IMG/VR virus record: IMGVR_UViG_2061766007_000586
Coordinates: 224,001 to 288,000 of that record
Origin: a virus
Taxonomy: Duplodnaviria; Caudoviricetes
DNA: 64,000 nucleotides
Direction: 5' to 3' (one strand)
Positions 1-64,000 of the stretch are shown one piece after another; positions within the stretch are counted from its first letter, which is position 1, and each line of letters begins with the position of its first letter. The notes under the pieces are model-generated. The model searched no databases. It was not told where the DNA came from and saw only the letters and a program-made list of their open reading frames with translations. Both the position numbers and the translations under genes were made by a program.

Positions 1-374
1 ACTGAAATATCGATTAAATCTATTTTGAATTTCCTTGGTACAACATTACATCCTTTGTTATATATTAATCCGTGAAAGATGAAATTACTTTTATTAGTAA
101 TAAGATTTTTCGGAATGAAGAAATCAAAGTTTCCTATTTGTATTTCTTCTGAACGGCGTGGATCGATACAGAATTGAGGTGGATTAAGGAGATAAATGTC
201 ATATCTCTGTTTATCTATTGTGACTTGTACTCCAGCTACAAATGGAATATCAATTATCATGCCTAAAAACCCATCTTCATTGATATACTTTTGACACCAT
301 TTACTGATAGCATGAGCAGAAACATCAATGCATTTGATACGCGGATCATACATAATGATTTCAGGTTCAGTCAT
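1..374 (-). CDS. hypothetical protein, partial (runs off window start)
   Basis: ATG at 374 with AAGGAG SD and TATATTAC promoter at 416-423; frame open to position 1 (MTEPEIIMYDPRIKC...). Confidence 0.7.
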   Translation of the reverse strand, partial: MTEPEIIMYDPRIKCIDVSAHAISKWCQKYINEDGFLGMIIDIPFVAGVQVTIDKQRYDIYLLNPPQFCIDPRRSEEIQIGNFDFFIPKNLITNKSNFIFHGLIYNKGCNVVPRKFKIDLIDIS

Positions 375-415
375 AATTATTCTCCTTTAATTAATTATAG
401 GTTAGATCTGTTTGA

Positions 416-423
416 GTAATATA
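416..423 (-). promoter_or_regulatory. phiKZ-type early promoter core TATATTAC
   Basis: exact TATATTAC on - strand upstream of SD/ATG; motif recurs before many minus-strand genes. Confidence 0.7.
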
Positions 424-458
424 TACTTAACGATTGTATGAATTAATAAAATAAAATA

Positions 459-486
459 CAGGATCACCCGATAAAGGGTGATCCTG
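459..486 (-). terminator. intrinsic terminator
   Basis: 11-bp stem CAGGATCACCC/GGGTGATCCTG followed by T-rich run on - strand. Confidence 0.75.
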
Positions 487-499
487 CAATGATAACAAA

Positions 500-589
500 T
501 GGCGAAGAGAGTGGGATTCGAACCCACGGAGGATTTTACTCCTCGGCTGTTTAGTAGACAGCTCCCTTAAACCGCTCGGGCATCTCTTC
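500..589 (-). tRNA. tRNA-Ser(ACT)
   Basis: acceptor GAAGAGA/TCTCTTC, anticodon arm GCTGT-CTACTAA-ACAGC, long variable arm, TTCGAAT T-loop, G73, encoded CCA. Confidence 0.92.
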
Positions 590-597
590 GTTTTATA

Positions 598-1047
598 TTA
601 TTCAAACTCTTCTTTTAATTTAAGAAACAGTTGATATCTTTCATTTCTTTTTGCTTCACGTTCTCTTTCATCCTGAGCATCTGATATTTTCTTCCACATA
701 TCATCCCAATCACTTTTAGCTTCTGCTAATGATAGAAATAGATAGGAAGCAGGACATATAAGATATCTTGATACACCATTTTCTGAATCATAACCAGCTG
801 TGTATTCGATGTGAAGAATATTGTTATCATTTATATTAACTTTAACAAGTTCATCTACATAAGTACCTTCTAATTCGTGAATAAGATTTCTGAGTAATTG
901 ATCTGTCTCTTTCCAGGTATCAATTCTATCTTTACAGATAGCAATTTTATCTTCATAATGATCATACTTGGCCTGTGACATTCTCTCAACAATGATCCTA
1001 TTATATTCTGTAGGATCCATAAATCTATTTTTTTGTATGGTTCGCAT
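598..1047 (-). CDS. hypothetical protein
   Basis: 149-aa ORF between RNA elements. Confidence 0.7.
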   Translation of the reverse strand: MRTIQKNRFMDPTEYNRIIVERMSQAKYDHYEDKIAICKDRIDTWKETDQLLRNLIHELEGTYVDELVKVNINDNNILHIEYTAGYDSENGVSRYLICPASYLFLSLAEAKSDWDDMWKKISDAQDEREREAKRNERYQLFLKLKEEFE

Positions 1048-1090
1048 GACGTTTCTCTCTGCTATTATAGAAATTTAAGAAAAATAAAAA

Positions 1091-1157
1091 TCACAATAGA
1101 ATATGTATAGGGTGAGAAACCGAGTCGGTGGGGAAATCCATACATACTCTATTATGA
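1091..1157 (-). ncRNA. stem-closed small RNA candidate
   Basis: 18-bp closing stem TCATAATAGAGTATGTAT/ATACATATTCTATTGTGA with G-U pairs on - strand. Confidence 0.4.
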
Positions 1158-1280
1158 AAAATCTTCACAAAGTTGCGCTTAATCTTCTCAATATATTTCC
1201 CTCATATTAGAGAAGTAGAGGCGTAGTGAAGTACCCATTAGGTATAGTATTATACTACATGCACAAAAATAAAATAAGTA

Positions 1281-1311
1281 CTTACTCCGACCCACTAGGA
1301 GTCGGAGTAAG
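1281..1311 (-). terminator. intrinsic terminator after tRNA-Ala
   Basis: 11-bp stem CTTACTCCGAC/GTCGGAGTAAG followed by T-rich run on - strand. Confidence 0.65.
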
Positions 1312-1326
1312 CTGAGGGAGGGGGAA

Positions 1327-1403
1327 TGGTGGACCGTACCAGACTCGAACTGGTGACATCCTGCTTGCAAAGCAGGTGCTCTAGCCAACTGAGCTAACGG
1401 CCC
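1327..1403 (-). tRNA. tRNA-Ala(TGC)
   Basis: cloverleaf, loop TTTGCAA, G3:U70, CCA. Confidence 0.97.
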
Positions 1404-1410
1404 ATAAGGG

Positions 1411-1658
1411 TTTCAGGTCTTAAAGACCAACATCTAAGTCTATAACCCTGACTTAGCATGCGCATGTTTGGCGCAGCGTTGCGACCAATGTCCGGCACGA
1501 CAGTTGGGGTCTGACGCACCTGTAAGATCCGTATTACTTGATAGGAAATCCCCATACGGCACTGAGACACGTAGTAGCTGTGCACTAATCAGCTAACAGA
1601 ACCTATCATGTGCTGACCAACTTTACGTTCGTTTCTACATGATCGTTAAGGCCTGAAA
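1411..1658. ncRNA. ~250-nt multibranch structured RNA candidate
   Basis: 13-bp terminal stem TTTCAGGTCTTAA/TTAAGGCCTGAAA enclosing at least 5 hairpins; GC-rich; fills the gap between two tRNAs. Confidence 0.55.
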
Positions 1659-1659
1659 A

Positions 1660-1734
1660 TGGAGCGCGTAAAGGGAATCGAACCCTTATCATCTGAGTGG
1701 AAGTCAGAAACTCTAGCCGTTGAGCTACACGCGC
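1660..1734 (-). tRNA. tRNA-Gly(TCC)
   Basis: cloverleaf, loop CTTCCAC, U73, CCA. Confidence 0.96.
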
Positions 1735-1748
1735 TTAACAAAATAAAA

Positions 1749-2000
1749 TGGATACAAATAGTCACCAAGATTGCGACCCCTGAACATGAGAGGGACGAGT
1801 CTTAGGAGCTCTCGAGCCTCGCATACTTGTGACGTTTAGTACCTTACCTTGACACTTTCTTCTTCAGCAGGTACTTGGTGATAATGGCGGCTGTTCTGGT
1901 ACGAACCCTAACCTTCTTGTGTAGCGTATTCAGTAATAGCAAGAACACATTACCCTGTCTCAATGAGACACTACATCCGTCTTTTTACTACTTGTATCCA
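1749..2000 (-). ncRNA. ~250-nt structured RNA candidate (paralog of 2190-2437)
   Basis: 14-bp terminal stem TGGATACAAGTAGT/ACTATTTGTATCCA with G-U on - strand; sequence blocks shared with 2190-2437. Confidence 0.6.
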
Positions 2001-2007
2001 AAAATGA

Positions 2008-2079
2008 TAGCGGGGAGGAGAATTGAACTCCTACATTTGGGTTATGAACCCAACCAGCCTTCCGTGGCTGTACCCCGCG
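2008..2079 (-). tRNA. initiator tRNA-fMet(CAT)
   Basis: C1:U72 mismatch, A11:U24, GGG/CCC anticodon stem, loop TTCATAA; followed by TCA rather than CCA. Confidence 0.9.
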
Positions 2080-2092
2080 ATAATATCAAAAA

Positions 2093-2181
2093 TCTCATTA
2101 GGCAAATGATGCCTGCATCAAAACTAACAAACCAATTAATAATTAATAAGTTTAAGTGAATTTTGAAATTGCCTAATGAGA
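2093..2181. ncRNA. stem-closed small RNA candidate
   Basis: perfect 13-bp terminal stem TCTCATTAGGCAA/TTGCCTAATGAGA. Confidence 0.45.
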
Positions 2182-2189
2182 AAGTAAAA

Positions 2190-2437
2190 TGGAAATTAAT
2201 TAGCTAGCATGATTTCGACTGTACGGGAAGGACTGAAGCCTTAGGAGGGTGGTAATACGTCAGTCCAATTCAAAAGTGAACATTTATCACGCATACCTTG
2301 ATCACTTTCTAACCTTTCCGAGCTCTATACGTCTCGCAGTACATACTAGTAAGAGTTTCGCCAGTACGTGAACTCTTGAAACCCCGTCTACAAGTTACCA
2401 CCTTGTAGTTACCTTTCTTTTTACTAACTAACTTCCA
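2190..2437 (-). ncRNA. ~250-nt structured RNA candidate (paralog of 1749-2000)
   Basis: 14-bp terminal stem TGGAAGTTAGTTAG/CTAATTAATTTCCA with G-U pairs on - strand; internal hairpins. Confidence 0.6.
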
Positions 2438-2447
2438 AAATAGGAAA

Positions 2448-2551
2448 TACCTGATGAGTAAAACATGATTAGGTGTGTGGACCTTTTATTCAACCCCATC
2501 TTTGTTAAAAATGGTTAATGTTTTTTCTAATCACACTCTACTCATCAAGTA
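2448..2551 (-). ncRNA. stem-closed small RNA candidate
   Basis: 25-bp terminal stem with several G-U pairs on - strand. Confidence 0.5.
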
Positions 2552-2560
2552 CAAAATGAA

Positions 2561-2624
2561 ATCTAGTTCATAACTTCGACTTCTTTGTACCATCTATATG
2601 GCGGTCTAATAATATAAACTAGAT
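2561..2624. ncRNA. stem-closed small RNA candidate
   Basis: terminal stem ATCTAGTT/AACTAGAT flanked by A-rich linkers. Confidence 0.35.
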
Positions 2625-2633
2625 AAAATAAAA

Positions 2634-2710
2634 TCAACCAGATAGCCATACAACTTAACCCTTTAACACATAAACAATTGTTTTTGTGAAATTTTTTACT
2701 ATCTGGTTGA
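2634..2710. ncRNA. stem-closed small RNA candidate
   Basis: perfect 12-bp terminal stem TCAACCAGATAG/CTATCTGGTTGA. Confidence 0.45.
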
Positions 2711-2713
2711 AAA

Positions 2714-2783
2714 TGGAGCAGGACCTACCAGGCAGCGTATGCATCGCTAAAGAGTCTCCTCTATAACGCCCAATGTGTCCTGC
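2714..2783 (-). ncRNA. 70-nt RNA with tRNA-type acceptor stem and CCA but no cloverleaf
   Basis: GCAGGAC/GTCCTGC + T + CCA; two internal hairpins. Confidence 0.5.
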
Positions 2784-2791
2784 ATGACAAT

Positions 2792-2869
2792 TGGTCGGGG
2801 CAACAGGATTCGAACCTGCGACATCTTGCTCCCAAAGCAAGCACTCTAGCCAGACTGAGTTATACCCCG
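2792..2869 (-). tRNA. tRNA-Pro(TGG)
   Basis: cloverleaf, loop TTTGGGA, CCA. Confidence 0.97.
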
Positions 2870-2885
2870 ATAAAATTCTTAAAAA

Positions 2886-3102
2886 GCACAGAAGAGGATA
2901 GTAAGCTAGCTACCATTCTGTGCCAAGGAGGACTCACCTTCCTCCAGGATTACGACTACGCGGGATTATTCGTAGAAACGTCTACCTTCTAATCTTGATA
3001 ATTTTAGCATCAAGCAACTTCAGTAGCAAGTTAACCTCATACTAGTGTTGTCCTTCTTAGGGCAAGTCGCATCAACACATGAGCTTTTAACTCGATGAGG
3101 TT
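2886..3102. ncRNA. hairpin-dense non-coding element
   Basis: successive stems GCACAGAA/TTCTGTGC, GGAGGA/TCCTCC, CAGGATTA/TAATCTTG, AACCTCAT/ATGAGGTT. Confidence 0.45.
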
Positions 3103-3107
3103 TAAAT

Positions 3108-3183
3108 TGGGTTGGATGATGGGGCTCGAACCCACAACATGCTGAGCCACAGTCAGCCGCTCTACCATTGAGCTACATCCAAC
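3108..3183 (-). tRNA. tRNA-His(GTG)
   Basis: G-1:C73, loop CTGTGGC, CCA. Confidence 0.97.
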
Positions 3184-3188
3184 ATAAA

Positions 3189-3590
3189 TTAATCATCTAG
3201 AAAATCAGGATTATTTTTAATGAATTCTTCATAACCCTGTTCTATAGATTCTTTTTTCTTTTGATCATGTTCACATATTTCAGCTTTTTCTGAACATATG
3301 AAAAAACCACAATTACGTGAACGTATTGTGTCCCAAGCGATTCTTTCTCTTAGCAAATTTGGATTCTTTGCCATTTGTGTTTGGATAGCGAGATTCACTG
3401 CACTACAATCGCCTTTTGGTAAAATTACCAAATTGCTTGCGTCACGATTCCAATCGTTACCATCCACGCGAAATGTATTGTCTCGCCCTTTTACATAAGC
3501 ACCTGTGGCAAGTGCTTCTTTCGGAACATGCTTATTGGCACGTTTCCCATTAAAAGCATTCGCTGGTTTCTTATTCGGTTTGGTAGACAT
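3189..3590 (-). CDS. hypothetical protein
   Basis: 133-aa ORF with AAGGA SD. Confidence 0.7.
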   Translation of the reverse strand: MSTKPNKKPANAFNGKRANKHVPKEALATGAYVKGRDNTFRVDGNDWNRDASNLVILPKGDCSAVNLAIQTQMAKNPNLLRERIAWDTIRSRNCGFFICSEKAEICEHDQKKKESIEQGYEEFIKNNPDFLDD

Positions 3591-3627
3591 AAAGTGATTT
3601 CCTTATTTCAAAAACGGTTATAGAATT

Positions 3628-4206
3628 TTATTTTTTAATTTGAACCCAACTAAAATCTAGATATGTTTTAATTGGTGGTTTTTTGAAATATTCGTCAACA
3701 GCTTTTTTAACACCAAAGACACGTTCAAAACATTTGGCGTTTATGTGTGGATCATTTGGATCAACGTAATCATGTCCTGAGATAATTCCACCAGGTTTTA
3801 CTTTAGGAACATAATTGTTAAGATCACGCTTTGCTGCTTCGTATCTATGATCTCCATCGATATAAATAAAATCAATAGAGTTATCTTCAAATCTGTCTAC
3901 AACTTCTTCAGAGTGTGCTTTTACTTTTTTAATAATGGGGTTCATAAAGTGCTTATAATCAAAAAAGATTTCAGCATATACGATACTGCTATAAGCACAG
4001 CAATCTTTTGGATCATAACCCATTTGCCAAGGATCAATGCAATAAAGTGTTTTAAAAGCGCCACTCTTAACAAACATGCTTGTACTCTCACCAGCATAAG
4101 AACCTATTTCTATACCAATGAGATCTTTCTTTCCTTTTAGATATTCATCTACAAAATCTTGTAGATGACTCATACCTGCTTCACGTTGTGGATATATTAA
4201 ATCCAT
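3628..4206 (-). CDS. class I SAM-dependent methyltransferase (Methyltransf_24-like)
   Basis: EIGSYAGES, IDPW, IYIDGDH, KPGGIISGHDY motifs. Confidence 0.88.
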   Translation of the reverse strand: MDLIYPQREAGMSHLQDFVDEYLKGKKDLIGIEIGSYAGESTSMFVKSGAFKTLYCIDPWQMGYDPKDCCAYSSIVYAEIFFDYKHFMNPIIKKVKAHSEEVVDRFEDNSIDFIYIDGDHRYEAAKRDLNNYVPKVKPGGIISGHDYVDPNDPHINAKCFERVFGVKKAVDEYFKKPPIKTYLDFSWVQIKK

Positions 4207-4226
4207 ATTACTTCTCCTTATTAAAA

Positions 4227-4359
4227 GACCAAAGGTGTGTTTCTACACCAAAAGTTTTCAGGCATGGACTACCATGCTTACTCGATTCGCACAAATCTAC
4301 TCGAGTCATCCAACTACTCCTTAGCTGATGGCTACTTCTAAGCCAACAGTCCTTCAGTC
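4227..4359 (-). ncRNA. mimic of 23S rRNA H43-H44 (L11-binding GTPase-associated centre)
   Basis: TGTTGGCTTAGAAGTAGCCATCA...GTGTAGAAACACAC matches 23S UGUUGGCUUAGAAGCAGCCAUCA...GCGUAAUAGCUCAC; closing stem GACTGAAGG/CCTTTGGTC. Confidence 0.8.
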
Positions 4360-4364
4360 AACAA

Positions 4365-4456
4365 TGGCGGTGAAGGTGGGATTCGAACCCACGGACAGTC
4401 TCTCAACCGTCGCTGCTTTTCAAGAACAGAGCCATAGACCTCTCGACCACTTCACC
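4365..4456 (-). tRNA. tRNA-Ser(TGA)
   Basis: long variable arm, loop CTTGAAA, G73, CCA. Confidence 0.96.
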
Positions 4457-4460
4457 AAAA

Positions 4461-4934
4461 TTATTTATATTTTACATGATGACCATGTATAGATTTTCGT
4501 TCACCACGTGCTACTCGTTCAACACATACAGGAATTAATCCGTAATAACTTGCAAAGTCAGTAGCACTTTCAAATTCTTTTCCTGTATCAAGATCAATAA
4601 CAGGTTTAGAAAAATGATTTTCCTTTCCGTGTTTTCCGTAAAAAGGATTTTTCTCACCTTTTCGAGTTTCTTTTAATTCTTTATTTGATTTTTTAGTATG
4701 ACAACTATGGCAGAGTAATTGACATTTTTGCAATTCTGTTTCAGTTTCTTGTTTTGATCTATTTAGCAGATCACTAATATTAAATCTTTTTTCTACAGAA
4801 TTGATGTGATCAAATTCTAAATGTTCTGTTGATCCGCATTTGACACATTTTCCACCAAGTTTTGAAAGTAATTCATTTCTTCGTTTGTGATAATATTTTC
4901 TACTATAGTTTCGATGATAATCACGATTCATCAT
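4461..4934 (-). CDS. HNH homing endonuclease with NUMOD-like C-terminal DNA-binding motifs
   Basis: CxxC...LEFDH...CQLLCHSCH; GEKNPFYGKH; DTGKEFESA; own TATATTAC promoter at 4972-4979. Confidence 0.88.
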   Translation of the reverse strand: MMNRDYHRNYSRKYYHKRRNELLSKLGGKCVKCGSTEHLEFDHINSVEKRFNISDLLNRSKQETETELQKCQLLCHSCHTKKSNKELKETRKGEKNPFYGKHGKENHFSKPVIDLDTGKEFESATDFASYYGLIPVCVERVARGERKSIHGHHVKYK

Positions 4935-5026
4935 AATACTACTCCTTTGTTTGAGTGTATAAACTATAATAGTAATATATGTTCAAAAAGAAAATGGTAA
5001 TACTTTACCATTCTCTTATCAAAAAA

Positions 5027-5101
5027 TGGCATTCCGACAGGGAATCGAACCCTGATTAATAGACTGAAAATCTACTGTCCTAACCGTTAGACGACCGGAA
5101 C
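5027..5101 (-). tRNA. tRNA-Glu(TTC)
   Basis: cloverleaf, loop TTTTCAG, CCA. Confidence 0.95.
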
Positions 5102-5105
5102 ATCA

Positions 5106-5615
5106 TCATGATTTATTTAACTTAATGATTTTTTCTATGATGCTGGTGGTACTATAACCTTCTTTAAAATCAAGAATTTTAATTTCACACTTAACGGTGT
5201 CCAGTGCGTTCTTTTCTTCTTGATTTAATCCAGCTATATAATCTCCACCTTTTACATAAAAATCTGGATGAAGTTGAAGAATTTCATTTTCACATGTAGG
5301 GGAATCAAAAATAACAACGTGATACACACATGTGAGACTTGCAAGAGCATAAGCTCTATCTTGCTCATTATTGATAGGTCGGTGATCACCTTTTAAAGCT
5401 TTAACCGATTTATCACTATTGAGTAAGACAAATAATTTTCCGAACTTAGCAGCATTGTTGAGAAATTCTAGATGTCCACGATGGAGAATGTCAAAACATC
5501 CATTTGTTAGAACAACTGGAATATTGTCAAAATGAAGACATTCTCGTTCAATGATTGCTCCATCAAGATCAGTAATTGCACCTTTAATGTAATGATCTAG
5601 AATATTATCTGACAT
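5106..5615 (-). CDS. RfaE/HldE domain II-like heptose-1-phosphate adenylyltransferase (cytidylyltransferase family)
   Basis: TNGCFDILHRGH, LNSDKSVKALKG..RPI, KGGDY, GYSTTSII; likely start 5615 because 5642 lies inside the upstream terminator. Confidence 0.88.
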   Translation of the reverse strand: MSDNILDHYIKGAITDLDGAIIERECLHFDNIPVVLTNGCFDILHRGHLEFLNNAAKFGKLFVLLNSDKSVKALKGDHRPINNEQDRAYALASLTCVYHVVIFDSPTCENEILQLHPDFYVKGGDYIAGLNQEEKNALDTVKCEIKILDFKEGYSTTSIIEKIIKLNKS

Positions 5616-5636
5616 AATAGACCTTGAAATAAAAGA

Positions 5637-5668
5637 ATACACTGCATGGGTTTTACCATGCAGTGTAT
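5637..5668 (-). terminator. intrinsic terminator after DUF2828 gene
   Basis: 13-bp stem ATACACTGCATGG/CCATGCAGTGTAT followed by T-rich tail. Confidence 0.75.
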
Positions 5669-5678
5669 AGAATAACGG

Positions 5679-7160
5679 TTAACCAACCGTGATCTTTGCA
5701 TAACGTTCTGCGTTCAGAACGTTAAGCATCATCTCGATTGGCGTATCGGTGATGGCTCTCATCACATTCTTGAAGGATGAAACGGCTTGGCCCGAGCAGC
5801 AGATAGCACCCTTCCTGTCTTTATCGACGTGGAAGGTATCGTGCCTTGACTCTACGTTCCAGAATACGATACCAGGAATCTGGTATCCTTCTTCTTCGAA
5901 ACGTTTCTTGAGAGAATCATAGAACACCCAGTCAGTGTAGCGAGTACCTTCATCGATTTCCATATCGGAAATGATGATGATAGCCTTCGGCATATCTTCT
6001 GGAGCAACATGATGCTCTGTTGCGATCTTGAGAATCTTCTCAAACGCAGCTTCCAGATTTGTCGAACCACCCCAATCATTAGTATTGATACTTTGGAGTT
6101 TCTGAGCGAGCGTCTGACCCTTCAGGTGATGAAGAGTACAGTTCGAAGAGAACGACATCCACAGGTCCTTATAAGGACCTACGTTACGTTCGGCAAAGTA
6201 AATTGCCAAACCAACTGCAGATGCCATAGGACGACCAGCCATACTTCCCGAAGTATCGGCGATTACGATTGCAGACGAATTGCCTACAACGTAGTTCGGA
6301 AGGGACTTCCACTGACCTTCGACGATAGGATCTTCTTCGAAAGTGACCCCATTCCAATCCCATCTTCTTCCTATGTACTTTTCCACAAGATTGTACGGAT
6401 ACAGAGTACCAGCATTGATCTTGGCAGTACCGGCTGTGAGATTCTTGAGATAATCGAAGAAACGATCTCCATCGTGTTTCGGAAATGCCATCTTGTAGCG
6501 AAGCATGGCATGACTCGGAACAGCTTCGTAGTTGATTTCGTTCCAAGTACCATTCGACATGTGTGTTTCCACAATGTTGATGTACTTCCTCAAGCCACGA
6601 AGAAGACGCTTGAACATGCGTACTTCCATTCCGAACTTCAGGGCAGTCATGATGCCAAGTTTACGGGTCTCTTTGGAAGATCCGTCTGGAGTTTTAATCC
6701 ACTTGGCAAGAAGACTTACCGGCTTGTTCTGTCCCATGGCTTCAAGATCAGCCACGAACTGCTTCTTCATCGAAACCCACATATCGTCCTCTAAAGGAGT
6801 TCCGATCAGTGTGTATAAGTCGTCATAACGACCATACTCACCAATCAGATCGATATTGGGTCTGATACATTCCGGGTAGTGCTGGGCAGCATACTTCAGA
6901 ATCTGACGGAATGATTTCCTCTCACCGAGGCCTTCTCTTACATCACGACTGTAAAAGAGGCATCTCGTGGCGAGAAGTTTGTCCTCTGCATAGGCGTCAG
7001 AGAACAGACGTTCGATGCGGGTCTGCTCCGTGTTACGAAGAGCACCGCAGACACTGAAAAAGTCCAGAACTTTACTACCTGTCGTGTTAAGACAGGTAGC
7101 TCCATTTTCGGTGCGAGAGTGGGTTGCTTCCTTTGCGAAAGCGTTTGCAAATGTTGTCAT
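5679..7160 (-). CDS. DUF2828-family Ro60/TROVE-like protein with vWA (MIDAS) domain
   Basis: TENGA, RDVREGLGER, LLAKW; MIDAS DTSGSM...GGSTN...ISDME; FWNV; start 7160 with GAAAGGAG SD. Confidence 0.85.
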   Translation of the reverse strand: MTTFANAFAKEATHSRTENGATCLNTTGSKVLDFFSVCGALRNTEQTRIERLFSDAYAEDKLLATRCLFYSRDVREGLGERKSFRQILKYAAQHYPECIRPNIDLIGEYGRYDDLYTLIGTPLEDDMWVSMKKQFVADLEAMGQNKPVSLLAKWIKTPDGSSKETRKLGIMTALKFGMEVRMFKRLLRGLRKYINIVETHMSNGTWNEINYEAVPSHAMLRYKMAFPKHDGDRFFDYLKNLTAGTAKINAGTLYPYNLVEKYIGRRWDWNGVTFEEDPIVEGQWKSLPNYVVGNSSAIVIADTSGSMAGRPMASAVGLAIYFAERNVGPYKDLWMSFSSNCTLHHLKGQTLAQKLQSINTNDWGGSTNLEAAFEKILKIATEHHVAPEDMPKAIIIISDMEIDEGTRYTDWVFYDSLKKRFEEEGYQIPGIVFWNVESRHDTFHVDKDRKGAICCSGQAVSSFKNVMRAITDTPIEMMLNVLNAERYAKITVG

Positions 7161-7174
7161 AATAAAGCTCCTTT

Positions 7175-7235
7175 CATGACACGTTAAATGCATAAATTTG
7201 CAGTTTATGAAATTGGGTTTGCTGTTAGCGTCACA
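7175..7235 (-). ncRNA. CAGCAA-motif hairpin A, abutting the SD of the DUF2828 gene
   Basis: TGTGACGC-TAACAGCAA...GTGTCATG; inner CATAAA-CTGCAAA-TTTATG. Confidence 0.6.
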
Positions 7236-7244
7236 TTCACTAAA

Positions 7245-7301
7245 CAGGACACGGAATAATAACTAAAAAGTAATTATTTGATTGATTTGCTGGATGTGCC
7301 C
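7245..7301 (-). ncRNA. CAGCAA-motif hairpin B
   Basis: GGGCAC-ATCCAGCAA...GTGTCCTG. Confidence 0.6.
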
Positions 7302-7327
7302 CAATGGTGATAAAGGATCTAAAGAAA

Positions 7328-7579
7328 TAGAAAGAGTAGGATTGGATACCTACATTTCAGCTTGAGGATTGCTTTTTGTTCGAAGTTGCAATCTTACTTC
7401 ACCTAGTTAATCTTCTTGGCGATGGCGCAATACTTACTTTCGCGTAAGCATGCAGTTACACTAGAATTTAATAATAGATAAAGTTTTGTTTGCTGTAAAT
7501 GCCACATACATGACATTCTTCCAAACTTTGTTCTAGTTGATTTACATCTCTATAAATCAACTTATTGAACTATCTTTCT
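7328..7579 (-). ncRNA. expanded tRNA-like RNA 3 (~250 nt)
   Basis: AGAAAGA/TCTTTCT acceptor; TA-GTTC...GAAC D-stem with extra hairpin; GTAGG/CCTAC T-stem; permuted CAGCAA hairpin. Confidence 0.7.
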
Positions 7580-7593
7580 AAAATACGAAAAGA

Positions 7594-7707
7594 TGAGCAG
7601 AGTAGGACTCGAACCTACATTCCGAGATTACTAATCTAAGTATCTTGCAGTTAATGACCTGAGAAGGACATATTTTTACGTGTTCTCTCCTGTTGAACTA
7701 TCTGCTC
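7594..7707 (-). ncRNA. expanded tRNA-like RNA 2 (~114 nt)
   Basis: GAGCAGA/TCTGCTC acceptor; GTTC/GAAC D-stem; GTAGG-TTCGAGT-CCTAC T-arm; anticodon region replaced. Confidence 0.78.
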
Positions 7708-7718
7708 GTAAAGTGAAA

Positions 7719-7765
7719 CAGGACGCATTGATCATTTATTGATGATAAATTGCTGTGAGCGTCCC
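7719..7765 (-). ncRNA. CAGCAA-motif hairpin C
   Basis: GGGACGC-TCACAGCAA...GCGTCCTG. Confidence 0.6.
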
Positions 7766-7771
7766 AGAAAA

Positions 7772-7906
7772 TGGTGGAGAGGGTAGGATTTTCACCTACA
7801 CATAGAAGTCCATTGATCTATTTAATTAAAAATAAATTTGCGGCGAGTGTCACACTGCAACATGACACCACATAAATACTTCTTGCTCTAATTGAGCTAC
7901 CTCTCC
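7772..7906 (-). ncRNA. expanded tRNA-like RNA 1 (135 nt, CCA encoded)
   Basis: GGAGAGG/CCTCTCC-A-CCA; GCTC/GAGC D-arm; AGAAGT/ACTTCT stem enclosing ~70 nt; GTAGG-TGAAAAT-CCTAC. Confidence 0.8.
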
Positions 7907-7954
7907 AAAAGGTACAGTAGAGATATATATAATCGTAATTTATTTGAGTTAAAA

Positions 7955-8031
7955 TGGTACACCAGACGGGGTTCGAACCCATGACCCTCTGCTTAGAAGG
8001 CAGATGCTCTATCCTACTGAGCTACTGGTGC
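7955..8031 (-). tRNA. tRNA-Arg(TCT)
   Basis: cloverleaf, loop CTTCTAA, CCA. Confidence 0.97.
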
Positions 8032-8513
8032 ACATTATCTGATTCTAATGGAGACCTTACGGTTTGTTCAAGTTTAGTGAAAAACAATACTTCAAAACCT
8101 ATTATACCATTTGCGTTTAACCAATCTGCTACTAAATGTCTATGACAAAATTCCATAGGTTTTTCATAGCAAATTAAACATGGTTGTTTTCCGTCAGTTT
8201 TTTCAAGCAATTCTGACATAACTTGTTTTGGATCTAGTTTACCTAAAATTTCTTCATTGAAGCGTTTTGTGTAAATTTCATTATCGTGGTGGTTGAATTT
8301 CCAATCACTGTAAATACTCCAGGAAGGTGCTAGTTTTTTATACTGAATCCCAGAATACCAATCAGGTGCTTTACCACAGATAGAGACAGGAACTATAGAA
8401 CCAGGCATGTTTAGAATATCATTAAGTTTAGCAAAATATGAAGTTCTAAACTCTTGCCATTGAATTTCTTTCCCATTTATAGTAAGTGGCCATATAGGTT
8501 GTAAGTTTGACAT
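8022..8513 (-). CDS. DUF488-family protein
   Basis: LAPS...Y..RF...CLICYEKP.EFCHRHLVADWL; start 8513 with AAGGA SD (the longer ORF begins inside tRNA-Gln). Confidence 0.8.
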   Translation of the reverse strand: MSNLQPIWPLTINGKEIQWQEFRTSYFAKLNDILNMPGSIVPVSICGKAPDWYSGIQYKKLAPSWSIYSDWKFNHHDNEIYTKRFNEEILGKLDPKQVMSELLEKTDGKQPCLICYEKPMEFCHRHLVADWLNANGIIGFEVLFFTKLEQTVRSPLESDNVHQ

Positions 8514-8530
8514 TTTGATTTTCCTTAAAA

Positions 8531-8604
8531 TGGTAGTCCCGTCGGGATTTGAACCCAAACTAACTGGACCAAAACCAGTTGTGCTGCCATTACACCACAG
8601 GACT
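8531..8604 (-). tRNA. tRNA-Gln(TTG)
   Basis: cloverleaf, loop TTTTGGT, CCA. Confidence 0.95.
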
Positions 8605-8680
8605 ATTTATACTTTCGTATACAATATCAAATATACACAAAAATATATTGTGGATGCAGGATAAAACCTGCATCCGTTTG

Positions 8681-9091
8681 TTACTTATTTTTAAAGTAGT
8701 TGATACAGTTTTGCATAAACCAAATAAATGGATTAAGCAAAAATCTGTATGCACGAAGTTCTTCTGTATCTTGTACGGTTGGATTTACTAATGCATTATC
8801 AATTGCATTTTGTATAGCTTTTTTGGGAGTAAGCCCAGTAGCTATAATCCAATCTTTAGAAGAATTAAACTCAATAGTCCTGGCAAAGATAATTTCACCA
8901 TGCCCAGCGGACTTATTGATGTAGCAGACATATTGATCGTTGAAATGAAGTCTATTGTCAGTAGGGTCTAATTTCCTGACATAAATGCACTTTTTACCAT
9001 ACATGTTTCCGTAAAAATTATGATTATTAATACATGCAGGTCTAAAGTCGTGTTCAAGTAACCAATATATCTCGTTAAAGTCTGCAGTCAT
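8681..9091 (-). CDS. hypothetical protein
   Basis: 136-aa ORF followed by a hairpin terminator at ~8652-8675. Confidence 0.7.
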   Translation of the reverse strand: MTADFNEIYWLLEHDFRPACINNHNFYGNMYGKKCIYVRKLDPTDNRLHFNDQYVCYINKSAGHGEIIFARTIEFNSSKDWIIATGLTPKKAIQNAIDNALVNPTVQDTEELRAYRFLLNPFIWFMQNCINYFKNK

Positions 9092-9261
9092 AAATTTTCC
9101 CTATGGTTAGTTAATCTTCAACTGCGAATATATAAACTACACGAGGTAGAGAGATGTTACATGACCCATAACATAATAGTAATATATGTATTAAATAAAA
9201 ATGAAAGAAAAAAGAACCCAGGATTGCTCCTGGGTTTTTCGCCGTTAGGCAGTCGTTTCAG

Positions 9262-9423
9262 TTAGGCAGTGGCTTCAGCCGACTCGTCAGCTTCAGCATT
9301 TTTCTCTGCGTCAGCTGCTTTGTTGGCATCATGTTCCCACTTTTTGCCGATGGCGTAGCAGGTACCAAAGGTACCGATGACTCCGAGGACGACTCCGGCG
9401 GCGAGAATGGCGATGACTTTCAT
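9262..9423 (-). CDS. small membrane protein with N-terminal TM helix
   Basis: AAGGAG SD before ATG 9423; MKVIAILAAGVVLGVIG. Confidence 0.7.
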   Translation of the reverse strand: MKVIAILAAGVVLGVIGTFGTCYAIGKKWEHDANKAADAEKNAEADESAEATA

Positions 9424-9466
9424 AGTTGAACTCCTTATGTTGAGTTGGTTGTTAAAGGCATTTGCC

Positions 9467-9886
9467 TTAGGATTTGTGAATGGCGAGATCAATTCCGACA
9501 GCAGCCGATGCAATCAGAATACCGATCGAGACGAAACCGACTTTGGTCCAGAACGATGTTTTCTTCGGCTGGGCTTCGACAGCAGTCCATATTTCCCAAC
9601 GGAATTTGGCACCGTCGGGAAGCTTGTCAGCACCGAGAGGAAGTCTGGGCCCATCGTACTGGGCCACACAAACCACATCGCCGGGCTTGACTGCCGTAGA
9701 GACACGATTGAAATCCACCTGCTTTCCGAGAAGATCAGAAAGGATCTTGGCGGTGTCTTCGTGGCCGACCACAGAAGTGGCATCTTTCGCCTGAGCTTTG
9801 AAGGTTTCAAGATCAACGATCTTGACGTCGAAGTGCATGTCGTTATGGACCATGCCGGAACTGAAAACGTTGTTGAGGTACTTCAT
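9467..9886 (-). CDS. acrIII-1: AcrIII-1 / DUF1874 (STIV B116-like) cA4 ring nuclease with C-terminal TM helix
   Basis: YLxNxFSxxM, SxxGHxxT, NRV, QxxxxRLxxG motifs as recalled for SIRV1 gp29 and YddF. Confidence 0.85.
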   Translation of the reverse strand: MKYLNNVFSSGMVHNDMHFDVKIVDLETFKAQAKDATSVVGHEDTAKILSDLLGKQVDFNRVSTAVKPGDVVCVAQYDGPRLPLGADKLPDGAKFRWEIWTAVEAQPKKTSFWTKVGFVSIGILIASAAVGIDLAIHKS

Positions 9887-9910
9887 ATTCGAATCTCCTT
9901 ATGTTGTTTG

Positions 9911-10276
9911 TTAAACCGAGTAGAAACACTGATGTATGAGACTTGCGAGATTCCAGTACTTATGGTCTTTGGCAAGTTGTTCTTCGTACTTCAGCTGTTG
10001 ACATTTCTCTGTACGAGAAAGGTTGTTGTTGTGAGTAATTTCCGTTACACGGTTTCTGATCGCTTCTTCGCTGTAGTAATTATCAGCAGTAGAGTTGGTT
10101 TTGCTGTTGGCCGTGATTCCTTTTTCCGCAAGAATACGTTCAACTTCTTCATGAACGAGCTGCTGAAGCATATTTGCAAACTCTTCCTGCTTGCGACGTT
10201 CTTTCATAGTTTCAGCATAATTGTCAAGCTGCTGACCGACTGCGGTGAGGAAAGCATTTGCGAAAGTGTTGTTCAT
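9911..10276 (-). CDS. hypothetical early protein
   Basis: 121 aa, AAGGAG SD. Confidence 0.75.
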   Translation of the reverse strand: MNNTFANAFLTAVGQQLDNYAETMKERRKQEEFANMLQQLVHEEVERILAEKGITANSKTNSTADNYYSEEAIRNRVTEITHNNNLSRTEKCQQLKYEEQLAKDHKYWNLASLIHQCFYSV

Positions 10277-10296
10277 AATCGATACTCCTTATTGAG

Positions 10297-10590
10297 TTAG
10301 TTTTTGGCGATGAAAATTCCACCAGCTATTGCTGCGACTGCGCCGATGACTGCAGTAACACCGAGGGCTGGAAGAACGACGTAGTGAAAAGGATCTTCTT
10401 TACGAAGACGAGCTTTCAAAGTTTTGAGCCTTCTTTTATATATTGCAACATTTTCCATGTAACCAAGAGCAAATTCTTGATCACGGAAACGTTCACAATC
10501 CCGAATGCATTCTTTGATTTTTTCGACTTTGTTAGGAGCGAAGAAGATCTCATTGTCTTCACGAAAGAACTGATCTTTGAAGAATTCCAT
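10297..10590 (-). CDS. tail-anchored membrane protein
   Basis: C-terminal hydrophobic helix, SD. Confidence 0.75.
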   Translation of the reverse strand: MEFFKDQFFREDNEIFFAPNKVEKIKECIRDCERFRDQEFALGYMENVAIYKRRLKTLKARLRKEDPFHYVVLPALGVTAVIGAVAAIAGGIFIAKN

Positions 10591-10605
10591 AAGTGTTCTC
10601 CTTAC

Positions 10606-10854
10606 TTAAGTGTTGTAAGTAATTCCTAAAGCAATAGCACCGATGGCTCCAACAATTGCTAAAACTGTGAGAGCAGAAATGACGTGCTTGGAATGTTCTT
10701 TCAATTCCTTTTCAGCTTTCTGCTTAGCAGCTTCAGCGTCCTGACGAGCAGCTTCGGCTTCTTGAATCAGCTCATTCATAAGATCAGTTGTCCCATTAGG
10801 ATACATCCGATTGATGAGCTCTAACTGGCGTTTACGTCTGTGAGGATTAGCCAT
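10606..10854 (-). CDS. tail-anchored coiled-coil membrane protein
   Basis: C-terminal TM helix; TATATTGC promoter at 10898-10905. Confidence 0.75.
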   Translation of the reverse strand: MANPHRRKRQLELINRMYPNGTTDLMNELIQEAEAARQDAEAAKQKAEKELKEHSKHVISALTVLAIVGAIGAIALGITYNT

Positions 10855-10968
10855 GATGATTCTCCTTATTAGAAGTTTTTATTCATAGTTCACTGTAGCA
10901 ATATATACGTGACGGATTTTGATCTACATTCTATAGTCTTATCCTATTTAATATAAGGAGATAACATT

Positions 10969-11901
10969 ATGCCTAAAAACGGAAAGTACAAGGTTCTCTG
11001 CCTGGTTGGTGGAGGAAAGTTCGGAGCAATCCCTGCTAAATTCTTATCCTACGTTTCTAAGCCAACGGATGATGGGAAAGAAGGTGCTCTGTCTGAAGTT
11101 GACTTCTTATCAGGAACTTCAATTGGTGGTATTTTAGCAGCAGGTTATTCTGCTGGTCATACCTTCAAAGAAGTATCTGAAATGTTCAACAAGAGAGCAA
11201 AAGATTGCTTTGTGAAAAGATGGCAAGCAAAAATTTCACCACTTGCTTGTCCTACTTATAAAGGTGAAGCCTTACGTGAAGTAATTCACGACATTATTGG
11301 TGATCTTACTTTAGGTCAAACCAAAGAAGTTTATCCACATCTTTCTACAGTAATTCCTGCATTGGATCTTACTGCTGACGATTATCTGGTTTTCCAGACA
11401 ATTAAGAAGAATGATAATTGGGATGTTCCTTTGGTTGACGTTGCACAAATGACATCTGCTGCTCAGACATATTTCCCCGGAGTTAACTTCCGAGGTCATT
11501 GTATAGTAGATGCAGGTGTGATCGATGTTCCTTCATTAATCACATGTTCTACATCTGTACGTGGAAAAGGTGGTATTCACTTTGAAGACATGGATGTACT
11601 CTTAGTGGGTATTGGTGATGATAGTAATGCCGCTCATTGCGATCCTATTACACCTGAAAAGTACAACAAGTATACAGTTGTTGAAGTCTTATTAAAGGTA
11701 ATTAGACCTTACCTGACTTTTGGCAATAAACTTGCAACCCTTTATTGGGGAAGACATATGGAATTCAATTCCTTTACGTACTTTAATCCTATTAAAATTT
11801 CCGGTGATCTTGACGATCCGACAGACGTACCGCAACTCATGGATGAGTGTGAAAAATACAAAGACGAGTTTATTCAAACTTGGAATAGCTGGTTAGCTTA
11901 A
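10969..11901 (+). CDS. patatin-like phospholipase
   Basis: GGGKFG, GTSIG, TSAA.TYF, DAG motifs. Confidence 0.88.
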   Translation: MPKNGKYKVLCLVGGGKFGAIPAKFLSYVSKPTDDGKEGALSEVDFLSGTSIGGILAAGYSAGHTFKEVSEMFNKRAKDCFVKRWQAKISPLACPTYKGEALREVIHDIIGDLTLGQTKEVYPHLSTVIPALDLTADDYLVFQTIKKNDNWDVPLVDVAQMTSAAQTYFPGVNFRGHCIVDAGVIDVPSLITCSTSVRGKGGIHFEDMDVLLVGIGDDSNAAHCDPITPEKYNKYTVVEVLLKVIRPYLTFGNKLATLYWGRHMEFNSFTYFNPIKISGDLDDPTDVPQLMDECEKYKDEFIQTWNSWLA

Positions 11902-11939
11902 AGTACTATGGCCGTAAGGCAACAGTATCATAATAGTGT

Positions 11940-12016
11940 GATGGTAGACGGGAATTCCCGTCTACCATCCTTTGTAGTTTTTAACAAAAAAACAACCCGT
12001 CTTACGACGGGTTGTT
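11940..12016. terminator. pair of terminators between convergent genes
   Basis: perfect palindrome at 11940-11969 and hairpin at 11991-12016 with A/T tracts. Confidence 0.75.
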
Positions 12017-12021
12017 AAGTG

Positions 12022-12318
12022 TCACTGTTCTTCGGTAAAGCGAACAGATTTGATTGGAGCCTGTTTCGGATCAAACTCTCCAATTTGGGTACAGGTCAAG
12101 TTGCTGTCCAGAAGACCTTCGATTTCGAAATCATCGATCAGCCCGCCATCACCGTCATACTCACCGACAACGACTGATGCTTTCTCAGTATTGAAGTTAA
12201 GTTCGATTGTGTGATGATTTTCGTTGTTTTCGAAGCTGATAGAATCGATATTGTTTTCCTGCATGATCTTTCTGAGATCGTTCAGAAAATTCGTGACGCT
12301 TTCTTTTACGGTTTTCAT
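12022..12318 (-). CDS. hypothetical protein
   Basis: SD; N-terminus resembles 13195-13410. Confidence 0.75.
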   Translation of the reverse strand: MKTVKESVTNFLNDLRKIMQENNIDSISFENNENHHTIELNFNTEKASVVVGEYDGDGGLIDDFEIEGLLDSNLTCTQIGEFDPKQAPIKSVRFTEEQ

Positions 12319-12326
12319 TTTTCTCC

Positions 12327-12563
12327 TTATTGAGCTTTATATTTTGTTGGTTCAATCTCAATGGGATGTCTCCAGAGATCGAAATATTTGTCAGAGAGTA
12401 CTTTGAGAAATTCCGGCGCTTCTACAGTATATTTTTCCTCAAATCCTTCTATTGCTGCGAGTTCCGCAACAAGGTATGCGTATTTTTCTTCCACCGGAAT
12501 ATTTGACGTTATTACACGAAGTACCCGGTCGTACAGTTTGTCACTTAGGGTTTTTTCTTCCAT
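12327..12563 (-). CDS. hypothetical protein
   Basis: SD, operon context. Confidence 0.7.
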   Translation of the reverse strand: MEEKTLSDKLYDRVLRVITSNIPVEEKYAYLVAELAAIEGFEEKYTVEAPEFLKVLSDKYFDLWRHPIEIEPTKYKAQ

Positions 12564-12579
12564 AGAAAACTCCTTAATG

Positions 12580-12903
12580 TTATTTCCAGTCCTTCATTTT
12601 GTGTTCTGAAAAGACCTCAGGAAGTTGAACTTCGTCAAGTGAATTGACGAAACGGATTTTACGAATTTCTCCCGAAAATTCCAGTTGTTTTCCGGCTTGA
12701 TTTCCGACGATAATAAGTTCATCAATCGGAAGACCGAAGAAATAGTTTTCGAGTTCATCAATGTTATCGATGACACACTGGATAGGTTCACTGTCAAGTT
12801 CCTCGAATCTGGTTTTGTATCTTAATGAATTAAGATCCAGATCGAAATAAACGTCCATCTTGTTTAAGATGAAACGATCTCTTCCACATTGAATAAAGTT
12901 CAT
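12580..12903 (-). CDS. hypothetical protein
   Basis: ATGA overlap with upstream gene. Confidence 0.7.
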   Translation of the reverse strand: MNFIQCGRDRFILNKMDVYFDLDLNSLRYKTRFEELDSEPIQCVIDNIDELENYFFGLPIDELIIVGNQAGKQLEFSGEIRKIRFVNSLDEVQLPEVFSEHKMKDWK

Positions 12904-13181
12904 GAGATGCTCCTTTTGCTCAGTTCTTCTTGGATTTCGATAAGCTTTGCTTCGAGTTGGTCAAAAGTGAGATATCCTTCGACACCACCACCGGATAAGC
13001 AATCGAGATCGACTGTTTTGTTTCCGCTAAAAACACCAACTTCCCACAGTCCAAGCTCTCCTCCATATGAACCTTGTTTCATGATAATGGAGATTTCTAA
13101 CCCATTTTCGAGTTGGATTTTTCCGTCGATTCCGGCCGGGAACGTCGTGACTGCAAATTTTGCATCAGAGAATTTCTTCAT
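12900..13181 (-). CDS. hypothetical phage protein
   Basis: GGAGG SD; SYGG..GLWEVGV motif. Confidence 0.75.
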   Translation of the reverse strand: MKKFSDAKFAVTTFPAGIDGKIQLENGLEISIIMKQGSYGGELGLWEVGVFSGNKTVDLDCLSGGGVEGYLTFDQLEAKLIEIQEELSKRSIS

Positions 13182-13194
13182 AGTAACCTCCTGA

Positions 13195-13410
13195 TTAGTT
13201 TTTGAGTTTGGAAATCATCTGATCGATTTCTTTTTCTCCGATGATGCATTCTTTCATAGGAGAACTCATGATTGTGAATTCTTTGCCTTCTTTCGGTTTG
13301 ATACCAAGAAAAGCGTAATCGTCACTCACGAAGCCGAGAGTGATATCGTTGTCGTGCATGATCTTACGAAGGTCTTTCAGGAATTTGATCATTTTGATTT
13401 CGTTTTTCAT
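13195..13410 (-). CDS. hypothetical protein
   Basis: AGGAG SD; first gene of early operon. Confidence 0.7.
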   Translation of the reverse strand: MKNEIKMIKFLKDLRKIMHDNDITLGFVSDDYAFLGIKPKEGKEFTIMSSPMKECIIGEKEIDQMISKLKN

Positions 13411-13514
13411 AAGAACGTCTCCTATAATAGTTAGAGTTAAGTTAGATTATAATAGTTATATATAAATTAAAAAAATTCATATACATTATCTAATGAACTT
13501 AACTGGAGGTACTT

Positions 13515-14522
13515 ATGTTCCCTTATCGAATTTATGTTGATGGAGATAAGACATTTAATAATTATTTTCTTTTCTCCTATTATCTTAGCAGTTACATTAG
13601 TGATTCTTCGGTGTTGTATTCTGCTAAACCTTCTAATATCCACCATATGACAGAAGTTTTTGCATCAGGTCATAACCTATTTCATTTAAGCTGTGATATG
13701 GACAAAGTATTGCAGCATACTGATAAAAATATACTGTTTAAGAAGATAGCACAGGAAACTAATTTTGCATTAATCTTTAGAGACCCAAACAAGGCAGATG
13801 AGTATCATGATTTACTCTATGCTTTTACTTTACAGAATAAAGAATTTAGAATCATTGATGTATTTCCTGAAGATATTATTGTTCCTACAAAAACTAAATC
13901 AAATGAGTCAGTTGTATTCTCAGAAATTTATAAAGAATACATGGAACAATTAAAAGGTATGGATCATTTATCTTGCTACAAATTCTTAGCAATTATGTTA
14001 GCAAATCCATATTTATTAGATTTGGTTCTGCAAAACAAAGATAAGATTTATATCACAAATAACCAGATTGAACAGCAGATTGTTGATAATCTGAATTGGA
14101 TTTTAACTTATCATACAACTACTCTCCATGATATTTTGAAATCATTAAAAGGAGAAGTAGAAGAAATTAAACCAGAATATAAAGAAACAGAAAAGTATGA
14201 TTGGTCTGAGACTGGAGAAAATATTCCAGTGTATACTGGAACAGGTTTACTCTTAGCTAATGGATATCATTCAGTTGTGTACGATGGTAAAGAATCGTAT
14301 ATTGAAATAGAGTATAATAGATTAGTCCGGTCTCATATTCATCAATCACTTTATTCTATCATGTATGAAGAAAATACAGAAGATGACACAGATCGAATTA
14401 ATTATCATACTTCTGATACAGAAGCTTATCCTATTTTCTATCAATCTGTTATGTTTGCAGGTTCTCCCTTTAGAGCAAAATATTGGTATATCAATTCCAA
14501 GTATGTTACAGTGAAAGAATAA
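13515..14522 (+). CDS. hypothetical protein
   Basis: 335 aa, GGAGG SD, terminator at 14532-14566. Confidence 0.8.
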   Translation: MFPYRIYVDGDKTFNNYFLFSYYLSSYISDSSVLYSAKPSNIHHMTEVFASGHNLFHLSCDMDKVLQHTDKNILFKKIAQETNFALIFRDPNKADEYHDLLYAFTLQNKEFRIIDVFPEDIIVPTKTKSNESVVFSEIYKEYMEQLKGMDHLSCYKFLAIMLANPYLLDLVLQNKDKIYITNNQIEQQIVDNLNWILTYHTTTLHDILKSLKGEVEEIKPEYKETEKYDWSETGENIPVYTGTGLLLANGYHSVVYDGKESYIEIEYNRLVRSHIHQSLYSIMYEENTEDDTDRINYHTSDTEAYPIFYQSVMFAGSPFRAKYWYINSKYVTVKE

Positions 14523-14638
14523 AAATAAAACAGATCCTCTGTGCACATTACGTGCACAGAGGATCTTCAGTTTGAGCCCAAAACACAATTCGGGAAGACG
14601 AATCATGTTTAAAAGGAGATGTCAATTATGGTAACAAA

Positions 14639-15778
14639 TTATTTCAGGGGCTTTGCATTAGCAAGTGCCTGTTCAAATTCGTTCCCACCCATAGGATTAT
14701 AAGAGACCTGTTCTTTTTCTGTAGTTGAAGAAGTCTGATCTTTACGAACTTTCTTCTTAAACTTCTTGAACGGTTTCTTCTTAAATTCGTTTGTTTTTTC
14801 CATCGGTTTCTCGACAGGAGCTGTGATGATAGTTGTTGCCGGAATAGCATCACTTTCTTCAGCAGCTTTCATCTGGTTAAATTTTTCACGTTTCGCTCTA
14901 CGGGCATCACGAGCAGCTTTCAACTCAGCAATTCTGTAATTTACAGATTCGCCAGTGACACTCTCGAAATACCTTGCTAAGCCTTCCAGAACATAACACA
15001 TTGTTACATCACTATTACCGCAGGTATTATAGATATTTCTAATAATATCTTTGGCGTGACGAACAAATTTCGGAAGTCTTATAGTTTCAGGGAGAACAGT
15101 TCTCTTCTCCACGCTCATGGTAGGAATTTTATTATCCCCATGAACATTGGTAATCTTGATATTCAGAAGTTCGCAAACTTCGTTATAAAGAGCACTCTGT
15201 TCCGTTACAGTGTTGTTGAAATCGCAATACTCTTTGCTGGTGATGTCTCGAGCAAACGATTCCAGTACTTTGAAGAATGCCTCAATTCTTGGCATCATCT
15301 TACTGTTCCGAGATTTCGTATTTTCGGCATACTTGATAAACTTATCAATTTCGCCTTCATTATAAAATCCTGTTGCAGTTAATGACTGTCTCCATACATC
15401 AGCGCAGATACTCCAAATTGCATTGAGATGATCTACGTTTCTGGCAGTGACAGCAGCCTCATGAGACGCGTAATTTGGATCCATCGCACGGATCATAGCG
15501 ATGTATTCAGCCGTGGCAGGGAACCTAGAAAGCTTCTCAGGAAATGCCACATTACGCTGTACGTCTAATACGGTGATACGCTTGAAGTACGTCTCCGGTC
15601 GGTCGACGTCGATACCGATCGAATTGTTGACGGATTTAATCGTCAGTTCAAGGTGTTTACCCATAAACTTCAGCACGGATTTCTGGAATGTGATACTTCC
15701 ATCAGGAAGTCTCGTTTTCTCCAGAATCTTCTGCTGGCTACAGGCTTCGTTCCATGCGTTTTGTAATTTTGCGAGCAT
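14639..15778 (-). CDS. hypothetical protein with basic C-terminal region
   Basis: 379-aa ORF, AAGGA SD. Confidence 0.8.
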   Translation of the reverse strand: MLAKLQNAWNEACSQQKILEKTRLPDGSITFQKSVLKFMGKHLELTIKSVNNSIGIDVDRPETYFKRITVLDVQRNVAFPEKLSRFPATAEYIAMIRAMDPNYASHEAAVTARNVDHLNAIWSICADVWRQSLTATGFYNEGEIDKFIKYAENTKSRNSKMMPRIEAFFKVLESFARDITSKEYCDFNNTVTEQSALYNEVCELLNIKITNVHGDNKIPTMSVEKRTVLPETIRLPKFVRHAKDIIRNIYNTCGNSDVTMCYVLEGLARYFESVTGESVNYRIAELKAARDARRAKREKFNQMKAAEESDAIPATTIITAPVEKPMEKTNEFKKKPFKKFKKKVRKDQTSSTTEKEQVSYNPMGGNEFEQALANAKPLK

Positions 15779-16271
15779 GTGTTAATGCGTCCTTATAATG
15801 TTTGTGAGTTACGATTTGCGAGACCATCAATCCAGAGATGATAAGCAAAACTCACGACACTCACTCCATCGTGCGTCCTACTTAAACATTTCACACAGAT
15901 GCTTAACAAGTCCTTTATCATTATAACTTAATATAACATTTGTTCATTCTTATCTTTAAAGTTCGTTAAACCGCGTAGAACTCTGCCATCATTATTTATA
16001 CTTTACTGAGTCAGTTGGGTTTGTGTTATGTGATATCACTGTGAGGTTAACTACCCAGAATCTGATAAACAATAATAGCGAAAAGATTTGAATGTTCAAA
16101 TGCACATCAAGCTAGAAATCAAAATTCCTTGCTAGACGTTCTCAATTTTACGTGAAATGATAGAAAATCTACCATCTATATAGTGATATATAGACAAATA
16201 AATTTTGATGTGTAAAAATCTTTCATTTTATGCCGTTAGACAATTAATAACATGAACGGAGAATATGAGTT

Positions 16272-18014
16272 ATGTTTGGTGATATGTTATTTAGCAATAC
16301 ACATAGTGTTGAGCAATTAGTTGATATTAAAAAGAAGAAGAAAGTTGATCGTGTTCTTCTTAAGGTTTTAAAAACTGTACGTTCTAGAGGGAACATTACT
16401 TCTTGGATTAAACCTGAATCTGATTTAAGAAAAGAATTTAATATATCTGATAAAGCAATGAATTCTATTTGTGAAAGCTTGAGTGATTATTATCAGGTGT
16501 CATTAGAATCAGCTTCCTTACGTTCTGTAAAAGACATGGTTCAGTTTATTAAGGCTCATGTAGCGACAGCAGCTGATTCAATTTTCTTAATAGATTCTTC
16601 TACTCTTGATGTTGATGAAGATGGGATAACAGAAGATCCAAATGGACCAAAAGAAAATTTAGAAGTTGATCCTGAAATTGTTAAATCTTCAGAACCAAGT
16701 AATCCTACAGAAGAAAAAGTTCCAGAAGGAACAGAAGTAAGTACTGAAACAACAGACAAAGAAGAATCTACAGAAACACCGAGTCAAGAAATCGCTGATG
16801 TGATTATCGGTGGAGTTGCTTTAGCTGGTATTATTGCATCTGGCATCAAGTTATATAAAGAAAAGAAAATGGCAGATCTTTGTGCTTGGGTAAATGAACA
16901 TTATTCAGAAGTATGTTCTTATATCAAAAGCAAAATGCAAGGATGTGATGCGTTTTATAAAAAGCGTGAGACTCTTTGGAGAGTACAAGATGCAATTGAT
17001 GCAAGTGAATCTAGAATAGATCAGTTAAATAAAATTAAGAGTATGCCTGAACCTCATGCAGGTGAACCACCGAATCTCTATAAAGATCGTTTAAAATCTC
17101 ATTTTGGAGATAAGATGGAAAACCGTATCATGCCAAAGAATCCTGCATATTTAACAATTGATGAAGCTGGTTATTTAGATGCGAGTACTACAAAAGAATA
17201 TGTCAGATCTTTATCGAAAGCTTTTGATTTACAAGATGAAGTTGATCAGAAGATTGATAAAATTCGTCATATCCCTGGTGGAGATAGTATTCGTTATATC
17301 AATGTATTAAGTGATATGAATGTCATGCCTTTCTTACATGCAATGTACAAAGAACAATGGACTGATAATTTCAATGAACATGTTCTGAAAGTTATTGCAG
17401 AAAATGTGAAGAAAGAAGATGTCACAAAATCAGGTGATTCTAGCCAAGAAGCTTATTCAGTTGAAGATATTTCTGTTCCAAAAGAAAAATACAACCTGTA
17501 TAAGAAAATGGAAACACCAGAATCTATTGCTGCAGCTGAAAAGAAAATAGGTTTTACATTTGGAAAACAAACGAAAAACTTATTTCTTCATTTCAATGGT
17601 ATCTATTATGGCACATGGGAATTTATGGATCTTGAAGAAGCTGATGGAAATACACATGCAACATATGAAGCTGATGATCGCTTAAAAGGAAAAACGATTG
17701 ATAAGCTTTTTGTTGCAAGAGATGGTTTTGGAAATTATCTCAGTGTAGATACCAATGATAGAGTCCACATTTATCAGCATGATGCTGAACCTGCTTTTAA
17801 ATCGGAATCAAAACTTCTTGATAATTTCATTAATGAAGATTATAAGAAATATGAGAAGTATAAGAGCAGTAAAAATAAAGATGTTGTTGAAGATCGTGGA
17901 CGTCTTAAAGAAACAAATAAGCTTGGTGCTAAATCTGTTGAATCATTTAGTATGGAGAATTTACAGACTTCTCAGCCTTCTGGAGATTGGGGAAGTATGT
18001 TGAATTCATTCTAA
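16272..18014 (+). CDS. putative head protein with multiple S-x-E sites, ACP-like N-domain and SMI1/KNR4 (SUKH)-like C-domain
   Basis: SVE/SLE/STE/SQE/SME motifs; IAAAEKKIGFTF...NG...ARDGFGNYL. Confidence 0.65.
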   Translation: MFGDMLFSNTHSVEQLVDIKKKKKVDRVLLKVLKTVRSRGNITSWIKPESDLRKEFNISDKAMNSICESLSDYYQVSLESASLRSVKDMVQFIKAHVATAADSIFLIDSSTLDVDEDGITEDPNGPKENLEVDPEIVKSSEPSNPTEEKVPEGTEVSTETTDKEESTETPSQEIADVIIGGVALAGIIASGIKLYKEKKMADLCAWVNEHYSEVCSYIKSKMQGCDAFYKKRETLWRVQDAIDASESRIDQLNKIKSMPEPHAGEPPNLYKDRLKSHFGDKMENRIMPKNPAYLTIDEAGYLDASTTKEYVRSLSKAFDLQDEVDQKIDKIRHIPGGDSIRYINVLSDMNVMPFLHAMYKEQWTDNFNEHVLKVIAENVKKEDVTKSGDSSQEAYSVEDISVPKEKYNLYKKMETPESIAAAEKKIGFTFGKQTKNLFLHFNGIYYGTWEFMDLEEADGNTHATYEADDRLKGKTIDKLFVARDGFGNYLSVDTNDRVHIYQHDAEPAFKSESKLLDNFINEDYKKYEKYKSSKNKDVVEDRGRLKETNKLGAKSVESFSMENLQTSQPSGDWGSMLNSF

Positions 18015-18051
18015 GAAAAAAGCTTACTTGCGTAAGCTCTTTTCCGTTTGA

Positions 18052-18180
18052 TTAGACCGCGAGAATGGATAAGATCCGATCGACTTGTTCATCGGTCGGG
18101 TCTTCTTTCTCAAAGGTCCACTTCGTCAGGGGTTTGTTTTCCGTGGTTTCTTCTTCGTTCTGATTACGATTCTGATTCAT
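18052..18180 (-). CDS. small acidic early protein
   Basis: GGAGG SD before ATG 18180; TATATTAC at 18221-18228. Confidence 0.6.
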   Translation of the reverse strand: MNQNRNQNEEETTENKPLTKWTFEKEDPTDEQVDRILSILAV

Positions 18181-18256
18181 AAGAACCTCCCGTGATTGAA
18201 GTTTAAACTTTATCATTAATGTAATATATATTCTAAATGTTTCCAAAAACATATAG

Positions 18257-18288
18257 TACTACACGTCGGGATATCCCGACGTGTAGTA
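18257..18288. terminator. palindromic terminator
   Basis: perfect 32-bp palindrome. Confidence 0.7.
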
Positions 18289-18292
18289 TCTT

Positions 18293-19123
18293 TTAATTTT
18301 GTATAGGAGCTACTTGTGTAGGTTGTGTTGGTTGAGAAGTTTGTGCAGTTGGATATTGAGAAGGATTGGTAGATGCAACTTGTTCCTGAGGAGATTTCTT
18401 CAAACGATTATAATTCATAACCGCATTACGATAAGCCTCACCGTATAAAGTATAACTACCTTGCTTTTCAAAGATATGCTTTAAATTTTCTTCTGGTAAG
18501 AATCCAGCTTCATTTGCTACATTAAGCAAATGCTGTTTTCTACCAAGATCAAATTCATAAGCATTCTTAGCATCGATATGACCAACACCACCAGCTCTAA
18601 CTGAGCAAGCATCAAATCTTACTAAACCAAATTTACATGGCATAATAAAATCACATGCTAATGCAGGATAGAATGCAGCAGTATTTAACGCATATGGAAT
18701 ACAAGCTATTTTTGTTTTTGCATGACATCCACGAATAGCATTATGAAGAATATAACTATCGTCAACTTCTAAAATACTATTCAAATGCACAAATACAACA
18801 TCAGTAGGTTTCACTAATAACTCTAAGAACATAATGAACTGATTTACAAGTCTACTTGTTAATTCAGGAACATTAAGATAGAATGTTACCATTTTTCCTG
18901 TACCACTTGGTAAAGGACTGATTGTATATTGTACAATCGGCGGAGCTTTAGCAGAAGGCGGAACAGGTGGCTGTACATCAGTATCAATTAACGTAGAAGA
19001 AGGTATAGCAAAGGCTTCTAAACTAGCTTCTGTTTCTTTCAGATCTTCAGTAGAAATTTCTACATCTTTTAAATCTGAAATATCAGTTAAGATAGCTTCA
19101 TCAAACAGTGTGAACTTGCCCAT
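18293..19123 (-). CDS. degenerate ClpP-like protein with acidic S-x-E propeptide
   Basis: ClpP-like pattern (VFVHLNS...ALNTAAF.ALACD) lacking canonical Ser/His; ISTE, ASLE. Confidence 0.55.
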   Translation of the reverse strand: MGKFTLFDEAILTDISDLKDVEISTEDLKETEASLEAFAIPSSTLIDTDVQPPVPPSAKAPPIVQYTISPLPSGTGKMVTFYLNVPELTSRLVNQFIMFLELLVKPTDVVFVHLNSILEVDDSYILHNAIRGCHAKTKIACIPYALNTAAFYPALACDFIMPCKFGLVRFDACSVRAGGVGHIDAKNAYEFDLGRKQHLLNVANEAGFLPEENLKHIFEKQGSYTLYGEAYRNAVMNYNRLKKSPQEQVASTNPSQYPTAQTSQPTQPTQVAPIQN

Positions 19124-19766
19124 CAGTTACCTCCTTTCCTTGCAATTGATTTACGATTCTACTATTAATTACTGTAGCAGGTAAGAAGAAGTCTTCACGG
19201 TTTTCAAGAACACGTGTTAATTCTTCTGGTGTTAAAACACCTTGTGTAAGTTTTGTAACCATTTCTTTAAAATAACTATTAATCTGCTCACATTCTTCCA
19301 CAATATCAGATACTTTACCTGCTTGTAATCCGGATGGACCATGCACCATAAGAGTAGATCCAGGTTGCATGATTCTCTGATGACCTGCTAACCAAATAAT
19401 AGCAGCAATACTAGCAACTAATCCCAATGCTTCTGTCGTAACTTCAGCTTGAGTATTTTCTATTGCAGTAAGGATGGCTACACCTGTTTCTACCATACCA
19501 CCAGGAGAAGCTATTTTAATTGTAACATGATCACCTTTCTTAGCATGATAAAGAGTATCAAGAAGTTGAATATATTTTCCAGGGAATAAAACTTCACCTG
19601 AAATAATTGCAACATAATTCTTGTGTCCACTTTCGTCTGTTGTAGATACAACAGTTCCAGAATCTCCTAAGATAGGTGGCATGACAGTTGTAGGTGGTGG
19701 AGAAGGCGGCGTAGCAGGAGGTGGAGTAGGCATTGGTTTTGCCTCTTCATTTACAATTTCTGCCAT
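19101..19766 (-). CDS. clpP: ClpP-family (S14) protease
   Basis: IASPGGMV, GLVASIAAII, LMVHGP. Confidence 0.85.
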   Translation of the reverse strand: MAEIVNEEAKPMPTPPPATPPSPPPTTVMPPILGDSGTVVSTTDESGHKNYVAIISGEVLFPGKYIQLLDTLYHAKKGDHVTIKIASPGGMVETGVAILTAIENTQAEVTTEALGLVASIAAIIWLAGHQRIMQPGSTLMVHGPSGLQAGKVSDIVEECEQINSYFKEMVTKLTQGVLTPEELTRVLENREDFFLPATVINSRIVNQLQGKEVTDGQVHTV

Positions 19767-19777
19767 GATAAAATTCC

Positions 19778-20572
19778 TTATTTGAAGATTTCATGGAAAG
19801 GATCAACAGGTTTTCCGCTATCAGTGATAGTACCTTTATCAGATAAACGATAAGTACGATTGAATACTTTAACCTGATCTACACCAAGAATATCTTCTAA
19901 TTGGTGATCGTTTAAAATCTCCTGCGAAACTAACTCTTGAATCGTATCAGTTTTCTTAATTGGAATATTGATTGATTCAATAGAAGGATCGTATACTTTT
20001 GCTGCTTGTGCATAACCTCCAAGAGGTACTGCATCAATAGTTACTAAGCAAGATACTTTTTGAATCACATTACCTTTTCCATCTTCACCAATTCGTTCTA
20101 CTAAAGAGCGAAGAGAGAAGCAAGTATTCTGCGTAGCATCTTCAAACGATTCTTTTAAGTATTTGCCATAGACACCAGTTGGTTTAATCCAGCCATAGAC
20201 AACAGTGTTTTCTTGTTCTGTTGATCCTTTGGTATAAACTTTACCAACTTGGTGAGAAATGGATTTCATATCGATTTGAGCAATATCTGCTAAATCAGCT
20301 TCACTCTTTACAACTGGATGACCATAGCAACCATAGAGAGCAGAAGCACGAAGATGTTTTACAAAGTAACTAGAAGGATCAGTAAGTGCCTTCATCATAC
20401 TTTCTACTGTATAAATTTTGCCATTACGAGATGGCTTACCTAATACAAGTAAAGGTACATCTTCATAAAAACCTTGATCATTTGGATGCATGGCTTTTGC
20501 CTTGCCTTCCAGCATGATCCCGCTTATTTCAAAACTAATATTTTTCATAGACAATTCCTTGTAGGTTTTCAT
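19778..20572 (-). CDS. prohead (head maturation) protease, phiKZ gp175-like
   Basis: NGKIY, LYGCYGHP, SH, IKPTG.YG, CFSLRS; C-terminal SIE/SQE. Confidence 0.85.
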   Translation of the reverse strand: MKTYKELSMKNISFEISGIMLEGKAKAMHPNDQGFYEDVPLLVLGKPSRNGKIYTVESMMKALTDPSSYFVKHLRASALYGCYGHPVVKSEADLADIAQIDMKSISHQVGKVYTKGSTEQENTVVYGWIKPTGVYGKYLKESFEDATQNTCFSLRSLVERIGEDGKGNVIQKVSCLVTIDAVPLGGYAQAAKVYDPSIESINIPIKKTDTIQELVSQEILNDHQLEDILGVDQVKVFNRTYRLSDKGTITDSGKPVDPFHEIFK

Positions 20573-21267
20573 TGACGTAAAATATCTTCGAGTGGTGAAT
20601 CGTTTTCGATATCAGTATTAATTGCTGTTACGATACTAGATTTCAGATAACCCGAGATTAATTTCGAAGTAAGAGAAGAAGTGATATTCGGCATATCACT
20701 TAATTTAATATGGAATGGTGGATCCTTCAAGTCTGTTAAACGATATGGAATCTGCACATTCTTTCTACAACGAGAAGTATGAGCAAATAGCAATTCGAAT
20801 GCAACATTATTGAAGTTACCAATAGCACTTCCAGTAATTTTTGCTACTGTATGAAATAAAAATGCGTAATCATCGTATTTGATTGTAGAAGGCAGATGGT
20901 TACCTGCGAGATAAGCATCGAAGACGGCAAAAGCAATATTCTGCGTTTTAACAATATGTGAACTCTTCATGAAGATATCACCTTTGTGGAAAATACAGTA
21001 TATGTACTCTTGCCCTTCGATTACTTTAAATACAATTGTACTCGGCTGCATCTTGAGGATAGCAGGTAAGAAGAATTGACCCTTTTCTTCCTCATTATAC
21101 CAAAAAGTAAAAATACCTAATGTTGTTACATCCGATTCAACTTTAACCATCTGATACTTCTCATAAAACCTAGGAATTAAAACATGAAGTTCTTGATCTC
21201 CGACATAACGGATACTTTTATCATCTTCAAATTTTAAATTAGGATCAATTGAGAGTCGTTTCGTCAT
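20569..21267 (-). CDS. conserved jumbo-phage protein (phiKZ gp174-like by synteny)
   Basis: translationally coupled upstream of protease; C-terminal SPLEDILR. Confidence 0.55.
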   Translation of the reverse strand: MTKRLSIDPNLKFEDDKSIRYVGDQELHVLIPRFYEKYQMVKVESDVTTLGIFTFWYNEEEKGQFFLPAILKMQPSTIVFKVIEGQEYIYCIFHKGDIFMKSSHIVKTQNIAFAVFDAYLAGNHLPSTIKYDDYAFLFHTVAKITGSAIGNFNNVAFELLFAHTSRCRKNVQIPYRLTDLKDPPFHIKLSDMPNITSSLTSKLISGYLKSSIVTAINTDIENDSPLEDILRQ

Positions 21268-21277
21268 AAGTTATCCT

Positions 21278-24200
21278 TTATGGAATATCATCAATTGTTG
21301 TATCACCGAGTGTAGAACCGTTATCTGCTATGAGATCATCAACGGAATCATCGGAGCCTGATTGACCTGAATTACCTGGTTCATTTGTACCACTACCAGA
21401 ATCATCGGGTTCATCGTCAATATAATCATACTGATCTTCACCCATGACGCCGTCATCACCAAGTACTACGCCACCACCAGAAGGAGTTGGTATTGGAGTA
21501 GGTTCAGGTGTTGGTTCATCATCATCGATGTAATCAAATTGATCATCACCTAATACACCATCATCTCCAATTACAACACCACCACCTGAGCTAGGATCTG
21601 GTGGAGTTGGAGTAGGATTATCATCGATCTCGTAATAGAATCCAGGATCCAGATATCCATCATCACCGATTACAAGACTACCATCGCCACTGGGTTGTGT
21701 ATTACCGCCACCTTCATCATCAATTTCATAATAGAAATTAGGATCAAGATAACCGTCATCGCCAATAACTAAGTTACCATCATGATCAACAACATTAGTA
21801 TTATTGTCTATGATAACATCAGTACTATTATTTGCAACCCATGTTAAAGTAGGATCATAAGGTTCTGTTATGGTAGTATTATTGGACCAAACAACTTCAA
21901 TAGCTGGATCACTTAAAAGAACAAGTTCCCATCTACCTTTTGTTGTGTTGTACTGAATACTAGCAACTGTATTGTTAATTAGTTTTGACCAAGTTGTACC
22001 GGATTTTGTGTAATATCCGTTACATCCTTCCAAATTACCAGTTAATCCGATTACTCTAAGATAATCAGTTGATACAGTAGGTCCATTATCTCCCATTACA
22101 ATGGTGGTTGTAACAAGAATTGGTTTAATAAACTTCTTAGGTTTATTTGTAACCTTTTCATATTCGATTGTATAGACAGGTTCTTCAGGCTCTTCATCAT
22201 CTGGTTTAATAATAGAAGGATCATCTTCTATCGTAGCAGGAGTGAGAGGAGCATAGAGAATATCTACAATATCAAAAGCTTGAATATCTTTTAGCAATTC
22301 ACCAGGATGATACTGATTGAATTGATCAATAAACACAATTGGATCTTGCTTCCAGATATATTGTTCATATCGTAATGAATCTGGAATCTCAAGAGGAGTT
22401 GTATAAACTTCCCATTGAAGTGAGGAACTATCAATATCTAAAACTTTCCACCAAGTTAATGTAGTTGGATCTGCATTTTCTGACGCATTGATTGCAATAT
22501 AAGTTGGATGTTCTTTTTCACCAAGATACATTGTGTTAGCACCAACAAAGAATTGACAATCTTCTACATTAGCGTTTAATGAACTCCATGTATAAGCAAC
22601 ATTGTTTCCTAAACCATCCTTTTGGACAGGACTTGAAACAGTTTTACCATAGATCTTTCCTGTAACATTAGAACGTGCTATATAGCAGTTCTTTAACATA
22701 AATGAAAATTCAAATACTGATTCAGATGGGAAAACATTCAATCTTGCTTGTGTACTTAATGCACCAAGATTTGTTGTAGTACTACCATCGATATTGATAT
22801 GTGCTACAGCTCCTTCTTTCTTTGAGATATAAAGAGGATCTCTTGGTGTAATAGAAACGATAGTATCATTTCTTCTTACAAGTCTTGTATAATCAATAAT
22901 CTCTTTTGTTTTACGATTGAATAAAATACCTTGAGTATTTCTTGGGAATCTTAAAACATTTGGTTTTATAATTGAGATTGGAGATACTTTATTAAAGGAA
23001 ACGTATTTATCAGTCTGAACAACGGTTACAAACGGAATATCAAATTGTGTTGCATATTCAATTGCTCTCCATTCAGAAGAACTATGCTTCCAGTTAAAAC
23101 TCTTATCAGTGTAAACATTAGAAATAATGTATCCTACAGCAGCACGATAAAGTGTACTTAATCCGTAGAAAATACCTGCATGTTGTAAATTAGATGCAAG
23201 GATATTAACAATCTGTGGAATGGTTGCTGATAATTCAACTACCATGTATTTGACGTCTTCTTCCTTGATAAAGTAATAATTCAAATTATCAATACCAGGG
23301 ATGAACATACGACCACCAAAGCAAAGAACAGGGAACTGACTATATTCAGTTTCTTCTACTTTAACTGCAAATGTTAAAGTAAAACTGAATTGTCTCCAAA
23401 ACTCTACATCATGATTTAAGAATGTTTCTAATGTATTTTTAGCCCATAAGTAGGATTTGGTTGTTCCGTCAGAATTAGTTCTTACAAGTCCACCATTTGT
23501 TAAAATAACTTTATCATCTTTTCTGATTACAACATCAGGATGACAATCTGATAATTTCCAATGTTTAATTTCAGTAGAAGATTCTTCAGGAAGAATTTTA
23601 CTAAAATCTAAAAAAACAATATTCTGATCATCGTCTCTAACATCACGAAGCATATGAGCACCATTCTTAACAAAAAGTTCATTTGACTTTTTGTCATAGA
23701 TTGGATATCCTACAACTCCGTTTACAGATACTAAAGTATTCTTTAGATCTGTTAAACTTCCAGGAAGATTTTTAAAGACTAAATCAGGAAGAGTTGTTTT
23801 ACGATTCTTTTTGTTACGTATTCTTGGAGCATTGATATTAACGTAACCAGCTGAAACGTAGTTATTATAATTGTAACTAAAAATAAAAGGACGATCTGTA
23901 ATATTAGAATCAAATGGAGTAGGTTTCGTATACACGTATGATTTAACTACACCATCTTTGACTACAGAACGCTTAAAGTACTGAACGCTAGGAACAGGAG
24001 AATAAGTATAGACTTGTCTAATACGAGGATCAGTTAAGCGTAGCTTAATCTCGTCTAACAGATTAATCCAGGATACAACACATAATTGGAATACTGTTAA
24101 GAATTTGGCTAAGTCGATAAAGATATAGCTTGTCTTAGTTGTTTTGCGTTCACATACAACAATGAGATTAAGATTGGGAGTACTACGGCGCATCGCTTCA

Positions 24201-24292
24201 GAATATGTTTTATAAGAAGTATCGAAACAAATCGTTTCTTGCTTCTCACGCTGAATGATACCCACAATCTTAAACGAGGTACTTATAGCCAT
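21278..24292 (-). CDS. virion structural protein with acidic repeat tail
   Basis: ~1000 aa; AAGGAGG SD before ATG 24292. Confidence 0.65.
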   Translation of the reverse strand: MAISTSFKIVGIIQREKQETICFDTSYKTYSEAMRRSTPNLNLIVVCERKTTKTSYIFIDLAKFLTVFQLCVVSWINLLDEIKLRLTDPRIRQVYTYSPVPSVQYFKRSVVKDGVVKSYVYTKPTPFDSNITDRPFIFSYNYNNYVSAGYVNINAPRIRNKKNRKTTLPDLVFKNLPGSLTDLKNTLVSVNGVVGYPIYDKKSNELFVKNGAHMLRDVRDDDQNIVFLDFSKILPEESSTEIKHWKLSDCHPDVVIRKDDKVILTNGGLVRTNSDGTTKSYLWAKNTLETFLNHDVEFWRQFSFTLTFAVKVEETEYSQFPVLCFGGRMFIPGIDNLNYYFIKEEDVKYMVVELSATIPQIVNILASNLQHAGIFYGLSTLYRAAVGYIISNVYTDKSFNWKHSSSEWRAIEYATQFDIPFVTVVQTDKYVSFNKVSPISIIKPNVLRFPRNTQGILFNRKTKEIIDYTRLVRRNDTIVSITPRDPLYISKKEGAVAHINIDGSTTTNLGALSTQARLNVFPSESVFEFSFMLKNCYIARSNVTGKIYGKTVSSPVQKDGLGNNVAYTWSSLNANVEDCQFFVGANTMYLGEKEHPTYIAINASENADPTTLTWWKVLDIDSSSLQWEVYTTPLEIPDSLRYEQYIWKQDPIVFIDQFNQYHPGELLKDIQAFDIVDILYAPLTPATIEDDPSIIKPDDEEPEEPVYTIEYEKVTNKPKKFIKPILVTTTIVMGDNGPTVSTDYLRVIGLTGNLEGCNGYYTKSGTTWSKLINNTVASIQYNTTKGRWELVLLSDPAIEVVWSNNTTITEPYDPTLTWVANNSTDVIIDNNTNVVDHDGNLVIGDDGYLDPNFYYEIDDEGGGNTQPSGDGSLVIGDDGYLDPGFYYEIDDNPTPTPPDPSSGGGVVIGDDGVLGDDQFDYIDDDEPTPEPTPIPTPSGGGVVLGDDGVMGEDQYDYIDDEPDDSGSGTNEPGNSGQSGSDDSVDDLIADNGSTLGDTTIDDIP
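21390..21790 (-). repeat. intragenic repeats (L/V)V(I/L)GDDG(Y/V)...Y(E/-)IDD x4
   Basis: visible in translation. Confidence 0.8.
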
Positions 24293-24363
24293 AAATATGT
24301 GCCTCCTTAATATTAATGTATAGAACATTCGCATAAAATGAGATCTGAAGCAAAAAAGAAGAG

Positions 24364-24399
24364 ATCCCTCTCCTGAGCTTTTCAGCTCAGGAGAGGGAT
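24364..24399 (-). terminator. intrinsic terminator
   Basis: 16-bp stem with A-run on + strand. Confidence 0.75.
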
Positions 24400-24412
24400 G
24401 ATGCCTATCGTA

Positions 24413-24934
24413 TTACGGACGATAACGATAGACATACGGATTGACGTGAGGGCTTGGCCCAACACGATGAGCCGGGTCGACCGGAACTACGATATTGGTT
24501 CTGGGAGGATACTGCGGGATGACTCTTTCATAGCCGGAGGTAGGACGCGTGACGGTCGTAGTAACCGTCCCTCCGTACCCGACAGTTGTTGTAGTGATAG
24601 TCGTAGTAGAAACCGGAAGACGAGGCGGAGGAACGACCACAGGGGCAGGCACCACTTCTGTAACGATAGGAGCAGTCATCACAACAGGTGTCGTGACCAC
24701 AGTCTGGGTCTGCGGTACAACGTATACATTTGTCGTTCCATGCAACAAGGCTCCGGTGGCTTCAGCAGCACCGGTAACGATTCCCTCTGCAGCGATAACA
24801 GGAGCAGCAACAAGTGCACCTGCAACACCAGCGAGGTCAGTGAGAAGTCCAGGACGCTGGACAACAACGGTTGTCTGCGCATGAGCGAAAGTGGCGCAGA
24901 TTGCGAGAGTGAGGATGAGTGTAAGTTTCTTCAT
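24413..24934 (-). CDS. secreted Thr/Val/Pro-rich protein
   Basis: signal peptide MKKLTLILTLAICATFAHA; AAGGAG SD. Confidence 0.75.
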   Translation of the reverse strand: MKKLTLILTLAICATFAHAQTTVVVQRPGLLTDLAGVAGALVAAPVIAAEGIVTGAAEATGALLHGTTNVYVVPQTQTVVTTPVVMTAPIVTEVVPAPVVVPPPRLPVSTTTITTTTVGYGGTVTTTVTRPTSGYERVIPQYPPRTNIVVPVDPAHRVGPSPHVNPYVYRYRP

Positions 24935-24944
24935 GATATTCTCC

Positions 24945-25640
24945 TTATATTGTTGTTAAAAGTTGTTTTATGTCTTTTCGTTGTTTGTATGAAAGGAATT
25001 GAATTTCTGATTTTATTTGCTCTTTGAGATCTTTTCTCTCTTGATGGAGCATCTTAATCAGATCTTCACGAACTTGAATTAATTCCTGTATGGACTTTGC
25101 CATGTAATCAGCACCTTTGTAGGTGTGTTCATTTTCCCAAACAGGAATCAATTTTCCAATCCATTCGATTGATATGTTGTCGAGAACATTAATCCAATCT
25201 TCAACTTCTGTTACAAGACCATCTGCATTGTATTTATAAGTAATAAACAGTTTGCACCATTTACTCTTTTTCATACATTCAAATTTTCTTTCAGAAGTAA
25301 GTTGAATGATTTGAGGTTTTATCGTCTCAACCATTTTGTTAAAGAACGCAGGATCAATTTCTTTGTCACCGTAATGGTTAACTCTCGGGAAGCAATATTC
25401 AAGATCAATATCTTTGAATTTTTCCTGATGGTCTCGATAAACACTAAGTAATCCTTTTGTGTATGTTTCAGAATCACTTTTATCAATCAAGGCCTCAAGA
25501 ATTCTTTTACTGTCATGAAATTGTTTTACTAAATCTCGAATATAAAGACAGAGCTTTGTATCGAAACGTGTCACGAGAGTTAATCGAAATCGAATCGGAA
25601 TAGGAAGATGAAAATAAATCCATGCCCATATTTTACCCAT
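24945..25640 (-). CDS. hypothetical protein
   Basis: 231 aa, SD. Confidence 0.75.
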   Translation of the reverse strand: MGKIWAWIYFHLPIPIRFRLTLVTRFDTKLCLYIRDLVKQFHDSKRILEALIDKSDSETYTKGLLSVYRDHQEKFKDIDLEYCFPRVNHYGDKEIDPAFFNKMVETIKPQIIQLTSERKFECMKKSKWCKLFITYKYNADGLVTEVEDWINVLDNISIEWIGKLIPVWENEHTYKGADYMAKSIQELIQVREDLIKMLHQERKDLKEQIKSEIQFLSYKQRKDIKQLLTTI

Positions 25641-25756
25641 TTTACAATCTCCTTATAGTTTTTGCATTAAAGACATATATACTTTCAATGGGTTTGAAAA
25701 ACACTTTTGAGAACTATGGTGAGGGCGAGAACCCTCACCATAGTATTTATATTTCA

Positions 25757-28700
25757 TCAATCTAAATAATCCCAACTGGTTTCACCCATGGAATCATAAT
25801 CATAATCCATTAAGTCGTCATCACCGCCGCCTGGATTTGGATCATCTCCTCCACCAGGATTCGGATCATCGCCACCACCCGGATTAGGATCGTCACCACC
25901 GCCTGGATTTGGATCATCAGGCTCAACTGGTTCAACATATTTACTTAATACCATAGTAACACCTACAATAGCAAGTTTATATTTAGTTCCAGATGTGTTT
26001 GTTGTAACGAAATAACCATCTTCTTTATACTCAGTAGAAATACCATTGATTTTAACAGTAGTCTTATCAAAGTTTTCAAATGCTTCCAAATTACTATTGC
26101 TAATAATCACCCAATCAGTTGAAAGATTGGTTGGTACATATTCTAAGACAAGACTATGATAAGTCCAGTCACAAGCAAAATTACCGTTTCTAATTTCAGA
26201 ACCATACGAGATCTTCCATGAATAAACATGAGTCAGATCTTCTGTAGCAGGCAGATTGAATTTAGAATTACTCGTAATTTCGATATTCTGGAAGAACTGA
26301 ATATTTCTTACTTCTAATGTACCGGTAAATGCACTGATCTGTAAACTACGAGTTCCAGAAACACCAGAAGATGTTTCATCTGGACCCATACCAGTAACCT
26401 GATATTGGTCTCCAGCAGATCCACCCATAAAGCCTTTACCTTGATCTGTATAAGCAGTCTGTTGGATTAATCCATTACCTGTAATAATTAATACAGTATT
26501 ACCTGTAACATCACCATGTCCATTTGCACCAAGTACAAGACCAGCTAGTTTAATTGTACCATTATTCGATACGTCTAAGGTAGCTTTAACATTACCAATC
26601 AAATGTGTTCTATTAGTTGCAGTATTAGCTGCAGCATAACCTGCACAAATAATTGGTTTATCAAATATACCACCAGTAATCGTTAACTCAATATTACCGT
26701 TTAACTGATGATTGATACTACTTGTACTACCTTCATAAGCTGGACCAATAATTGTTTCTTGATGATAACGACCATCTTTGATTGTTACAAAGATATTGCC
26801 ATAACGTATAATGGCAGAGACGGTAGAATAATCGGAACCGCATAAATGATCATTGAATGTACCTCCATATACGGTTAAATTAATATTGGAAGGACTACTA
26901 CTTGATCCTCTATCAGGAATAGCTTGTCCTTGTCCTGTATGAATTGTACCAGCAGCTGTAATACGACGGAAATTACCATCTTGAATTACAGAAGGAACAT
27001 TTTCAAAAACTACATCACTGGAATAATCACCATCTTGAATTATGATACGTTCAGGATTGACTGCTAATGCTGCAGGAACAGTTGCAAAGTAAGGACTGTT
27101 AGGAACAGCTGATTGATCATCACCGTTCAGTGAAACATAAACAGTTCTCCAGATATTATCAAGAAGACGATTTACAATAACATCGACCCCAACACCATAG
27201 ATGGTTTTGAATTCTGTTGCATATGGAGATTCTTTTAGTAAGAATTCTACAATAGCCGTGGGTGGCTGTAATGCATTTTCAGAACGAAGATCCAGATTAA
27301 TAGTTGTGTTAAATGCTCTTCTAGATGAATTGAAATATTCATCAATAGAAATAGGACCATATGTCACAACAGGAATTGTACTGATTTCATTCTGCTGTTC
27401 CATGAACTTAGCAGGATCTACAGCACGAATCTGGAAGTGTGTTGGTACAACTTGTGTTGTCTGTCCATAAGGAACAGGTGGACATGCGTTGTAATAATAA
27501 GTCTTTAAGAACCAAGCTTTTTCATCCGTCTCTGTACTATCAACCATAGTGTACAGTTTATAGTAATTCTTACTCTCTACATTTTCATATAGAGGTTCAT
27601 TACTTGGTGGAATACTTCCAGTATAAATATTGTAAACGTCGTTTTCTGAATCATACGTATAATACGTCTTAGAAGCATCAAGGACATCGTCGGTTGTTTG
27701 TATAAAGGATAGTTGAATTAGCTTGGGTCTAGGGATGTCTCCAAATCGTATCGTTTGTGAAGAATCATAGTCCCTGTAAGTATACCAGACACCGTTGTTG
27801 TCTGGACCAGAATAGAATCTGATTTTGTATCTATTTTCAAATACACCATCAGCTTGTTCATTCCAACACTGAAGAGAAATTGCTTGTTCAGAATTCAGAT
27901 TATTGACGTTAAATTGCGATACATTGTAATCGTAATATGAAATCTGAGGTTCTTCCATATTAGCAAAGTAAACAAGCGGAATAATCTGATAACCATAATC
28001 CGCACTCTTAAATGTAAAGATCGGAGAAATCTTAGCAATACCGGTAAGAGAGGAATCATAGATCTTGATATCAATCGTTTTAGTAATATAACGTTTGGTA
28101 GGACCAATGTCATAATTACGACCAGATGAATTATTCACTTGTTCAAATGCAGGAATAAAGTATTTGAAAGTGATAGGATAAACAGATCCAACAATATTGG
28201 TATCAACTTCATCCAAACCATAAGCAAAGAACTGTTCATGATCAAGTTGAAGTCTATTGATTTCACCATCTGCATAAGTGATCCAAGCATAGAAGATAAG
28301 TTCTTCTGGATTCTGACCACGAACCAGATAGCAAGTTCCGGTTGTTGTATCATACTGATTTGCTGTAATATCAAATTTGGTAATAGAACGATGTGTTGCG
28401 TTAAGTTCCGCAAGTTCCATCATTGGTTGTCCTTCAAGTACAACTTGAGCGATTGCTTTGTTGTTATTGAACGCAACAAATACATATCGATCACCTTGTG
28501 TAGGACAATCTGCTGTATAGAACACTTTCGGATAATACGCAGTTTTTATATTCGTTTCACCAATCTCATCTGTCATAGGAACTTGTAAATGTTCCAAAGG
28601 AATAAGAATAGATTCTACATAATTATTATCATCATCTTTGTAGAATTGACTAACCACAGGTGTTGCTGCTTCAATGGTATTCAGAGCAGCTGTTTTATAA

Positions 28701-29209
28701 ACAGCAAAGGAAGTAGCATCACTGCTGAAAATACTGATACGACTATCGACTGCTACTTCATAAAGAAGACGGAGTTCATAGTACTCAATACCATTCGCAA
28801 ATGATTCACCAGTATAGAGGATATAATTATCAGAAGAATCTTTAATGTAATAGCGTTTGGTTTTGTCTAAGGAATGATCTTTTGTTTTATAGTAGAACGG
28901 AGTAGGCTCGTCCTTATAAAACAGCATGTAACCTTCGTTACCATACGCTACTGTTGAACTAACACCATCTGTGGTATCAAGAATACTAGCATTGACAAGT
29001 GTTGAACGGTGAGTTACTGCATCAACACTATACACAACATAAATCGTGTTGTGATTCCCGACTGTGTCATCTACGACAAGACTACCAATAGCAGGGATTA
29101 CTTTGTTAATATTCTGCACAGACGATTTAACATCATCAGGATTGTAAATCTCAGATAAGAGATAGACGCCTGCACGTCTTTGTCCGAAGACAGCTACTTT
29201 ATTGTTCAT
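25757..29209 (-). CDS. virion structural protein (phiKZ gp26-like N-half) with beta-helix-like extension
   Basis: synteny with gp27/gp28/sheath; Gly/Thr-rich repeats in C-half. Confidence 0.6.
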   Translation of the reverse strand: MNNKVAVFGQRRAGVYLLSEIYNPDDVKSSVQNINKVIPAIGSLVVDDTVGNHNTIYVVYSVDAVTHRSTLVNASILDTTDGVSSTVAYGNEGYMLFYKDEPTPFYYKTKDHSLDKTKRYYIKDSSDNYILYTGESFANGIEYYELRLLYEVAVDSRISIFSSDATSFAVYKTAALNTIEAATPVVSQFYKDDDNNYVESILIPLEHLQVPMTDEIGETNIKTAYYPKVFYTADCPTQGDRYVFVAFNNNKAIAQVVLEGQPMMELAELNATHRSITKFDITANQYDTTTGTCYLVRGQNPEELIFYAWITYADGEINRLQLDHEQFFAYGLDEVDTNIVGSVYPITFKYFIPAFEQVNNSSGRNYDIGPTKRYITKTIDIKIYDSSLTGIAKISPIFTFKSADYGYQIIPLVYFANMEEPQISYYDYNVSQFNVNNLNSEQAISLQCWNEQADGVFENRYKIRFYSGPDNNGVWYTYRDYDSSQTIRFGDIPRPKLIQLSFIQTTDDVLDASKTYYTYDSENDVYNIYTGSIPPSNEPLYENVESKNYYKLYTMVDSTETDEKAWFLKTYYYNACPPVPYGQTTQVVPTHFQIRAVDPAKFMEQQNEISTIPVVTYGPISIDEYFNSSRRAFNTTINLDLRSENALQPPTAIVEFLLKESPYATEFKTIYGVGVDVIVNRLLDNIWRTVYVSLNGDDQSAVPNSPYFATVPAALAVNPERIIIQDGDYSSDVVFENVPSVIQDGNFRRITAAGTIHTGQGQAIPDRGSSSSPSNINLTVYGGTFNDHLCGSDYSTVSAIIRYGNIFVTIKDGRYHQETIIGPAYEGSTSSINHQLNGNIELTITGGIFDKPIICAGYAAANTATNRTHLIGNVKATLDVSNNGTIKLAGLVLGANGHGDVTGNTVLIITGNGLIQQTAYTDQGKGFMGGSAGDQYQVTGMGPDETSSGVSGTRSLQISAFTGTLEVRNIQFFQNIEITSNSKFNLPATEDLTHVYSWKISYGSEIRNGNFACDWTYHSLVLEYVPTNLSTDWVIISNSNLEAFENFDKTTVKINGISTEYKEDGYFVTTNTSGTKYKLAIVGVTMVLSKYVEPVEPDDPNPGGGDDPNPGGGDDPNPGGGDDPNPGGGDDDLMDYDYDSMGETSWDYLD
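25822..25920 (-). repeat. 24-bp tandem repeat encoding DDPNPGGG x4
   Basis: seen in DNA and protein. Confidence 0.9.
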
Positions 29210-32200
29210 GTAATGTTAACCCCATCTTGTACTAAATCCTTCTTAAGATAAAGTTTAGCTACTTTTTCTAAGAAGTTTATATCATTTACATCTGTCGTGT
29301 AAGAAAGACGTCTAGCCGGAAACTCTCCAGCAGTATACGTTTCGATATCAAATATTTTCATTTTGATATCTAGATCAGATCCATCAATTTTTTCCCACTT
29401 AAGATCCCAGATTGATTCTACACCAACAGGATCATAAGCTTGATATCTTGGTACATCGTCACTATCATACATGACCCACATCATATCGTGGTTTTCACCT
29501 GGATATCTATTATAATGTTTTATAACAGCACCAGTTGAATTTTGCCAGATACGTCTCATAATATCGTTGTATTGACCTTCTGTGTAAGGTAAATGCTGAT
29601 ATCTTTCTCCAGGCCGAATGAATGATAGATCAGGATTCATGCAAATGTAAACACCATTAATCGATTCAATATCAGATTTAGAAACACGGATGATAGGACA
29701 TTCATCTTTAACTACTAAATCTGGTTCATTGTTAATTAATCGATAAGTTGGTAATACATCTACAAAACGATAATCAAGTCCAGAAACAGGAGGTTTGATA
29801 AAAGTATCAGGATCAGTTACTTCAATATTCTTATCATCAAGACCAATGTCGTATAACTTCATTGATTCGTACTTTTGCAAAGCTAATTTGATTTCTTCAT
29901 CAGACCACTTTGTATTGTACGCAATCTTTTTACGTAAGACAAGTTCAATGATAGTTTGTAAGAAAGTAGAATAGATGTGATGAGACTTTTCTATGATTGC
30001 AGGAGCTTCTAAATCATATTCATTTTCTTCCATGTAGTGAACAACTGATTCTAATTCTTCTTTTTCTTCTTTCTGCATTACATAATACTTCTGGATAATT
30101 CTAGATAATTCTCTAGGAGCAAGTGCACGAAGTTTAACAGATGCACCTTTTCGAATTGTATTGTGTAGGTCTGTGCTGTAAGCACCAATTACTTGTGCTG
30201 CTTCATGATCGTACGCTTTACCATCAGTGAATAACATTCCACTATTTGGAAAGAGAGAATAATAGCTCTCAAACGTAGGACGACCTTCTGTAATAAATCC
30301 GTAAGTTCCAAGTGTTGGCTGTTCTACAACAGAATAAACTTCGAAAGTATTACCAGCAACATTTAAGTAATCATAGTTTTGTGAAATCACAAACTGACCA
30401 CAAATGCAACCTGTTTTTGTCTTGGCTTGATAGACACGATAATCTAATCCTTCTGTTAATTCTCTATGATTAAGATAAACAAGAAGTTGATTATCTGTAT
30501 TTAAATATGGAACACGAATACGTTCCGATGGTTCTGTTAAAATAATCTGACCATTTACTTCTCTGTAAGTTGTCCATTGTTTTGCATTTACTGTTAAAAG
30601 ATGTGAACAGAAAATATCATAGTTCATTTCTTTTAATTGTAATTCGACTCCATACAGTTTATTATAAGCATGAGCTGAAACAACTAAGAATTTACAATGC
30701 ATATCTGTATTTTTAATCAGATTAGTCAAAGTAATTTTTTTCAGATTTGTACCTTCAATATCTTCCGAAGATACCATCTTCATATATTCTCCAGCATGTA
30801 ACTCACACCAGGCTGTATTCAGTCTAAACCTATTAAAGATGTAATGATCAGGAAGTTTATTTCTATCATTGAACTCAGTAGTTCTGAAGATACGAATATC
30901 TTGATCAACACAGAATGTGATTGAATTATAGATCTCTAAATCATAAAGACCTGCACGATATTCAGTAGCATCAAAAAGCTCTACAGTGAAGTAAGGCTTT
31001 TTGTCATAGTGCTGAGCAATGAGATAATTCTCTAATGATACTGGTTGATTATTGGTGAAATCATCACTGATAATCAAAGTAGGATCTAATTTAATATGTA
31101 AGAATTGTTCTTGAACAAAACAACCAACATAATCAGGATCCAAAAGAATCCCGTTTAAATAAACATGTGCTGTAACATTCTTTCCTATATAGAGAGGAGA
31201 GAGTGGTACAAAGAACGAATGTAGAAGATCAGGAGTTGCTAAAACATGAAGAACACGTCTACTTGAAACATCAGCTACAGTGGCATAACCTAAGCAAGCT
31301 AACCAATCTTTCACGTTGTTTTTCTTTTCAGCATCCAAACAATCATCTACAATATTTCGATAAGGAGAAGTTTCTTCTAGTTCATTTGCAGACCAAAGAT
31401 TTAAACCATGTCCAAATAAATTAGAAGTGATTTTTTCATCACTTAATCTGTAAAGACAAGCAATAAATTTACTATCTCGATCTAAGATTAATCCTGCTTT
31501 TTTGTGATTACGAATAATAACTTGAATTGTTTTGATATCTTCTTCACATTTTTGACTATAAACAGTGACTAAAGATTCGTTAATACTAAAGTCATTATGA
31601 GTCAATGTGTGGAACTGATCATCTGTATTTGCTCGATTGACATAACGTCCTACAGTCGTATTATCTGTAGCCATAATAACGTCGCAAACTCTATGATTCA
31701 AGATATCATTATCAGGATTAATGTCTTTTGGTATATGGATCAAAATTCGTCTATCATTATTTTTATTACGGTATTCAACCTTAGAAGGATCAGAAATATT
31801 AAGATTATAGATTCCAACAATACTATCGTCTACAACAACTTCTGCATAATCATGTGGATTAATTGTGTCGATAGAACTTGTTGCAATTTCACCGTTGATG
31901 AAAATAAGTGATTGATCAATGTTGGTGTTTCTTAAAAATCTGTTTCTATCTACAGTTAAATCAGTTGAATAATGAGTAACACGGAAATTAGATTCTAAAT
32001 GATGATAATAAATATTCAGCCAAATATCTTCCGGAGCTTTCATAACTGTATTAAGTGGCTTATCGCACATCTTGTACATGACTTCTCTGGAGATAGCAAA
32101 AATAAAATTATCTTCACCTGGATTCTTGATTACGTAAACATATCCACGAGGGATACATTTACTAGTTGATCCAACTACAACACGAATATCCATTTTGTGT

Positions 32201-32514
32201 TGTGTACAGAATCCTTCTTTTCCATCACGATCTGCAAGACAAACCCATTTCTTTTGATCTGGGAGTTTTACATCCATTAATACCTTATTATCTACATAGT
32301 AAAGATACCATCTACCACTCATAGGTAAACGAAGTTCTTGTCCACGAACAAGTGTGATGTTTGTCTTTAATGAAGAGAAAACTGGTTTAAGATTGATATT
32401 GTGTCTGTATTCTGTATATGGTCTGCAACTGATATAATGAGAAATATAATCGAAGACGGAAGATTGAATTCCGTCTTCGACATCAAACTTCTCTAGAACA
32501 GAATTATTGTTCAT
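29206..32514 (-). CDS. virion structural/baseplate protein (phiKZ gp27-like)
   Basis: HNDFSI, YLNHRELTEGLDY motifs; synteny. Confidence 0.65.
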   Translation of the reverse strand: MNNNSVLEKFDVEDGIQSSVFDYISHYISCRPYTEYRHNINLKPVFSSLKTNITLVRGQELRLPMSGRWYLYYVDNKVLMDVKLPDQKKWVCLADRDGKEGFCTQHKMDIRVVVGSTSKCIPRGYVYVIKNPGEDNFIFAISREVMYKMCDKPLNTVMKAPEDIWLNIYYHHLESNFRVTHYSTDLTVDRNRFLRNTNIDQSLIFINGEIATSSIDTINPHDYAEVVVDDSIVGIYNLNISDPSKVEYRNKNNDRRILIHIPKDINPDNDILNHRVCDVIMATDNTTVGRYVNRANTDDQFHTLTHNDFSINESLVTVYSQKCEEDIKTIQVIIRNHKKAGLILDRDSKFIACLYRLSDEKITSNLFGHGLNLWSANELEETSPYRNIVDDCLDAEKKNNVKDWLACLGYATVADVSSRRVLHVLATPDLLHSFFVPLSPLYIGKNVTAHVYLNGILLDPDYVGCFVQEQFLHIKLDPTLIISDDFTNNQPVSLENYLIAQHYDKKPYFTVELFDATEYRAGLYDLEIYNSITFCVDQDIRIFRTTEFNDRNKLPDHYIFNRFRLNTAWCELHAGEYMKMVSSEDIEGTNLKKITLTNLIKNTDMHCKFLVVSAHAYNKLYGVELQLKEMNYDIFCSHLLTVNAKQWTTYREVNGQIILTEPSERIRVPYLNTDNQLLVYLNHRELTEGLDYRVYQAKTKTGCICGQFVISQNYDYLNVAGNTFEVYSVVEQPTLGTYGFITEGRPTFESYYSLFPNSGMLFTDGKAYDHEAAQVIGAYSTDLHNTIRKGASVKLRALAPRELSRIIQKYYVMQKEEKEELESVVHYMEENEYDLEAPAIIEKSHHIYSTFLQTIIELVLRKKIAYNTKWSDEEIKLALQKYESMKLYDIGLDDKNIEVTDPDTFIKPPVSGLDYRFVDVLPTYRLINNEPDLVVKDECPIIRVSKSDIESINGVYICMNPDLSFIRPGERYQHLPYTEGQYNDIMRRIWQNSTGAVIKHYNRYPGENHDMMWVMYDSDDVPRYQAYDPVGVESIWDLKWEKIDGSDLDIKMKIFDIETYTAGEFPARRLSYTTDVNDINFLEKVAKLYLKKDLVQDGVNIT

Positions 32515-33581
32515 CGATTCAGTGCTCCGATTAGATTTGGACTATCGGCTATATCGTCACAAAGTCCATCCAGTTTCTTTTTCAGTCCAAGTACTTTAAT
32601 GATACCAGATAGAATTGGATTTTTATAACCAGATGCGACACGTAAAAGTTGATATAAGAAATAAGGTGGATAGTACATCGAAATAATCATTGTACTACTA
32701 TCGATTGAAGAGCCGGCAATACTACGAAGAAGAATCTGTAGATTGTAAGCTTTCATTCTAGATGGACCAACTTTGCATACAGCTTTAATTAATCCGTCTA
32801 ATGTTAAATTACCATCTTTATCATAGAAGGGTTTAATTGCTTCTACGATTTGCATAATGTCTGTTCCTGATCCAAGGAACGGGCAACGTAACAGAAGAGG
32901 CGGAATATCCGCTTTTACATTTTGTGGACCAATCATTTGCGCATAGTAAATGGCAAAGATTGTCATGATGTTACGTCTTTCGATTGGATCAAGACGATAT
33001 GTGTTTGTCATAACTTGTGCCATGATAACAGAGAATAATTCAAGCAACAGAAGTTGCTGACGGATTGTAATCCAGTTCTCAGTATCTTTGTAAGCTTGAC
33101 ATAAGGCAGCACGTGTAACAAGATTTGCTAATTGCCCAAGATCCGTAAATAAAATTGAATCATTGTATGCATCTCTTGACTTTTTACTACCTATAATTGG
33201 TGTTATATTAATCCAGCATTTTTTAACCAGTGCCGGTACAATTATGTTGTCAATAGTAGAACCATCAATGCATAAGTCGTCAGAGGTCAATATATCTGGG
33301 ATCGAGACACCGTAATTAGACATTTCTGAATAGTCTAAAAACAAGAAATTATTCATTTTGCCGGATGCGGCAATGGAATGATAAATTCTACTTGTGGGTG
33401 TGCTTGAAAACAGACGCTGGGATTCAACTTCCTTCACTTTCTCCGACTGGAGAATAACTTGAGGATTTTGAATCATGAATTTGAGAGCCTCTTTTATATG
33501 AGGTGTAATATCACGAGCTCTCACATAAGGGGTTTCTAATAACGTTAGTCTCATTGTGCACCTTTCTATGAATGTGTTCAC
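32511..33581 (-). CDS. conserved jumbo-phage protein (phiKZ gp28-like)
   Basis: divergent from sheath; YYPPYF motif; true start possibly a downstream ATG (MRLTLLE). Confidence 0.6.
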   Translation of the reverse strand: MNTFIERCTMRLTLLETPYVRARDITPHIKEALKFMIQNPQVILQSEKVKEVESQRLFSSTPTSRIYHSIAASGKMNNFLFLDYSEMSNYGVSIPDILTSDDLCIDGSTIDNIIVPALVKKCWINITPIIGSKKSRDAYNDSILFTDLGQLANLVTRAALCQAYKDTENWITIRQQLLLLELFSVIMAQVMTNTYRLDPIERRNIMTIFAIYYAQMIGPQNVKADIPPLLLRCPFLGSGTDIMQIVEAIKPFYDKDGNLTLDGLIKAVCKVGPSRMKAYNLQILLRSIAGSSIDSSTMIISMYYPPYFLYQLLRVASGYKNPILSGIIKVLGLKKKLDGLCDDIADSPNLIGALNR

Positions 33582-33674
33582 AAAGACCTGTTGGTAGAGA
33601 CTCTACCGAAGGTATTCGTATGTCAATTTTGGCATAGGATAACTGAAAAATAACTCAAATTTTGAGGATTTATT

Positions 33675-36041
33675 ATGGCTGCAACAACAGTTAAACCTTA
33701 TCCTCATGTACAGATTAACGTGAAAGACAATAGTATCGCTACAATCAATTTTGTAGAGACACTTCCTGTCCATCGCGCTCTGTATGTGATGCGCACTCAG
33801 AAAGGTCCGCTTGGCGAACCGACTTGGTGCAATACGTATTCTGAGGCTGCTGCATTGTTTGGTGCTGAAACCTTCAATCCAGCAAACAAAGAATACTACA
33901 CGCGTGCATCTGCTTTCCTCAAAGAAACCATGACACGCAATGGCGCTTTCATTACCCGCTATCTTCCTGGTGAAGCGTATGATGCTGTTAAGAATCCTGG
34001 TGGTTATAAAGCTGCAACACTTGTTTACGAAGTTGTATTAACTCCTGGTCAAGTCAAGCAGTACAAGCATCTCACCGATGAGCAGGGTAATCCTCTGAAT
34101 TCCTATGAATTAGAATTTAATGATGATACACAGGAATGGCAGAAGAAAGAAAATGGTACCGTTGATGGTATCAAAGTAAGATATCAGACACGTGAAGCTA
34201 CTGCTGACGAACTTGAACAGCTGAAAGCTGGTGAAACGTTAAAGCCTCAGAAGAAAGGCCTTGGCGTTGTTTATCCTATCGCTGTCTTCCGCGCTGCATA
34301 TCCTGGTAACTACGGTAACGATATCGCCATCAAACTGTTCTATACAAGTAAGTCCAATAACGCTGGTGACACTGAAGTCTATGACACAGTGTTCTATCAG
34401 ATTGGTTTCGAAGATCGTGAATACAATAGCACGACTTGGAATGCTATCACTGACGTTTATGGACGCGACAACATGGCATTCTCGGCCAATCCGGATGCTA
34501 TTAATGTCGATTCTGGAAATCCGCTCAGTCTTGACTTTGTTCTTGACAAAGGTTTCTCTGATGCAACACATCAGCTTCCTGTTAACTTTGATATCTTTGA
34601 AAAGAATATCAATGAAGCAGGTCTGGTTATTGCTGCTTATGAAACTGACTATAAGAACAGTGAAGACGATATGTATGCTGGTAGCTTAAATAGCTTTGAT
34701 GATACCAGCAGTGAAATCGGATATCTGAAACAGACTGAAAAAGGTCTCATTAAGACTGCGTTTGAATCTTCTGGTATTCTTTCTGCTCAAAATTGGAAAG
34801 ATCTTGAAGATGCAGAAGAAAAAGATGAGATCAATGGTGTCACTTATAGTCCTGCTACTTATGGCTATCGTGTCAATATCCTTTCTCTTACCAACATGGG
34901 TGGAGAAAAGTATGACAGAGTTGAGATGGAAGATGTGGATGTTTCTGCTTCAAGTAATGGTGTCACCTATGTCATTCCTGGACAGAGCTATCGCATGCCT
35001 CTCACTGGTGGCTATGATGGTGAATTTGTTGATCCGGAAGGTCCTGTCAAGAGTGAACCTGGTACTGATAACGGATGGTCTTCAGATGACAAAGCTATGT
35101 ATCAGTTCTGCAAGCTGAAACTTTCCGGTGCTGGTGATAGAATTGTTGAATCTCTTCGTTATCCATTCACTCATATCTTCGACCTTGGTTTTAGTATCAA
35201 GACGAAGAAAGCTATGTGTGACTTCCTCGATATCAGAGATGATGTCGTTGTAATTCTGTCTTCAGTTGTGCTGTATTCTGATGGCTCTGGCTCCAGCTTA
35301 TCGTTCTTTAATGAACTTGATACCCCCGGTGATGCTCAGGCTAAAGATGAAGCAAATACTGAAACACTTCGTTCGTATGCACTGCTCATGCGTGAATCCG
35401 TTCTGTATGGTACCGATTGCATGCGCTGCTCTATCTACAACCATGCTGGTACTCTGGCAAATGGTTCCTTCAATGGTATCATGCCGTTTACGTACTGGGT
35501 TGCAGTTCAGTATGCTCAGTATGGTAATCTGACCTACATGAATCAGCAAGAGCCACGTGGTCTGCCGAATTCCTATAACCTGCTCTTCAAGAAATGGTCT
35601 TGGAATAACTATCGTGCAGATAGTCAGAGCCGTGTTTGGGATGCTGGTGCAAACTACGTCCAGTATGCTGACATGACGAGACTCTTCTATCCGTCGCTTC
35701 GTACGGTCTATCGTGCAGCTACATCTGTTCTCGTTGATGAATGGTTTGTGGCAGCTGTTGTCTATACGAAGTATGTCTGCCGTCGTGCTTGGGCTACGTT
35801 CTCAGGACGTAACGATTCTGCTGCTGTACTTCAGGGCGCTATCAAGACCTATCTTGATAAAGAACTGAAGGCTCTGTACAATGGTAAATACACATTCGAT
35901 GTCACTGTTTATCAGACTGCAGAAGAACAGCAGTTAGGTTATATCCAGCACGTAAAACTCAGTATCACTGCTCCTGCTACCATGCGTGTACTCGATGTGG
36001 ATATTGAAGTGAACCGTGAAAACTTCGTACCAGAGGAGTAA
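33675..36041 (+). CDS. tail sheath protein (phiKZ gp29-like)
   Basis: QKGP, FGAETF, GGYDG, DLGFS..TK, YPSLRTVY motifs. Confidence 0.9.
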   Translation: MAATTVKPYPHVQINVKDNSIATINFVETLPVHRALYVMRTQKGPLGEPTWCNTYSEAAALFGAETFNPANKEYYTRASAFLKETMTRNGAFITRYLPGEAYDAVKNPGGYKAATLVYEVVLTPGQVKQYKHLTDEQGNPLNSYELEFNDDTQEWQKKENGTVDGIKVRYQTREATADELEQLKAGETLKPQKKGLGVVYPIAVFRAAYPGNYGNDIAIKLFYTSKSNNAGDTEVYDTVFYQIGFEDREYNSTTWNAITDVYGRDNMAFSANPDAINVDSGNPLSLDFVLDKGFSDATHQLPVNFDIFEKNINEAGLVIAAYETDYKNSEDDMYAGSLNSFDDTSSEIGYLKQTEKGLIKTAFESSGILSAQNWKDLEDAEEKDEINGVTYSPATYGYRVNILSLTNMGGEKYDRVEMEDVDVSASSNGVTYVIPGQSYRMPLTGGYDGEFVDPEGPVKSEPGTDNGWSSDDKAMYQFCKLKLSGAGDRIVESLRYPFTHIFDLGFSIKTKKAMCDFLDIRDDVVVILSSVVLYSDGSGSSLSFFNELDTPGDAQAKDEANTETLRSYALLMRESVLYGTDCMRCSIYNHAGTLANGSFNGIMPFTYWVAVQYAQYGNLTYMNQQEPRGLPNSYNLLFKKWSWNNYRADSQSRVWDAGANYVQYADMTRLFYPSLRTVYRAATSVLVDEWFVAAVVYTKYVCRRAWATFSGRNDSAAVLQGAIKTYLDKELKALYNGKYTFDVTVYQTAEEQQLGYIQHVKLSITAPATMRVLDVDIEVNRENFVPEE

Positions 36042-36047
36042 TGAATT

Positions 36048-37040
36048 ATGTTACGTGATCTTGGAAAACCGAATATTGACGATAACAACAACATCGCTCG
36101 TTACATGGCTACGCCAGAAGATGCATGGGGTGTTGGTGTTCAACCGACTGACGGTAAAACTACTATTATCACAGAGGCTATTGGTAATGGTCAACTCGGC
36201 CTTGGCGTTAAAGCTCCGGCTCTTGACGTTGCTACACCTCTTGTGCTCCCGCCTGCGATTATCGTTGTGCTCCAGGTTCCTGCTATGTATACAGCAGATC
36301 CTGCTCGTCCATCCGCTATGGCATTTGCAATCAAAGACATGTTTGAATCTCATGCCAAGAACGTGACTGGTATCGACACGACATACACAATCGATCCTAT
36401 GGGCGATCTTACTCTTGCTGATGGTCAGAACTTCCAGGCTCCTGGTAAGACGAAACGTGCTGCAGTGAACCCTGCATTTACGTTTACTGAAATTACTGGT
36501 AACCTGTACTGGAACATCATCAAGAAATGGATCACAGACATGAACCATCCTGATACCTATGCCATTGGTGCAAACACCTATGTCAATGGTGGCTGGACTA
36601 TGTCTGCTTACTCCATGACGATTGCTGTTATTCAGCCCGATGTGACACAGCGTCCAGAACGTATTATCGATGCATCTATCATCTGCAATATGTTCCCGCA
36701 AGGCACTGAAGGTCTTGGTGTCGAACGTACGGTTTCTACTATGAAGCCTATGGAACGCAACTTCACCTTCACAGGTATTCAACAGCATAATGCCTATACC
36801 AAGCAGATTGGTAAACTCATTATGGAAAAACTGTCGATGCACCAGCTCGACTTCGACTGGGCTCCGCCTCAGAGAGATATCTGGACAGATTCTCTGTCCT
36901 TCGCTGGTCTTGAACTCGATGTTTCGGATCGTCATGACATTTACCCACGTGGTGAAGAAGATGCGAACCGTAACGTTGATCCTAATGCTGGCTATGCAGC
37001 ATATAAGGAAAGTGCCGGTAAAGCTGGTAATAAGCAGTAA
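36048..37040 (+). CDS. tail tube protein (phiKZ gp30-like)
   Basis: FESHAK.VTGID, QPD, NMFP, FTFTG; directly follows sheath. Confidence 0.85.
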   Translation: MLRDLGKPNIDDNNNIARYMATPEDAWGVGVQPTDGKTTIITEAIGNGQLGLGVKAPALDVATPLVLPPAIIVVLQVPAMYTADPARPSAMAFAIKDMFESHAKNVTGIDTTYTIDPMGDLTLADGQNFQAPGKTKRAAVNPAFTFTEITGNLYWNIIKKWITDMNHPDTYAIGANTYVNGGWTMSAYSMTIAVIQPDVTQRPERIIDASIICNMFPQGTEGLGVERTVSTMKPMERNFTFTGIQQHNAYTKQIGKLIMEKLSMHQLDFDWAPPQRDIWTDSLSFAGLELDVSDRHDIYPRGEEDANRNVDPNAGYAAYKESAGKAGNKQ

Positions 37041-37065
37041 TTCTGTTTTAAACCAAAAAAATAAA

Positions 37066-37099
37066 AACACCATGGGAGCTTTAAAGCTCCCATGGTGTT
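37066..37099. terminator. bidirectional palindromic terminator
   Basis: perfect 34-bp palindrome between convergent genes. Confidence 0.8.
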
Positions 37100-37112
37100 C
37101 TCTTTCTGTCGT

Positions 37113-37622
37113 TTAGGCTTTCTTCGTTGGGTTTTTAGGTTCTTCTACACCTATTTCTTTCAGGGTGTAGTTGACGTTTCTGTAGATGATCTTGCATTCA
37201 GCTTTCGCCTCGAAGATTTTGTTCAGTGCATCGTTCACAGAGTGAAGAACATTGATAACTTCTGTATCAGTGTCCGAATTGTCGAATTCGAAATCTTCGA
37301 TTTTTCCCCAGTAGTGGGGCAGGTTGCTGTAAAGATCATGTTTTGCCTGGACGATGAGATGCAATTGCTTCTGAAATTTTTCGAGTCCAAGATACGCTTC
37401 CGAAAATTTCAATCTGATATTGTCATTCAGAGCGAACGATTTTTCTTCCATAGCACGATTGATTTTGATTCGGAGCTGACTTTCCAGATTTTCAAGTTGA
37501 TGAATCAGCTCATTGATCAGCGTAAGCTGAAATCTCACAGAAGCAGATGCTGCACCGAGAAGATCCGGCTGTTCCTTGAAAAAGTGAGTAGCAGGAATGA
37601 TATCGAGTGATACTTTGGCCAT
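37113..37622 (-). CDS. hypothetical early protein
   Basis: 169 aa with own promoter cassette. Confidence 0.75.
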   Translation of the reverse strand: MAKVSLDIIPATHFFKEQPDLLGAASASVRFQLTLINELIHQLENLESQLRIKINRAMEEKSFALNDNIRLKFSEAYLGLEKFQKQLHLIVQAKHDLYSNLPHYWGKIEDFEFDNSDTDTEVINVLHSVNDALNKIFEAKAECKIIYRNVNYTLKEIGVEEPKNPTKKA

Positions 37623-37624
37623 AA

Positions 37625-37695
37625 GTGTTCTCCTTGTTAAGGTTTGAGGTTTATCATTGGAGCAATATATATGCGTAAATATTCGAAAGTCACTA
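37625..37695 (-). repeat. early promoter/SD cassette, copy 1
   Basis: 67/71 identical to 61697-61767; contains TATATTGC and AAGGAG. Confidence 0.9.
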
Positions 37696-37696
37696 G

Positions 37697-38110
37697 TTAG
37701 TTGTTAACGAAGTGAGTGATAACGGCACCAGCGGCAAAAGCGCTGAGAATCAGAATAGCAGAAACGACCTTGACAGTGGTCTTTTCTTTGATAAGTTTTT
37801 CAGCAGTGAAATGAAGATTTGCAATGGATTTCTCATGCATTTCATTGTTGTGTTTCAGAATTTTGTTTTCCTGCTGAAGTCCCAGAATCTGTTTTTCAGT
37901 CAACTCACGATTGGCATATTCAGCAGCTTGTGCAGCATTGAGCCAATCAACAATTTCGAGTTGTTCGTCTTTGCTCATGGTATCCCATGTGGTTTTGTAA
38001 TAGTAGGGATCTTTTTTATCAAAGAAATTGATCCTGCGATTCAAAATAGGAACAGCATTGGGATAATCCGTGATGTAGGTTCCGTCAGATGTGATATTGA
38101 TTGTACTCAT
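37697..38110 (-). CDS. tail-anchored coiled-coil protein (paralog of next gene)
   Basis: P.YY.T.W...Q.E....L block; C-terminal TM helix. Confidence 0.78.
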   Translation of the reverse strand: MSTINITSDGTYITDYPNAVPILNRRINFFDKKDPYYYKTTWDTMSKDEQLEIVDWLNAAQAAEYANRELTEKQILGLQQENKILKHNNEMHEKSIANLHFTAEKLIKEKTTVKVVSAILILSAFAAGAVITHFVNN

Positions 38111-38121
38111 TGTTGTTCTCC

Positions 38122-38553
38122 TTAATTATTGGTCACGAGATAGGTGATAGTAGCACCAGCCGCAACTACACCAAGAGCCAAAACACCAGTGATGATTTTG
38201 GTGATTTTGAATTTCTTGTCAAGTTTTGCGTGTGCTGCTTTCACAGTTTCCAGTGATTGTTCCGTTTCTTCCAGTTTGCGTTCAGTATCCCGACATGTTT
38301 CGAAAAGCGCAGCATAGTACTTTTCGAGATTCTGTTTCTCTCTGCGCCATGTTCCTTCGTTCTGACGAAGATAATTGATGAGCTCCCACTGATCTTTCTC
38401 GTTGAACTGATTCCACTTTGTCTGATAATAATCAGGCTCAGTCGGATGATCGAACTGAATGATGTTCTCGTATCCGTTGACACACATTTTGGTGATCACT
38501 CCAAGCTGATTGCGGTCGAGTTCGTGCGTGATTTTGTGAAGATCGATGTTCAT
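38122..38553 (-). CDS. tail-anchored coiled-coil protein
   Basis: same block and TM helix; TATATTAC at 38592-38599. Confidence 0.78.
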   Translation of the reverse strand: MNIDLHKITHELDRNQLGVITKMCVNGYENIIQFDHPTEPDYYQTKWNQFNEKDQWELINYLRQNEGTWRREKQNLEKYYAALFETCRDTERKLEETEQSLETVKAAHAKLDKKFKITKIITGVLALGVVAAGATITYLVTNN

Positions 38554-38630
38554 AGTGATTCTCCTTAAATTGATTTGGGTTTATTGCCTTCGTAATATAT
38601 ACGTGATATTTTTCCAAAAACAAAGAAAAA

Positions 38631-38660
38631 CAGTACACTGCACATATGTGCAGTGTACTG
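38631..38660. terminator. palindromic terminator after portal
   Basis: perfect 30-bp palindrome. Confidence 0.75.
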
Positions 38661-38665
38661 AAATT

Positions 38666-41600
38666 TTACATAGGAATGTTCGGCATTCCACCGTTCTCAG
38701 GATGAGAAACTTCTTGGTTTTGACCTGTTTGTTCTGCAGGTGTCGATGTGCCAGAAGATGCATTTCCACCTTCCATATTCATATCAGCTCCAACATCTGG
38801 TAATCCGCCAAGATCACCACCTTCATTGTTGAAACCACCGCCTGCTTCACTACCTCCAGGCATTCCACCCATGTCTCCACCAGGTGCACCACCCATACCA
38901 AAGTCTCCACCCATACCACCTGACATATCACCGCCAGTGGTATCAACCATACCTTCGTTCTCGACACGATTACCAAGATTAATCTTGTTGGCAACCTGTT
39001 CCTTATAGTTATCCATACCTTTCTTCTGGTTGATAACAAATGCAGGAACATCGTAGAGATCGACAGTATCAAGTTGATCAAGTGTCGGAAGATCAAAGGT
39101 ACTATTATATCCGACCTTCTTGATAAACTCACGAACAAGTTGAGCTTTTACTCTAGCACGGAACATACCAAGTACTCCGTGATAAGCTGAGTAATCGTCA
39201 GGAAGAAGTGCATCACTATACACTGTATCCACAACAGAGCTAATACATTGTGTAAATGCATTGATTTCTTCTGTCTGGGCTTTATCAACTACGATACGTG
39301 GCTCAGGAAGTTTAACAAAGATATTATCAATAACAGATTGTAACTGCTCATTGATATCGTTCTTATTTGCTTCAATAACAGTATCTGATTTTGGTGGGTT
39401 TGTATCTTTCTCACGAATCTTCTTAGCTTTCTTCTCAGCTTCATCTACTTGTTTTTCAGAGAAAGACTGAGCTTCACTAGAAGAATCTTTTAATTTCAGA
39501 TTATCTAATTCATCTGGAGTTTCAGGAGCATCAATTGATTCTGATTCCTGATTTGAATCACGATAATCTTTATTTGAGGTAGATAGTACACCGAGAATCT
39601 TATCACGAAGAATCGTATTATATTTTACATAAGTACGAATCAGCTTTGTCGTTTGTTCGTTAACATCTTGCTGTATAATTTTAACACGATTATTAAAGAA
39701 TAAGTTTGTTGTAACAACACTACGAGCAAAGTTTTCTTCACCGATTTGTGTGACAGCAGATTTCGGAACTTTTAATGCTTGGATAATCCAATCGCCTAAT
39801 TGATTTAAGAGATTATCATCAGGAGCAATAGAACCAGTTGATCTATGTTCTGTTGTGATATTTAATCCATCTTGTAAACCTTTAATTCCTTTTGGAACAA
39901 TGGTTAAAGATTTTTGAATTAAATCTCTTTGAACATTAAGAGGATTATTATCGTATCTCATGATACGTTTTTCTGTAAATGCGTTTTTGATTTGTTCCAT
40001 CAATTGCTGTGCATTTACATTCATATCGCCAACATTCATTTCTACAATCTTGTTATCAATGCTGTTTTCAGTAGCAGCCATGATCTGAGATGTAACTAAT
40101 GTTGTTCTAAGTCCGGTTAATGTTCTGATATCTTCGATTAATGATTTACCTGTACCATCCTGGTGAACATTAAATCTGTAATACACCATCATTGGTTCTG
40201 GTACAAAGATTAAACCAATTCTGCGACTATCCAGCATGTTTCTCATGAGGCAAGTTGTAACTGCTTCATGCTGTTGAATCTGTGTTCCGCCTAATCCATA
40301 TTCTTCAAGCTTATGTTCCATGAAGTGTCTAAGGATATTACCAAAGATCATAGAAGTAGCTTTGAAGTGTTGAATTGGAGATCTTTCACTTGTTAAGATT
40401 GTGCTAGGTACACCAAACATTGCATGCATGTTCGATTCTACTAATCTACTATTTGCATTCATATCGTTCATATCGCGATAGTCTGGATTAATAGGTTCAC
40501 CCCATTGATCGACTAATACGAAATATCCGATATGTTGATCTGGTGCTCCAGGAACAATAACAGGAATAACACACTGATAAGGAAGTTCTACAAGAGCTGC
40601 AGCTTCCACTTTCTTATCTGATTTATCACTATTAATAGTGTAAAGAGGTGTAGGACTATTGATAACAAATTCTTTATCAATATCTCTCTGCATTTCCATT
40701 AGTCTCGAACGGATATCTTTTCCATGTTTTGAAATAGATCCTGGATCTCTCGAGAACATAATGTAATTTTTACTCTTCTTAATGAGCTCAGAGATTTCAG
40801 CTTGGAATTTCTTTCTATTATCACCAATGTTCTTTACATATTTGTCATCAATAAAATCTAAAGATTCAAGACCAGCAAGACAATCATTGACGGTTTGTTC
40901 AACCATAGCTTTATAGTCTTCTGTCTCAGCTTCAAGTTTTATTGATTCAAATGATGCTTGATATTTTTTAGCATCTTTAACTTCAAGAGTTTCACCGGAT
41001 ACAAGTTTCGCCTTTTCTGGTCTCTTTGTTGGTTTAATTTCAGAACCAGGACCATTGATGTAACCAGCATATTCCAAATCATTTAATTTACGTAATGTTT
41101 CGATATTAGACTGTGGGAGAATTAAGATAGGCGTGGCACCAGTCTGATAAAGGGCGTTACCAATCCATTTACTCAAACGTTTTGGAAGCTTTAATTCATT
41201 ATTAATATAGTCTGATAGGATTTGAGTTAATTCAGATTGAGTTTCATCAGGAAGACTCTTATCACAAACTTCTATATTAATTGCATTAGTTTGTAAATCA
41301 ACTGGAGATAAAATAGAAGCAACCATGATATCTTTAGCTGCTTCAATTTCTGGTGATAAAATATTAGTTGATTTTGATTCACGTTCCCAAGCAGCAGCAC
41401 GAAGTGAAGTAGATGATAGATAATCATACAAACTACTAGGACTTGTGTTGTGCTCTAAGAACCCACGCATGAATCCTGGTTGATACTTTAACTCGTCAGG
41501 ATTATATGCGAAAAGATTAATTTTCTTTTCTTTTTGGGTTTTTGGACGATTCGGCTGGAACGAAATACCAAGGAGCTTAAATAATCTTCTTGCTCCACGA

Positions 41601-41818
41601 ACAGGAATGATGTCTTGTGGGAAAAGACCATTGGATGCATGTGAAACATCTGGTGTTCCACCACCCATTCCGCCCATTCCACCAAGGCCCATATCTCCAC
41701 CCATTCCCATGCCACCACCGCCCATGTCTCCCATACCACCCATTCCTGCAGTAGGATCAGCAGGTGGTAAACCGAAGCCATCAGCTTCAGCTGAATATTT
41801 GTTTTTTGCTTTAGCCAT
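38666..41818 (-). CDS. portal protein (phiKZ gp129-like)
   Basis: SILSP, VIPV.VPG.P..HIGYFVL.D..G.PI, GTGKSL motifs; divergent from gp128-like gene. Confidence 0.82.
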   Translation of the reverse strand: MAKAKNKYSAEADGFGLPPADPTAGMGGMGDMGGGGMGMGGDMGLGGMGGMGGGTPDVSHASNGLFPQDIIPVRGARRLFKLLGISFQPNRPKTQKEKKINLFAYNPDELKYQPGFMRGFLEHNTSPSSLYDYLSSTSLRAAAWERESKSTNILSPEIEAAKDIMVASILSPVDLQTNAINIEVCDKSLPDETQSELTQILSDYINNELKLPKRLSKWIGNALYQTGATPILILPQSNIETLRKLNDLEYAGYINGPGSEIKPTKRPEKAKLVSGETLEVKDAKKYQASFESIKLEAETEDYKAMVEQTVNDCLAGLESLDFIDDKYVKNIGDNRKKFQAEISELIKKSKNYIMFSRDPGSISKHGKDIRSRLMEMQRDIDKEFVINSPTPLYTINSDKSDKKVEAAALVELPYQCVIPVIVPGAPDQHIGYFVLVDQWGEPINPDYRDMNDMNANSRLVESNMHAMFGVPSTILTSERSPIQHFKATSMIFGNILRHFMEHKLEEYGLGGTQIQQHEAVTTCLMRNMLDSRRIGLIFVPEPMMVYYRFNVHQDGTGKSLIEDIRTLTGLRTTLVTSQIMAATENSIDNKIVEMNVGDMNVNAQQLMEQIKNAFTEKRIMRYDNNPLNVQRDLIQKSLTIVPKGIKGLQDGLNITTEHRSTGSIAPDDNLLNQLGDWIIQALKVPKSAVTQIGEENFARSVVTTNLFFNNRVKIIQQDVNEQTTKLIRTYVKYNTILRDKILGVLSTSNKDYRDSNQESESIDAPETPDELDNLKLKDSSSEAQSFSEKQVDEAEKKAKKIREKDTNPPKSDTVIEANKNDINEQLQSVIDNIFVKLPEPRIVVDKAQTEEINAFTQCISSVVDTVYSDALLPDDYSAYHGVLGMFRARVKAQLVREFIKKVGYNSTFDLPTLDQLDTVDLYDVPAFVINQKKGMDNYKEQVANKINLGNRVENEGMVDTTGGDMSGGMGGDFGMGGAPGGDMGGMPGGSEAGGGFNNEGGDLGGLPDVGADMNMEGGNASSGTSTPAEQTGQNQEVSHPENGGMPNIPM

Positions 41819-41856
41819 TTTATAGCCCCTAAAACTACCCTTTACAGAGGTGAAAT

Positions 41857-44800
41857 ATGATTCAGCTTAACATGTATCTTAATGAGTTAACAAACTTTTT
41901 AAGAACAATTACGATTAAAGATACGCTCATTGCTGAACAGATGCTAAGTGTTTGGGTACAAGATGAATTTAAGGAATTAGTTTCTAAAACAATCACTGCT
42001 CATCCTTATTATAGAAATATAATGGGTGAGTACATATTGTTTGATCATAAGGAAGTAATTCCTATCGTAAAAGACATGCTAGATAACGGTTGCTTATTCG
42101 ATATCATTGAATCAGATAATACTGTTATATCTTCATCAAATATTAAAAGAAAATATGGAGAAGAAATTGGTTCACAAGTTATAAATATAATTGTGAGTCA
42201 AACTCTTCACTACATCTTTCCTTTATCCACAAATCTTTCGTGGTTTGATGATAGCATTTCCTATACATTAACTCGTACGGTTCCAAACAAACTTCTGTAT
42301 TATAAACACAATACAGTTCCGTCTGTCTATAGCTATGATACAAAAACCAAAATTCTATTCATAAAAGAATTTCTTTATCGCGAATTTTCTGAAGTTAAAT
42401 TTCCGACAACTCTTGATGAAACAAAATTCTCTCATGAAGTGATTCTTGCGTATCAAGATTTCTTGTCCGGTAGTATTATCTCACCTGATGACAGAGAACC
42501 ATATTTTGGTTTAACGTTCAAAACGCATGATAATACTAGGACGATCTATAGGATACCGCAGACCAGATATAATACTTTATTAAGTAAATATCCGTATGAA
42601 ACAGGTGTAATCCATGCAGTTGCTTACTCTTATCCTGCCCAGTTTGAAACAGGTAGTATGAGAAGCAATATTAGATTGGCATATACCAAATTACAAAATA
42701 GCGAAAACTTTGCACTTTTGACTTATGATGATTCTTTATTAGAAAAATCAGAAAGACAAAGTATTGTAGACTGTGTTTCTAACACATTAGATATGATTCG
42801 TAGGCGTTATGCTGTAGAAGGATTCTGCTATGAGAATCTTTACGGTGCAGCGCATTACTATCTCGTATGGCAGATTCTTTATCTTTCTGTTTTTGTTCAA
42901 AGAATTACGAACATCCGTACAGGATATGCTCATACGTATCATATCTGGAGATATTTAAAGTCTCATGGTTTTGAAGATTACCGTGATATTTTATCTATTA
43001 TTCAACAAAAGTTCTTATACAAAAACTTACCTTATTTAAATAAGCATAAAGGTACGCAACATGCATTAGAACTACTGGATTATGTTTTGTTAACTATGAA
43101 ACATGTATCCTTACAGGGTAAAAACTTAATGCAATCTACTGTGGATGATTTATCTGAGGAAGATGAAGAAATCTATACAGAAGATACAGCAAAGAAATAT
43201 CCTTCAGTTCGTTCTATTAAGGTTGCTGATGTTGTTCATCAAGAAATAAGCGAAATAAAAGAAAATCCAAAAAATGGATTTGAAAAAATCTTACATCATC
43301 TTGGTGAAAATGCTGGTTTAACTAAGATCAATGATAAACAAGAATATGAAGCTGGTAAGATTGAAAAAATCGATGAGCTTTATGAAAAAGAGCGTGAATC
43401 TTTTTTAGAATATCAAGATGATTATTTATTTGAGAAGTCTACGGATCGTCATACAAAACTAATTTCGTATGCTCCTACTTCTCACATGAATACAAAGTTC
43501 TTAGAATTAAAAGATACTTCAACTATTTCTGACTTAATTACAATTTATACACAATTCTGTGCAGAAACTATTCTGTATCTAATCAGTCAAGATAGATTGA
43601 AATTTACAATTCCAATTCAATTAGTTAACAGTTCTCGTATTATTACACTACCAGCTGCTGACTGGATTGGTATGCTGTTTTATGCTCTTTATCGAATTGA
43701 TCATGTTCGTCAAGAGAAAGCAAGTGATACAGAAGAACTGTATTACTATACACATCCTCCAAAATACGCTCAGCTGCAGATGCCATTAAAGCTAGACAAA
43801 GTTAAAATGTTTGACACATTTAAATGGCATTATCAAATGTATCGTACCAATACTTATTTAACAAAAGAAGTTGGTACGTATTATCTGAATATTGATGAAG
43901 ATTTTGCAATATTAGATAGTAAAGCATTGGAAGAAAAAGATATAGCAGCAAAAGGTCTTAACTTCATTCTGAGAAGTACTTCTTTAGTAAAGCCAGAAAA
44001 TCGTGTTTGGATTTGTATGCTGTCAACTGGAGATGCATATACACTTTGTTATAACGATCATTTCTCATGGTGGAATATCTTAGACAAAGATCAGAATATC
44101 ATTTTCCGTACAGCGAAAATGGCTTCATTTAACAATGATTTACCCAAGTTTACCTGGTTCAAAAGAACAGCTACAACATCAGGTTATAAAGAACAAAAAA
44201 TCTACGGAATGAGATTTGCAAAATCAAATTCTAAGTATGATGTTGAGGTGTTACTAACGCCGCAATATACTACATTCTTTAGTTTAAATACTTTAGTGGA
44301 AGAATTAGATCGTCAAGGTCTAAATTATCTTACATTGTATTTAGCTGCAACACATGATGAATCTGCTGTACATCGTTGTCTGTATGATAAGTTACTTGAA
44401 ATTTATTGTATTGGAAGAAAAGAAGATAAGCAAGGTAATCCTGAGTTGTATGACATAAGTAACATCTTTGATGGTGAATCTTTTGATGCTTTCTTATCAC
44501 GTGGTATCACACAAGGAAATGAAGATATCAGAGCATTACAATTAGTCTTAGAGAGTTATGATGAAAGTAATGATGTCGATACGTTATATAGTCGTATGAT
44601 TGATACGATTATAGAAAGTATGTTCCCTGAAGATGATATGTTCTTAGCAGTAGGTATATTAAGTAGGCAAGAACGCATTAAACGATTAATGACTCTGTTT
44701 AAATCTTTAACTGCGTATAATCTTGCTTATCTTAATCCAACTTGTAACGAGATTCAAGACACTATGCTTTCTTATCATGTAAGTAGTCCTTTATCCACTT

Positions 44801-45276
44801 ACATTAGAAACACGGCTTATGACTACCAGAATATTGGTACAAGGTTAACAGATAAACTTCATCAAGTTGTTAAACCGACTTATCTTGACCAAGGTGATGT
44901 ACTTGATTGTACATTTACTTTATCAGATCAAAAGGATGAAGATTTAAATTATAAGCAGATGCTACTTGATAAGATTGAAAGTGTCGCTAAGATTATTACA
45001 CAAAAGAAAGTGACAAAAGCAAAGAAAAAAGCAAGGTTAAGTCAGTTAGGATTTAGCGATACTTTAGTCGATGCAATAATGCAACTTCCTGTTGAAACAA
45101 TTAAGTCACTTCGCTATACAGCACGTCGTATTTATCGAAACAATGTTAATGTAAAAGTATCGATTGTAGATTCTATTGATACTACAAATATTAATGTTCC
45201 AGATGATATGAATTTTAACTTTACAGAATACCCAGCAGATACAACATACGTTACTTTTAAACAATATCTTAAATAA
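41857..45276 (+). CDS. virion structural/baseplate protein (phiKZ gp128-like)
   Basis: AHTYHIW.YLKSHG, FLYKNL.YL..H.G motifs; synteny. Confidence 0.72.
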   Translation: MIQLNMYLNELTNFLRTITIKDTLIAEQMLSVWVQDEFKELVSKTITAHPYYRNIMGEYILFDHKEVIPIVKDMLDNGCLFDIIESDNTVISSSNIKRKYGEEIGSQVINIIVSQTLHYIFPLSTNLSWFDDSISYTLTRTVPNKLLYYKHNTVPSVYSYDTKTKILFIKEFLYREFSEVKFPTTLDETKFSHEVILAYQDFLSGSIISPDDREPYFGLTFKTHDNTRTIYRIPQTRYNTLLSKYPYETGVIHAVAYSYPAQFETGSMRSNIRLAYTKLQNSENFALLTYDDSLLEKSERQSIVDCVSNTLDMIRRRYAVEGFCYENLYGAAHYYLVWQILYLSVFVQRITNIRTGYAHTYHIWRYLKSHGFEDYRDILSIIQQKFLYKNLPYLNKHKGTQHALELLDYVLLTMKHVSLQGKNLMQSTVDDLSEEDEEIYTEDTAKKYPSVRSIKVADVVHQEISEIKENPKNGFEKILHHLGENAGLTKINDKQEYEAGKIEKIDELYEKERESFLEYQDDYLFEKSTDRHTKLISYAPTSHMNTKFLELKDTSTISDLITIYTQFCAETILYLISQDRLKFTIPIQLVNSSRIITLPAADWIGMLFYALYRIDHVRQEKASDTEELYYYTHPPKYAQLQMPLKLDKVKMFDTFKWHYQMYRTNTYLTKEVGTYYLNIDEDFAILDSKALEEKDIAAKGLNFILRSTSLVKPENRVWICMLSTGDAYTLCYNDHFSWWNILDKDQNIIFRTAKMASFNNDLPKFTWFKRTATTSGYKEQKIYGMRFAKSNSKYDVEVLLTPQYTTFFSLNTLVEELDRQGLNYLTLYLAATHDESAVHRCLYDKLLEIYCIGRKEDKQGNPELYDISNIFDGESFDAFLSRGITQGNEDIRALQLVLESYDESNDVDTLYSRMIDTIIESMFPEDDMFLAVGILSRQERIKRLMTLFKSLTAYNLAYLNPTCNEIQDTMLSYHVSSPLSTYIRNTAYDYQNIGTRLTDKLHQVVKPTYLDQGDVLDCTFTLSDQKDEDLNYKQMLLDKIESVAKIITQKKVTKAKKKARLSQLGFSDTLVDAIMQLPVETIKSLRYTARRIYRNNVNVKVSIVDSIDTTNINVPDDMNFNFTEYPADTTYVTFKQYLK

Positions 45277-45287
45277 AGGAACACTCC

Positions 45288-46154
45288 ATGAGTGACACAA
45301 TTTTCCAAAACTCAGGATGCGTTAACACAATCCTGGGTTCTCTTAATCAGCTGAACGGTTTCTTACCTTTGAGCTATGTTGAACGTGTTGATACAACACT
45401 GAACACAAAGTATAGAGTCTTAGCTGATGTTTCTCCATTATCTGTTCCAAAGTTACTTTACTTTGGTATCGGGTCAAATGGATATAGCTGTACAACTTCT
45501 ACAGCTAATTCACCAATGCATATTAAACACCAGCCAGATTGCAGAAACATGGATCTGTACAATCCTATTCCGATTCGTGTTATTCCTCTGGAAGAAGAAG
45601 TAGAACTCCCATGGTCTGAGCGTTCTCAGTACCGTATGAGAGTTGTAAAGAATGGATATGCATATTACTATTTAAAACTTATTGATTGGGATCCTGGTAG
45701 GGTTGAAATCATTAAGTATTCTTCTGACGGTGAAGAAAAAGACTATGCATTAAATCCAAGCAGTTTCTTAAATCCGTCAGCTCCTACAACTCCGACAACA
45801 GGTGGTTCATTAATCACCTCAGATCGAATCATTGTAAGAGCGACTGGTATTTGTCGCGTTAGCATGACTGAGCTTGAAGAAGCCATGAGTCTGTTAGATC
45901 AATCATATTGCATGATCTCTGAATTTGGCTTCTATACTGGATGCGACCGTTATATTAACGGAGCAGGTGAAGTCTTACTGACAGATAGCGACGTTGAATT
46001 GGAAGGTGAACTTCCTGGTGGAGCAGAAGGTATCGAAGCGACCTATGTACAGTTAGCTAAGCATAAAACTCAGCTTCCTGTTACATTAGACAGTGCGAAT
46101 AGTACGTTAGAAACTACTGTCTCGTTTGAGGCATCTAACTCTATTATTATCTAA
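45288..46154 (+). CDS. virion structural protein (phiKZ gp127-like)
   Basis: TTLN.KY, YFGIG..G, LY.PIPIR, YRMR, AYYYLK, ISE.G.YTG. Confidence 0.72.
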   Translation: MSDTIFQNSGCVNTILGSLNQLNGFLPLSYVERVDTTLNTKYRVLADVSPLSVPKLLYFGIGSNGYSCTTSTANSPMHIKHQPDCRNMDLYNPIPIRVIPLEEEVELPWSERSQYRMRVVKNGYAYYYLKLIDWDPGRVEIIKYSSDGEEKDYALNPSSFLNPSAPTTPTTGGSLITSDRIIVRATGICRVSMTELEEAMSLLDQSYCMISEFGFYTGCDRYINGAGEVLLTDSDVELEGELPGGAEGIEATYVQLAKHKTQLPVTLDSANSTLETTVSFEASNSIII

Positions 46155-46163
46155 AAAGAAAAA

Positions 46164-46195
46164 CTAGACAGAGAGGGATATCCCTCTCTGTCTAG
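46164..46195. terminator. bidirectional palindromic terminator
   Basis: perfect 32-bp palindrome. Confidence 0.8.
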
Positions 46196-46203
46196 CTATT
46201 TTA

Positions 46204-47724
46204 TTATGCAGGTCTGACGAAGACATTGCAGAGAATGCTCTTATCGTCACCATATTCGGTACGAACGATAATATACTTTCTTGCAATATTTCCGGTTACA
46301 ACAATCAGATCTTCAACCTGACTATCGATCTTCATGGCATCGAACAGGAAATAATCGAAATCGCTTTCGATATCACTGTTCTCATACTTGACAGAATATC
46401 CAGGTTCAAGATCAATCAGAGCCGGATCCTGAATCGTGGTATAACGAAGGAGCTTATCGTTAGACACAATTACGATATGGGTAGAAGCCCATTCCGTGAA
46501 CTGATCTTTGTTTCTGCGAAGATCCTTATAGGACTTCTCAGGCATAACTTCATAATTCTGCAGATAAGGACTCATATCCTCACTTGCAGGATCAAAGATA
46601 TTCACCTTGCAGAACACACCAATTGCCGTATTCAGATATTCTTGAGCAATCTTGTCTTTGATCTTGAGAATATCCTCAAGCTTAGACACATTGGCGATTT
46701 CATCATCCGGATTACGTCCAGTAGCGATGCTATTGAACTCATCAAGAATGATCGTGGAAACCTGTTTATACACGCCTTGCGTGCAAGTATCCAGGATATC
46801 AATGATCTTCTTAAGAACATCGATGATATTGACTGTTTTACCAGTTTCATAAATGTTCTTAATCTTAATGGAAACATCCTGCATTTCCTTAAGATTCGCC
46901 TTCTCAATTCTGAAGTCACGATACATCAGTACGATCTTTTCATAATCATACTTAGTTCTGAGCTTCTTGAGTTCTGCTTCAGGATCAGTAGTCAATCCTT
47001 CGAGCTGAACCATGAGAGTATTAATCATTGATCCATCACTGTGTTCATACACAGCAATGTCTCCGTGACATTTCACCGGGAATTTGGTACTGACAGAAAT
47101 GTGTTCCTTAAACTTCGGTTTGTCAAGTTCATCTTTCGGAGAGACGAATTTGGCTTTCTGCTGAATCACAGGAACTTTGGTAGTCGGAGCAGGAGGAGGT
47201 GCTGCAGTTACAACAGTCTGCTGCATCGGATTAATCGTAATAGCAGGCTTGGCCGGACTTGGCTGCATTTTGATGAACTCATCTTGCACAGTCGGTTTTC
47301 CAATACTCAGGTTCGGCATGGGCTGAAGTGCTTGATTGGTTCTTGCATACGGACTTGCCTGGAGCTGAGTAGGCATCATTTGGCGTTGCCCAAAGAACTG
47401 ATTCGTCTGTTGCTGGAACTGGTTATACGGAGTATACATCGGAGCAGCAGGCGGAGCATAATAGGTTCCAACTCCATTAGACGCAAACTGATTTAAGCAC
47501 TGATTGAAGACATTCTGCACATAAGCCTGAATAGCTTGCTGATTCCCGGCTATCTGCGGATTTGTCGCAATAGTATTCACTATCTGCTGCTGAAGCTGGG
47601 TGTTTCCGATTGCCTGCATCATTTGAGGAGCAAGATGCTGCACATGCGGCTGCAACGAATTGCAGAACATAGTCCAATACTGATGGATAACGGACATCCA
47701 CGCATTGAAGGTTTGAGGATCCAT
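46204..47724 (-). CDS. hypothetical protein with Q/P-rich low-complexity N-terminus
   Basis: 506 aa, SD; downstream of nvRNAP subunit. Confidence 0.78.
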   Translation of the reverse strand: MDPQTFNAWMSVIHQYWTMFCNSLQPHVQHLAPQMMQAIGNTQLQQQIVNTIATNPQIAGNQQAIQAYVQNVFNQCLNQFASNGVGTYYAPPAAPMYTPYNQFQQQTNQFFGQRQMMPTQLQASPYARTNQALQPMPNLSIGKPTVQDEFIKMQPSPAKPAITINPMQQTVVTAAPPPAPTTKVPVIQQKAKFVSPKDELDKPKFKEHISVSTKFPVKCHGDIAVYEHSDGSMINTLMVQLEGLTTDPEAELKKLRTKYDYEKIVLMYRDFRIEKANLKEMQDVSIKIKNIYETGKTVNIIDVLKKIIDILDTCTQGVYKQVSTIILDEFNSIATGRNPDDEIANVSKLEDILKIKDKIAQEYLNTAIGVFCKVNIFDPASEDMSPYLQNYEVMPEKSYKDLRRNKDQFTEWASTHIVIVSNDKLLRYTTIQDPALIDLEPGYSVKYENSDIESDFDYFLFDAMKIDSQVEDLIVVTGNIARKYIIVRTEYGDDKSILCNVFVRPA

Positions 47725-47738
47725 TTAATTCTCCTTAA

Positions 47739-48125
47739 TTAAAAGAATGCGGATAATGCATTCATGGTTGAGTTATTGCCACTTCGTCTGTCACCAGGTG
47801 TGCCGCCTAGTACAGCAAAGTAGGCAGAATTGTTGATTCTGAGTTTGTAGTGAGTCTTACCTTTACTTACGGTAAAACCGAGACGTTCGAGTTTGTTGAT
47901 CTGATCCTGTTTTGCATCCCATGATTTCAGGATTGTAGTCAATCCTTCTCTCATACGACTTCTGTTTCCGACTTCAGAGTTACATGCCAGGATCGCTTCA
48001 CATAACTCTCTCCTTCGGCAATGAGTGTCTTGAGGAATGTTCCTCAATTCTTTCTGAACTATTTCCAAGATGAAGTCATTCATTTCACCTTGACATAGTT
48101 CGGTGATGGGAGGTGTTCTAAACAT
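47739..48125 (-). CDS. hypothetical protein with HicA-like C-terminal motif
   Basis: LERLGF...GKTHYKL...TPGDRR; TATATTAC at 48183-48190. Confidence 0.55.
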   Translation of the reverse strand: MFRTPPITELCQGEMNDFILEIVQKELRNIPQDTHCRRRELCEAILACNSEVGNRSRMREGLTTILKSWDAKQDQINKLERLGFTVSKGKTHYKLRINNSAYFAVLGGTPGDRRSGNNSTMNALSAFF

Positions 48126-48248
48126 CTCTATCTCCTTTGGTTTATGGTTTTATCAATCTTAACTACAGATTGATTTCTTAACGTAATATATATCTATACA
48201 AAAAATGAGATAGAGAGAGGGATCTCCTCTCTCTATCATAGTAACGTT

Positions 48249-49793
48249 TTATACGAAAATATCTTTGATCTCATCGGCCCATTCAGGCTTGATAATTAAC
48301 CCGTTTGTGTCGATCTGTAAATATGGATTAATATCTCCAGCTATGACAGGTTTACTTTCTGTCAGCGAGACAATAGATTCCACGACTAAGTGACTAGGAT
48401 GTGCCTTTAATTGTGCAGGCTTCATCTTAGCTTTCTTTTGATTCTTGCCACCAGCAATTTCAGTGTTTTCGAAACTTCTTTCACGTTTCGTAAGAATCGT
48501 GATCATTTCATTATCATTGAAGAAGCTGGGATTAGGTGTGAACTTAGCAGCTGTAACCCAATTTTCCATTTGGCTACAACGACTAATTGCTTTCTTTACG
48601 TTATCTGGTTTTAATTCTGGTTTCTTTGTATTCACCAGATCAAACAACGTACGATTGATACGGGAAACTAACGGACTCAATGTCTTTTCAAGAGAGCCAA
48701 TCTTCTTGTTATAAAGATCACAAGGAGAATAACTAACTAGCCATTGATCCATTTCGTAGAATGCGGTATAAAGGAAATCATAGATGTTATTTACTTCAAT
48801 ACCAATTCCACGTAATTGTGCTTTTGCAGGTTCATCTAAAACAGTATCTGTAGTTGCAAGATGCTTACCAGCATTTTCCGCATACATAACTGCTTTATCA
48901 CTATCAGCACCTTTAATTTGACTATACGTATATCGTCCTAAAACGACTCTATAATAACCAGGTGAGGAGCTGATTAAATCTCTGAGATTAAACTGTGACC
49001 ACTCATGCAAGCACATGAGATAACTTGCTATTACTCTACGCTTATATTTGTCATCAAACACTGTGTCAAGAACACGCAGATAGATACTATCTGGCTTGAT
49101 TGTAATATAAGAATAATTTTCTTCTTTCACATACTTATTCACAATCTGAATTTCATCAGGTGTGAACTTGTAATAAGCCATGCAATGATAGAATGGCATC
49201 TTCACTAAATGATACAAGATAATCGGGACTACACAGGCGTTCTTACCTCTGCCTCTACGTCCTTGATGTATCTTACATTGATTTACAATTTCTTTATATG
49301 TTTTACCTTTATCTGTTGTAAACGTAAATGTTGCATTACGATACAACATGATAGGTGCACACATAACTTTCAAGATGATTTCGTTATGTGCATGATTGAG
49401 TCCACCAGGTTCAATTTCATATAGAATTGGCCAATAGTGAGTATTGCTCATTAGAATATGATTATCAACCATATACGGAACATCAACAAACACATAATAA
49501 GGATTGTTCATGAAACTGAATTCATAACGAACAGTTTCAAATGTGCTTTTCAGAATTGAGACGCGTTTTCTAAGAATTTTGTTAGTACGAGTACATTGAA
49601 TCACTTCCTCAGGTGTCAATACTTTAAATCCAATATATTGGACTTGTTGAGGAAGCTTTTTGTCAGATTCTTTAAACAGACCATCAAGATAAGGTGTGAT
49701 CTGTCTAATTTTCTCTTTACGATAGTCTTTCAGCAAATAGTTGTTGAAATCCGGTAAGAGATTACTATACTTTGTTAGAACACGTTTCCACAC
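48249..49793 (-). CDS. non-virion RNA polymerase beta subunit, N-terminal half (phiKZ gp123-like)
   Basis: size, synteny, C-terminal H.S......G.INPY motif. Confidence 0.7.
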   Translation of the reverse strand: MWKRVLTKYSNLLPDFNNYLLKDYRKEKIRQITPYLDGLFKESDKKLPQQVQYIGFKVLTPEEVIQCTRTNKILRKRVSILKSTFETVRYEFSFMNNPYYVFVDVPYMVDNHILMSNTHYWPILYEIEPGGLNHAHNEIILKVMCAPIMLYRNATFTFTTDKGKTYKEIVNQCKIHQGRRGRGKNACVVPIILYHLVKMPFYHCMAYYKFTPDEIQIVNKYVKEENYSYITIKPDSIYLRVLDTVFDDKYKRRVIASYLMCLHEWSQFNLRDLISSSPGYYRVVLGRYTYSQIKGADSDKAVMYAENAGKHLATTDTVLDEPAKAQLRGIGIEVNNIYDFLYTAFYEMDQWLVSYSPCDLYNKKIGSLEKTLSPLVSRINRTLFDLVNTKKPELKPDNVKKAISRCSQMENWVTAAKFTPNPSFFNDNEMITILTKRERSFENTEIAGGKNQKKAKMKPAQLKAHPSHLVVESIVSLTESKPVIAGDINPYLQIDTNGLIIKPEWADEIKDIFV

Positions 49794-49824
49794 ATTTTGC
49801 TCCTCTCTGTGTGTTTAGGGGGTT

Positions 49825-50961
49825 TTATTTTTTAGCGACAAAAGCTTTGATAACTTCAAGAGTTAAAGTTGCTAACGCAGGGACCGATGCAGCTAGTACG
49901 ATGTGCCATAACTTATATTTCTGTTCCGTTTCAGTAGCTTGTGTCTTAACATCACTAATTTTAACATCATTATCTGAAATATGAGATGATGCATAAAGTT
50001 TTTGTCGATCAGTATGTTCTTTCATGAATGCAGTGGACGCTGCAAGATCATTTCTTATACTATCATATTTTAACTTATAATCATCTCGTTCGCTTTCTAA
50101 TTTAGAAATTTGTGTTTGCAAGGATGTCGCTTTAATTGCACTATCAGATAACTTAACTTCGAACCCTTTCTTCTGAGTTTCTAATTCAGCTTTATGTTCG
50201 ATCTTCAGTTTATCAATAGATTCATTAAACATTGACATTGTAATCCAGCGGAAAGAACGTCCGTATTCTTTCGCACACAATTCAGTTGTAGTCACAAATG
50301 GAATTACACGATTTTGAAATTCCATTGTGTTTTGTTTGCCTGTGAGAAAATCATTTAAGATAATTTCTTCTGTACTATATGACCCATTAACTGAGAAAAT
50401 TAATGTAAGTACAAAATCATCTCCAGACATATGTGTAACAGGAATCTTCGTTACTTGTGTATCTATTAAGGTATACAAGTAATCGAATGAGTTTGTTGGA
50501 TCATTTGCCATGATCTTCAACATTGGAGCATCATCGAAGGCACTAGATATTTTAGCTATGCCTTCTTCTAGACAACTAGCATAATCTGTTTTCTGAAATG
50601 GATGACAACATAGTGCTGCATCTTCAGGTGTACAGATTACGACGTCAAATTCTTTGACGTAGACTGGTTCTTGCTTTATCATGGGACCAGATACAGTTGC
50701 TGTTATACCTGGCATCATGACGTCAGCACAATTGGGTTGCTTTGAAATTCCTACATGTCCTCGTCGTGATAATACTACAGCATTTCGCTGTAGATATGCA
50801 CCATTTGGAGATGGTGGAATTTGGTGCTGAGTACCGGAAGAATCTAGAATAACTATGGTATCCATACAACCATTAAAGATTGAGATTTCTTGATACCAAG
50901 CTACTCTATTTTCTGCCAAGGAACCCCGCTCCTGCTCTGTTAGAGTATAGCGGACAGACAT
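49825..50961 (-). CDS. conserved coiled-coil protein (phiKZ gp122-like by synteny)
   Basis: upstream of nvRNAP beta; hydrophobic C-terminus; TATATTAC at 51006-51013. Confidence 0.55.
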   Translation of the reverse strand: MSVRYTLTEQERGSLAENRVAWYQEISIFNGCMDTIVILDSSGTQHQIPPSPNGAYLQRNAVVLSRRGHVGISKQPNCADVMMPGITATVSGPMIKQEPVYVKEFDVVICTPEDAALCCHPFQKTDYASCLEEGIAKISSAFDDAPMLKIMANDPTNSFDYLYTLIDTQVTKIPVTHMSGDDFVLTLIFSVNGSYSTEEIILNDFLTGKQNTMEFQNRVIPFVTTTELCAKEYGRSFRWITMSMFNESIDKLKIEHKAELETQKKGFEVKLSDSAIKATSLQTQISKLESERDDYKLKYDSIRNDLAASTAFMKEHTDRQKLYASSHISDNDVKISDVKTQATETEQKYKLWHIVLAASVPALATLTLEVIKAFVAKK

Positions 50962-51103
50962 TACGACCTCCTTTGAGGTTAAGGTTAAAAAGATATCACA
51001 TTATAGTAATATATATTTTAACCGAAAATGGCCTATCCGTATTAATATGAATATATAATACAAAAAAATTACCAGGTAGGGAGTAATCCCTACCTGGTGA
51101 GTA

Positions 51104-52510
51104 TTAAAGATAACTGAAACTTCCATACCCATAAAGAGTATATCTGTTACAAATACGATCTGTCGTATGGTTACGACGATCATAAGCGTTTCTTGTCCAT
51201 GTATCACGTATAGCTGGTTGGTTATGAAGCATGTAAGATGATAATCTAGCCTGACGATCAGTACCTAAACTAATACGTGCATACTTGATACCGGTAGCTG
51301 TTAAATGCATATAGGTACGAATATCAACATTTGTACCTTTGATTAACATATCCATTGAACGAACACAAGGATGATCTTTCACTAGACTTTTGATTCTAGA
51401 TGAGAAGTTCAATTTCTCTGTTGTTTCAATAAGACCTTCAATTGCACTTTTAGCTTTACATGCTCCGTTGTAAACACTAATGCCGCCTTTAACAAGTCTT
51501 TCAGCATTACCAATCATGCCCATGAATGCACTCTGCTTATCAAGGCATGATCCCATTGCAATACGAATTGCCATAAGACCTGTATTCACTGCAGTTTGAG
51601 CTAATGTTTCTGCCATACCAATTAACAGCTCAGGACTATGCTGTACAATGTTACTGACACTATTGATTGTGACAGCAGCAAATTCACCAGTCAATGCTAA
51701 TGTTTCAGCAGCACTAGCCATTAAACCAAAACCAATACTAACTTTAGAGAATAACTGAGATGCACAAGGGTTAAAGTTAGGAATACCACTGATAGCACCA
51801 CCTAATAATTGGGCAAGTGATGTACCAACAGATGCAGATAACTCATCAAAATAATCACGAATGTTATTCGGAGTTAAAGTTCCTGTGGCTACCATACCAA
51901 TTAGAGATTCACCAAAGTCTTTTCCTGCTTGCTTAATCTCTGCAAGAGCAACACTCTTTGTACAATCCATAGAAGCCAAATCAGTTGCATCATTTCCTGA
52001 AATACGATTTGACTTGGATATGAAAGATTCTGCTACTCCAACTTTCATACTTGCCGCATTCTTCTGCATAACACCAGCAACAAATGTAGGATCACTACCT
52101 TCATTACTACAAGTATCACACATACGTTTCTTTTCAGCAGCAATTGCTTTTTGTTCTTCTGTAAGATTCACAGGAGTATCAGTAGCTGTTCTTGCTAATT
52201 CAGTTGCAGTTGTTCTCTGTAAATTATCATCATTCTTAACTGTAGTAGGATCTTGCTCTACGACGGCAGGAACAGTAGAAGCTAAACTAATTAAGTCACC
52301 CCAAGATGCACGAATCTGCTGAATATAATTATTCTGCTTTAATTCAGCATTAAGAGTTGCTTTACGTTTTACCTCTTGTCTTTTTGCTGCCAATTCTGCT
52401 TGTTTAGATGTACGACTTGTTAACTCACTTGCAACAGAGTCCCATACTTTCATCACATAAGAATTATCATCGAAGAGCTCAGAATCAATGGGTGTTAATA
52501 ATAACGCCAT
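51104..52510 (-). CDS. hypothetical Ala/Ser-rich helical protein, probably virion-associated
   Basis: 468 aa directly downstream of the polyprotein. Confidence 0.7.
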   Translation of the reverse strand: MALLLTPIDSELFDDNSYVMKVWDSVASELTSRTSKQAELAAKRQEVKRKATLNAELKQNNYIQQIRASWGDLISLASTVPAVVEQDPTTVKNDDNLQRTTATELARTATDTPVNLTEEQKAIAAEKKRMCDTCSNEGSDPTFVAGVMQKNAASMKVGVAESFISKSNRISGNDATDLASMDCTKSVALAEIKQAGKDFGESLIGMVATGTLTPNNIRDYFDELSASVGTSLAQLLGGAISGIPNFNPCASQLFSKVSIGFGLMASAAETLALTGEFAAVTINSVSNIVQHSPELLIGMAETLAQTAVNTGLMAIRIAMGSCLDKQSAFMGMIGNAERLVKGGISVYNGACKAKSAIEGLIETTEKLNFSSRIKSLVKDHPCVRSMDMLIKGTNVDIRTYMHLTATGIKYARISLGTDRQARLSSYMLHNQPAIRDTWTRNAYDRRNHTTDRICNRYTLYGYGSFSYL

Positions 52511-52521
52511 AATTCATCACC

Positions 52522-55500
52522 TCATATATCAACTAAATTAATATCTAAATGCATCGCTGTCAGCCATACTTGACCAACAACAGCAACACGTGTTCTATTC
52601 ATAGGATCTAACTGGTTCAGACTAACTTCACCAGTTTCTTCTAGTGAGCGTTTGAACTCAGCGTAGTTATGAATATTACCGCCACGTACATTTGCTAACT
52701 CAAATAATGACGCATTCAGATTTCTTGCGTGGAAGATCTGGATCTGAGGACTTGTAAGTGAGCAACATTTTGAATCACCTGAAACCTGACCAGATAATCC
52801 GTCAATAGTTTTATCATTATCAGGTACAGATAACTTTTCATCTAAGAACTGTTGCTGTCTACGAACAGGTAACTGAACAACTAAATATTCTTCAGGAGTT
52901 AGATACTTAATACCAGTGTGTTGATCACGCATCCAAAGTCTGTGCATAAGTTTAACGCCTAAGGCATGTGCTGCATTAACCATATCTTTGCTACGTAATG
53001 TAACTTTGAATGGTGGTACATACATGTGGACATTTTCCTTATGCTCTCTTATATTGTGCATGAAATTATCAAAGTCTTTATCAGACATGGTATCAAATTT
53101 CTTCTTCCAGTAAGAAGTATTGATATCAGTATTTGGATCCAAAAGCTTCATTGCCTTCAGAATGTAATCCTGAATCTTCTTACGCTTAATTTTCATTTCA
53201 GAAGATGTCGCTTCTGTTGAAACTTCAAGAGATTCTGTAGCATACATTTCAGCACCAACAGCTTTCGTATATTTATAATCTTTCATGATCTTGATTACAA
53301 CCGGTTTGATAACGTCTAATGATATTTCGCTTCTTAATTTATTCTGAATAGCACGTTCTTTTGCAAATGCTCTAGTATAAATAGAATCTTCATTTTCATC
53401 ATGACGTTTATTTTTGTATTTCTCTAATGTTTCAAGAACACCTATAGAAATATCATCAACCGTTTTGTAATGATGTAATCTTTCCCACTTTTCAGGTTGA
53501 TCCGTTTTATCATGACCTTCTAAGATCCAAAGTGTAGGACGAAGACAGATTTCATAATAAGACGTTTGTGGGAATCCACGATCGGCATATGCAACAAGAG
53601 CACTTAATCCTTCTAATGTACCAATCTTAATATTCTGTGATTTTCTCCAAGAATGACTATGTTGGAGAACAGCTTTATAAATAGCTTCCAGTTGCTCTTC
53701 TGTAAAAATGTTCAACTTTGGAAGTTCTTCTTTTGCTAACTTCACTGAAATAAGATTGTGATGAGTTTCTGGTGTTTCTTGTTTATGACCGATATCATGA
53801 CAGACTATAGCTGCATATTCAACATCAGTTAAATCTTGTTTACCTTTTAATACATAAGCAGTTGCTAACACTTCTTGAATATGGTTTACACCATGAGATC
53901 CAACAAGATCGTAATACTTCTTGCATACATCCCAGATGCGTCTCTTATTCTGATTATTAGCGAACTGCGCATTAGCATAACTAGCAGGCATACCTTCTGT
54001 ACTGATTGTGATCTTCTGATCTGTATTAGGTTCAGGAAGTGTAAGTTCGTTATGTTTTAGTTCATGTTCTTCACGGTATTTGTCTACAATCTTAACACAT
54101 TCTTCCACTGTGAGTTTGTCAAAGAATTTGTTCATCTTTTTGATTTCATCTTTATAATACTCTCTATAGAGTTTAGGATAAATCATTTCACCATTGCTTC
54201 CATAGATTTTAGACATGTATTTAACAACATTTTCCATGTTTTTATCATGGTCAGTGCATCCATGTCTTAATCCCCAAACATAGGATTTGTTTAAAATCCA
54301 TGGAATGTCTGGAGGATTTGTATCAGCAGATGCTAACAAATCTGATAGTTCAGATGAATGAAGATTCTTTGGATTGGTTGTTTCATCGTGTTCAAGAATA
54401 GCAACACAAATATCTTCAATTTCTTTCTCAGAGAAGAAACCACATTTCTTAAGATCTGGTTTAGCAATTTCAACACCCTTAAGTCCATGACCATCTTTCT
54501 TAGGATATATAGATTTACATCCACTATCGTGATAAAGAATGGTAGCATATTCTTGTAGTGTAAGATCACGATGCTTAATCGCTTTCGTCAGAAGAATTCC
54601 ATTAGCTATGTCATGTTGAACATGAGCCCAGGAATTAGCTCCTTCAGGACGATAGTGTGGTTGAGCCATACTGTTTAGAACACGTTGTTCATGTGTATCA
54701 TTCAGTAACACCATTCCTTCAAATGAAGATGCAATTGAATATTCTTCATTTGAATTCTTTTTCTTATCAGATTTTTCATGTTCTTCTACAATAGCATCGA
54801 ATGCCATTGCAGATTCATTCATTATGTCTTCCATTCGTGTTGAAAGATTTCCGCGATCACCAGTATCAAGGACAAGAGAAATAATGTCCACAGGACAGTC
54901 TTGACCAATACGATGAACTCGGTCGGAAGCTTGTTCATAATCTACACTTCTCCACGGTTTGTTTAAGAAAATAACACGATTTGCTGCTGTTAAAGTAGCA
55001 CCGGTTGAGAGGGTTTGTAGAGAGGCGATTAATGGATTATAACTAGGATCTGTTTGGAAGAGTTTAGCGAGTGGTGCGATTTCACTAGAATTCTTACCAT
55101 AAATCACAATAGGTTTATAACCTAATGATTTGACATAGGCTTCACATGTTTCAATTGTATCAACAAAAGAAGTAAAGATAATTGTTTTCTTTTGAGCTTC
55201 TTCTATCAGCTTTTGAATATCCGCTGCTTTCAGCATAGCTGATGTCATTTCAATACGAAGTTTACCAAGGAATTGACCTAGTACTTCACCACGTATCTTT
55301 AAATGCAAATATTTAATTGCTGCTTTACAATGTCTAAATTTATGAAGTAATTCGGAAGTAAATTGTTTTTCAACAACTGTCTTCTCATAATTATTTGCCC
55401 ACGCTATATCAGGATCACCATGCTCAAACTGACCATGATTGTGAATCAGTTTCTTTATAATCTGCTTATAACGTTTAAAATCAGGATCGTCTGCTATTTT

Positions 55501-58500
55501 AGATTTCTCTAAGAATTCCATGCACTCTATAAATTCTTTTCGATATTCTTCCATATGCTCACGATGGTATTTTAAACGTTCTTTAATGTATAATTCCATT
55601 CCTTTTCTTACTTCTTGCGTGGTATACTTATCACCATTTGGAAGTTTTATTTTAATAGTCGTACGAGTCTTAGGTGGAAGATTCAAGACTTCTTTTGTAA
55701 CACGTGCCATAACACCGTGCAAACGTGCATTGAGTACATCTGTTGCAATTTTCACATTGTAACCAAATGTATTCTTGAAGATGGTAGCAGCTTCTTCATC
55801 AAACATTGGGTCCAAAATATAAAGCAGTGGAATCATTTCTACACCACAAGCTTTAATCGGAGTTCCTGACATCAGTAAGATATCTGTTTTATCTGAAGCT
55901 TTTGCTAAGTCAATTAACTTTCTAGTACGACCAGATTGAATGCGTAAGAAGTTATGGCTTTCATCTACAATTACACCCATGTTTGCTGTTTTCACACCAG
56001 CCATGGAATTCATCTTGTCAATAGCATCGTAATTGAAGATACAGAATCTTTGACCTTTGAATTCTTTATCTACACCAGACACATAAATCGATTGTTCTGC
56101 TTTATAGAATTTTTGGAAGTGATTCTTCCATGTTTCTACCATTGTATTCTTAGGACAGATTACTACAACACGATCTTTGTTCAATGCTTCCATCAAAGCA
56201 ACTGATGTAATTGTTTTACCTAATCCCTGAGAGAATGATAACAGATAACCACGAAGTTTATGAGAATCTTTTAAGTCAGCGTAATCTTTAATAAATTTTT
56301 CCTGATGAGGATAAAGATTACAATTCAGATTTCGATAAACACGATTGATATCACAATCTGTATGAGTTTTTGGTTTTTCACCAATCCATGTATCTTTTCT
56401 TAAATGATCCACAATGAATGGAACCATTTTGAATTTCTCTAATAAGTAGATTAATTCAGGAACAAAGAACTTATGGATTTTAATAGTACGAGTATTTGTG
56501 AACCAAGTTGTAATACCAATCGATCGAATGATCTGAAGAAGATTTTCTAACTTAGTAGAATTGTAATGCTTTTTGAGTCTATGAAAGAAAGGATATACAG
56601 GGAAGCTTCTTATGATGTAATATTTACCAGCATCCATAACGAGCTGATAATCCTCAGTAGAGACTTCATCTGTAACATCAGGTATGTATTCTAGACTTTC
56701 AATACCTGCATATTTATTTCCTTTTGCTTCCTTAGCAAAGTTCTCATCATATTTCCTATGCCAGGTAATATGAATTTTTATTTTCTTATCAACTGGAAGA
56801 GGACTATAAGAAACAAACAAATAGTCATTCTTATCCTTTGGTGTAGAGAAATATAATTTATCAACACAGTTTTCAGTTTTAGTGCAATAAATGAATCCGT
56901 CATTTTCACCAGATGCTTCTTTCAGATCTGGATCATTGTGAACAATCTCTACATGTTTAAAAACTGTATTACTATCTTTTGCTTTGTCAAACTCTACAAA
57001 GTGTTCACGATAATCTGGCTTCTTAGAAGCATGACCTTTCATGAATTGTGCACAGTGTAGACTTGCCAAGCCTAACGTACGCTCCATATATACTACAGGA
57101 GCTTTAATGTCTCTGTTTGCTCTATTCTTACAGAAATGAACAGCAAGCTGATTGATGTCTAAGTCTCTATGAGTTCCATGATACAGATACTTACCGAATT
57201 TCTTGCGGATATCTGCAGGAATCATTTCTTTCTTAAAACCTTCAGTTGAATATTCTGTTCCATCTGGTTCAACATGAACCTTATCCATATAGAAAGATCG
57301 TATTTCACCGTAGATGGTAGAAGCTAATTCTTCTTGCTCTTCATTTACACTAAATGAAATTAAAGCACTTTTACTAAGTTCGTCAGTATGGTGTGTTGCT
57401 GCTAACTCAGCCATGTAAAACACAAGAGCCCAGGTAGGCATGTTGGTCGGATCCCAGAAATCAGGATACGAATACATGCTTTCTCTTCTCTTTGCTTCTA
57501 ACGATGCTAATTGTGTTTGAACATAATTATCAACAAAGAGATCAAATGAACTTTTCAGTTCAACAGGAGCATATTGTTTTACAATAAATGGAGAATAAGC
57601 AACGATTTGTTCTATACTGAGAAGATTCTTATCATACTGTTCTAATGCCTGTTTAATTCTAACATCATGAGCCCAATCTTCATTTGAATGTGCTTCAAAA
57701 TAAGTTTGAGCTAACTTTTGAATAAAGACATTACAACGAACCATATACTTAATATAGAACTCATAAATGGAGCGAGCAATAGCTCCAAGCTGAGATCTAT
57801 CGTATTGATTTACTTCTACTGTAGATAACTCATCTGTGAGTTTCTCAGATGGAAGTTTAATACGATTAAGTATTTGTTGTAAAACAGTACTCTTTTCTAC
57901 TTTAGCATTCTGGAAGAATTCAGTAACTTTGAAAGAAGCATCTTTTTCCCATTCGGGATAAGCTAATTTAATTTCGTGGTGATCACCAATATTAAGATAA
58001 TTCGTGATACCTTTTGAAAGAGCTTCAGCTGCTGCTGCAAGATCTTCTTCTGACCAAGTTACATCAGAGAGGGATTCCATGTCATTCAGTTCTTCCACTG
58101 ATCCTTCTCCTTTTCGTTTAATTTCTTCTTCAGAAGATTTACATACCCAGTTAACTGTAACTGGTTCACATTTCATATAGTCAACATCACCTTCAATAAC
58201 GAATTCAACATCACTATTTGTATTCTTATTGAACATGTGACATTTGTCTTTGTATTTGGAAAAATCAATTGTGTAAAGATATCCAGTAGATTGACCTTTG
58301 AATGGTTTAAATCCTCTGATATTCATCTCTACACCAATTTCATTTGGTATTGAATAAAGTTCAGAAATAGGCTTGTTCCAAACATCATAACCAAAATTAC
58401 AACTTGTAACTTTCTTACCAAGTTGTTTTTCTATTCCAGCTAAGATATCTTTTTTATTAATTAAGAAGCAAGCTACAATTCCTTTACAAGGAGTAACAAA

Positions 58501-60348
58501 TACATTACCTTGTTCTCCTGACCAAGAACCTGTTTTACTTCCTAATAGTTTATCATACTTTTCAGGACCAGAATGATAAACTAAGTTATTCTTAATATTT
58601 TTAGAAACAGCCGCATTAATTGCTTCAGTTGATTCAACTGTTCCACGATATCTTCTATTATAACGCATACGACAAGCTCCATCTGATGTAGATTCTTCGA
58701 CAAAGCCTACCTTCTTATATAAATTCTTTGCAGCAGTATTGTTTTCTGCAACATTGATGTAAATGTTTTTATCTTGGTATTTGGTTTGCATAGACACCAT
58801 AAACTTCTTCAATGCTACAAATCCAACACCTTGTCCTTGAGCTTGTTTAAAAATAGCAAAGTTAGTAATAAACAGATTCTGTGGATTAAATTGTAATACA
58901 CCAACAGGATGGTAAGTTTCAGCAAAACTACGTTCTGTATCACTAGCTTTGTATTGCTTCTGAAGGAAGAAATAAACATCAAGTTTACTACTTAATATTT
59001 TTTTCTTAACTTCTTCTTTCGTCCATGTTTCATCTTTAGATGCTTTAGCAGCCAAGTTTACAGATTCTGTAATGAGATCCCATTGTTCATCCGTAATATC
59101 AGTTGCTTTATAGATGAAGATATCATCAGCCACCCACTTATGAATCATTTCTTCATTAGAATCTTTTTGTATCATTAATGTAAGAACAGCAATTTTATCA
59201 TATTTAGATAAAAGCGCAATTTGATCTTTAGTGAGTTCATTGTAGTAAGGATGATCTTTAATGTTTGTAATTTCAAGACGATTTATTACTTTGTATAATT
59301 TATTCCATGGAGTTTGAACAATATCTCCTTCATGAAATTTATTATAATCAGAACTTACTCTAGTTGTGATGATACGATCCTGTTTACTAATTGTTTCAAT
59401 TTCTTCTTTCGGAAAGGTAATGGTACTATACTCATTCATAAAAGATTCTTTTGAAACATCTGGATTGACTTGAGCAACACGATGTCGTTCAGCTTGTGCT
59501 ACCATCATGTTCCAAAATTCAATCATACATGTACCATCTACAGGTAACTTCTCTATGATTCCAGAAAAAGCTGATCTCTTCCAACTATTGGCACAAGCTT
59601 TTGTGATCCATTCGATTAATTCTTTATCTGTTTTAGCATGCCAATTGTTATTTTTAAATGATCCCCAAGAACCTTCAAGCCATTTCCATTCATTGTTCTC
59701 TTGATAGATACAAGTTAAATGGGTTGGATGATCATTACATTTGTTTCCACCATCCCAGAAGAAAACAACTTTATGCGGTATTTTCCATTGGGTTAAGAAA
59801 TGATCACTCATAATAGCAGTGTCGTAGCACACACCTTTTTTATGAAGAATCAAACTCTTATAAGTTCCTGAACGCCAACATTCATCTTCATCTTTATCAG
59901 GACGAACATCTCTTTTATCGATAACAAATCCATATTCAACTATTTTGTAAAAAGCTTTTAAATCATTAATAGATTTAAAATCACTAACAGTCCATGATTT
60001 GGTTTGATTTAATGCTTCTTCAGATTTTCTTAGAGGATAGTTTATTTCATCTTTGCCAGGTTTATCCACTTTATACTGAGGAAGTAAATAATCATAAAGT
60101 TTTTTATTGGTATATCCAAATAATTCTTTACATTTAGCATCTGACTTTTGTTTCATTTCATCTGTCATTAACTGCCAGTTTTGCCAGATGCGCATGAGTT
60201 CTGTTTTGGTTGGTTCTCTATGAATTAACTCTATACCGGTTTTCATTCTCCAACCATGAACAGGATCATGTTTTAATTTTTCTATGATTTCTTCTGAATA
60301 GCCATGCTTTCGCATGTCTTCTTCATTGTAAGGAGGTTCGTAAGGCAT
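52522..60348 (-). CDS. 2608-aa multidomain polyprotein ending in virion RNAP beta C-terminal subunit (phiKZ gp149-like); includes SNF2 helicase, 2 HD, GNAT, transglutaminase-like and 2 ART-like domains
   Basis: single open frame; motifs GLGKT/DESH/SGTP/QASDRVHRIGQ, YHD/CHD, QGQGVG, GVCYD, LPVRRQQQ...GQV.GDSK...VRGG. Confidence 0.85.
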   Translation of the reverse strand: MPYEPPYNEEDMRKHGYSEEIIEKLKHDPVHGWRMKTGIELIHREPTKTELMRIWQNWQLMTDEMKQKSDAKCKELFGYTNKKLYDYLLPQYKVDKPGKDEINYPLRKSEEALNQTKSWTVSDFKSINDLKAFYKIVEYGFVIDKRDVRPDKDEDECWRSGTYKSLILHKKGVCYDTAIMSDHFLTQWKIPHKVVFFWDGGNKCNDHPTHLTCIYQENNEWKWLEGSWGSFKNNNWHAKTDKELIEWITKACANSWKRSAFSGIIEKLPVDGTCMIEFWNMMVAQAERHRVAQVNPDVSKESFMNEYSTITFPKEEIETISKQDRIITTRVSSDYNKFHEGDIVQTPWNKLYKVINRLEITNIKDHPYYNELTKDQIALLSKYDKIAVLTLMIQKDSNEEMIHKWVADDIFIYKATDITDEQWDLITESVNLAAKASKDETWTKEEVKKKILSSKLDVYFFLQKQYKASDTERSFAETYHPVGVLQFNPQNLFITNFAIFKQAQGQGVGFVALKKFMVSMQTKYQDKNIYINVAENNTAAKNLYKKVGFVEESTSDGACRMRYNRRYRGTVESTEAINAAVSKNIKNNLVYHSGPEKYDKLLGSKTGSWSGEQGNVFVTPCKGIVACFLINKKDILAGIEKQLGKKVTSCNFGYDVWNKPISELYSIPNEIGVEMNIRGFKPFKGQSTGYLYTIDFSKYKDKCHMFNKNTNSDVEFVIEGDVDYMKCEPVTVNWVCKSSEEEIKRKGEGSVEELNDMESLSDVTWSEEDLAAAAEALSKGITNYLNIGDHHEIKLAYPEWEKDASFKVTEFFQNAKVEKSTVLQQILNRIKLPSEKLTDELSTVEVNQYDRSQLGAIARSIYEFYIKYMVRCNVFIQKLAQTYFEAHSNEDWAHDVRIKQALEQYDKNLLSIEQIVAYSPFIVKQYAPVELKSSFDLFVDNYVQTQLASLEAKRRESMYSYPDFWDPTNMPTWALVFYMAELAATHHTDELSKSALISFSVNEEQEELASTIYGEIRSFYMDKVHVEPDGTEYSTEGFKKEMIPADIRKKFGKYLYHGTHRDLDINQLAVHFCKNRANRDIKAPVVYMERTLGLASLHCAQFMKGHASKKPDYREHFVEFDKAKDSNTVFKHVEIVHNDPDLKEASGENDGFIYCTKTENCVDKLYFSTPKDKNDYLFVSYSPLPVDKKIKIHITWHRKYDENFAKEAKGNKYAGIESLEYIPDVTDEVSTEDYQLVMDAGKYYIIRSFPVYPFFHRLKKHYNSTKLENLLQIIRSIGITTWFTNTRTIKIHKFFVPELIYLLEKFKMVPFIVDHLRKDTWIGEKPKTHTDCDINRVYRNLNCNLYPHQEKFIKDYADLKDSHKLRGYLLSFSQGLGKTITSVALMEALNKDRVVVICPKNTMVETWKNHFQKFYKAEQSIYVSGVDKEFKGQRFCIFNYDAIDKMNSMAGVKTANMGVIVDESHNFLRIQSGRTRKLIDLAKASDKTDILLMSGTPIKACGVEMIPLLYILDPMFDEEAATIFKNTFGYNVKIATDVLNARLHGVMARVTKEVLNLPPKTRTTIKIKLPNGDKYTTQEVRKGMELYIKERLKYHREHMEEYRKEFIECMEFLEKSKIADDPDFKRYKQIIKKLIHNHGQFEHGDPDIAWANNYEKTVVEKQFTSELLHKFRHCKAAIKYLHLKIRGEVLGQFLGKLRIEMTSAMLKAADIQKLIEEAQKKTIIFTSFVDTIETCEAYVKSLGYKPIVIYGKNSSEIAPLAKLFQTDPSYNPLIASLQTLSTGATLTAANRVIFLNKPWRSVDYEQASDRVHRIGQDCPVDIISLVLDTGDRGNLSTRMEDIMNESAMAFDAIVEEHEKSDKKKNSNEEYSIASSFEGMVLLNDTHEQRVLNSMAQPHYRPEGANSWAHVQHDIANGILLTKAIKHRDLTLQEYATILYHDSGCKSIYPKKDGHGLKGVEIAKPDLKKCGFFSEKEIEDICVAILEHDETTNPKNLHSSELSDLLASADTNPPDIPWILNKSYVWGLRHGCTDHDKNMENVVKYMSKIYGSNGEMIYPKLYREYYKDEIKKMNKFFDKLTVEECVKIVDKYREEHELKHNELTLPEPNTDQKITISTEGMPASYANAQFANNQNKRRIWDVCKKYYDLVGSHGVNHIQEVLATAYVLKGKQDLTDVEYAAIVCHDIGHKQETPETHHNLISVKLAKEELPKLNIFTEEQLEAIYKAVLQHSHSWRKSQNIKIGTLEGLSALVAYADRGFPQTSYYEICLRPTLWILEGHDKTDQPEKWERLHHYKTVDDISIGVLETLEKYKNKRHDENEDSIYTRAFAKERAIQNKLRSEISLDVIKPVVIKIMKDYKYTKAVGAEMYATESLEVSTEATSSEMKIKRKKIQDYILKAMKLLDPNTDINTSYWKKKFDTMSDKDFDNFMHNIREHKENVHMYVPPFKVTLRSKDMVNAAHALGVKLMHRLWMRDQHTGIKYLTPEEYLVVQLPVRRQQQFLDEKLSVPDNDKTIDGLSGQVSGDSKCCSLTSPQIQIFHARNLNASLFELANVRGGNIHNYAEFKRSLEETGEVSLNQLDPMNRTRVAVVGQVWLTAMHLDINLVDI

Positions 60349-60440
60349 GTTGCTCTCCTTTATATATTAATGTATAGCAAAATTCATAGGATGTTTGAGC
60401 AAAAGAAAAACCTGGGAGATAATTCTCCCAGGTCAATCAT

Positions 60441-60938
60441 TCAGTAATCATAAGAATACATATATTTCAGTAATGAGCGAATGCCATCATAATCTAAACC
60501 TTTTTCTTCTTGACTAAAATTATTTACAGCATTAATCGCATCTTCATATTCCTTATCATATATTCGTTTTACTATATCAAAATCTTCATAAATGGATTTT
60601 ATTATTTCATAATCTTTACAATCTTCCATTACCCAATCTGCTTTTACAAAAGCATTTAAAATCCGATTAAGACCAGCTTTTCTAATTCTCCGAGTAGGTG
60701 ACATGATTTGCTTCAATTCGCCAGACTCGTCATGAGTATAAATAGGGTGAGAAAGCTTTCTGCCAAGAATAGCAGCCGCAAGTCTATCAGAAACTCTGTC
60801 AAGATTATCATTCATATTTTCTTTATGATTTTCTTTGCATTGTAGTAATATTCTTTTTTTCTTACATTTACTACTTAAAACATATTTAGATGTTTTCGGA
60901 TTCATATCTACATAAAAACCCATTATGTATTGCCTCAT
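60441..60938 (-). CDS. hypothetical protein
   Basis: AAGGAG SD. Confidence 0.65.
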   Translation of the reverse strand: MRQYIMGFYVDMNPKTSKYVLSSKCKKKRILLQCKENHKENMNDNLDRVSDRLAAAILGRKLSHPIYTHDESGELKQIMSPTRRIRKAGLNRILNAFVKADWVMEDCKDYEIIKSIYEDFDIVKRIYDKEYEDAINAVNNFSQEEKGLDYDGIRSLLKYMYSYDY

Positions 60939-60949
60939 TTTAGTTCTCC

Positions 60950-61156
60950 TTAGTTTAAGATTGCTTCAGTGATTTTTGCAGTGATACCAAAGAGCATGCA
61001 AAATTCGTATACACCAATCACAAGCGCAAGCTTGAAATCGCTGTATTTCACGAACTGGTCGATTTCCTTATCGTAGCATTCACGACAAAGAATTCGCTTA
61101 TCCCATGTGGCAGAACGATCGATTTCTTTCCCACAATGTTCACATTTCTTTTTCAT
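60950..61156 (-). CDS. small zinc-finger protein with hydrophobic C-terminus
   Basis: CEHC...CREC. Confidence 0.7.
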   Translation of the reverse strand: MKKKCEHCGKEIDRSATWDKRILCRECYDKEIDQFVKYSDFKLALVIGVYEFCMLFGITAKITEAILN

Positions 61157-61216
61157 AGAAAACTCCTTGAAAAAGAACCCCAGATTACTCCAGGGTTCCT
61201 TTTCATTTGTTGTTAG

Positions 61217-61693
61217 TTAACCCGCTTTGCGGATTTTGTAGTCGGACAGCAGATCACTAGTGATGTCTTCGAAATTTCCGAAGCTCGCATAGCGACCAGC
61301 TTTCTGCGCGAACGTCAGTTTCACCACGCATCCATTCGGAGCGGTGAAGGTACGAACTTCGCCTTCCTTCGCATCTTTCCAGACATGGAGCGGAAGCATT
61401 TCGGGAGCACGAATCCGACCGATCGCGTCGTGATAGTGATTCGTTCCTTCCGCATCTTCCGGAAGACCAAGCTTCTTCAGCTGTTCACGGTTGAAACCAT
61501 GATCGTTGTGGTTTCGTTCGGGATCATTGCTGATCATCCAGACCTGAAGCAAAGGATCGTCATCCTTCACTTCGATGCCGAGATTGTGAAGATAATCTTT
61601 CTGATACGGGATGTAGGATTTGCAATGCCAGTCGTTGAAAGAGTTGATGGAATTCGGAACGGCGAAGACGGTGAGTTCAAGAGTCTTGTTCAT
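61217..61693 (-). CDS. hypothetical early protein
   Basis: 158 aa behind duplicated promoter cassette. Confidence 0.78.
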   Translation of the reverse strand: MNKTLELTVFAVPNSINSFNDWHCKSYIPYQKDYLHNLGIEVKDDDPLLQVWMISNDPERNHNDHGFNREQLKKLGLPEDAEGTNHYHDAIGRIRAPEMLPLHVWKDAKEGEVRTFTAPNGCVVKLTFAQKAGRYASFGNFEDITSDLLSDYKIRKAG

Positions 61694-61696
61694 GAT

Positions 61697-61767
61697 GTGT
61701 TCTCCTTATTAAGGTTTGAGGTTTATCATTGGAGCAATATATATGTATAAATATTTGAAAGTCACTA
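61697..61767 (-). repeat. early promoter/SD cassette, copy 2
   Basis: 67/71 identical to 37625-37695; overlaps terminator hairpin at 61761-61790. Confidence 0.9.
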
Positions 61768-61837
61768 CGAGGGACATCCCTCGTAGTGACGATAATTATT
61801 TTATTCTTTAGTTCATTAAAGATCTATTTGATAGAGC

Positions 61838-62521
61838 TTATTTGTAAAAAACTGTTCCTTCATATTTTTTATTAAGAGCAGTTTTATCGAGTTTTTTAAA
61901 GAGTATAACAGAATATGCTAATAATTTGCGCATTGATTCTAAATATACTTTACAGCAAGCATAGAATCCTTGTTTTTCCCTTTTGGTTTTATATTTTGCA
62001 AGTATTTTATTAAAAGCAGTAAAAACACCAAATTTATCTATAACATCAACAGGTCTTTGCTTCGCGTCTTCAAATGGAGTATAACGAGCAACATAGTCAA
62101 GTGTTTTCATAAGATCACGAAACGTCCAATATTCACCTGTATTATTATCTTTTATGTTTGGTGCTTTAATTTTTGTATCTTCATCTATATGTCTTTGATC
62201 CAAGTATAATCTAAAATTGCCATGCATTTGACGACATTTATGACTTAATTCCCGAATCATTTTGTATACATTTTCAAAATTATAGTCTTGACTAGCATTT
62301 GGATTATTTAAAACTTTCTTTAAGCCTTCAATACTTGTACCAAGTAATTCTTCAGCCATCTGAATACATTCTTGAGATTTATATTTTTCTACTGTATCAA
62401 TAATGATTCGAGCATTATCAAGATGTTCTTCTTGTAATGCGAGATCATTTAACTTGTTCTCAAGTATTACACATTTAGTTAATGTATCTTTAATAGATAC
62501 AAGAGATAATTCGTTACTCAT
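61838..62521 (-). CDS. putative internal head protein with S-x-E propeptide
   Basis: AGGAG SD before MSNELSL; acidic N-region ending in TSIE, basic remainder. Confidence 0.55.
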   Translation of the reverse strand: MSNELSLVSIKDTLTKCVILENKLNDLALQEEHLDNARIIIDTVEKYKSQECIQMAEELLGTSIEGLKKVLNNPNASQDYNFENVYKMIRELSHKCRQMHGNFRLYLDQRHIDEDTKIKAPNIKDNNTGEYWTFRDLMKTLDYVARYTPFEDAKQRPVDVIDKFGVFTAFNKILAKYKTKREKQGFYACCKVYLESMRKLLAYSVILFKKLDKTALNKKYEGTVFYK

Positions 62522-62633
62522 TTTTTCTCCTACATTATTTTGTTTTAACATTGAATAATCAAAATCGATTAATTCATCAATTGATATACTCATAAAATAC
62601 ATCTCTGCTGGTTAATCCAGCAGAGATGTATAA

Positions 62634-63467
62634 TTAAACAGCTAAACCTTTTTCAAATGATACCCCACGAAATGCAGGTAAGATAGCTTTTGAGAATGCA
62701 TAATCTGAACCATTGCTGTTAGCAATTTCTACAAGATTATTAAAGATTCCATATTTGCCTACTTTTGATGTAGTCGAATTAACAGTTTCATTCGGAATTG
62801 TTAATATCGAATAATTGTCATATGGAATAAGTTGTCCTGTGAGAAAGTTAACAGATAATGCAAAAATTTGTGAAAGATATTCGTAAGATGTAGTATCTAC
62901 CAGACATGCCAGAAATTGTAAACTACGCAAAGATAAGTTTAACCATTCTGCGACAGCTTTTTTCATATTTTGTTTTGGCATTACTAATTGATGCAATTTT
63001 TGTATTTGCATATTAATAGCAACTAACATATCCAGAGAACTATTTTCTTTATCTGTACATTTTTGTAGCATATCATCGATCGATACACCAGTAACACGTG
63101 CTAATGTTTCACCTGGTCCACGATGAAAAATAAAATTATCAAAAAGTTGTATTAATCGTTCCATTAAATTAACACGAGAACAAGGCCATACTTGAAGTAA
63201 CGTCATCAAAATAGGAAAACGAAGAATACGATCGTTTTCGATAATTGATTGAATAATTTCAGATGGGCCTTTATCTTTCATGTTGTTGAGTAATTCAACA
63301 TATTGAGGTGGAACTGAATATCGATTTGTATTACAAAGAATATAAAGTCCTTCTTTATACGGTTGATTAGAACTTTCTTTGATGGAAGCTATCTTTTTTG
63401 TAATAAGGTTTTGAAGTTCTTCCAGTTCTATTATTGTATCTGGGAGATCTTTTATTTGTAAATCCAT
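62634..63467 (-). CDS. hypothetical protein
   Basis: 277 aa; terminator at 62598-62630. Confidence 0.75.
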   Translation of the reverse strand: MDLQIKDLPDTIIELEELQNLITKKIASIKESSNQPYKEGLYILCNTNRYSVPPQYVELLNNMKDKGPSEIIQSIIENDRILRFPILMTLLQVWPCSRVNLMERLIQLFDNFIFHRGPGETLARVTGVSIDDMLQKCTDKENSSLDMLVAINMQIQKLHQLVMPKQNMKKAVAEWLNLSLRSLQFLACLVDTTSYEYLSQIFALSVNFLTGQLIPYDNYSILTIPNETVNSTTSKVGKYGIFNNLVEIANSNGSDYAFSKAILPAFRGVSFEKGLAV

Positions 63468-63957
63468 GAGGACGTTTTTCCTTTTTGGCAGGTTTCGGTA
63501 ATAAACGACGGTAAGTAGTTACAATCTCTTTAATGTCCTGTGTAGGAGATAATTCTCCACCACATGCCATAAACTGATGAATTGCATCATTACGTTCTTT
63601 ATTATCTTCCAGATATCTGCTAAATCTTTCTTCATCATTTCTCTTAAATGCATTGAAAAATTTAGCTAATGACCCAATAGGAAGTTTTGCATAATCTATC
63701 TTGAACCAACGATGACCACTCATCATGGAAGGTAATGTAAATCTACAATTCTTAGCTAATGTTTTTCTCCATTCTTTTGGAGACAAATGAATGTATCCTC
63801 TTAAACGATTAGCGATTGTACCTTGTCTTGGCATTTCTCTCATGCAAGAAACATCTTGAGATATGATTCCTCTACGTACTTGTGAGAGGATTTCTTGACG
63901 CATAACAGAATTATTAGGCTGATCAAAAAACATTAGAGCAAGTTTCCACCGATTCAT
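63367..63957 (-). CDS. hypothetical basic protein
   Basis: 196 aa; overlaps next gene by ~100 bp. Confidence 0.65.
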   Translation of the reverse strand: MNRWKLALMFFDQPNNSVMRQEILSQVRRGIISQDVSCMREMPRQGTIANRLRGYIHLSPKEWRKTLAKNCRFTLPSMMSGHRWFKIDYAKLPIGSLAKFFNAFKRNDEERFSRYLEDNKERNDAIHQFMACGGELSPTQDIKEIVTTYRRLLPKPAKKEKRPHGFTNKRSPRYNNRTGRTSKPYYKKDSFHQRKF

Positions 63958-64000
63958 TTTAATTAAACCATGAATAAACTTGACTCGGAAAGAAGTTCCA

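What the first reader, a model, noticed from the sequence alone, without database searches (positions are those of the whole stretch)
1091..3102. Array of stem-closed ncRNA candidates packed between tRNAs
Nearly all non-tRNA sequence here splits into units bounded by 8-25-bp terminal inverted repeats (1091-1157, 1411-1658, 1749-2000, 2093-2181, 2190-2437, 2448-2551, 2561-2624, 2634-2710). They are separated by the same short A-rich (+ strand) linkers that separate the tRNAs. In four units the stem imperfections are G-U pairs on the tRNA strand. No credible ORFs are present. Inference: a polycistronic precursor is processed into many small RNAs of unknown function.
Basis: partly seen in the sequence, partly recalled or inferred. 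Interest (0 to 1): 0.75.

Follow-up and report, generated by a model that had tools for sequence, protein, structure and literature searches.

The report
Structured RNA array among phage tRNAs
A giant phage from the cattle and sheep rumen packs at least nine conserved, stably folded non-coding RNAs of unknown function between its tRNA genes; two clearly related ~250-base RNAs, and perhaps a third, have an intricate fold that matches no catalogued RNA family.

Summary
On the minus strand, window 3182-1280 is one gap-free array of 5 tRNAs and 9 non-tRNA units. They are joined by 1-14-nt U-rich linkers and the array ends at a strong intrinsic terminator.

- **Terminal stems:** Seven of the eight contain G-U pairs on the tRNA strand.
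- **Conservation:** Six syntenic rumen-phage contigs carry the units at 73-100% identity, even where the neighbouring DUF2828 gene is only about 66% identical.
- **Covariation:** Compensatory changes support the folds of the four large units. A (1411-1658) has 15 such pairs, B (1749-2000) has 7, C (2190-2437) has 12 and D (2876-3104) has 6.
- **Expression:** Rumen metatranscriptome contigs from two studies cover A-D but not the flanking genes.
- **Family:** B and C are paralogs. A shares with them a helix / C-GNRA-Y bulge / helix module.
- **Known families:** Nothing matches Rfam 15 or GenBank phages beyond the tRNAs.

My best reading is stable, compactly folded phage RNAs released from a tRNA-punctuated precursor. 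Their function is unknown; I think protein binding is most likely. Processing and RNA ends have not been shown, and 1091-1157 lies beyond the terminator. Earlier notes of this scan flagged the B/C pair on this same genome only.

The parts
3108..3182 (-). tRNA-His(GUG), first gene of the array; it starts 6 nt after the stop of ORF 3189-3590
   Evidence: ARAGORN; Rfam 65.8 bits
2876..3104 (-). Unit D, a ~229-nt structured RNA. It has no long terminal stem (5 bp). It contains GUCGUAAUC and a GGAGGA/UCCUCC hairpin, and ends in a 14-bp hairpin followed by U5.
   Evidence: RNAalifold on 4 orthologs. Pair counts: 98.9% paired, 6 compensatory pairs against 3.8 in shuffles. 88-94% identical in 5 relatives. 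RNA contigs X1, X2, X3.
2792..2869 (-). tRNA-Pro(UGG)
2714..2783 (-). 70-nt GC-rich unit: a 7-bp stem GCAGGAC/GUCCUGC followed by UCCA, which resembles a tRNA acceptor end. It is not called as a tRNA.
   Evidence: Fold (z -2.6). No tRNA hit. Homolog only in L028.
2634..2710 (-). 77-nt hairpin RNA with a 13-bp terminal stem and a conserved interior
   Evidence: z -4.9; 3 compensatory pairs in the stem across 5 orthologs.
2561..2624 (-). 64-nt hairpin RNA with a 12-bp terminal stem
   Evidence: z -4.05. The only orthologs are near-identical, so there is no covariation test.
2448..2551 (-). 104-nt hairpin RNA with a 25-bp terminal stem containing 5 G-U pairs
   Evidence: z -5.7; 6 compensatory pairs in the stem.
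2190..2437 (-). Unit C, a 248-nt complex-fold RNA. P1 (14 bp) stacks on a long-range P4. It has hairpins P2, P3, P6, P7 and P8, the bulge CGAAAU, and the P8 loop CUCCUAAG.
   Evidence: 98.5% paired, 12 compensatory pairs against 4.0 +/- 1.4, 0 of 500 shuffles. RNA contigs X2-X4.
2093..2181 (-). 89-nt AT-rich hairpin RNA with a 13-bp terminal stem
   Evidence: z -5.1; 1 compensatory pair plus G-U intermediates. 78-99% identical in 4 relatives.
2006..2080 (-). tRNA-Met(CAU)
1749..2000 (-). Unit B, a 252-nt paralog of C with the same P1/P4/P5/P7/P8 core, the bulge CGCAAU, and the loop CUCCUAAG
   Evidence: Global alignment z 5.75. The C-derived covariance model finds all six B orthologs at E 5e-5 to 3e-3; 98.9% paired, 7 compensatory pairs against 1.8, 0 of 500 shuffles. 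RNA contigs.
1660..1734 (-). tRNA-Gly(UCC), with CCA encoded
   Evidence: sequence
1411..1658 (-). Unit A, a 248-nt complex-fold RNA with a 16-bp terminal stem. It shares with B and C the module helix / 1 nt // helix / CGCAAC / helix, and the motif AUCAAG. A hairpin with a covarying stem carries a conserved ACCCCAA loop.
   Evidence: 96.9% paired, 15 compensatory pairs against 6.9 +/- 1.4, 0 of 500 shuffles. RNA contigs.
1327..1403 (-). tRNA-Ala(UGC), last gene of the array
1280..1312 (-). Intrinsic terminator: a 14-bp stem (7 G-C pairs) followed by a U-rich tail
   Evidence: fold, z -6.2
1091..1157 (-). 67-nt hairpin with a 20-bp stem followed by UUUUUAUUUUU. It lies downstream of the terminator and 43 nt upstream of ORF 1047-598. 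It is probably a second terminator or a 5'-UTR hairpin and not part of the tRNA transcript.
   Evidence: z -6.4. Position. No RNA contig cover.

Best explanation
Window 3182-1280 (minus strand) of this 318.6-kb rumen jumbo phage is an RNA operon: five tRNAs interleaved with nine other structured non-coding RNAs.

**What is shown.**
- Each unit is a conserved RNA-level structure on the tRNA strand.
- A, B, C and D are complex multi-helix folds.
- B and C are paralogs.
- A, B and C share a module in which two coaxial helices are separated by 1 nt on the 5' side and by a 6-nt C-GNRA-Y bulge on the 3' side.
- The large units are present in rumen RNA libraries where the flanking mRNAs are not.

**What is inferred.**
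- The array is read as one precursor together with the upstream genes and stops at the terminator at 1312-1280.
- RNase P and the tRNA 3'-end enzymes cut at the tRNAs, and single-strand endonucleases cut in the U-rich linkers.
- The 12-25-bp terminal helices then protect each released RNA from exonucleases. Alternatively, they serve as RNase III-type processing stems, as in rRNA precursors.
- In B and C the invariant single-stranded motifs are UAGUAAAAAGA, UCAAGGUA, CUCCUAAG and the GNRA bulge. These most likely build a compact tertiary core. CCUAAG together with CAAGG resembles the 11-nt GNRA receptor.

**Function (weakest step).** I think these are stable protein-binding RNAs, acting as scaffolds or decoys, that work during infection within the phage's tRNA/RNA-handling island. 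That island also encodes a Ro60-like DUF2828 protein, an HNH nuclease and DUF488. I do not think they are antisense regulators.

**Confidence by step.** About 0.9 that these are real structured RNAs, about 0.6 for tRNA-punctuated processing, and about 0.25 for the protein-binding role.
For: **Structure on the tRNA strand.** Terminal stems sit at the stated coordinates, carry G-U pairs, and the minus strand folds more stably than the plus strand in all units.

**Covariation.**

| Unit | Compensatory pairs | Shuffles | Slid controls |
|---|---|---|---|
| C | 12 | 4.0 +/- 1.4, 0 of 500 | 1-4 |
| B | 7 | 1.8 | |
| A | 15 | 6.9 | |
| D | 6 | 3.8 | |

The stems of 2448-2551 (6 compensatory pairs), 2634-2710 (3) and 2093-2181 (1) also covary.

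**Conservation.** In L026 and L040 the DUF2828 gene is 65-66% identical, and ORF133 and the cytidylyltransferase gene have no blastn match. Units A-D are nevertheless 79-95% identical over their full length, like the tRNAs.

**Cassette behaviour.**
- L024 replaces tRNA-Met, B and tRNA-Gly with an HNH gene.
- L028 joins C directly to B.
- B in L028 is 85% identical while its neighbours there are 98-99% identical.

**Shared module.**
- Three independent RNAalifold runs give the same arrangement for A (the 7-sequence rerun paired this stretch differently, see the Against line), B and C: helix, 1 nt, helix on the 5' side, and helix, hexamer, helix on the 3' side.
- The hexamers are CGCAAC, CGCAAU/CGAAAU, and CGAAAU/CGAGAU/CGGAAU. 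D has CGUAAU. All fit C-GNRA-Y.
- GTCG[ACT]AA[TC] occurs 4 times in 9.3 kb of the minus strand, once in each large unit.

**B/C homology.**

**Expression.**
- X3 and X4, from different studies, have contigs without mismatches at 1448-1645 / 1453-1638 (A), 1777-1975 / 1779-1967 (B), 2207-2428 / 2110-2423 (C) and 2865-3117 (D). They have zero depth on the CDSs at 598-1047 and 3189-4206.
- X2 contigs bridge tRNA-Ala, A and tRNA-Gly (1360-1748), and C through 2634-2710 (2275-2715).
- Twenty-three RNA runs from ruminant guts hold part of the stretch.

**Transcript layout.** Terminator; linkers.

**Receptor sequence.** The 11-nt receptor CCUAAG_UAUGG, with its middle U flipped out, is documented in bioRxiv 10.1101/2024.03.11.584472.
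Against: - No RNA 5' or 3' ends are known. Contigs cannot show them, and one adapter-flanked contig ends at 1645, 13 nt inside unit A.
- MFE z-scores of the large units are only -1.6 to -2.3.
- Orthologs are few (4-7 per unit) and related, so shuffle controls overstate significance.
- High identity of the units could partly reflect a recently exchanged block, since ORF149 next door is also 95% identical in L026.
- A is not found by the C-derived covariance model or by nhmmer. Its kinship with B and C rests on a module and motifs recognised after the fact.
- With a seventh sequence, RNAalifold prefers a local hairpin over A's P4-like helix. The P4-like helix, however, carries the compensatory changes.
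- There is no evidence for any binding partner. The proposed function is a guess from context.
Confidence: 0.6

Rival explanations
1. The units, or at least A-D, are additional partner RNAs (Y-RNA-like) of the Ro60-like DUF2828 protein encoded 2.5 kb upstream on the same strand. A long helix formed by the 5' and 3' ends, carrying a conserved bulge (C-GNRA-Y), would be the protein's handle, as the bulged terminal stem is for Ro60 on Y RNAs.
For: - DUF2828 plus DUF7788/vWA gene at 5679-7193.
- The units are closed by terminal helices and share a conserved bulge in A, B and C.
- Other sessions of this scan report stem-closed RNAs among phage tRNAs next to DUF2828. These are leads only.
- ACAGCAA and CGCAA both contain a GCAA element.
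Against: - The ACAGCAA handle those notes describe occurs three times in the window (7756, 7496, 7225), all next to the DUF2828 gene, and never in units A-D or in the small hairpins.
- There is no Rfam YrlA or Y_RNA hit, even at E up to 10.
- The units are 2-3 times longer than known Y RNAs.
Confidence: 0.15
2. A, B and C are a new class of catalytic or self-assembling RNA. They would be smaller cousins, in function, of the ornate phage RNAs ROOL and GOLLD, or a ribozyme that acts on the precursor or on tRNAs.
For: - A complex multi-junction fold with invariant single-stranded motifs, a GNRA element and a receptor-like CCUAAG.
- Three copies per genome.
- The location in a phage tRNA island is shared with ROOL and GOLLD.
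- In C the P2 loop GGUGGUAA is complementary over 8 nt to UUACCACC in the P8 loop. This could form an intramolecular or an intermolecular kissing contact.
Against: - No sequence or model similarity to ROOL, GOLLD, group I introns, RNase P or any ribozyme in Rfam 15.
- At 250 nt the units are far smaller than ROOL or GOLLD.
- The 8-nt loop-loop complementarity is only partly kept in orthologs: 5 bp (GGUAA/UUACC) are kept in all six.
- No cleavage or assembly data exist.
Confidence: 0.12
3. The small AT-rich hairpins (2093-2181, 2448-2551, 2561-2624, 2634-2710, 1091-1157) have no function of their own. They would be punctuation: RNase III-type processing stems, transcript insulators or terminators that organise maturation of the tRNAs and of A-D.
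For: - Uninterrupted 12-25-bp stems resemble double-strand-specific nuclease substrates.
- 1091-1157 and the D 3' hairpin are followed by U runs.
This is a lead only.
Against: - The interiors of 2448-2551 and 2634-2710 are as conserved as, or more conserved than, their covarying stems. That argues for a sequence-specific role for the loops.
- The hairpins are kept as discrete cassettes in relatives.
Confidence: 0.2
4. The inverted repeats are DNA-level elements, such as palindromic mobile repeats, homing-endonuclease targets or recombination sites, rather than RNAs.
For: - Cassette-like gain and loss among relatives, and HNH genes inside the cluster.
- Perfect long inverted repeats in AT-rich DNA.
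Against: - G-U pairs make the stems strand-specific: they would be A-C mismatches on the other strand, and the plus-strand folds are weaker in every unit.
- Changes pass through G-U intermediates and are compensatory.
- The units are not repeated elsewhere in the 318-kb genome.
- RNA contigs cover the units but not the neighbouring genes.
Confidence: 0.04
5. The large units are decayed or rearranged pieces of known RNAs: group I introns, rRNA fragments or mimics, or tRNA pseudogenes.
For: - A relative phage (G001) has a near-threshold group I intron and a tmRNA next to its tRNAs.
- Short identities to conserved 16S segments: 13 nt in D, 10 nt in A, and a gapped 22-nt match in C.
Against: - No Intron_gpI, SSU, LSU or tRNA model hit on the units, even at E up to 10.
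- Local alignment and 8-mer counts against E. coli 16S and 23S rRNA are no better than shuffles. The one exception is D's purine run GGAGGAAGGUG.
- Strong purifying selection and covariation are not expected of pseudogenes.
- There are no split exons, no terminal G and no U-G splice-site pair.
Confidence: 0.03

Closest known systems
GOLLD and ROOL, large ornate RNAs of phages and prophages (Weinberg et al. 2017, PMC5737381; Kretsch et al., bioRxiv 10.1101/2024.12.08.627333)
   Same: - Orphan, complex-folded ncRNAs encoded by phages, 'often near tRNA islands' and possibly co-transcribed with tRNAs.
- ROOL was first found in cow rumen data, the habitat of this phage.
- Function unknown.
   Different: - No model match: the window scan of all 4227 Rfam families and a ROOL search of the whole genome both found nothing.
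- The units here are 230-250 nt, against about 580 and more than 800 nt.
- They occur as three or four different or paralogous copies in one array, each closed by a long terminal helix.
- Oligomerisation has not been tested.
Stable 'species 1' and 'species 2' RNAs of the phage T4 tRNA gene cluster (from my own knowledge of the T4 literature; not checked here)
   Same: Non-tRNA stable RNAs encoded inside a phage tRNA operon, made from the same precursor and matured by the host's tRNA-processing enzymes. Their function is still unknown.
   Different: - T4 has two such RNAs of about 120-140 nt. Here there are nine units of 64-252 nt, including a paralogous family.
- Sequence relatedness could not be tested because no reference sequence was at hand.
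- The blastn search of 50,697 GenBank phage records, T4 included, matched only the tRNAs.
Y RNAs with Ro60/Rsr (YrlA, Rfam RF02553) and the 'ACAGCAA-handle' RNAs that this scan finds beside DUF2828
   Same: - RNAs whose 5' and 3' ends pair into a long stem that carries a conserved bulge.
- Encoded among phage tRNAs on the same strand as a Ro60-like gene.
   Different: - No RF02553 hit.
- The ACAGCAA motif is absent from these units and confined to 7219-7756.
- The units are much longer and have multi-junction interiors.
tRNA punctuation of mitochondrial transcripts, and the RNase III processing stems of bacterial rRNA precursors (textbook knowledge)
   Same: - Functional RNAs are released from a polycistronic precursor because tRNAs flank them.
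- Mature RNAs are bracketed by long helices formed from their 5' and 3' flanks.
   Different: - This is an analogy of mechanism only.
- The helices here are part of the conserved units, and no cleavage site is known.
- Several units abut each other without a tRNA between them (L028).
GNRA tetraloop / 11-nt receptor contacts of group I and II introns and RNase P (receptor CCUAAG_UAUGG)
   Same: B and C carry an invariant CCUAAG, an invariant CAAGG (B also has UAAGG), and a GNRA-type element whose only variation is at the N and R positions.
   Different: - The GNRA lies in a 6-nt bulge, not in a hairpin loop.
- The two receptor halves would have to pair in trans, between a hairpin loop and an internal loop.
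- The first receptor U is a C.
- None of this has been tested, and no intron or RNase P model matches.

Membership tests
Any Rfam 15 family (4227 models) | Covariance-model score at or above the family's gathering threshold | tested here: not met
   Only tRNAs pass on the window. With E up to 10 on 400-9000 and on 1404-3107, the units get only chance-level hits such as plant miRNA or snoRNA models at 19-22 bits.
Group I intron (RF00028) | Model match with the P3-P7 core; interruption of a host gene; a U-G pair at the 5' splice site and a terminal G | tested here: not met
   No RF00028 hit at E up to 10, although the same search finds an intron in relative L023 at 49.7 bits. The units lie between complete tRNAs. 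B and C end in ...UCCA and begin with UGGA.
ROOL (RF03087) / GOLLD | Model match; length of about 580 nt or more than 800 nt | tested here: not met
   No ROOL match in the whole 318-kb genome at E up to 1, although no control genome matched either. No GOLLD or ROOL match in the window. The units are 229-252 nt.
ROOL / GOLLD | Encoded by a phage next to tRNA genes | tested here: met
   The context feature is described.
Y RNA / YrlA (RF02553) and ACAGCAA-handle RNAs | Terminal stem formed by the 5' and 3' ends, and a Ro60-like gene nearby | tested here: met
   Stems. DUF2828 gene at 5679-7193.
Y RNA / YrlA (RF02553) and ACAGCAA-handle RNAs | Family model match, or the conserved handle sequence (ACAGCAA after the closing helix) | tested here: not met
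   No RF02553 hit. ACAGCAA occurs only at 7756, 7496 and 7225.
Y RNA / YrlA | Binding by the Ro60-like protein | not testable with these tools
   No RNA-protein prediction or assay is available.
tRNA-operon stable RNAs (T4 species 1/2 type) | Co-transcription with tRNAs and accumulation as discrete stable RNAs | tested here: inconclusive
   RNA-library contigs bridge tRNA-Ala, A and tRNA-Gly. In two studies contigs cover A-D but not the flanking CDSs. Contigs cannot show ends or strand.
New family 'B/C' (this report) | Homology of B and C in sequence and structure | tested here: met
   Alignment z 5.75. A covariance model built from C orthologs alone finds all six B orthologs full-length at E 5e-5 to 3e-3.
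New family 'B/C' (this report) | Membership of A and D | tested here: inconclusive
   Neither is found by model R1 or by nhmmer. A shares the module helix / 1 nt // helix / C-GNRA-Y / helix, and the motif AUCAAG. D shares only GUCGUAAUC and AUCAAG, in a different order.
16S/23S rRNA fragment or mimic | Significant similarity to rRNA in sequence or model | tested here: not met
   No SSU model match in the genome at E up to 10. Local alignment and 8-mer statistics against E. coli rRNA equal those of shuffles, except for D's 13-mer.
Retron msr-msd RNA | Terminal inverted repeats plus an adjacent reverse transcriptase gene | tested here: not met
   Inverted repeats are present. None of the nine flanking ORFs within 1-9100 has a reverse-transcriptase domain.
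Intrinsic terminator | GC-rich hairpin followed by a U run on the transcribed strand | tested here: met
   Met for 1312-1280. Hairpin plus U run is also present at 1157-1091 and at the 3' end of D. The other units lack a terminator-type tail.

The most novel reading that the evidence does not exclude
A, B and C would define a new class of ribozyme-sized, tertiary-folded phage RNA. Its features would be a P1-P4-P5 coaxial stack with a C-GNRA-Y bulge, an 11-nt-receptor-like CCUAAG/CAAGG pair, and an A-rich junction. It would be kept in up to three diverged copies per genome. The RNA would be catalytic, would self-assemble, or would be a second kind of partner RNA for the Ro60-like protein. The whole locus would then be a tRNA-punctuated 'RNA operon' through which a jumbo phage delivers a kit of functional RNAs.
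Probability: 0.2. Interest if true: 0.85.

Novelty: new variant of a known kind. Interest (0 to 1): 0.62.

Why it matters
Phage tRNA islands are known to harbour a few enigmatic structured RNAs: T4 species 1 and 2, GOLLD and ROOL. Their functions are still open.

This locus is an unusually dense and clean case:
- It holds nine distinct structured RNAs in 1.9 kb.
- Covariation supports seven of the nine.
- The four large units (with 2093-2181 covered in X4 and three more small hairpins in X2) are seen in natural metatranscriptomes.
- Two, and perhaps three, of the units form a family with a complex fold.

The locus therefore offers new, compact (about 250 nt) targets for structure determination and for finding binding partners. 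It sits in a genomic island that also encodes a Ro60-like protein. It also offers a natural example of tRNA-punctuated production of non-tRNA RNAs in a virus.

If the RNAs prove catalytic, self-assembling or defence-related, that would add a new RNA class. If they are only stable by-products, the finding remains a useful annotation of what fills the 'empty' space in phage tRNA clusters.

Tried and rejected
1. **Close relatives through flanking proteins in IMG/VR.** ORF133, ORF149, DUF2828 and the tail sheath found nothing. A sheath alignment found one distant phage, G001, at 44% identity. G001 lacks the units. Model R1 gives only a weak hit there, 15.4 bits and genome-wide E 0.3, in a 250-nt intergenic gap. 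I treat this as inconclusive.

2. **Exact-motif scans.**
   - GAAAGTG(N)TCAAGGTAWG in IMG/VR gave 18 hits, all chance hits in coding-like DNA.
   - A three-block pattern in IMG/VR gave 4 chance hits.
   - A three-block pattern in JGI metagenomes gave 8 stretches, of which 3 (L038, L040, L044) are true rumen-phage arrays and 5 are chance.

3. **16S or 23S mimicry.** It is rejected statistically.

4. **CUCCUAAG loop as an anti-Shine-Dalgarno or mRNA-targeting element.**
   - Its complement CTTAGGAG is not enriched in the genome: 6 occurrences against about 7 expected.
   - The phage's ribosome-binding sites read (A/T)TAAGGAG.
   - No ORF has TTAGGAG upstream.

5. **Group I intron reading of UCAAGG...ACUAAA.** No model support.

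6. **Joint B+C model.** The model-guided alignment A12 places the B helices inconsistently, so I did not build one. A's membership therefore stays open.

7. **A relaxed ordered motif** (TCAAG ... CYCCWAA ... GTCGNRAY) finds only B and C in the genome, not A.

8. **RNA-run cover.**
   - Absence of cover of A-C in run X1, and of 1085-1221 in all runs, is not evidence of anything.

9. **Accession error.** I searched RF01998 believing it was GOLLD; it is a group II intron domain model. GOLLD is covered only by the all-family window scan.

10. **Literature searches** for a description of such arrays found nothing relevant.

Full report
**Context**

The window is bases 224001-288000 of a 318,604-bp virus record that is rated complete. 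Overall G+C is 36%. ARAGORN and Rfam find ten to eleven tRNAs in the first 8.6 kb, all on the minus strand. The finding covers the densest part of that cluster. Flanking genes on the same strand are:
- two small ORFs without a known family (598-1047 and 3189-3590);
- a Methyltransf_24 protein;
- an HNH endonuclease;
- a cytidylyltransferase-like protein;
- a DUF2828/DUF7788/vWA (Ro60-like) protein at 5679-7193;
- a DUF488 protein.

**Checking the observation**

Read on the minus strand, the stretch from tRNA-His (3182) to the terminator at 1312-1280 holds these elements in order:

1. tRNA-His
2. D (3104-2876)
3. tRNA-Pro
4. a 70-nt GC-rich unit (2783-2714)
5. hairpin 2710-2634
6. hairpin 2624-2561
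7. hairpin 2551-2448
8. C (2437-2190)
9. hairpin 2181-2093
10. tRNA-Met
11. B (2000-1749)
12. tRNA-Gly
13. A (1658-1411)
14. tRNA-Ala

Linkers are 1-14 nt long and 63% U.

- Seven of the eight contain G-U pairs on the minus strand.
- In every unit the minus-strand fold is more stable than the plus-strand fold; for example, -34.0 against -23.7 kcal/mol for 2448-2551.
- The small hairpins beat all 200 dinucleotide shuffles, with z from -4.1 to -6.4.
- The large units are only modestly better than shuffles, with z from -1.6 to -2.3.
- ORFs of 60 aa or more in the region all overlap tRNA genes.

**Relatives**

No cultured phage in GenBank matches anything but the tRNAs: 0 of 975 matching records cover more than 7% of the query. 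Through the DUF2828 and ORF149 proteins and one pattern scan I obtained six syntenic contigs from cattle and sheep rumen assemblies.
- L024/L035 is a 318,677-bp near-twin of this genome.
- L028, L026, L033, L038 and L040/L044 are the others.

The order tRNA-His, D, tRNA-Pro, ..., C, hairpin, tRNA-Met, B, tRNA-Gly, A, tRNA-Ala is kept, but with cassette-like differences:
- L024 has an HNH gene in place of tRNA-Met, B and tRNA-Gly.
- L028 joins C directly to B.
- Some relatives add tRNA-Gln(CUG) or a second tRNA-Gly.

In L026 and L040 the DUF2828 gene is 65-66% identical, and two neighbouring genes give no blastn match. A-D are nevertheless 79-95% identical over their full length, in the same range as the tRNAs. 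ORF149 is also highly similar, so part of this may be a recently exchanged block. Conservation alone is therefore not decisive.

**Covariation**

RNAalifold on the orthologs of each unit, followed by pair counting with controls, gives the following.

| Unit | Sequences | Cells paired | Compensatory pairs | Shuffled expectation | Slid controls |
|---|---|---|---|---|---|
| C | 6 | 98.5% | 12 | 4.0 +/- 1.4 (0 of 500) | 1-4 |
| B | 6 | 98.9% | 7 | 1.8 +/- 1.0 | |
| A | 7 | 96.9% | 15 | 6.9 +/- 1.4 | |
| D | 4 | 98.9% | 6 | 3.8 | |

- In D, cells with double changes number 10 against 4.5.
- The terminal stems of the small units covary too: 6 pairs in 2448-2551, 3 in 2634-2710 and 1 in 2093-2181.
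- Their interiors are conserved.
- The sequences are few and related, so the shuffle figures are not probabilities. The slid-register controls and the many G-U intermediates point the same way.
- Together with the strand asymmetry, this rules out a DNA-level palindrome explanation.

**Anatomy of the large units**

B and C are paralogs. The global alignment score lies 5.75 sd above shuffles. A covariance model built only from the C core finds all six B cores full-length at E 5e-5 to 3e-3.

Both have the following elements:
- a 13-14-bp P1;
- an invariant UAGUAAAAAGA after P1;
- a variable 5' domain;
- a long-range P4 (8 bp) whose 3' strand continues directly into P1;
- P5;
- a P7 hairpin with the invariant UCAAGGUA...UAAA;
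- a strongly covarying P8 whose loop carries the invariant CUCCUAAG;
- a 6-nt bulge between the 3' strands of P5 and P4.

The independent prediction for A (5 sequences) contains the same module: a 7-8-bp helix, 1 nt, then a helix on the 5' side, and a helix, a hexamer, then a helix on the 3' side. The 7-sequence rerun instead paired this stretch as a local hairpin.

| Unit | Bulge hexamer(s) across orthologs |
|---|---|
| A | CGCAAC |
| B | CGCAAU, CGAAAU |
| C | CGAAAU, CGAGAU, CGGAAU |
| D | CGUAAU |

Across orthologs, the only positions that vary are the N and R positions of a GNRA and the final pyrimidine.

GTCG[ACT]AA[TC] occurs four times in 9.3 kb of minus strand, once in each large unit. 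The looser GTCGNRAY occurs 72 times in the 637 kb of both genome strands.

CCUAAG is the 5' half of the canonical 11-nt GNRA receptor, CCUAAG_UAUGG, whose middle U is flipped out. B and C keep an invariant CAAGG, and B also has UAAGG, which could supply the other half. I take this as a hint of a GNRA-receptor-type tertiary core. It is an inference from sequence only.

A is not detected by the C model or by nhmmer, so its kinship is suggested, not shown. D shares only short motifs, in another order.

**Expression**

Twenty-three RNA libraries from bovine or sheep gut, out of 18 studies listed in all, hold part of the stretch. Four were laid on window 400-4500.
- In X3 and X4, from separate studies, contigs without mismatches lie within A (1448-1645; 1453-1638), B (1777-1975; 1779-1967), C (2207-2428; 2110-2423) and D (2865-3117). 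The flanking CDSs have zero depth in these runs.
- This is what stable RNAs would give, and what DNA contamination or ordinary mRNA would not.
- In X2, contigs of a variant strain bridge tRNA-Ala, A and tRNA-Gly, and bridge C through 2634-2710. That fits a precursor.
- X1 covers D together with tRNA-His and the upstream ORF.
- Contigs cannot show ends, strand or abundance, so processing at the stems remains inferred.

**How it probably works**

What is shown: the units are conserved structures on the tRNA strand, and RNA from them is present in nature.

What is inferred:
- There is one transcript, read together with the upstream genes. Only 6 nt separate ORF 3189-3590 from tRNA-His.
- The transcript ends at the 14-bp terminator after tRNA-Ala.
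- tRNA-end processing and cuts in the U-rich linkers free the units.
- The terminal helices block exonucleases or act as double-strand processing sites.
- The hairpin at 1157-1091 lies beyond the terminator. It is probably a second terminator or a leader hairpin of ORF149.

For function I can only rank possibilities.
- Most likely are compactly folded, protein-binding RNAs that act in the phage's tRNA/RNA-handling island.
- A role as extra partners of the Ro60-like protein is possible, but the units lack the ACAGCAA handle that marks the RNAs next to that gene.
- A catalytic or self-assembling role like that mooted for ROOL and GOLLD is possible but untested.
- An antisense, anti-Shine-Dalgarno role for the CUCCUAAG loop found no support.
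- rRNA mimicry and an intron origin were tested and rejected.

**Comparison and novelty**

The kind of thing is known: non-tRNA structured RNAs in phage tRNA islands. Examples are T4 species 1 and 2 (from my own knowledge) and GOLLD and ROOL.

What is new:
- the sequences themselves, which match no Rfam 15 family;
- the density of the array, with nine units interleaved with five tRNAs;
- the uniform closure of eight of the nine units by long terminal helices (D has only a 5-bp closing helix);
- a two- to three-member family of about 250 nt with a shared GNRA-bulge module.

Earlier notes of this scan flagged the B/C pair on this same genome. I found no note of these RNAs on other DNA.

I rate the finding a new variant of a known kind, of solid but not exceptional interest, because the function is unknown.

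Noticed in passing
window 2714-2783 (-): A 70-nt GC-rich unit (54% G+C) with a 7-bp stem GCAGGAC/GUCCUGC followed by U-CCA, like a tRNA acceptor end with discriminator and CCA. The interior is not a cloverleaf, and neither ARAGORN nor Rfam calls it a tRNA. A homolog exists only in L028.
   Followed up: partly
L024 14520-15150; L028 4618-5153: Cassette shuffling in the array. The near-twin phage L024 has an HNH_3 endonuclease gene exactly where this genome has tRNA-Met, B and tRNA-Gly. L028 lacks the hairpin and tRNA-Met, so C abuts B. B in L028 is 85% identical while its neighbours there are 98-99% identical.
   Followed up: partly
L022 4368-4866 and L023 2934-3209 (relative phage G001, 278 kb): The distant relative carries a full tmRNA (71 bits) directly upstream of its tRNAs. 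It also has a group I intron-like element at 49.7 bits (gathering score 50), about 400 nt upstream of another tRNA pair.
   Followed up: no
L051 2173-2294 (G001:188173-188294, -): A 250-nt intergenic gap gives a weak full-length match to the C-core model (15.4 bits). It includes a hairpin loop reading UACCUACCUCCUA, like the UUACCACCCUCCUAAG loop of C. This may be a remote relative or chance.
   Followed up: partly
window 2925-2947 (-), inside unit D: A hairpin pairs a Shine-Dalgarno-like GGAGGA with an anti-SD-like UCCUCC. The 13-mer CUGGAGGAAGGUG is identical to E. coli 16S rRNA positions 1172-1184 (0 of 200 shuffles), and AGUCGUAA just upstream equals 16S positions 1493-1500.
   Followed up: partly
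window 7219-7225, 7490-7496, 7750-7756 (-): Three ACAGCAA motifs lie upstream of the DUF2828 gene. Two of them coincide with weak Rfam hits to Dictyostelium Class I RNA (RF01414, about 19.7 bits). This fits other sessions' notes on handle RNAs beside this protein.
   Followed up: no
window 7775-7906 (-): An Rfam tRNA hit (42.3 bits) spans 132 nt, which implies a tRNA-like gene with an insertion of about 60 nt. ARAGORN does not call it.
   Followed up: no
window 2395-2401 and 2249-2256 (-), unit C: The P2 hairpin loop GGUGGUAA is perfectly complementary over 8 nt to UUACCACC in the P8 loop of the same RNA. The GGUAA/UUACC part is kept in all six orthologs. B has GGUAA and UUA(U/C)C at the foot of P4 instead. 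This is a candidate pseudoknot or kissing contact.
   Followed up: partly

Follow-up and report, generated by a model that had tools for sequence, protein, structure and literature searches.

Two stretches of about 250 nt lying among the tRNA genes of a jumbo phage, here called copies A and B, are very probably genuine, homologous structured RNAs that are under selection and belong to a new family. The explanation that accounts best for all the observations is that they form a paralogous family of ~250-nt ncRNAs, proper to a jumbo phage lineage, freed from a tRNA precursor and acting in trans, and this explanation is considered probable as a whole.

Both copies are carried by the first part of the window, the stretch of 64,000 nt that was analysed, which corresponds to bases 224001-288000 of a 318,604-bp (318.6-kb) virus. 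This uncultured phage encodes large virion proteins and a tail sheath of the phiKZ type. According to a block scan, nhmmer and a covariance model, the whole 318.6-kb genome holds exactly two copies of the family. Positions are those of the window and the features of both RNAs are collected in Table 1.

Placement of the two copies in a tRNA array

Ten to eleven tRNA genes are found at positions 1-8600 of the window and every one of them lies on the - strand. On this strand, the order is tRNA-His, tRNA-Pro, B, tRNA-Met, A, tRNA-Gly and tRNA-Ala. Copy A is thus flanked by tRNA-Met (2006-2080) and tRNA-Gly (1660-1734). Downstream of copy B, tRNA-Met lies about 190 nt away, a stem-closed element of ~100 nt being located between them. 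The linkers that separate A and B from the tRNAs are short and U-rich. The only strong intrinsic-terminator-like sites found nearby on the - strand are located downstream of the array, at 1312-1280 (just after tRNA-Ala) and 488-457, and no intrinsic terminator was found between members of the tRNA run holding A and B. Since strong terminators occur only after tRNA-Ala, we infer that the run from tRNA-His to tRNA-Ala, including A and B, is a single transcription unit. An ORF of the + strand (1875-2159) crosses tRNA-Met and was rejected as spurious.

Judging from their position, A and B would be co-transcribed with the tRNAs and probably become separate, stable RNAs when the tRNA precursor is processed. 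Trimming of the flanking tRNAs by RNase P, RNase Z/E and exonucleases would free A and B, whose ends would coincide with the blunt closing helix P1. The folded RNAs would then act in trans, their invariant loops and junction providing a binding surface. This surface would be recognized by a component of the translation or RNA-metabolism machinery, either a protein or a further RNA, and no base-pairing to mRNAs would be involved.

Other structured elements are found in the same array. A third stem-closed RNA of ~250 nt, unrelated in sequence to A and B, lies between tRNA-Gly and tRNA-Ala (1404-1659, - strand); for this RNA, RNAalifold on three lineages predicts 84 pairs, including an 18-bp closing helix, and in 15 of these pairs both partners are substituted. 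A U run comes after the 12-bp closing helix (CUCAUUAGGCAA/UUGCCUAAUGAG) of the ~100-nt element between B and tRNA-Met (2081-2186, - strand). This element shows 87-98% identity to the sister phages described below, with a C-G to U-A double change in one of them (L062), and may represent either another small RNA or a signal for processing or termination.

Upstream of A and B, at 3.3 kb and on the same strand, lies a gene encoding a Ro60-like DUF2828-vWA protein (5679-7193). Upstream of this gene, a set of odd tRNA-shaped RNAs includes 7775-7906 (- strand), where the Rfam tRNA model matches a stretch of 132 nt with 42 bits without any ARAGORN call; it is predicted to be a tRNA-like RNA with a large insert. 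Just upstream of tRNA-His, a gene (3189-3590, - strand) encodes a basic, Cys-rich protein of 133 aa that has only two clusters (99% and 78% identity) among 5.8 billion proteins and no IMG/VR locus. This gene is missing at the DNA level from the corresponding place in L062.

Table 1. Features of copies A and B (positions in the window; RNA letters; P, helix; HP, hairpin)
Feature	Position	Strand	Sequence or remark
Copy A, whole RNA (P1 first to last base)	1750-1999	-	250 nt
Copy B, whole RNA (P1 first to last base)	2191-2436	-	246 nt
Shared 11-mer	1980-1990 (A), 2416-2426 (B)	-	UAGUAAAAAGA; top of P1 and A-rich single strand; invariant
Shared block	1845-1860 (A), 2294-2310 (B)	-	AGAAAGUG(A)UCAAGGUA
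Shared block	1801-1808 (A), 2240-2247 (B)	-	CUCCUAAG
Shared block, junction element	1769-1777 (A), 2211-2219 (B)	-	GUCG(C/A)AAUC
A P1, 5' strand	1988-1999	-	pairs with 1750-1761
A-specific 5' domain	1914-1975	-	62 nt; UGUAG/CUACA, GUCUC/GAGAC, GGUAA/UUACU, UUCUUG/CAAGAA
A HPc	1893-1906	-	GUUC-GUACCA-GAAC
A P2, 5' strand	1874-1881	-	UCACCAAG; pairs with 1762-1769; P2 abuts P1 on the 3' side
A P2a/P2b, 5' strand	1863-1872	-	ACCU-G-CUGAA; pairs with 1776-1784 (UUCAG-GGGU)
A HPa	1829-1855	-	3-bp stem GUG/CAC; conserved 21-nt loop UCAAGGUAAGGUACUAAACGU
A HPb, long hairpin	1785-1825	-	CUCCUAAG (1801-1808) in apical loop
A junction element	1769-1777	-	GUCGCAAUC; GU pairs in P2a; CGCAAU is the internal loop; last C opens the P2 3' strand
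B HPx, B-specific hairpin	2388-2408	-	CUACAAG-GUGGUAA-CUUGUAG
B HPc	2352-2385	-	GGGGUUUC ... GAAACUCU; 18-nt loop with CACGUAC
B P2, 5' strand	2342-2349	-	CUAGUAUG; pairs with 2204-2211; invariant among B orthologues
B HPb', B-only small hairpin	2319-2336	-	CGAG-ACGUAUAGAG-CUCG
B HPa	2272-2309	-	8-bp stem; loop UCAAGGUAUGCGUGAUAAAUGU
B HPb	2230-2266	-	GGACUGA/UCAGUCC; 23-nt loop carrying CUCCUAAG (2240-2247)
B junction element	2211-2219	-	GUCGAAAUC; same element as in A

Homology, conservation and distribution of the family

The first-pass annotation proposed two paralogous functional ncRNAs forming a new family, in which unpaired blocks are conserved and stems have diverged. All the blocks that it listed occur on the - strand where it placed them. 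The closing stems indeed differ (GGAUACAAGUAG/CUAUUUGUAUCC in A, GGAAGUUAGUUAG/CUAAUUAAUUUCC in B) and the inner helix does covary (UCACCAAG/CUUGGUGA in A, CUAGUAUG/CAUGCUAG in B). It also named two results that would have spoken against it, shared blocks without significance and a match to a known Rfam family, and neither was obtained. A and B have 21 7-mers in common, compared with 5.4 +/- 2.8 (maximum 17) in 500 dinucleotide shuffles, and nine 8-mers compared with 1.4 +/- 1.5; the remaining spacers of the array have just 1-10 7-mers in common with A or B. With respect to Rfam 15 (4227 models), the whole window gave only tRNAs at the gathering threshold, positions 1-9500 gave no match in A or B at E<=5, and the isolated stretches 1735-2005 and 2180-2450 gave, at E<=10, only a 23-nt lncRNA fragment on the other strand. 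In particular, the models of RNase P RNA, tmRNA, SRP RNA and 6S RNA do not match A or B, and neither ARAGORN nor RF00005 calls a tRNA in them.

Homology between the copies is further supported by a covariance model (R1) built from the inner (P2) domain of three B sequences only. This model matches all four A sequences end to end with 21.9-28.1 bits and E-values of 6e-5 to 2e-3 (95 kb searched), the next-best match having an E-value of 0.43 and the rest of the window giving nothing below 0.4, although E-values of such home-made models are rough. In P2 itself, four of the eight pairs differ on both sides between A and B, and the helix lies in the same place when the conserved UAC and GUCG-GNRA-UC elements are taken as landmarks. 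The cross-match of R1, the lack of any Rfam match and the compensatory changes described below all support the proposal of two paralogous ncRNAs of a new family. Because a joint MAFFT alignment of A and B misaligns their centre, separate alignments and a model-based alignment were used.

Two of the blocks had been described as appearing in swapped order. The block UGCGAG..AGAGCUC does occur in both copies and in a different order, but this does not reflect the permutation of a conserved module. In B it corresponds to HPb' and in A to the base of HPb (the CUCCUAAG hairpin). Since it reads UGUGAG..AGAUCUC in copy A orthologues, it does not belong to the conserved core of the family. The likeness, which is not selected in A, may go back to a duplicated hairpin or may have arisen by chance.

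Scanning metagenome contigs for the HPa loop led to 15 stretches, three of which (L062, L063 and L073) contain all the other blocks. Each of these three carries both copies, in the same order and about 450 nt apart. L063 and L073 are identical across the region, so that three lineages are available when the window is counted. The order B, small element, tRNA-Met, A, tRNA-Gly and next RNA is the same in the window and in the three contigs. Between the window and L062/L063, identity reaches 93-95% for copy B and 85-87% for copy A, compared with 75-83% for tRNA-Met, 54-59% for the unstructured spacer just upstream of B and 65-72% for the nearby coding DNA that aligns to the sister contigs. The identity of A and B is therefore above that of the nearby coding DNA and far above that of the adjacent spacer, which indicates that selection acts on the RNAs themselves. 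This high conservation could partly result from a recent exchange of tRNA modules between phages; however, the low identity of the spacer located inside the same block argues against it.

Within the RNAs, variation is lower in unpaired than in paired columns (0.13 versus 0.18 in A, 0.08 versus 0.12 in B), which agrees with the conserved unpaired blocks and diverged stems announced from the sequence; in the P2 domain of copy A, only three unpaired columns vary. One-base indels among the orthologues of A and B exclude a coding reading. Many constant G-U pairs and G-U intermediates identify the - strand as the RNA strand.

Outside these contigs, no relative was found. A blastn search of 1300-3200 against 50,697 phage records gave matches through tRNA genes only. 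In IMG/VR, the 16-mer AGAAAGUG(N)UCAAGGUA has 56 matches, all due to chance and without a second block nearby, and a three-block pattern has none. In the same way, a pattern scan of 185,579 species genomes gave 18 matches, none of which was confirmed by model R2. Used as single-protein queries, the DUF2828 protein and the tail sheath retrieved no relatives, while a tail-sheath profile found one in IMG/VR (L175, IMGVR_UViG_3300045988_145650; 278 kb, sheath 44% identical). This nearest IMG/VR relative has no detectable homologue of A or B. As there is no homologue in L175 or in the 185,579 species genomes, the family is, as far as can be seen, confined to one narrow phage lineage. In ENA and Logan, sheaths that are 42-57% identical occur in a clade of large contigs (200-300 kb).

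Folds and candidate tertiary contacts

Helices were drawn by eye from the three-lineage alignments and then tested by pair counts and by blind RNAalifold, which recovers P1, P2, HPa, HPb, HPc and HPx. The proposed pairs are kept at 99% across the three lineages, and stems whose sequences have diverged remain paired, with compensatory changes in nearly every helix; with three independent lineages only, the support for a given helix comes from one to three substitution events.

The two RNAs share a common architecture. Their ends form P1 (12-13 bp), which is followed by an invariant A-rich strand, UAAAAAGA. Then comes a variable 5' domain, a 62-nt unit in A and a single 7-bp hairpin (HPx) in B, and next HPc, whose loop contains GUAC in both copies. 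In the long-range helix P2 (8 bp), the 3' strand continues directly into that of P1. After P2, a conserved internal loop opposes U to C-GNRA-U, the variants found in the family (GCAA in A, GAAA or GAGA in B) all fitting GNRA. P2a covaries between the paralogues (ACCU/GGGU in A, ACUG/CAGU in B). The junction beyond it bears HPa and HPb, both with invariant loops: that of HPa reads UCAAGGUA-N2-3-GU-NN-UAAAYGU and that of HPb contains CUCCUAAGR.

The final model of copy A comprises 69 pairs, with 99.0% of the cells forming standard pairs. Nine pairs are changed on both sides; six slid controls yield 0-1 such pairs, and the count is not attained in any of 500 shuffles. These double changes affect P1, three of the four helices of the 5' domain (one each), HPc, the outer pair of P2 and HPb. 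In P1, pair 6/253 passes from G-C to A-U among the lineages, with a G-U intermediate. The loop of HPc is preserved in sister phages (CCA-GUACCR-UGG), where three of the four pairs of the stem carry substitutions in both strands. In P2, the outer pair (123/242) is U-A, U-G or C-G depending on the lineage, and one pair of HPb (191/207) shows a G-C to A-U change. In A, the conserved loop between P2 and P2a is a 1 x 6 internal loop (U versus CGCAAU). In the 5' domain, the helix UUCUUG/CAAGAA crosses UGUAG/CUACA and each of them has one compensatory change, which makes them a candidate H-type pseudoknot. A nested helix, GUGUUC/GAAUAC, competes with it and the alternatives are not separable on three lineages.

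Some earlier pairings of copy A were given up. The first models of HPb and of a hairpin HPd were dropped, since the longer nested helices of RNAalifold carry an extra double-sided change. A pseudoknot P3 (UACC/GGUA) was set aside in favour of P2a, with which it competes and for which there is covariation between the paralogues.

The final model of copy B comprises 59 pairs (99.4% paired) with three double-sided changes, compared with 0-1 in the controls. Two of these are located in HPx, where L062 reads CCAUAAG/CUUAUGG, and the third is an A-U to G-C change in HPa (pair 135/168). P1, HPx, HPc and P2 meet in a four-way junction, which forms the core. HPc has two registers, an alternative stem (AAGAGUU/AACUCUU) being mutually exclusive with the one retained and not separable from it on three lineages. 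A long-range ACGGG/CCCGU pairing is broken in two lineages and was rejected.

Several contacts between loops can be proposed. GUAC occurs three times in each RNA (six times in 496 nt), i.e., 12.1 per kb compared with 3.3 per kb in the genome, and its sites include, in both RNAs, the HPc loop and the position directly after the 5' strand of P2. The HPc loop begins, in each copy, with 5-6 bases complementary to the centre of the HPa loop (GUACC/GGUAC in A, CACGUA/UGCGUG in B). Loop shuffles reach this complementarity with P of 0.07 and 0.20, so that the case for an HPc-HPa tertiary contact is weak. Between the copies, UACC(A/G) in the HPc loop of A is complementary to (U/C)GGUA in the HPx loop of B in each of the three lineages, and matched changes have turned A:U into G:C in L062, which is a single event; a blind search for inter-RNA helices gives several equally good chance candidates. 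The 11-nt GAAA tetraloop receptor was considered and discarded, CCUAAG being located in the apical loop of HPb and not opposite UAUGG; the UAUG of A pairs with CAUG at the base of HPb and B has UAUU. T-loop and k-turn readings were also rejected.

Possible modes of action and closest known systems

How the two RNAs would act can only be ranked tentatively. A protein-binding scaffold is the leading candidate, and neither it nor any other mode goes beyond a tentative suggestion. An RNA-only assembly comes next, then a ribozyme or processing element, and lastly, on a par, Y-RNA-like partners and mimics of cellular RNAs. A broader reading, which is unlikely, would see in A and B the founders of a new class of phage RNAs, compact and pseudoknotted, that are active by themselves, either as ribozymes or as RNA-only particles, possibly A-B heteromeric. 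Such RNAs would be made from the tRNA operon and would act on the translation or RNA-surveillance machinery of the host.

OLE and raiA RNAs, like ROOL and GOLLD, associate into RNA assemblies. ROOL and GOLLD are phage or prophage RNAs located near tRNA islands that form RNA-only cages (PMC12286853), and A and B, phage-borne and placed among tRNA genes, share this setting. A and B could thus associate with themselves or with each other through loop-loop contacts and build a larger architectural particle, although this is rather unlikely. The frequency of the self-complementary GUAC and the A-B loop complementarity with its matched change are in favour of this reading. However, this last match is a single event equalled by chance candidates, and the HPc loop can pair with the HPa loop of its own RNA instead. 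Furthermore, the ROOL (~580 nt) and GOLLD (>800 nt) RNAs are two to three times longer than A and B (246-250 nt), which are less than half the size of ROOL and well below ~500 nt, and the ROOL and GOLLD models do not match A or B, so that the setting is the only attribute of these families that they display. ROOL and GOLLD also have elaborate folds, pseudoknots and conserved loops and are without known protein partner or function; their oligomeric cages have been demonstrated, whereas A and B show candidate loop complementarities.

A and B could also be ribozymes or cis-acting processing elements, the junction being either a catalytic core that acts on the tRNA precursor or on itself, or a scaffold for host RNases. 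The concentration of invariant nucleotides in junctions and loops while stems covary, the candidate pseudoknots and the location directly between tRNAs with short U-rich linkers would fit this explanation. It appears very unlikely, however, as neither copy matches a known self-cleaving class or an RNase P model, inspection of the alignments reveals no hammerhead-type core common to both copies, and elsewhere in the array tRNAs are processed although no such RNA lies beside them. In addition, the blunt P1 helix already accounts for stable ends and no catalysis is needed.

The nearby DUF2828-vWA gene, on the same strand, raises the question of Y-RNA-like partners of its Ro60-like product. In Y RNAs, the 5' and 3' ends form a long closing stem, as in A and B. 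Bacterial and phage Y RNAs (YrlA), which act with Ro60/Rsr, combine this long terminal stem with a modular inner part, and A and B likewise share a gene cluster with a Ro60-like gene. Nevertheless, neither copy is matched by the Y RNA models of Rfam, and the motif ACAGCAA is found upstream of the Ro60-like gene (7219, 7490 and 7750, - strand) but not within 1746-2440. Moreover, DUF2828 proteins are an abundant family, and the examination of 80 DUF2828 loci of other phages (+/-10 kb, 1.46 Mb) gave no R2 match at E<=5 and no significant R1 match. As no member of the family accompanies the Ro60-like protein in these 80 phage loci, a Y-RNA role of A and B is unlikely, to the point of being highly improbable. 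In the whole window, ACAGCAA occurs 24 times compared with 10 +/- 3 expected, and no shuffle reaches 24.

Equally improbable is a mimic or derivative of a cellular RNA, i.e., an inflated tRNA, a copied rRNA segment or a decoy for the anti-Shine-Dalgarno sequence. CUCCU, carried by the HPb loops, is the core of the 3' tail of 16S rRNA, and the four-way junction of B could also recall a cellular model. Against this, ARAGORN and the Rfam tRNA model remain silent, and the best local alignments to E. coli 16S, 23S and 5S rRNA (rrsH, rrlH and rrfH) score 19-21, no better than the shuffle means of 19.5-20.7, in comparisons of sequence. In the loops, CUCCU is followed by AAG, versus UUA or UUU in 16S rRNA. 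An encoded CCA end was rejected as well: the 'CCA' after P1 of A is UCA in sister phages, and the CC before the 3' tail, replaced by UC, is paired and covaries as a part of P1.

Lastly, it is hardly credible, and largely refuted, that A and B are not functional and merely reflect chance similarity, a duplicated spacer or DNA-level repeats: the very rare family has only two copies in one genome, but the word sharing exceeds that of shuffles, the compensatory changes include G-U intermediates, and both copies are conserved above the neighbouring tRNA and far above the adjacent spacer.

The explanation retained is that of trans-acting RNAs freed from a tRNA precursor. By their setting, the closest analogues of A and B would be ROOL, GOLLD and the species 1 and 2 RNAs of T4 (rnaC and rnaD). 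The latter are small stable RNAs of the T4 tRNA operon that are transcribed together with its tRNAs and freed by tRNA-processing enzymes, and the release proposed for A and B is modelled on them. They are roughly half the size of A and B, and a comparison of sequences showed no likeness.

As in these examples, phage tRNA islands repeatedly contain orphan structured RNAs. The functions of the T4 species 1 and 2 RNAs, ROOL and GOLLD have resisted decades of work. With ~250 nt and a clear core supported by covariation, A and B are tractable for the study of structure and partners, and two diverged paralogues provide a natural mutational comparison. They also add to the evidence that this jumbo phage lineage devotes a whole operon to ncRNAs.

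Follow-up and report, generated by a model that had tools for sequence, protein, structure and literature searches.

The GTPase-associated centre of 23S rRNA (Escherichia coli 1051-1108) is a compact domain whose isolated 58-nt form is bound tightly by ribosomal protein uL11, which recognises its fold, and the same domain is bound by thiostrepton. On the ribosome, the exposed loop bases of this centre matter for uL11, thiopeptides and EF-G, and the sarcin-ricin loop provides the second rRNA element of the factor-binding site. In the 'ribosome-in-pieces' work of Munishkin and Wool from 1997, isolated oligoribonucleotides mimicking the thiostrepton and sarcin-ricin domains reportedly bound EF-G in vitro. 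Natural imitations of rRNA sites are also known, since some ribosomal-protein mRNA leaders, such as the L10 leader of rplJL, imitate them and act in cis in the protein's own bacterial operon. Other RNAs (6S RNA, CsrB/RsmZ and the phage RNA anti-CRISPRs) are mimics that sequester proteins. Finally, GOLLD and ROOL are large structured phage-associated RNAs, often located beside tRNA genes and, to our knowledge, without resemblance to rRNA.

The phage RNA described here has the same order of elements as the 23S centre, and both have in common the H43 loop with A1067, U1060, A1088, the 1082/1086 pair, G1087-C1102, the triple 1072/(1092-1099), reportedly limited in both to the same two states, and the H44 loop GUA..A with A1095. 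Unlike the 23S centre, it is free-standing and phage-encoded, being flanked by a tRNA gene and an ORF in the window (the whole stretch of 64,000 nt that was analysed). In addition, a plain closing helix without fixed sequence takes the place of H42, a fourth arm between 1089 and 1090 gives a four-way instead of a three-way junction, A1089 of rRNA is G, and A1090-U1101 is replaced by G.A or A.A. As a consequence of this arm, of G1089 and of the G.A or A.A apposition, the junction core differs from that of rRNA, and the three-way junction with A1090-U1101, embedded below Kt-42, is not found in the phage RNA. The oligoribonucleotides of Munishkin and Wool were likewise isolated imitations of rRNA domains outside the ribosome, but they were synthetic constructs whereas the phage RNA is a natural gene family. 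The ribosomal-protein leaders are, similarly, off-ribosome RNAs imitating the rRNA site of a ribosomal protein; the phage RNA differs from them in lying in tRNA arrays with no ribosomal-protein gene nearby, and a search of the element with the Rfam ribosomal-protein leader families (L10_leader and others) at E up to 10 gave no match. The logic proposed below is that of 6S RNA, CsrB/RsmZ and the RNA anti-CRISPRs, in which an abundant small RNA imitates a ligand and titrates a host protein; in contrast to 6S RNA and CsrB/RsmZ, the phage RNA imitates a folded rRNA domain with tertiary structure, and its target is putative. No match to GOLLD or ROOL was obtained in the window at the gathering score, on the element at E up to 10, or in the loci of 16 relatives at E up to 1. 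The T4 RNAs rnaC and rnaD (species 1 and 2) are likewise small stable RNAs of a phage tRNA cluster, and they lie at the end of the tRNA array (70908-71171 of NC_000866). They were considered as members of the family and rejected, as the family model gave at most 6.8 bits across the T4 region with filters off.

The window comprises bases 224001-288000 of a 318.6-kb IMG/VR phage genome that is rated complete, and DNA runs from cattle gut contain its sequence. The whole RNA is located at 4227-4359 on the minus strand (133 nt, from closing stem to closing stem), where the covariance model of the family, R1, gives 104 bits to a copy that was itself among the seeds of the model. This is the only copy found by the R1 search in the 318.6-kb genome. 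The gene of tRNA-Ser(UGA), at 4365-4456 on the same strand, was identified by ARAGORN and scored 47.9 bits with the Rfam tRNA model; the gene encodes the CCA end, which is separated from the RNA by a 5-nt linker, UUGUU (4360-4364). The initial annotation had placed an imitation of the GTPase-associated centre at this very position, strand and distance from the tRNA, in agreement with the sequence. All the elements that follow are on the minus strand. The 5' strand of the closing stem (4351-4359) is the equivalent of the top of H42 (E. coli 1047-1055) and forms 9 bp with the 3' strand (4227-4235; E. coli 1104-1112), which was assigned by pairing and family covariation. The H43 equivalent (4325-4349; E. 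coli 1057-1081), assigned by alignment to the LSU model, has the loop UUAGAAGUA including A1067 and U1072. It is followed by the junction CUAAG-GAGU (4316-4324), in which CUAAG corresponds to 1082-1086, with a C/G pair in the window copy, and then come G1087, A1088, G and U. Between 1089 and 1090 there is an insert of 63 nt (4253-4315), predicted by folding it alone to form a 4-bp stem (AGUU/AACU) around two hairpins; an insert of some 60 nt with two hairpins had been described beforehand inside the closing stem. A UUU linker (4250-4252), conserved in all of 48 typical relatives, precedes G1090 and the H44 equivalent (4237-4249; 1090-1102), which has the loop GUAGAA and a U1092-A1099 pair. All 24 pairs of model R1 form in this copy. 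The minimum-energy fold (-42.2 kcal/mol, compared with -30.2 for the comparative fold) prefers other pairs at the junction, in a calculation with nearest-neighbour energies, which ignore the tertiary contacts and ions on which the rRNA domain also depends.

The sequence and register of the window RNA match E. coli 23S rRNA 1051-1108. The E. coli sequence given by the initial annotation proved to be correct: it is carried by locus L083, a true rRNA obtained in the first of the scans described below, whose identity with the annotated 23S rRNA was 100% in 5,426 of 5,426 E. coli genomes searched. When E. coli 1055-1089 was compared with the window RNA, differences were found at 7 of 35 positions, five of which belong to covarying sets (1057/1081, 1082/1086, and 1072 with 1092/1099). 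The near-identity claimed for H43 was confirmed, because its equivalent in the window is the E. coli sequence except for the compensated pair 1057/1081 and C1072U. A search with the LSU model, which had been proposed together with the claim, also recognised this region: positions 1098-1143 of the Rfam bacterial model align to 4303-4349 with 16.2 bits and E 0.004 in a search of 271 nt, a score below the gathering score, as is to be expected of a piece of only 47 nt. Natural rRNAs are said to have U/(U-A) as an alternative state of the triple 1072/(1092-1099), following Conn, Gutell and Draper in 1998. In E. coli, C1072 contacts the C1092-G1099 pair, through C1072/C1092 and C1072-G1099 (PMC2952862), and the window has U/(U-A) in place of C1072/(C1092-G1099). 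The change of C-G to U-A noticed in H44 by the initial annotation is thus real, and it is matched by that of C1072 to U, the third member of the triple, on which the annotation had not commented.

IMG/VR was scanned with three patterns, namely the exact H43 sequence, the U1072 form of the H43 loop, and the H44 form of the family. The exact H43 sequence yielded 96 stretches, only two of which were real rRNA; the U1072 form yielded 76, in part family members and for the rest chance or coding matches, and the H44 form at least 120 matches. In all, the three scans gave at least 107 different relatives in full length; they measure about 98 to 407 nt, with a median of about 200, and the window copy is among the ten shortest. 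Their common plan consists of closing stem, H43, YUAAR-GAGU, stem-enclosed insert, UUU-G, H44 and closing stem. The H44 signature of the family is GCACAC or ACACAC, and the core signature as a whole is present in the window copy. The interval between H43 and H44 that holds the insert ranges from about 65 to about 380 nt, and the insert itself from a single hairpin of 25 nt, in the smallest members, to about 350 nt. Model R1, built from 15 short members, matched about 70 relatives end to end with 69-116 bits (69-107 bits for those outside the seeds), and relatives with long inserts were split into two halves.

Unannotated copies are also present in cultured phages, which were reached by BLAST of GenBank phages with a canonical relative as query; the window copy used as query gave no match there. 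In Pseudomonas putida phage pf16 the RNA lies between tRNA-Asn and tRNA-Pro, and it is not mentioned in the paper on that genome. Cronobacter phage GAP32 carries a copy as well, and that of Xanthomonas phage XacN1 is followed by an intrinsic terminator. The BLAST matches to Pectobacterium phage CBB, Serratia phage BF and Yersinia phage fHe-Yen9-04 cover the H43 segment only. When bacterial genomes were scanned with the H44 pattern, 6 of 120 matches were members, in assemblies of Clostridia and Acidimicrobiales; the others were discarded as chance hits of a 15-base pattern in 596 Gb. No Rfam 15 family matches the RNA in the window at the gathering score, and at E up to 10 on the element and up to 1 on the loci of 16 relatives only tRNA, tmRNA and short LSU pieces were found, plus a weak match of the element to the freshwater-2 motif. 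Literature searches did not return any description of such a phage RNA. It is, as far as Rfam 15 and these searches show, a large family that has not been described before.

Base pairs were counted at positions fixed by sequence anchors, so that the counts, made on 48-61 distinct relatives, are independent of the alignment program. Positions 1058/1080 and 1057/1081 were paired in 48 of 48 relatives, with three pair types in the first case and two or three in the second, and 1082/1086 was U-A in 30 and C-G in 17 of 48. In the closing stem, each of the pairs joining 1047-1054 to 1105-1112 showed at least three Watson-Crick types whereas G1055-C1104 was invariant, and both sides have changed in 8 of the 9 pairs across the family. 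Each of pairs 1-3 of the insert stem was formed in 45-47 of the 48 relatives, and all pair types occur among them. The triple 1072/(1092-1099) was C/(C-G) in 48 copies and U/(U-A) in 13, and mixed states were never seen. This joint change indicates that the compensatory change of H44 is part of a covariation of three bases. G1087-C1102 was paired and U1060 present in 48 of 48 relatives, A1088 was found in all copies seen, and 1090/1101 was G.A in 44 and A.A in 4 of 48. In an alignment fitted to the model (116 distinct matches), which leans towards the model and includes as rows some half-matches of long-insert members, 89.3% of the cells pair, compared with 65.7% in shuffles, and the covariation score is 0.493, compared with 0.136 in shuffles (none of 500 reached it) and 0.07-0.14 with slid partners. 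Given that leaning and those half-matches, the anchor-based counts are the firmer evidence.

The loops were examined in copies located by other parts of the RNA. Of 48 copies that were located solely through the closing stem, at least 44 have A1095 and 46 have A1098, and the H44 hexaloop has the form GUANNA, of which GUAGAA in the window is an instance. Among 33 relatives found without constraining H43, A1067 was present in 28 and replaced by G or U in 5, a looser conservation than in ribosomes. Both factor-facing loops are largely kept in the family. Comparative analysis evidenced that selection maintains in this RNA the fold of the GTPase-associated centre, including its tertiary contacts.

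These data also bear on the possibility that a piece of host 23S rRNA was captured and is now decaying, without function. The high identity of H43 to rRNA would be expected in such a case. Against it, the closing stem is unrelated to rRNA, the insert, G1089 and the G.A pair are shared derived features, only two of the 96 exact-H43 matches were true rRNA, and more than 100 relatives show compensatory changes. The initial annotation had preferred selection on structure over decay, and the search for covarying homologs in phage genomes that it had proposed bears this out, with more than 100 distinct relatives and strong covariation in every helix and in the triple. Covariation excludes the decaying fragment, whose probability we consider practically nil. 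Moreover, the derived features are common to the whole family, which therefore has a separate history rather than being a collection of pieces taken recently from host rRNA. The annotation was also right in regarding the RNA as a stand-alone element, as it is a gene of its own inside tRNA arrays. It had correctly recognised a stand-alone RNA selected for this fold, and what it had missed is the role of the insert as the variable fourth helix of the family. Its interpretation is thus supported in part, with uL11 or thiostrepton binding, reduced RelA activity and the decoying of defence factors as its putative side.

Several modules recur in the inserts. Many relatives (for example L002, L006, L066, L129 and L174, the last one being pf16), but not the window copy, have CACCCC-(GNRA-like loop)-GGUAAGG close to the 3' end of the insert; the motifs GUGCGAAAUG and UGAUGUGC form another pair that recurs in the inserts of relatives. 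In L110 and L129 there is a further insertion after the stem that closes the H43 loop and before the YUAAR junction, so a second site of the core tolerates expansion. Three relatives with inserts of about 310 nt (L023, L213 and L270) have, at the same relative place, a hairpin of sarcin-ricin type, AGUAC-GNRA-GGAA, with a covarying stem. These members, 3 of the 107 relatives collected, thus appear to imitate both rRNA elements of the factor-binding site. The window copy lacks this hairpin: in hairpin 1 of its insert, the internal loop GUA/GAA was examined as a possible sarcin-ricin copy and rejected, as it does not have the bulged G. A role of the insert as a stand-in for H97 was also rejected, because the contact of H97 (G2751) goes to C1049 in H42 and not to 1089. 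It could be argued that the GAC-like core is a mere stable scaffold and that the function resides in the variable insert, which is long and ornate in many members and has recurring modules such as the GGUAAGG one. Nevertheless, the insert of the smallest members is only the 25-nt hairpin, and the conserved part is the core, including exposed loop bases which a scaffold does not need, so that we regard this explanation as highly improbable.

The genomic setting was studied in the window and in the relatives. In the window, 10 tRNA genes on the same strand are found within 8.6 kb. In the loci of the relatives, 395 of 396 tRNAs are on the strand of the RNA; for 38 of 61 copies the nearest tRNA is no more than 300 nt away, and in 18 of 61 a same-strand tRNA ends at most 50 nt upstream, mostly at most 4 nt. 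These close tRNA ends suggest that the RNA is released by tRNA-processing enzymes. The 49 RNA-bearing phage records examined are of 95-519 kb. No protein gene recurs beside the RNA, the largest cluster of neighbours being present in 8 of 106 loci; neighbours in relatives include homing endonucleases, a CCA-adding enzyme, TerD, an AAA ATPase and the like, and the RNA is most often followed by a tRNA gene or by some unrelated ORF. In the window, an HNH/NUMOD homing-endonuclease-like ORF (4461-4934, minus strand; Pfam HNH E 1.2e-4) lies upstream of the RNA, between tRNA genes. A scan of this locus for promoters and terminators did not give anything above chance, and the only site that resembled a terminator was the H44 hairpin.

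Downstream of the RNA, and not part of it, there is an ORF for a class I SAM methyltransferase (3628-4206, minus strand; Methyltransf_24, Pfam E 1.7e-20), with its ribosome-binding site 8-9 nt downstream of the closing stem; this ORF is probably co-transcribed with the RNA. This proximity raises the alternative of a cis-acting leader that controls the methyltransferase, like the ribosomal-protein leaders that imitate rRNA. In the same sense, one RNA-library contig spans the RNA and the methyltransferase, and 4204-4277 weakly matches the cis-regulatory freshwater-2 motif, with 22 bits compared with a gathering score of 49.9. However, the neighbours of the relatives given above do not favour it, there is no methyltransferase among the ten largest Pfam-annotated neighbour clusters, the XacN1 copy ends at a terminator, and the ribosome-binding site is outside any conserved pairing. 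Control of a methyltransferase in cis is unlikely as a role of the whole family, and we give the leader very little probability as an explanation of the RNA. An added effect in cis may exist at the window locus, since the RNA is there directly upstream of the ORF.

Concerning expression, contigs of a cattle-gut RNA library cover 3600-4477 almost identically, and a 245-nt contig of a sheep-gut RNA library covers 4187-4370. The only differences of the sheep contig within the RNA are at positions 1096/1097 of the loop, which are variable, and its upstream part runs into a different tRNA. These contigs, which are shallow, carry no information on ends, strand or level and could derive from contaminating DNA, give a slight indication that the RNA is transcribed. 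Genes for uL11, bL12 and RelA/SpoT were looked for in this phage genome and none was found, and uL11 was found in none of the 49 RNA-bearing records; any uL11 partner would therefore be derived from the host. Matches resembling bL12 appeared in only 3-5 of the 49 records. A bL12-like ORF above the Pfam cut-off is present in G012, G045 and G034 (records of L029, L231 and L152, respectively), the first of which is classed as a provirus, so its copy may be the host's.

We propose, with moderate confidence, that the element is a stand-alone non-coding RNA acting in trans as an off-ribosome imitation of the GTPase-associated centre, most likely by capturing host uL11. This interpretation follows from the conserved fold, the retention of the exposed loops, the lack of an encoded partner protein and the sarcin-ricin-like hairpin of one subfamily. 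Against it, the junction core differs from that of rRNA, the extra arm might clash with uL11, A1067 is less strictly conserved than in ribosomes, and the minimum-energy fold of the window copy prefers other pairs at the junction. The RNA would be transcribed with the phage tRNA array and probably cut out by tRNA-processing enzymes. It folds with a plain helix in place of H42, H43, a variable extra arm between 1089 and 1090, and H44, keeping the tertiary contacts of rRNA and both factor-facing loops. Host uL11 would be its most likely first partner, and the resulting RNA-uL11 surface could draw uL11, or the ligands of the site, off ribosomes; candidate ligands are translation GTPases, the complex of RelA with uncharged tRNA, and toxins or thiopeptides aimed at the site. 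The effect would be to blunt a stringent or defence response of the host during infection. The complete sequence of events, in which a replica of the factor centre (in some members with the sarcin-ricin-like hairpin) is freed from tRNA transcripts, recruits host uL11 off the ribosome and, by stripping uL11 or capturing RelA, GTPases or toxins, disarms such a response, is put forward more tentatively.

Two other trans-acting roles were considered. In the first one, the RNA would not be a sponge for uL11 but a decoy for whatever attacks the ribosomal site (a defence toxin, the toxin of a rival or a thiopeptide that recognises the centre, with or without uL11) and, being abundant, would soak it up so that ribosomes are spared, which would parallel the phage tRNAs that replace those cut by defence nucleases. 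We know of no bacterial defence toxin aimed at H43/H44, which weakens this explanation. Nonetheless, both exposed loops, with their thiopeptide and factor contacts, are conserved, and the sarcin-ricin-like hairpin of one subfamily copies a classic target of toxins. In addition, the RNA lies in tRNA arrays interspersed with homing endonucleases, and phage arrays of this type have been described as anti-defence loci (PMC13096335). The present data fit the decoy and the capture of uL11 alike, and the decoy is kept as a minor possibility.

In the second role, the RNA together with host uL11 would be an off-ribosome docking platform that binds EF-G, IF2, EF-Tu or RelA/tRNA and alters their availability or activity. 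The binding of EF-G to isolated thiostrepton- and sarcin-ricin-domain oligoribonucleotides, as reported in the 1997 work of Munishkin and Wool, speaks for docking. The sarcin-ricin-like hairpin of one subfamily would also suit such a platform, although so few of the relatives, and not the window copy, have it. In general, factors bind isolated rRNA pieces weakly in comparison with ribosomes. Finally, A1067 stacks on the elbow of the RelA-bound tRNA (PMC5829649), and yet it varies in the 5 of 33 relatives indicated above. On balance, docking is considered improbable.

If the proposed trans-acting imitation is true, phages would manipulate translation through an RNA replica of a functional centre of the ribosome, for which we found no description, and RNAs of this kind, derived by copying part of an rRNA, would form a new class of viral anti-host RNAs. 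A phage could thereby, at the level of RNA, control the stringent response or evade defences directed at ribosomes, and the family may partly explain why phage tRNA islands hold more than tRNAs. The presence of the family in cultured phages of Pseudomonas, Cronobacter, Serratia, Yersinia, Erwinia, Xanthomonas and Aeromonas makes the proposal directly testable. Furthermore, the family is a natural experiment on a classic RNA fold, with more than 100 relatives that keep the tertiary contacts and yet add a fourth helix.

Two further observations were made in the tRNA region of the window. At 7775-7906 on the minus strand, the Rfam tRNA model matches 132 nt with 42 bits where ARAGORN made no call; this stretch has an acceptor stem, D arm, T arm and CCA, with about 65-70 extra nt between the halves of the anticodon stem, and it looks like a tRNA gene with an intron-like insertion. 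Finally, a 504-aa ORF with DUF2828, DUF7788 and von Willebrand A domains is located at 5679-7193 (minus strand), inside the tRNA region, and is adjoined by a cytidylyltransferase-like ORF at 5106-5642.

What the first reader, a model, noticed from the sequence alone, without database searches (positions are those of the whole stretch)
5679..7906. Ro60/TROVE-like DUF2828 gene preceded by six RNAs sharing one motif, three grafted into tRNA scaffolds
Seen on the - strand: three free hairpins (7719-7765, 7245-7301, 7175-7235) of form G(A/G)C(G/A)C-NNN-CAGCAA...G(T/C)GTC(C/A)TG. Interspersed are three tRNA-like RNAs (7772-7906, 7594-7707, 7328-7579) with intact acceptor, D and GTAGG/CCTAC T stems. 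Their anticodon regions carry the same helix in circularly permuted form: GTGTCA..TGACAC-TCGCCGCAA, ATGTCCT..AGGTCAT-TAACTGCAA and ATGTCAT..GTGGCAT-TTACAGCAA. The downstream protein has a helical N-region and a MIDAS vWA domain. Established: Ro60/Rsr has TROVE + vWA domains and binds Y RNAs, and bacterial YrlA RNAs contain a tRNA-like module. Inference: this is a parallel RNP system in which helix+CNGCAA is the protein-binding site. The topology is inverted relative to YrlA because the tRNA ends are free and one encodes CCA. Possible roles are tRNA decoy, RNA repair or anti-ribotoxin.
Basis: partly seen in the sequence, partly recalled or inferred. Interest (0 to 1): 0.9.

Follow-up and report, generated by a model that had tools for sequence, protein, structure and literature searches.

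The report
Phage Ro60-like protein with handle-tagged tRNAs
A 318-kb phage encodes a ring-shaped Ro60-like protein preceded by six small RNAs (three hairpins, two tRNA-shaped scaffolds and one otherwise complete tRNA) that share one conserved "handle"; the same handle travels with this protein family in hundreds of phages, matches no Rfam family and no phage paper I found, and is probably the protein's RNA partner.

Summary
The ORF at 5679-7160 (-) hits DUF2828 and DUF7788. Its AlphaFold model (pLDDT 93.9) matches Ro60/Rsr over its full length. Upstream lie six RNAs that share one handle: a covarying 7-9-bp helix followed, exactly 10 nt from its first G, by C(A/C/U)GCAA.

- H1-H3 carry the handle at their paired 5'/3' ends.
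- T1 and T3 are tRNA-shaped scaffolds whose anticodon arm is capped by a circularly permuted handle.
- T2 is a complete tRNA-Thr(AGU) with a 41-nt handle inserted in the 5' strand of the anticodon stem.
- A seventh copy sits in a tRNA-Ile(GAU) about 8 kb away.

Covariance models trained only on other phages find five of the seven copies. They give no other credible hit in the 318-kb genome. The free-form model hits 80/80 viral loci and 62/80 independent Lachnospiraceae loci, always on the gene's strand and just upstream of the gene.

Rfam holds no matching family. The YrlA motif (GNCGAA) is different. Dictyostelid Class I RNAs share the stem and the CUUACAGCAA motif.

My reading is a Ro60/Y-RNA-type particle whose RNAs display tRNA or anticodon-arm modules, probably used for counter-defence or tRNA repair. 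The function is inferred, not shown. This scan has already noted the system in at least 76 other genomes.

The parts
5679..7160 (-). Gene for the Ro60-like protein (493 aa): DUF2828 (TROVE-like helical ring) plus DUF7788/vWA with a MIDAS motif. The true start is the ATG at 7160; the in-frame ATG at 7193 lies inside H3.
   Evidence: Pfam DUF7788 4.6e-39 and DUF2828 3.3e-38. PHROG 850 'RNA-binding protein' 2.7e-124. AF2 pLDDT 93.9. Foldseek top hits are Ro60 1yvr, 2nvo and 9l5y. Homologues align from residue 1-4.
7168..7174 (-). Shine-Dalgarno sequence AAAGGAG, directly after the 3' G of H3.
   Evidence: Read from the sequence. In 60 of 79 related viral loci the last free element ends 18-20 nt before the start codon.
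7175..7234 (-). H3: free Y-like RNA. GUGACGC-UAA-CAGCAA ... GUGUCAU-G. The inner hairpin CAUAAA-CUGCAAA-UUUAUG looks like an anticodon stem-loop (GCA).
   Evidence: R1 36.4 bits, E 3e-6; sequence.
7245..7302 (-). H2: free Y-like RNA. GGGGCAC-AUC-CAGCAA ... GUGUCCU-G.
   Evidence: R1 26.2 bits, E 8e-4. Conserved in relative L098.
7328..7579 (-). T3: 252-nt tRNA-shaped scaffold with acceptor, D and T stems, an extra hairpin in the D loop and a variable region of about 125 nt. Its anticodon-arm helix AAGUUU/AAACUU is capped by the permuted handle at 7490-7521. No anticodon loop.
   Evidence: Fold. R2 38.6 bits, E 1e-7 at 7490-7521. The D-loop hairpin changes compensatorily in L098.
7594..7707 (-). 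T2: tRNA-Thr(AGU) carrying a 41-nt insert (7638-7678) after nt 29, in the 5' strand of the anticodon stem. The insert holds a divergent handle, AUGUCCU-UCUC-AGGUCAU-UAA-CUGCAA.
   Evidence: ARAGORN calls tRNA-Thr(agt) only after the insert is deleted. Restored arm CGAGA-UUAGUAA-UCUCG. The insert is identical in L098. Not found by R2.
7719..7765 (-). H1: free Y-like RNA. GGGACGC-UCA-CAGCAA ... GCGUCCU-G.
   Evidence: R1 40.7 bits, E 3e-7. Compensatory change to GGGACUC/GAGUCC in L098.
7772..7906 (-). T1: 135-nt tRNA-shaped RNA ending in CCA. The D loop lacks GG and the T loop reads UGAAAAU. The extended anticodon arm (AGAAG/CUUCU plus UAUUUA/UAAAUA) is capped by the permuted handle at 7838-7873 (GUGUCA..UGACAC-UCG-CCGCAA).
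   Evidence: Rfam tRNA 42.3 bits with a large insertion. Fold. R2 22.1 bits, E 1e-3 to 4e-3.
7955..8031 (-). Ordinary tRNA-Arg(UCU) heading the cluster (context only; no handle).
   Evidence: ARAGORN and Rfam, 69 bits.

Best explanation
The region encodes a divergent Ro60/Y-RNA-type ribonucleoprotein system.

Shown:
- The DUF2828/DUF7788 protein has the Ro60 architecture, a helical TROVE-like ring plus a vWA/MIDAS domain.
- The phage supplies a conserved RNA handle: a 7-9-bp helix that begins G.U, N-N, G-C, A-U and is followed, exactly 10 nt from the first G, by single-stranded (U)UA-CAGCAA.
- The handle comes in three formats. Free Y-like RNAs close it with their own 5'/3' ends (H1-H3). tRNA-shaped scaffolds carry a circularly permuted handle that caps the anticodon arm (T1, T3). 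Complete tRNAs carry a 39-41-nt handle inserted in the 5' strand of the anticodon stem (T2 = Thr-AGU; an Ile-GAU about 8 kb away).

Inferred:
- The protein binds the handle, as Ro60 binds the conserved helix of Y RNAs.
- The rest of each RNA is the effector module. Across the family this is repeatedly an anticodon stem-loop, a T arm or a whole tRNA. The particle therefore presents tRNA-like surfaces to tRNA-directed enzymes.
- The most likely use is counter-defence against tRNA- or anticodon-cleaving host immunity, by decoy, shielding or holding cleaved tRNA for repair.
- The copy abutting the ribosome-binding site (H3) may also let the protein repress its own translation.

Odds: the protein and handle RNAs are cognate partners, about 0.85; the purpose is tRNA-centred counter-defence or repair, about 0.45.
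For: Protein:
- Foldseek ranks Ro60/Rsr/phiLo-Ro60 as hits 1-13, on a model with pLDDT 93.9.
- One Atlas cluster carries both DUF2828 (81%) and TROVE (16%).
- Relatives are annotated 'Ro-like RNA binding protein'.

RNA:
- Free form: 95.8% of cells paired; 52 double-change cells against 18.4+-3.7 in shuffles, 0/500.
- Embedded form: 96.8% paired; 54 against 14.3+-5.0, 0/500.
- The spacing from G1 to CAGCAA is a constant 10 nt.

Linkage:
- R1 hits 80/80 viral loci with 173 hits, all on the gene strand and within 540 nt upstream. R2 gives 136 hits, all on the gene strand.
- An independent set of Lachnospiraceae assemblies gives 107 R1 hits in 62/80 loci, all on the gene strand and within 560 nt upstream.
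- R1 also finds the three elements next to the 35%-identical gene of mycobacteriophage Faith1.
- In this genome the models pick only the known cluster and the tRNA-Ile.

Conservation: a 93%-identical relative keeps all six elements, with compensatory changes in H1 and T3.

tRNA theme:
- 39 of 47 inflated tRNAs regain a near-perfect anticodon arm when the insert is removed, against 3.7 expected.
- 58 of 111 unique free elements carry an anticodon-loop-like hairpin, and 27 carry a T-loop motif.

Function:
- Felixounavirus Bas63 gp130 is Ro60-like and sits next to the tRNA array. Its deletion sensitises the phage to the Ppl defence (PMC11482910).
- Cluster L mycobacteriophages combine a Ro-like protein with an RNA ligase and a polynucleotide kinase (PMC13148394).
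Against: - No binding, expression or end-mapping data exist for this phage or its family.
- Pfam TROVE does not hit the protein, and a sequence-profile search of the PDB finds no Ro60.
- The YrlA/Y-RNA Ro-binding motif GNCGAAN0-1G (PMC4201824) is absent, so the mode of binding may differ.
- T2's handle is degenerate and is missed by R2.
- The phage has no RtcB or Rnl2-type ligase, which weakens a self-contained repair model.
- No conserved protein neighbour points to an effector.
- I did not verify that Bas63 gp130 belongs to DUF2828. That rests on its description and on the identical layout in Felixounavirus HY02.
Confidence: 0.72

Rival explanations
1. The embedded handles are intron-like inserts. 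They are excised, by a host or phage nuclease plus a ligase with the Ro-like protein as cofactor or chaperone, to give ordinary tRNA-Thr and tRNA-Ile. The free hairpins are excised or decayed copies.
For: - In-silico deletion of 41 or 39 nt gives textbook tRNAs that ARAGORN accepts.
- 39 of 47 related inflated tRNAs behave the same way, against 3.7 expected.
- The phage has no other tRNA with anticodon GAU or AGU.
- In 60 of 63 cases the tagged anticodon is not duplicated within the fetched locus.
Against: - No known bacterial mechanism removes a roughly 40-nt insert from position 28-30 of the anticodon stem. There is no group I or II signature in Rfam and no RtcB or Rnl2-type ligase in the phage.
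- T1 and T3 cannot be reduced to a tRNA by any single deletion.
- The free elements are the most numerous and most conserved form. They have their own anticodon-arm or T-arm modules and a fixed position next to the RBS, which excised introns would not explain.
- The non-redundancy argument is weak, because phage tRNA sets are sparse anyway.
Confidence: 0.12
2. The elements are cis-acting signals of the tRNA operon, not trans-acting partner RNAs. They could be RNase processing sites, terminators or attenuators, or an autoregulatory leader of the DUF2828 mRNA.
For: - The last element abuts the Shine-Dalgarno sequence, here and in 60 of 79 loci.
- All elements lie on the gene strand, just upstream, among co-transcribed tRNAs.
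Against: - There are several copies per locus, and some lie downstream of the gene or kilobases away inside tRNAs.
- An invariant single-stranded hexamer at fixed spacing from a covarying helix is typical of a protein-binding site, not of a terminator.
- The variable parts mimic tRNA arms.
- An autoregulatory role for the last copy is compatible with the main explanation and does not replace it.
Confidence: 0.08
3. A miniature mobile or repeated DNA element has spread through tRNA arrays. It has no RNA-level function and is unrelated to the neighbouring protein.
For: - HNH homing endonucleases are interspersed in these tRNA arrays.
- T1 shows an ATTTAT direct repeat on both sides of its insert.
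Against: - The helix covaries while the sequence diverges.
- Strand and position relative to DUF2828 are fixed across phages of Actinomycetota, Pseudomonadota and Bacillota.
- There are no copies elsewhere in 318 kb.
Confidence: 0.03

Closest known systems
Ro60 (Rsr) with Y RNAs, including bacterial and phage YrlA (Chen et al. 2014, PMC4201824) and Thermus phage phiLo Ro60 with Yrl1/Yrl2 (PMC12135203)
   Same: - A ring-shaped helical-repeat domain plus a vWA protein.
- Small RNAs encoded next to the gene on the same strand.
- A helix formed by the RNA's 5'/3' ends as the presumed binding site.
- The remainder of the RNA mimics tRNA.
   Different: - The protein is DUF2828/DUF7788, with no Pfam TROVE hit and only 10-16% identity to the solved Ro60 structures.
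- The conserved RNA motif is UUACAGCAA at a fixed 10-nt spacing, not GNCGAAN0-1G or CGAA.
- No Rfam Y-RNA family matches.
- The handle also occurs circularly permuted inside tRNA scaffolds and inside complete tRNAs with free acceptor ends. That is the reverse of YrlA, where the tRNA-like part is closed and the ends form the Ro site.
Class I RNAs of dictyostelid social amoebae (Kjellin et al. 2021, PMC7919456)
   Same: - Length of 42-65 nt.
- An invariant 5' G and a short covarying stem joining the 5' and 3' ends.
- An unstructured 11-nt motif CCUUACAGCAA directly after the 5' stem strand, a 3' ..CUG(U) end and a variable remainder.
- In the published sequences (e.g. GUUGAC-CUUA-CAGCAA...GUCAAC-UG) the distance from G1 to CAGCAA is 10 nt, as it is here.
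   Different: - They are eukaryotic and Pol-dependent genes with a DUSE promoter.
- The only known direct binder is the RRM protein Rnp1A.
- No link to a DUF2828 or Ro-like protein has been reported. I could not test whether dictyostelids encode one.
- The resemblance could be homology or convergence.
Felixounavirus Bas63 gp130 (PhageMaP preprint, PMC11482910)
   Same: - A Ro60-like phage protein encoded at the edge of the tRNA array.
- The authors speculate that some 'tRNA genes' are Y RNAs.
- The gene counters a host defence, Ppl.
- Felixounavirus HY02 has a DUF2828 homologue (31% identity) followed by four stem+CAGCAA elements among its tRNAs.
   Different: - No RNA partner was defined there.
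- The helix sequence of the Felix-type elements (AGAAGACC../..GGUCUGG) is too divergent for my model R1.
- I saw no handle-bearing true tRNA in HY02.
Phage tRNAs used to evade tRNA-cleaving defences (e.g. PMC11555353; bioRxiv 10.1101/2024.01.02.573894)
   Same: Phage-encoded tRNA-shaped RNAs placed in tRNA arrays, with the anticodon arm as the key feature.
   Different: Those are ordinary tRNAs that replace or outlast cleaved host tRNAs. Here the tRNA bodies carry a protein-binding handle and come with a dedicated Ro-like protein. I saw only the titles and abstracts of those papers.

Membership tests
Ro60/TROVE proteins | Helical-repeat (TROVE) ring followed by a vWA domain, seen as full-length structural similarity to solved Ro60 | tested here: met
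   Foldseek hits 1-13 are Ro60/Rsr/TROVE structures, E 2.6e-8 to 1.3e-4, TM 0.46-0.59 over 515-590 columns. The model has pLDDT 93.9.
Ro60/TROVE proteins | Match to Pfam TROVE (PF05731), or sequence-level similarity to solved Ro60 | tested here: not met
   Pfam gives DUF2828, DUF7788 and weak VWA only. A profile search of PDB sequences finds no Ro60. One related Atlas cluster has TROVE on 16% of its members.
Ro60/TROVE proteins | MIDAS motif (DxSxS) in the vWA domain | tested here: met
   D302, S304 and S306 are invariant in 62 homologues.
Ro60/TROVE proteins | Binds Y RNA on the outer ring surface and misfolded RNA ends in the central cavity | not testable with these tools
   Needs EMSA, CLIP or a structure.
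Y RNA / YrlA | Encoded close to the Ro gene on the same strand | tested here: met
   All 173+136 viral hits and all 107 hits in bacterial assemblies are on the gene strand and next to the gene.
Y RNA / YrlA | 5' and 3' ends pair to form the conserved Ro-binding stem | tested here: met
   Met for H1-H3. Not met for T1-T3, where the stem is a local hairpin, i.e. permuted.
Y RNA / YrlA | Conserved GNCGAAN0-1G (CGAA) motif in the stem region (Chen 2014; phiLo paper) | tested here: not met
   The invariant motif here is CAGCAA preceded by (U)UA.
Y RNA / YrlA | Match to an Rfam Y-RNA family | tested here: not met
   Nothing but tRNA was found at E<=1 in window 1-12000, at gathering score in 10 loci, or at E<=0.1 in the Faith1 and HY02 loci.
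Dictyostelid Class I RNA | 5' G, short terminal stem, adjacent CCUUACAGCAA, 3' CUG(U), about 60 nt | tested here: inconclusive
   H1-H3 share the 5' G, the terminal stem, CAGCAA at +10 and a 3' ..CCUG/..CAUG end at 47-60 nt. They were compared by eye with published sequences. No model-based test was run, and the promoter and partner features do not apply.
tRNA | Cloverleaf with a 7-bp acceptor stem, D arm, 5-bp anticodon stem with 7-nt loop, and T arm | tested here: not met
   As encoded, ARAGORN in default mode calls none of T1-T3 or the Ile gene. T2 and Ile meet the definition only after the insert is removed. T1 and T3 have no anticodon loop.

The most novel reading that the evidence does not exclude
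The stem+UUACAGCAA handle is the universal RNA ligand of the DUF2828 branch of the Ro60 superfamily. Phages graft it onto real tRNAs and anticodon-arm mimics to build protein-guarded decoys or repair substrates against tRNA-cleaving immunity. The long-unexplained Class I RNAs of Dictyostelium would then be the eukaryotic members of the same RNA family, and so would have a Ro-like partner of their own.
Probability: 0.3. Interest if true: 0.9.

Novelty: new variant of a known kind. Interest (0 to 1): 0.8.

Why it matters
Ro60/Y-RNA particles are known from animals and a few bacteria, and what they do in microbes is still poorly understood. This locus belongs to a much larger protein branch. It has 6,422 clusters at 50% identity, 710 cultured-phage records and 354 IMG/VR loci, and its RNA partner has not been described.

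The partner RNA is easy to recognise. It exists in free and circularly permuted forms. Unusually, it is also built into otherwise complete tRNAs, which gives a natural example of a tRNA tagged with a protein-binding handle.

If the particle acts against tRNA-cleaving defences, it would be a new class of counter-defence. One relative's gene already counters the Ppl system.

The shared motif also gives a concrete, testable lead on the function of Dictyostelium Class I RNAs, which have been open since 2004.

Tried and rejected
- A loose regex for helix+CNGCAA over the genome gave about 240 hits, mostly noise, and was abandoned in favour of covariance models.
- The search for related loci with the single protein found nothing in IMG/VR. 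An alignment was needed. Alignment A2 was too diverse for the genome scan, so A1 was used instead.
- My first classifier of free versus embedded forms mislabelled many embedded copies. It was replaced by the fixed 10-nt spacing rule.
- The R2 hit at genome 94596-94630 (E 0.06) lies in an apparently coding stretch and lacks the helix consensus, so I treat it as a false positive. The R2 hit at 7219-7257 pairs the 3' strand of H2 with the 5' strand of H3 and is an artefact of adjacency.
- I searched the phage for RtcB and Rnl2-type RNA ligases and found none. The T4 Rnl1 and Pnkp families were not searched.
- Gene neighbourhoods of two homologues showed only HNH endonucleases, and in one case a Tad3-family gene. 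There was no conserved partner.
- ARAGORN's intron mode proposes 'tRNA-Stop(tta)' for T1. In the relative L098 the same element is called Lys(ttt), and indels fall in the proposed anticodon arm, so I reject a suppressor-tRNA reading.
- Literature searches for DUF2828, Ro-like, Ro60 plus phage plus tRNA, and the RNA motif found no description of these RNAs.
- The supplements of Chen 2014 are not held, so I could not check which 22 phages they scored.
- The Atlas search returned only viral and bacterial clusters, so the question of a dictyostelid DUF2828 protein stays open.
Full report
**Setting.** The window is bases 224001-288000 of a 318,604-bp IMG/VR phage record. The finding lies on the - strand inside a long tRNA array. 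ARAGORN finds 10 ordinary tRNAs in the window and 20 in the genome.

The ORF at 5679-7193 has two in-frame ATGs. Homologues align from MTTFAN.., and a Shine-Dalgarno sequence AAAGGAG lies at 7168-7174. The gene therefore starts at 7160 and encodes 493 aa.

**The protein.**
- Pfam gives DUF2828 (3.3e-38) and DUF7788 (4.6e-39) with weak vWA hits. PHROGs gives phrog_850 'RNA-binding protein'.
- The family is very large. It has more than 7,000 close homologues and 6,422 representatives of 50%-identity clusters. It occurs in 354 IMG/VR loci and 710 cultured-phage records.
- The hosts of those phages include Escherichia, Salmonella, Mycobacterium, Listeria, Staphylococcus, Enterococcus, Campylobacter, Bacillus and Vibrio. 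Annotations there include 'Ro-like RNA binding protein', 'RNA-binding protein', 'DUF2828' and 'vWFA'.
- An AlphaFold2 model built on 62 diverse homologues has pLDDT 93.9 and pTM 0.93.
- Foldseek against the PDB ranks Xenopus and human Ro60, Deinococcus Rsr and Thermus phage phiLo Ro60 as hits 1-13. They match over the full length with TM 0.46-0.59. Isolated vWA domains follow.
- Sequence methods do not see this relationship.
- The MIDAS residues are invariant.
- The protein therefore has the Ro60 fold but belongs to a separate sequence family.

- *Free hairpins.* H1 (7719-7765), H2 (7245-7302) and H3 (7175-7234) have a terminal helix, three unpaired bases, CAGCAA, a variable hairpin, the returning strand and a 3' G.
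- *tRNA-shaped elements.* T1 (7772-7906), T2 (7594-7707) and T3 (7328-7579) have acceptor, D and T stems. All three share the T stem GTAGG/CCTAC.
- *T1 and T3.* Their anticodon arm is extended and capped by a local hairpin followed by NNN-C(C/A)GCAA. There is no anticodon loop.
- *T2.* This one is different. Removing 41 nt (7638-7678) after nucleotide 29 leaves CGAGA-UUAGUAA-UCUCG and a 73-nt tRNA-Thr(AGU). ARAGORN accepts the shortened sequence and rejects the full gene.
Deleting the insert gives a perfect 76-nt tRNA with CCA.

**The handle is a family, not a local oddity.**
- The 450 nt upstream of DUF2828 genes in 15 diverse IMG/VR loci all carry elements such as GUGAYGC-UUA-CAGCAA...GCRUCAU-G or GGGACRC-UUA-CAGCAA...GYGUCCU-G.
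- In 33 non-redundant free elements the helix begins G.U, (U-A or G-C), G-C, A-U, Y-R and continues for 2-4 variable pairs. CAGCAA always starts 10 nt (once 11) after the first G. The RNA ends ..UC(A/C)U-G.
- On alignment A3, 95.8% of cells are paired. There are 52 cells changed on both sides, against 18.4+-3.7 in shuffles (0 of 500 reach the observed value). Sliding the partner strand destroys the pairing.
- The embedded form reads ..N-N-U-C-A-U-G, then about 3 nt, then G-U-G-A-N-N.., then UA-CAGCAA. This is exactly the free form with its 3' end joined to its 5' end.
- On alignment A4 (36 sequences), 96.8% of cells are paired, with 54 double changes against 14.3+-5.0 (0 of 500).

**Blind recovery and linkage.** Models R1 (free form) and R2 (embedded form) were built without any sequence from this genome.

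- *In this genome.* R1 finds H1, H3 and H2 (E 3e-7, 3e-6, 8e-4) and nothing else in the 318 kb at E<=1.
- R2 finds T3 (E 1e-7), the tRNA-Ile insert (1e-4) and T1 (4e-3). Its remaining hits are an adjacency artefact and weak noise.
- T2's handle is missed. It has U.U at the A4-U pair and reads CUGCAA, yet it is identical in a 93%-identical relative.
- *In 80 IMG/VR loci (725 kb, both strands).* R1 gives 173 hits in 80/80 loci. All are on the gene strand and all end within 540 nt upstream of the start codon.
- R2 gives 136 hits in the same loci, all on the gene strand, upstream or shortly downstream of the gene. These loci include the training sequences.
- *Independent test.* I fetched 80 loci from bacterial assemblies, mostly rumen and gut Lachnospiraceae. 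They include isolates such as Roseburia hominis An869, and the loci are presumably prophages.
- R1 gives 107 hits there, in 62 loci. Again all are on the gene strand and within 560 nt upstream.
- *Distant relatives.* In mycobacteriophage Faith1 the protein is only 35% identical. R1 finds three elements just downstream of that gene.
- The middle Faith1 element contains an anticodon-like hairpin, a T arm, a closed acceptor-like hairpin and a D arm, which makes it a YrlA-like permuted tRNA.
- Felixounavirus HY02 (31% identity) has four AGAAGACC..UA-CAGCAA..GGUCUGG elements among its tRNAs.
- *Rfam.* It reports nothing but tRNA in any of these regions.

**What the variable parts look like.**
- Of 111 unique free elements, 58 contain a 5-bp stem with a 7-nt loop that has U33 and a purine at position 37. 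The commonest 'anticodons' are GUU, GCU and UUU. The hairpin mostly starts 9-10 nt after CAGCAA.
- 27 of the 111 contain a T-loop motif.
- H3 in the window has such a hairpin, CAUAAA-CUGCAAA-UUUAUG.
- Among 47 analysable inflated tRNAs, 39 regain a near-perfect anticodon arm when the insert is removed. Shuffling predicts 3.7. The insert usually follows the 2nd or 3rd nucleotide of the 5' strand of the anticodon stem.
- In every format, then, the handle sits just 5' of an anticodon arm or in its place.
- The last free element ends 18-20 nt before the start codon in 60 of 79 loci. Here H3 ends 14 nt before it and runs straight into the Shine-Dalgarno sequence.

**Close relative.** A 318,677-bp phage (locus L098) is 93% identical across the RNA region and keeps all six elements.
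- H1's helix changes from GGGACGC/GCGUCC to GGGACUC/GAGUCC.
- T3's D-loop hairpin changes compensatorily.
- T1 has indels in the region ARAGORN would call an anticodon arm.
- L098 lacks the DUF488 ORF that separates tRNA-Gln and tRNA-Arg in the window.

**Comparison with what is known.**
- Chen et al. 2014 defined YrlA RNAs near TROVE-annotated genes. Their conserved motif is GNCGAAN0-1G, and the tRNA-like domain is closed while the RNA ends form the Ro site.
- The phiLo study uses the same CGAA motif.
- Neither motif occurs here, and the topology of T1-T3 is the reverse.
- The PhageMaP preprint reports that Bas63 gp130 is Ro60-like, sits beside the tRNA array and counters the Ppl defence. It only speculates that some tRNA genes may be Y RNAs.
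- LeBron (cluster L1) combines a Ro-like protein with an RNA ligase and a polynucleotide kinase.
- The Iyer/Aravind jumbo-phage survey mentions ROT/TROVE proteins as RNA-repair platforms with a tRNA-like partner in a few jumbo phages.
- None of the papers I could search describes the stem+CAGCAA RNAs in phages.

**The Class I RNA lead.** Earlier follow-up notes of this scan pointed to dictyostelid Class I RNAs, and I checked this.
- The published description is a 42-65-nt RNA with an invariant 5' G, a short covarying terminal stem and an unstructured 11-nt motif next to the 5' strand.
- The deposited sequences read GUUGAC-CUUA-CAGCAA...GUCAAC-UG, with the motif CCUUACAGCAA.
- They share the same hexamer, the same 10-nt spacing from G1 and the same 3' UG.
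- I could not test whether dictyostelids encode a DUF2828 protein.

**Mechanism.**
- *Shown:* the fold of the protein; the conservation, covariation and two topologies of the handle; its strict linkage to the gene; and the tRNA-derived nature of the attached modules.
- *Inferred:* the protein binds the handle. The RNAs act as Y-RNA-like adaptors that present anticodon arms, T arms or entire tRNAs. The system serves tRNA-centred counter-defence or repair. H3 may mediate autogenous translational control.
- The phage lacks RtcB and Rnl2-type ligases, so any repair would depend on host enzymes.
- Whether the tagged tRNA-Thr and tRNA-Ile are used in translation, with or without removal of the handle, is open. 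They are the only genes with those anticodons in the phage. That is weak evidence, because phage tRNA sets are sparse.

**Verdict.** This is a divergent branch of the Ro60/Y-RNA kind of particle. Its RNA ligand matches no Rfam family and no phage paper I could search.

Two features stand out. The ligand is grafted, circularly permuted, into tRNA scaffolds and into true tRNAs. Its motif also matches that of the unexplained amoebal Class I RNAs.

The same system has been noted by this scan in at least 76 other genomes. The distinctive content of this window is the full range of formats side by side, including handle-bearing genuine tRNAs.

Noticed in passing
window 63367-64000 (-), running past the window end (L003:1351-2403): A 350-aa ORF with a sub-threshold DUF2828 match (25.9 bits, profile positions 303-368) and 33% identity over 40 aa to the main protein. 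It has no vWA domain. It may be a second, truncated TROVE-like paralogue about 56 kb away.
   Followed up: partly
window 8022-8558 (-): A DUF488-N3a ORF sits between tRNA-Gln and tRNA-Arg. In the 93%-identical relative L098 the two tRNAs are adjacent and the ORF is absent, so it is a recent insertion or deletion inside the tRNA array.
   Followed up: partly
G000:C1:180664-180836 (-), outside the window: A 173-nt tRNA-shaped element next to tRNA-Leu(UAA). It has a canonical T arm (GCAAG-UUCGAAU-CUUGC) and about 100 nt in place of the anticodon region, but no CAGCAA handle.
   Followed up: no
window 6001-7000: The Ro-like gene has 47% G+C against 34-38% in its flanks. Its closest relatives (52-58% identity) are in Lachnospiraceae assemblies and gut or rumen phages. 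This suggests acquisition by transfer or strong compositional constraint.
   Followed up: no
window 9467-9886 (-): The equivalent ORF in L098 (804-1223) carries PF08960 STIV_B116-like, the family of the AcrIII-1 ring nucleases. That puts a likely anti-CRISPR gene 2 kb from the Ro-like locus.
   Followed up: no
window 10969-11901 (+): A 310-aa ORF with a patatin-like phospholipase domain (7.9e-18).
   Followed up: no
window 4461-4934 (-): An HNH plus NUMOD3 homing-endonuclease-like ORF inside the tRNA array. HNH_3 genes are likewise interspersed around the DUF2828 gene in a 179-kb relative.
   Followed up: no
NCBI assembly GCA_024712465.1, 33.6-kb contig with homologue P0012: The gene two positions downstream of the DUF2828 homologue carries PF25185 (Tad3), an anti-defence family. 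This is a single example of an anti-defence neighbourhood.
   Followed up: no
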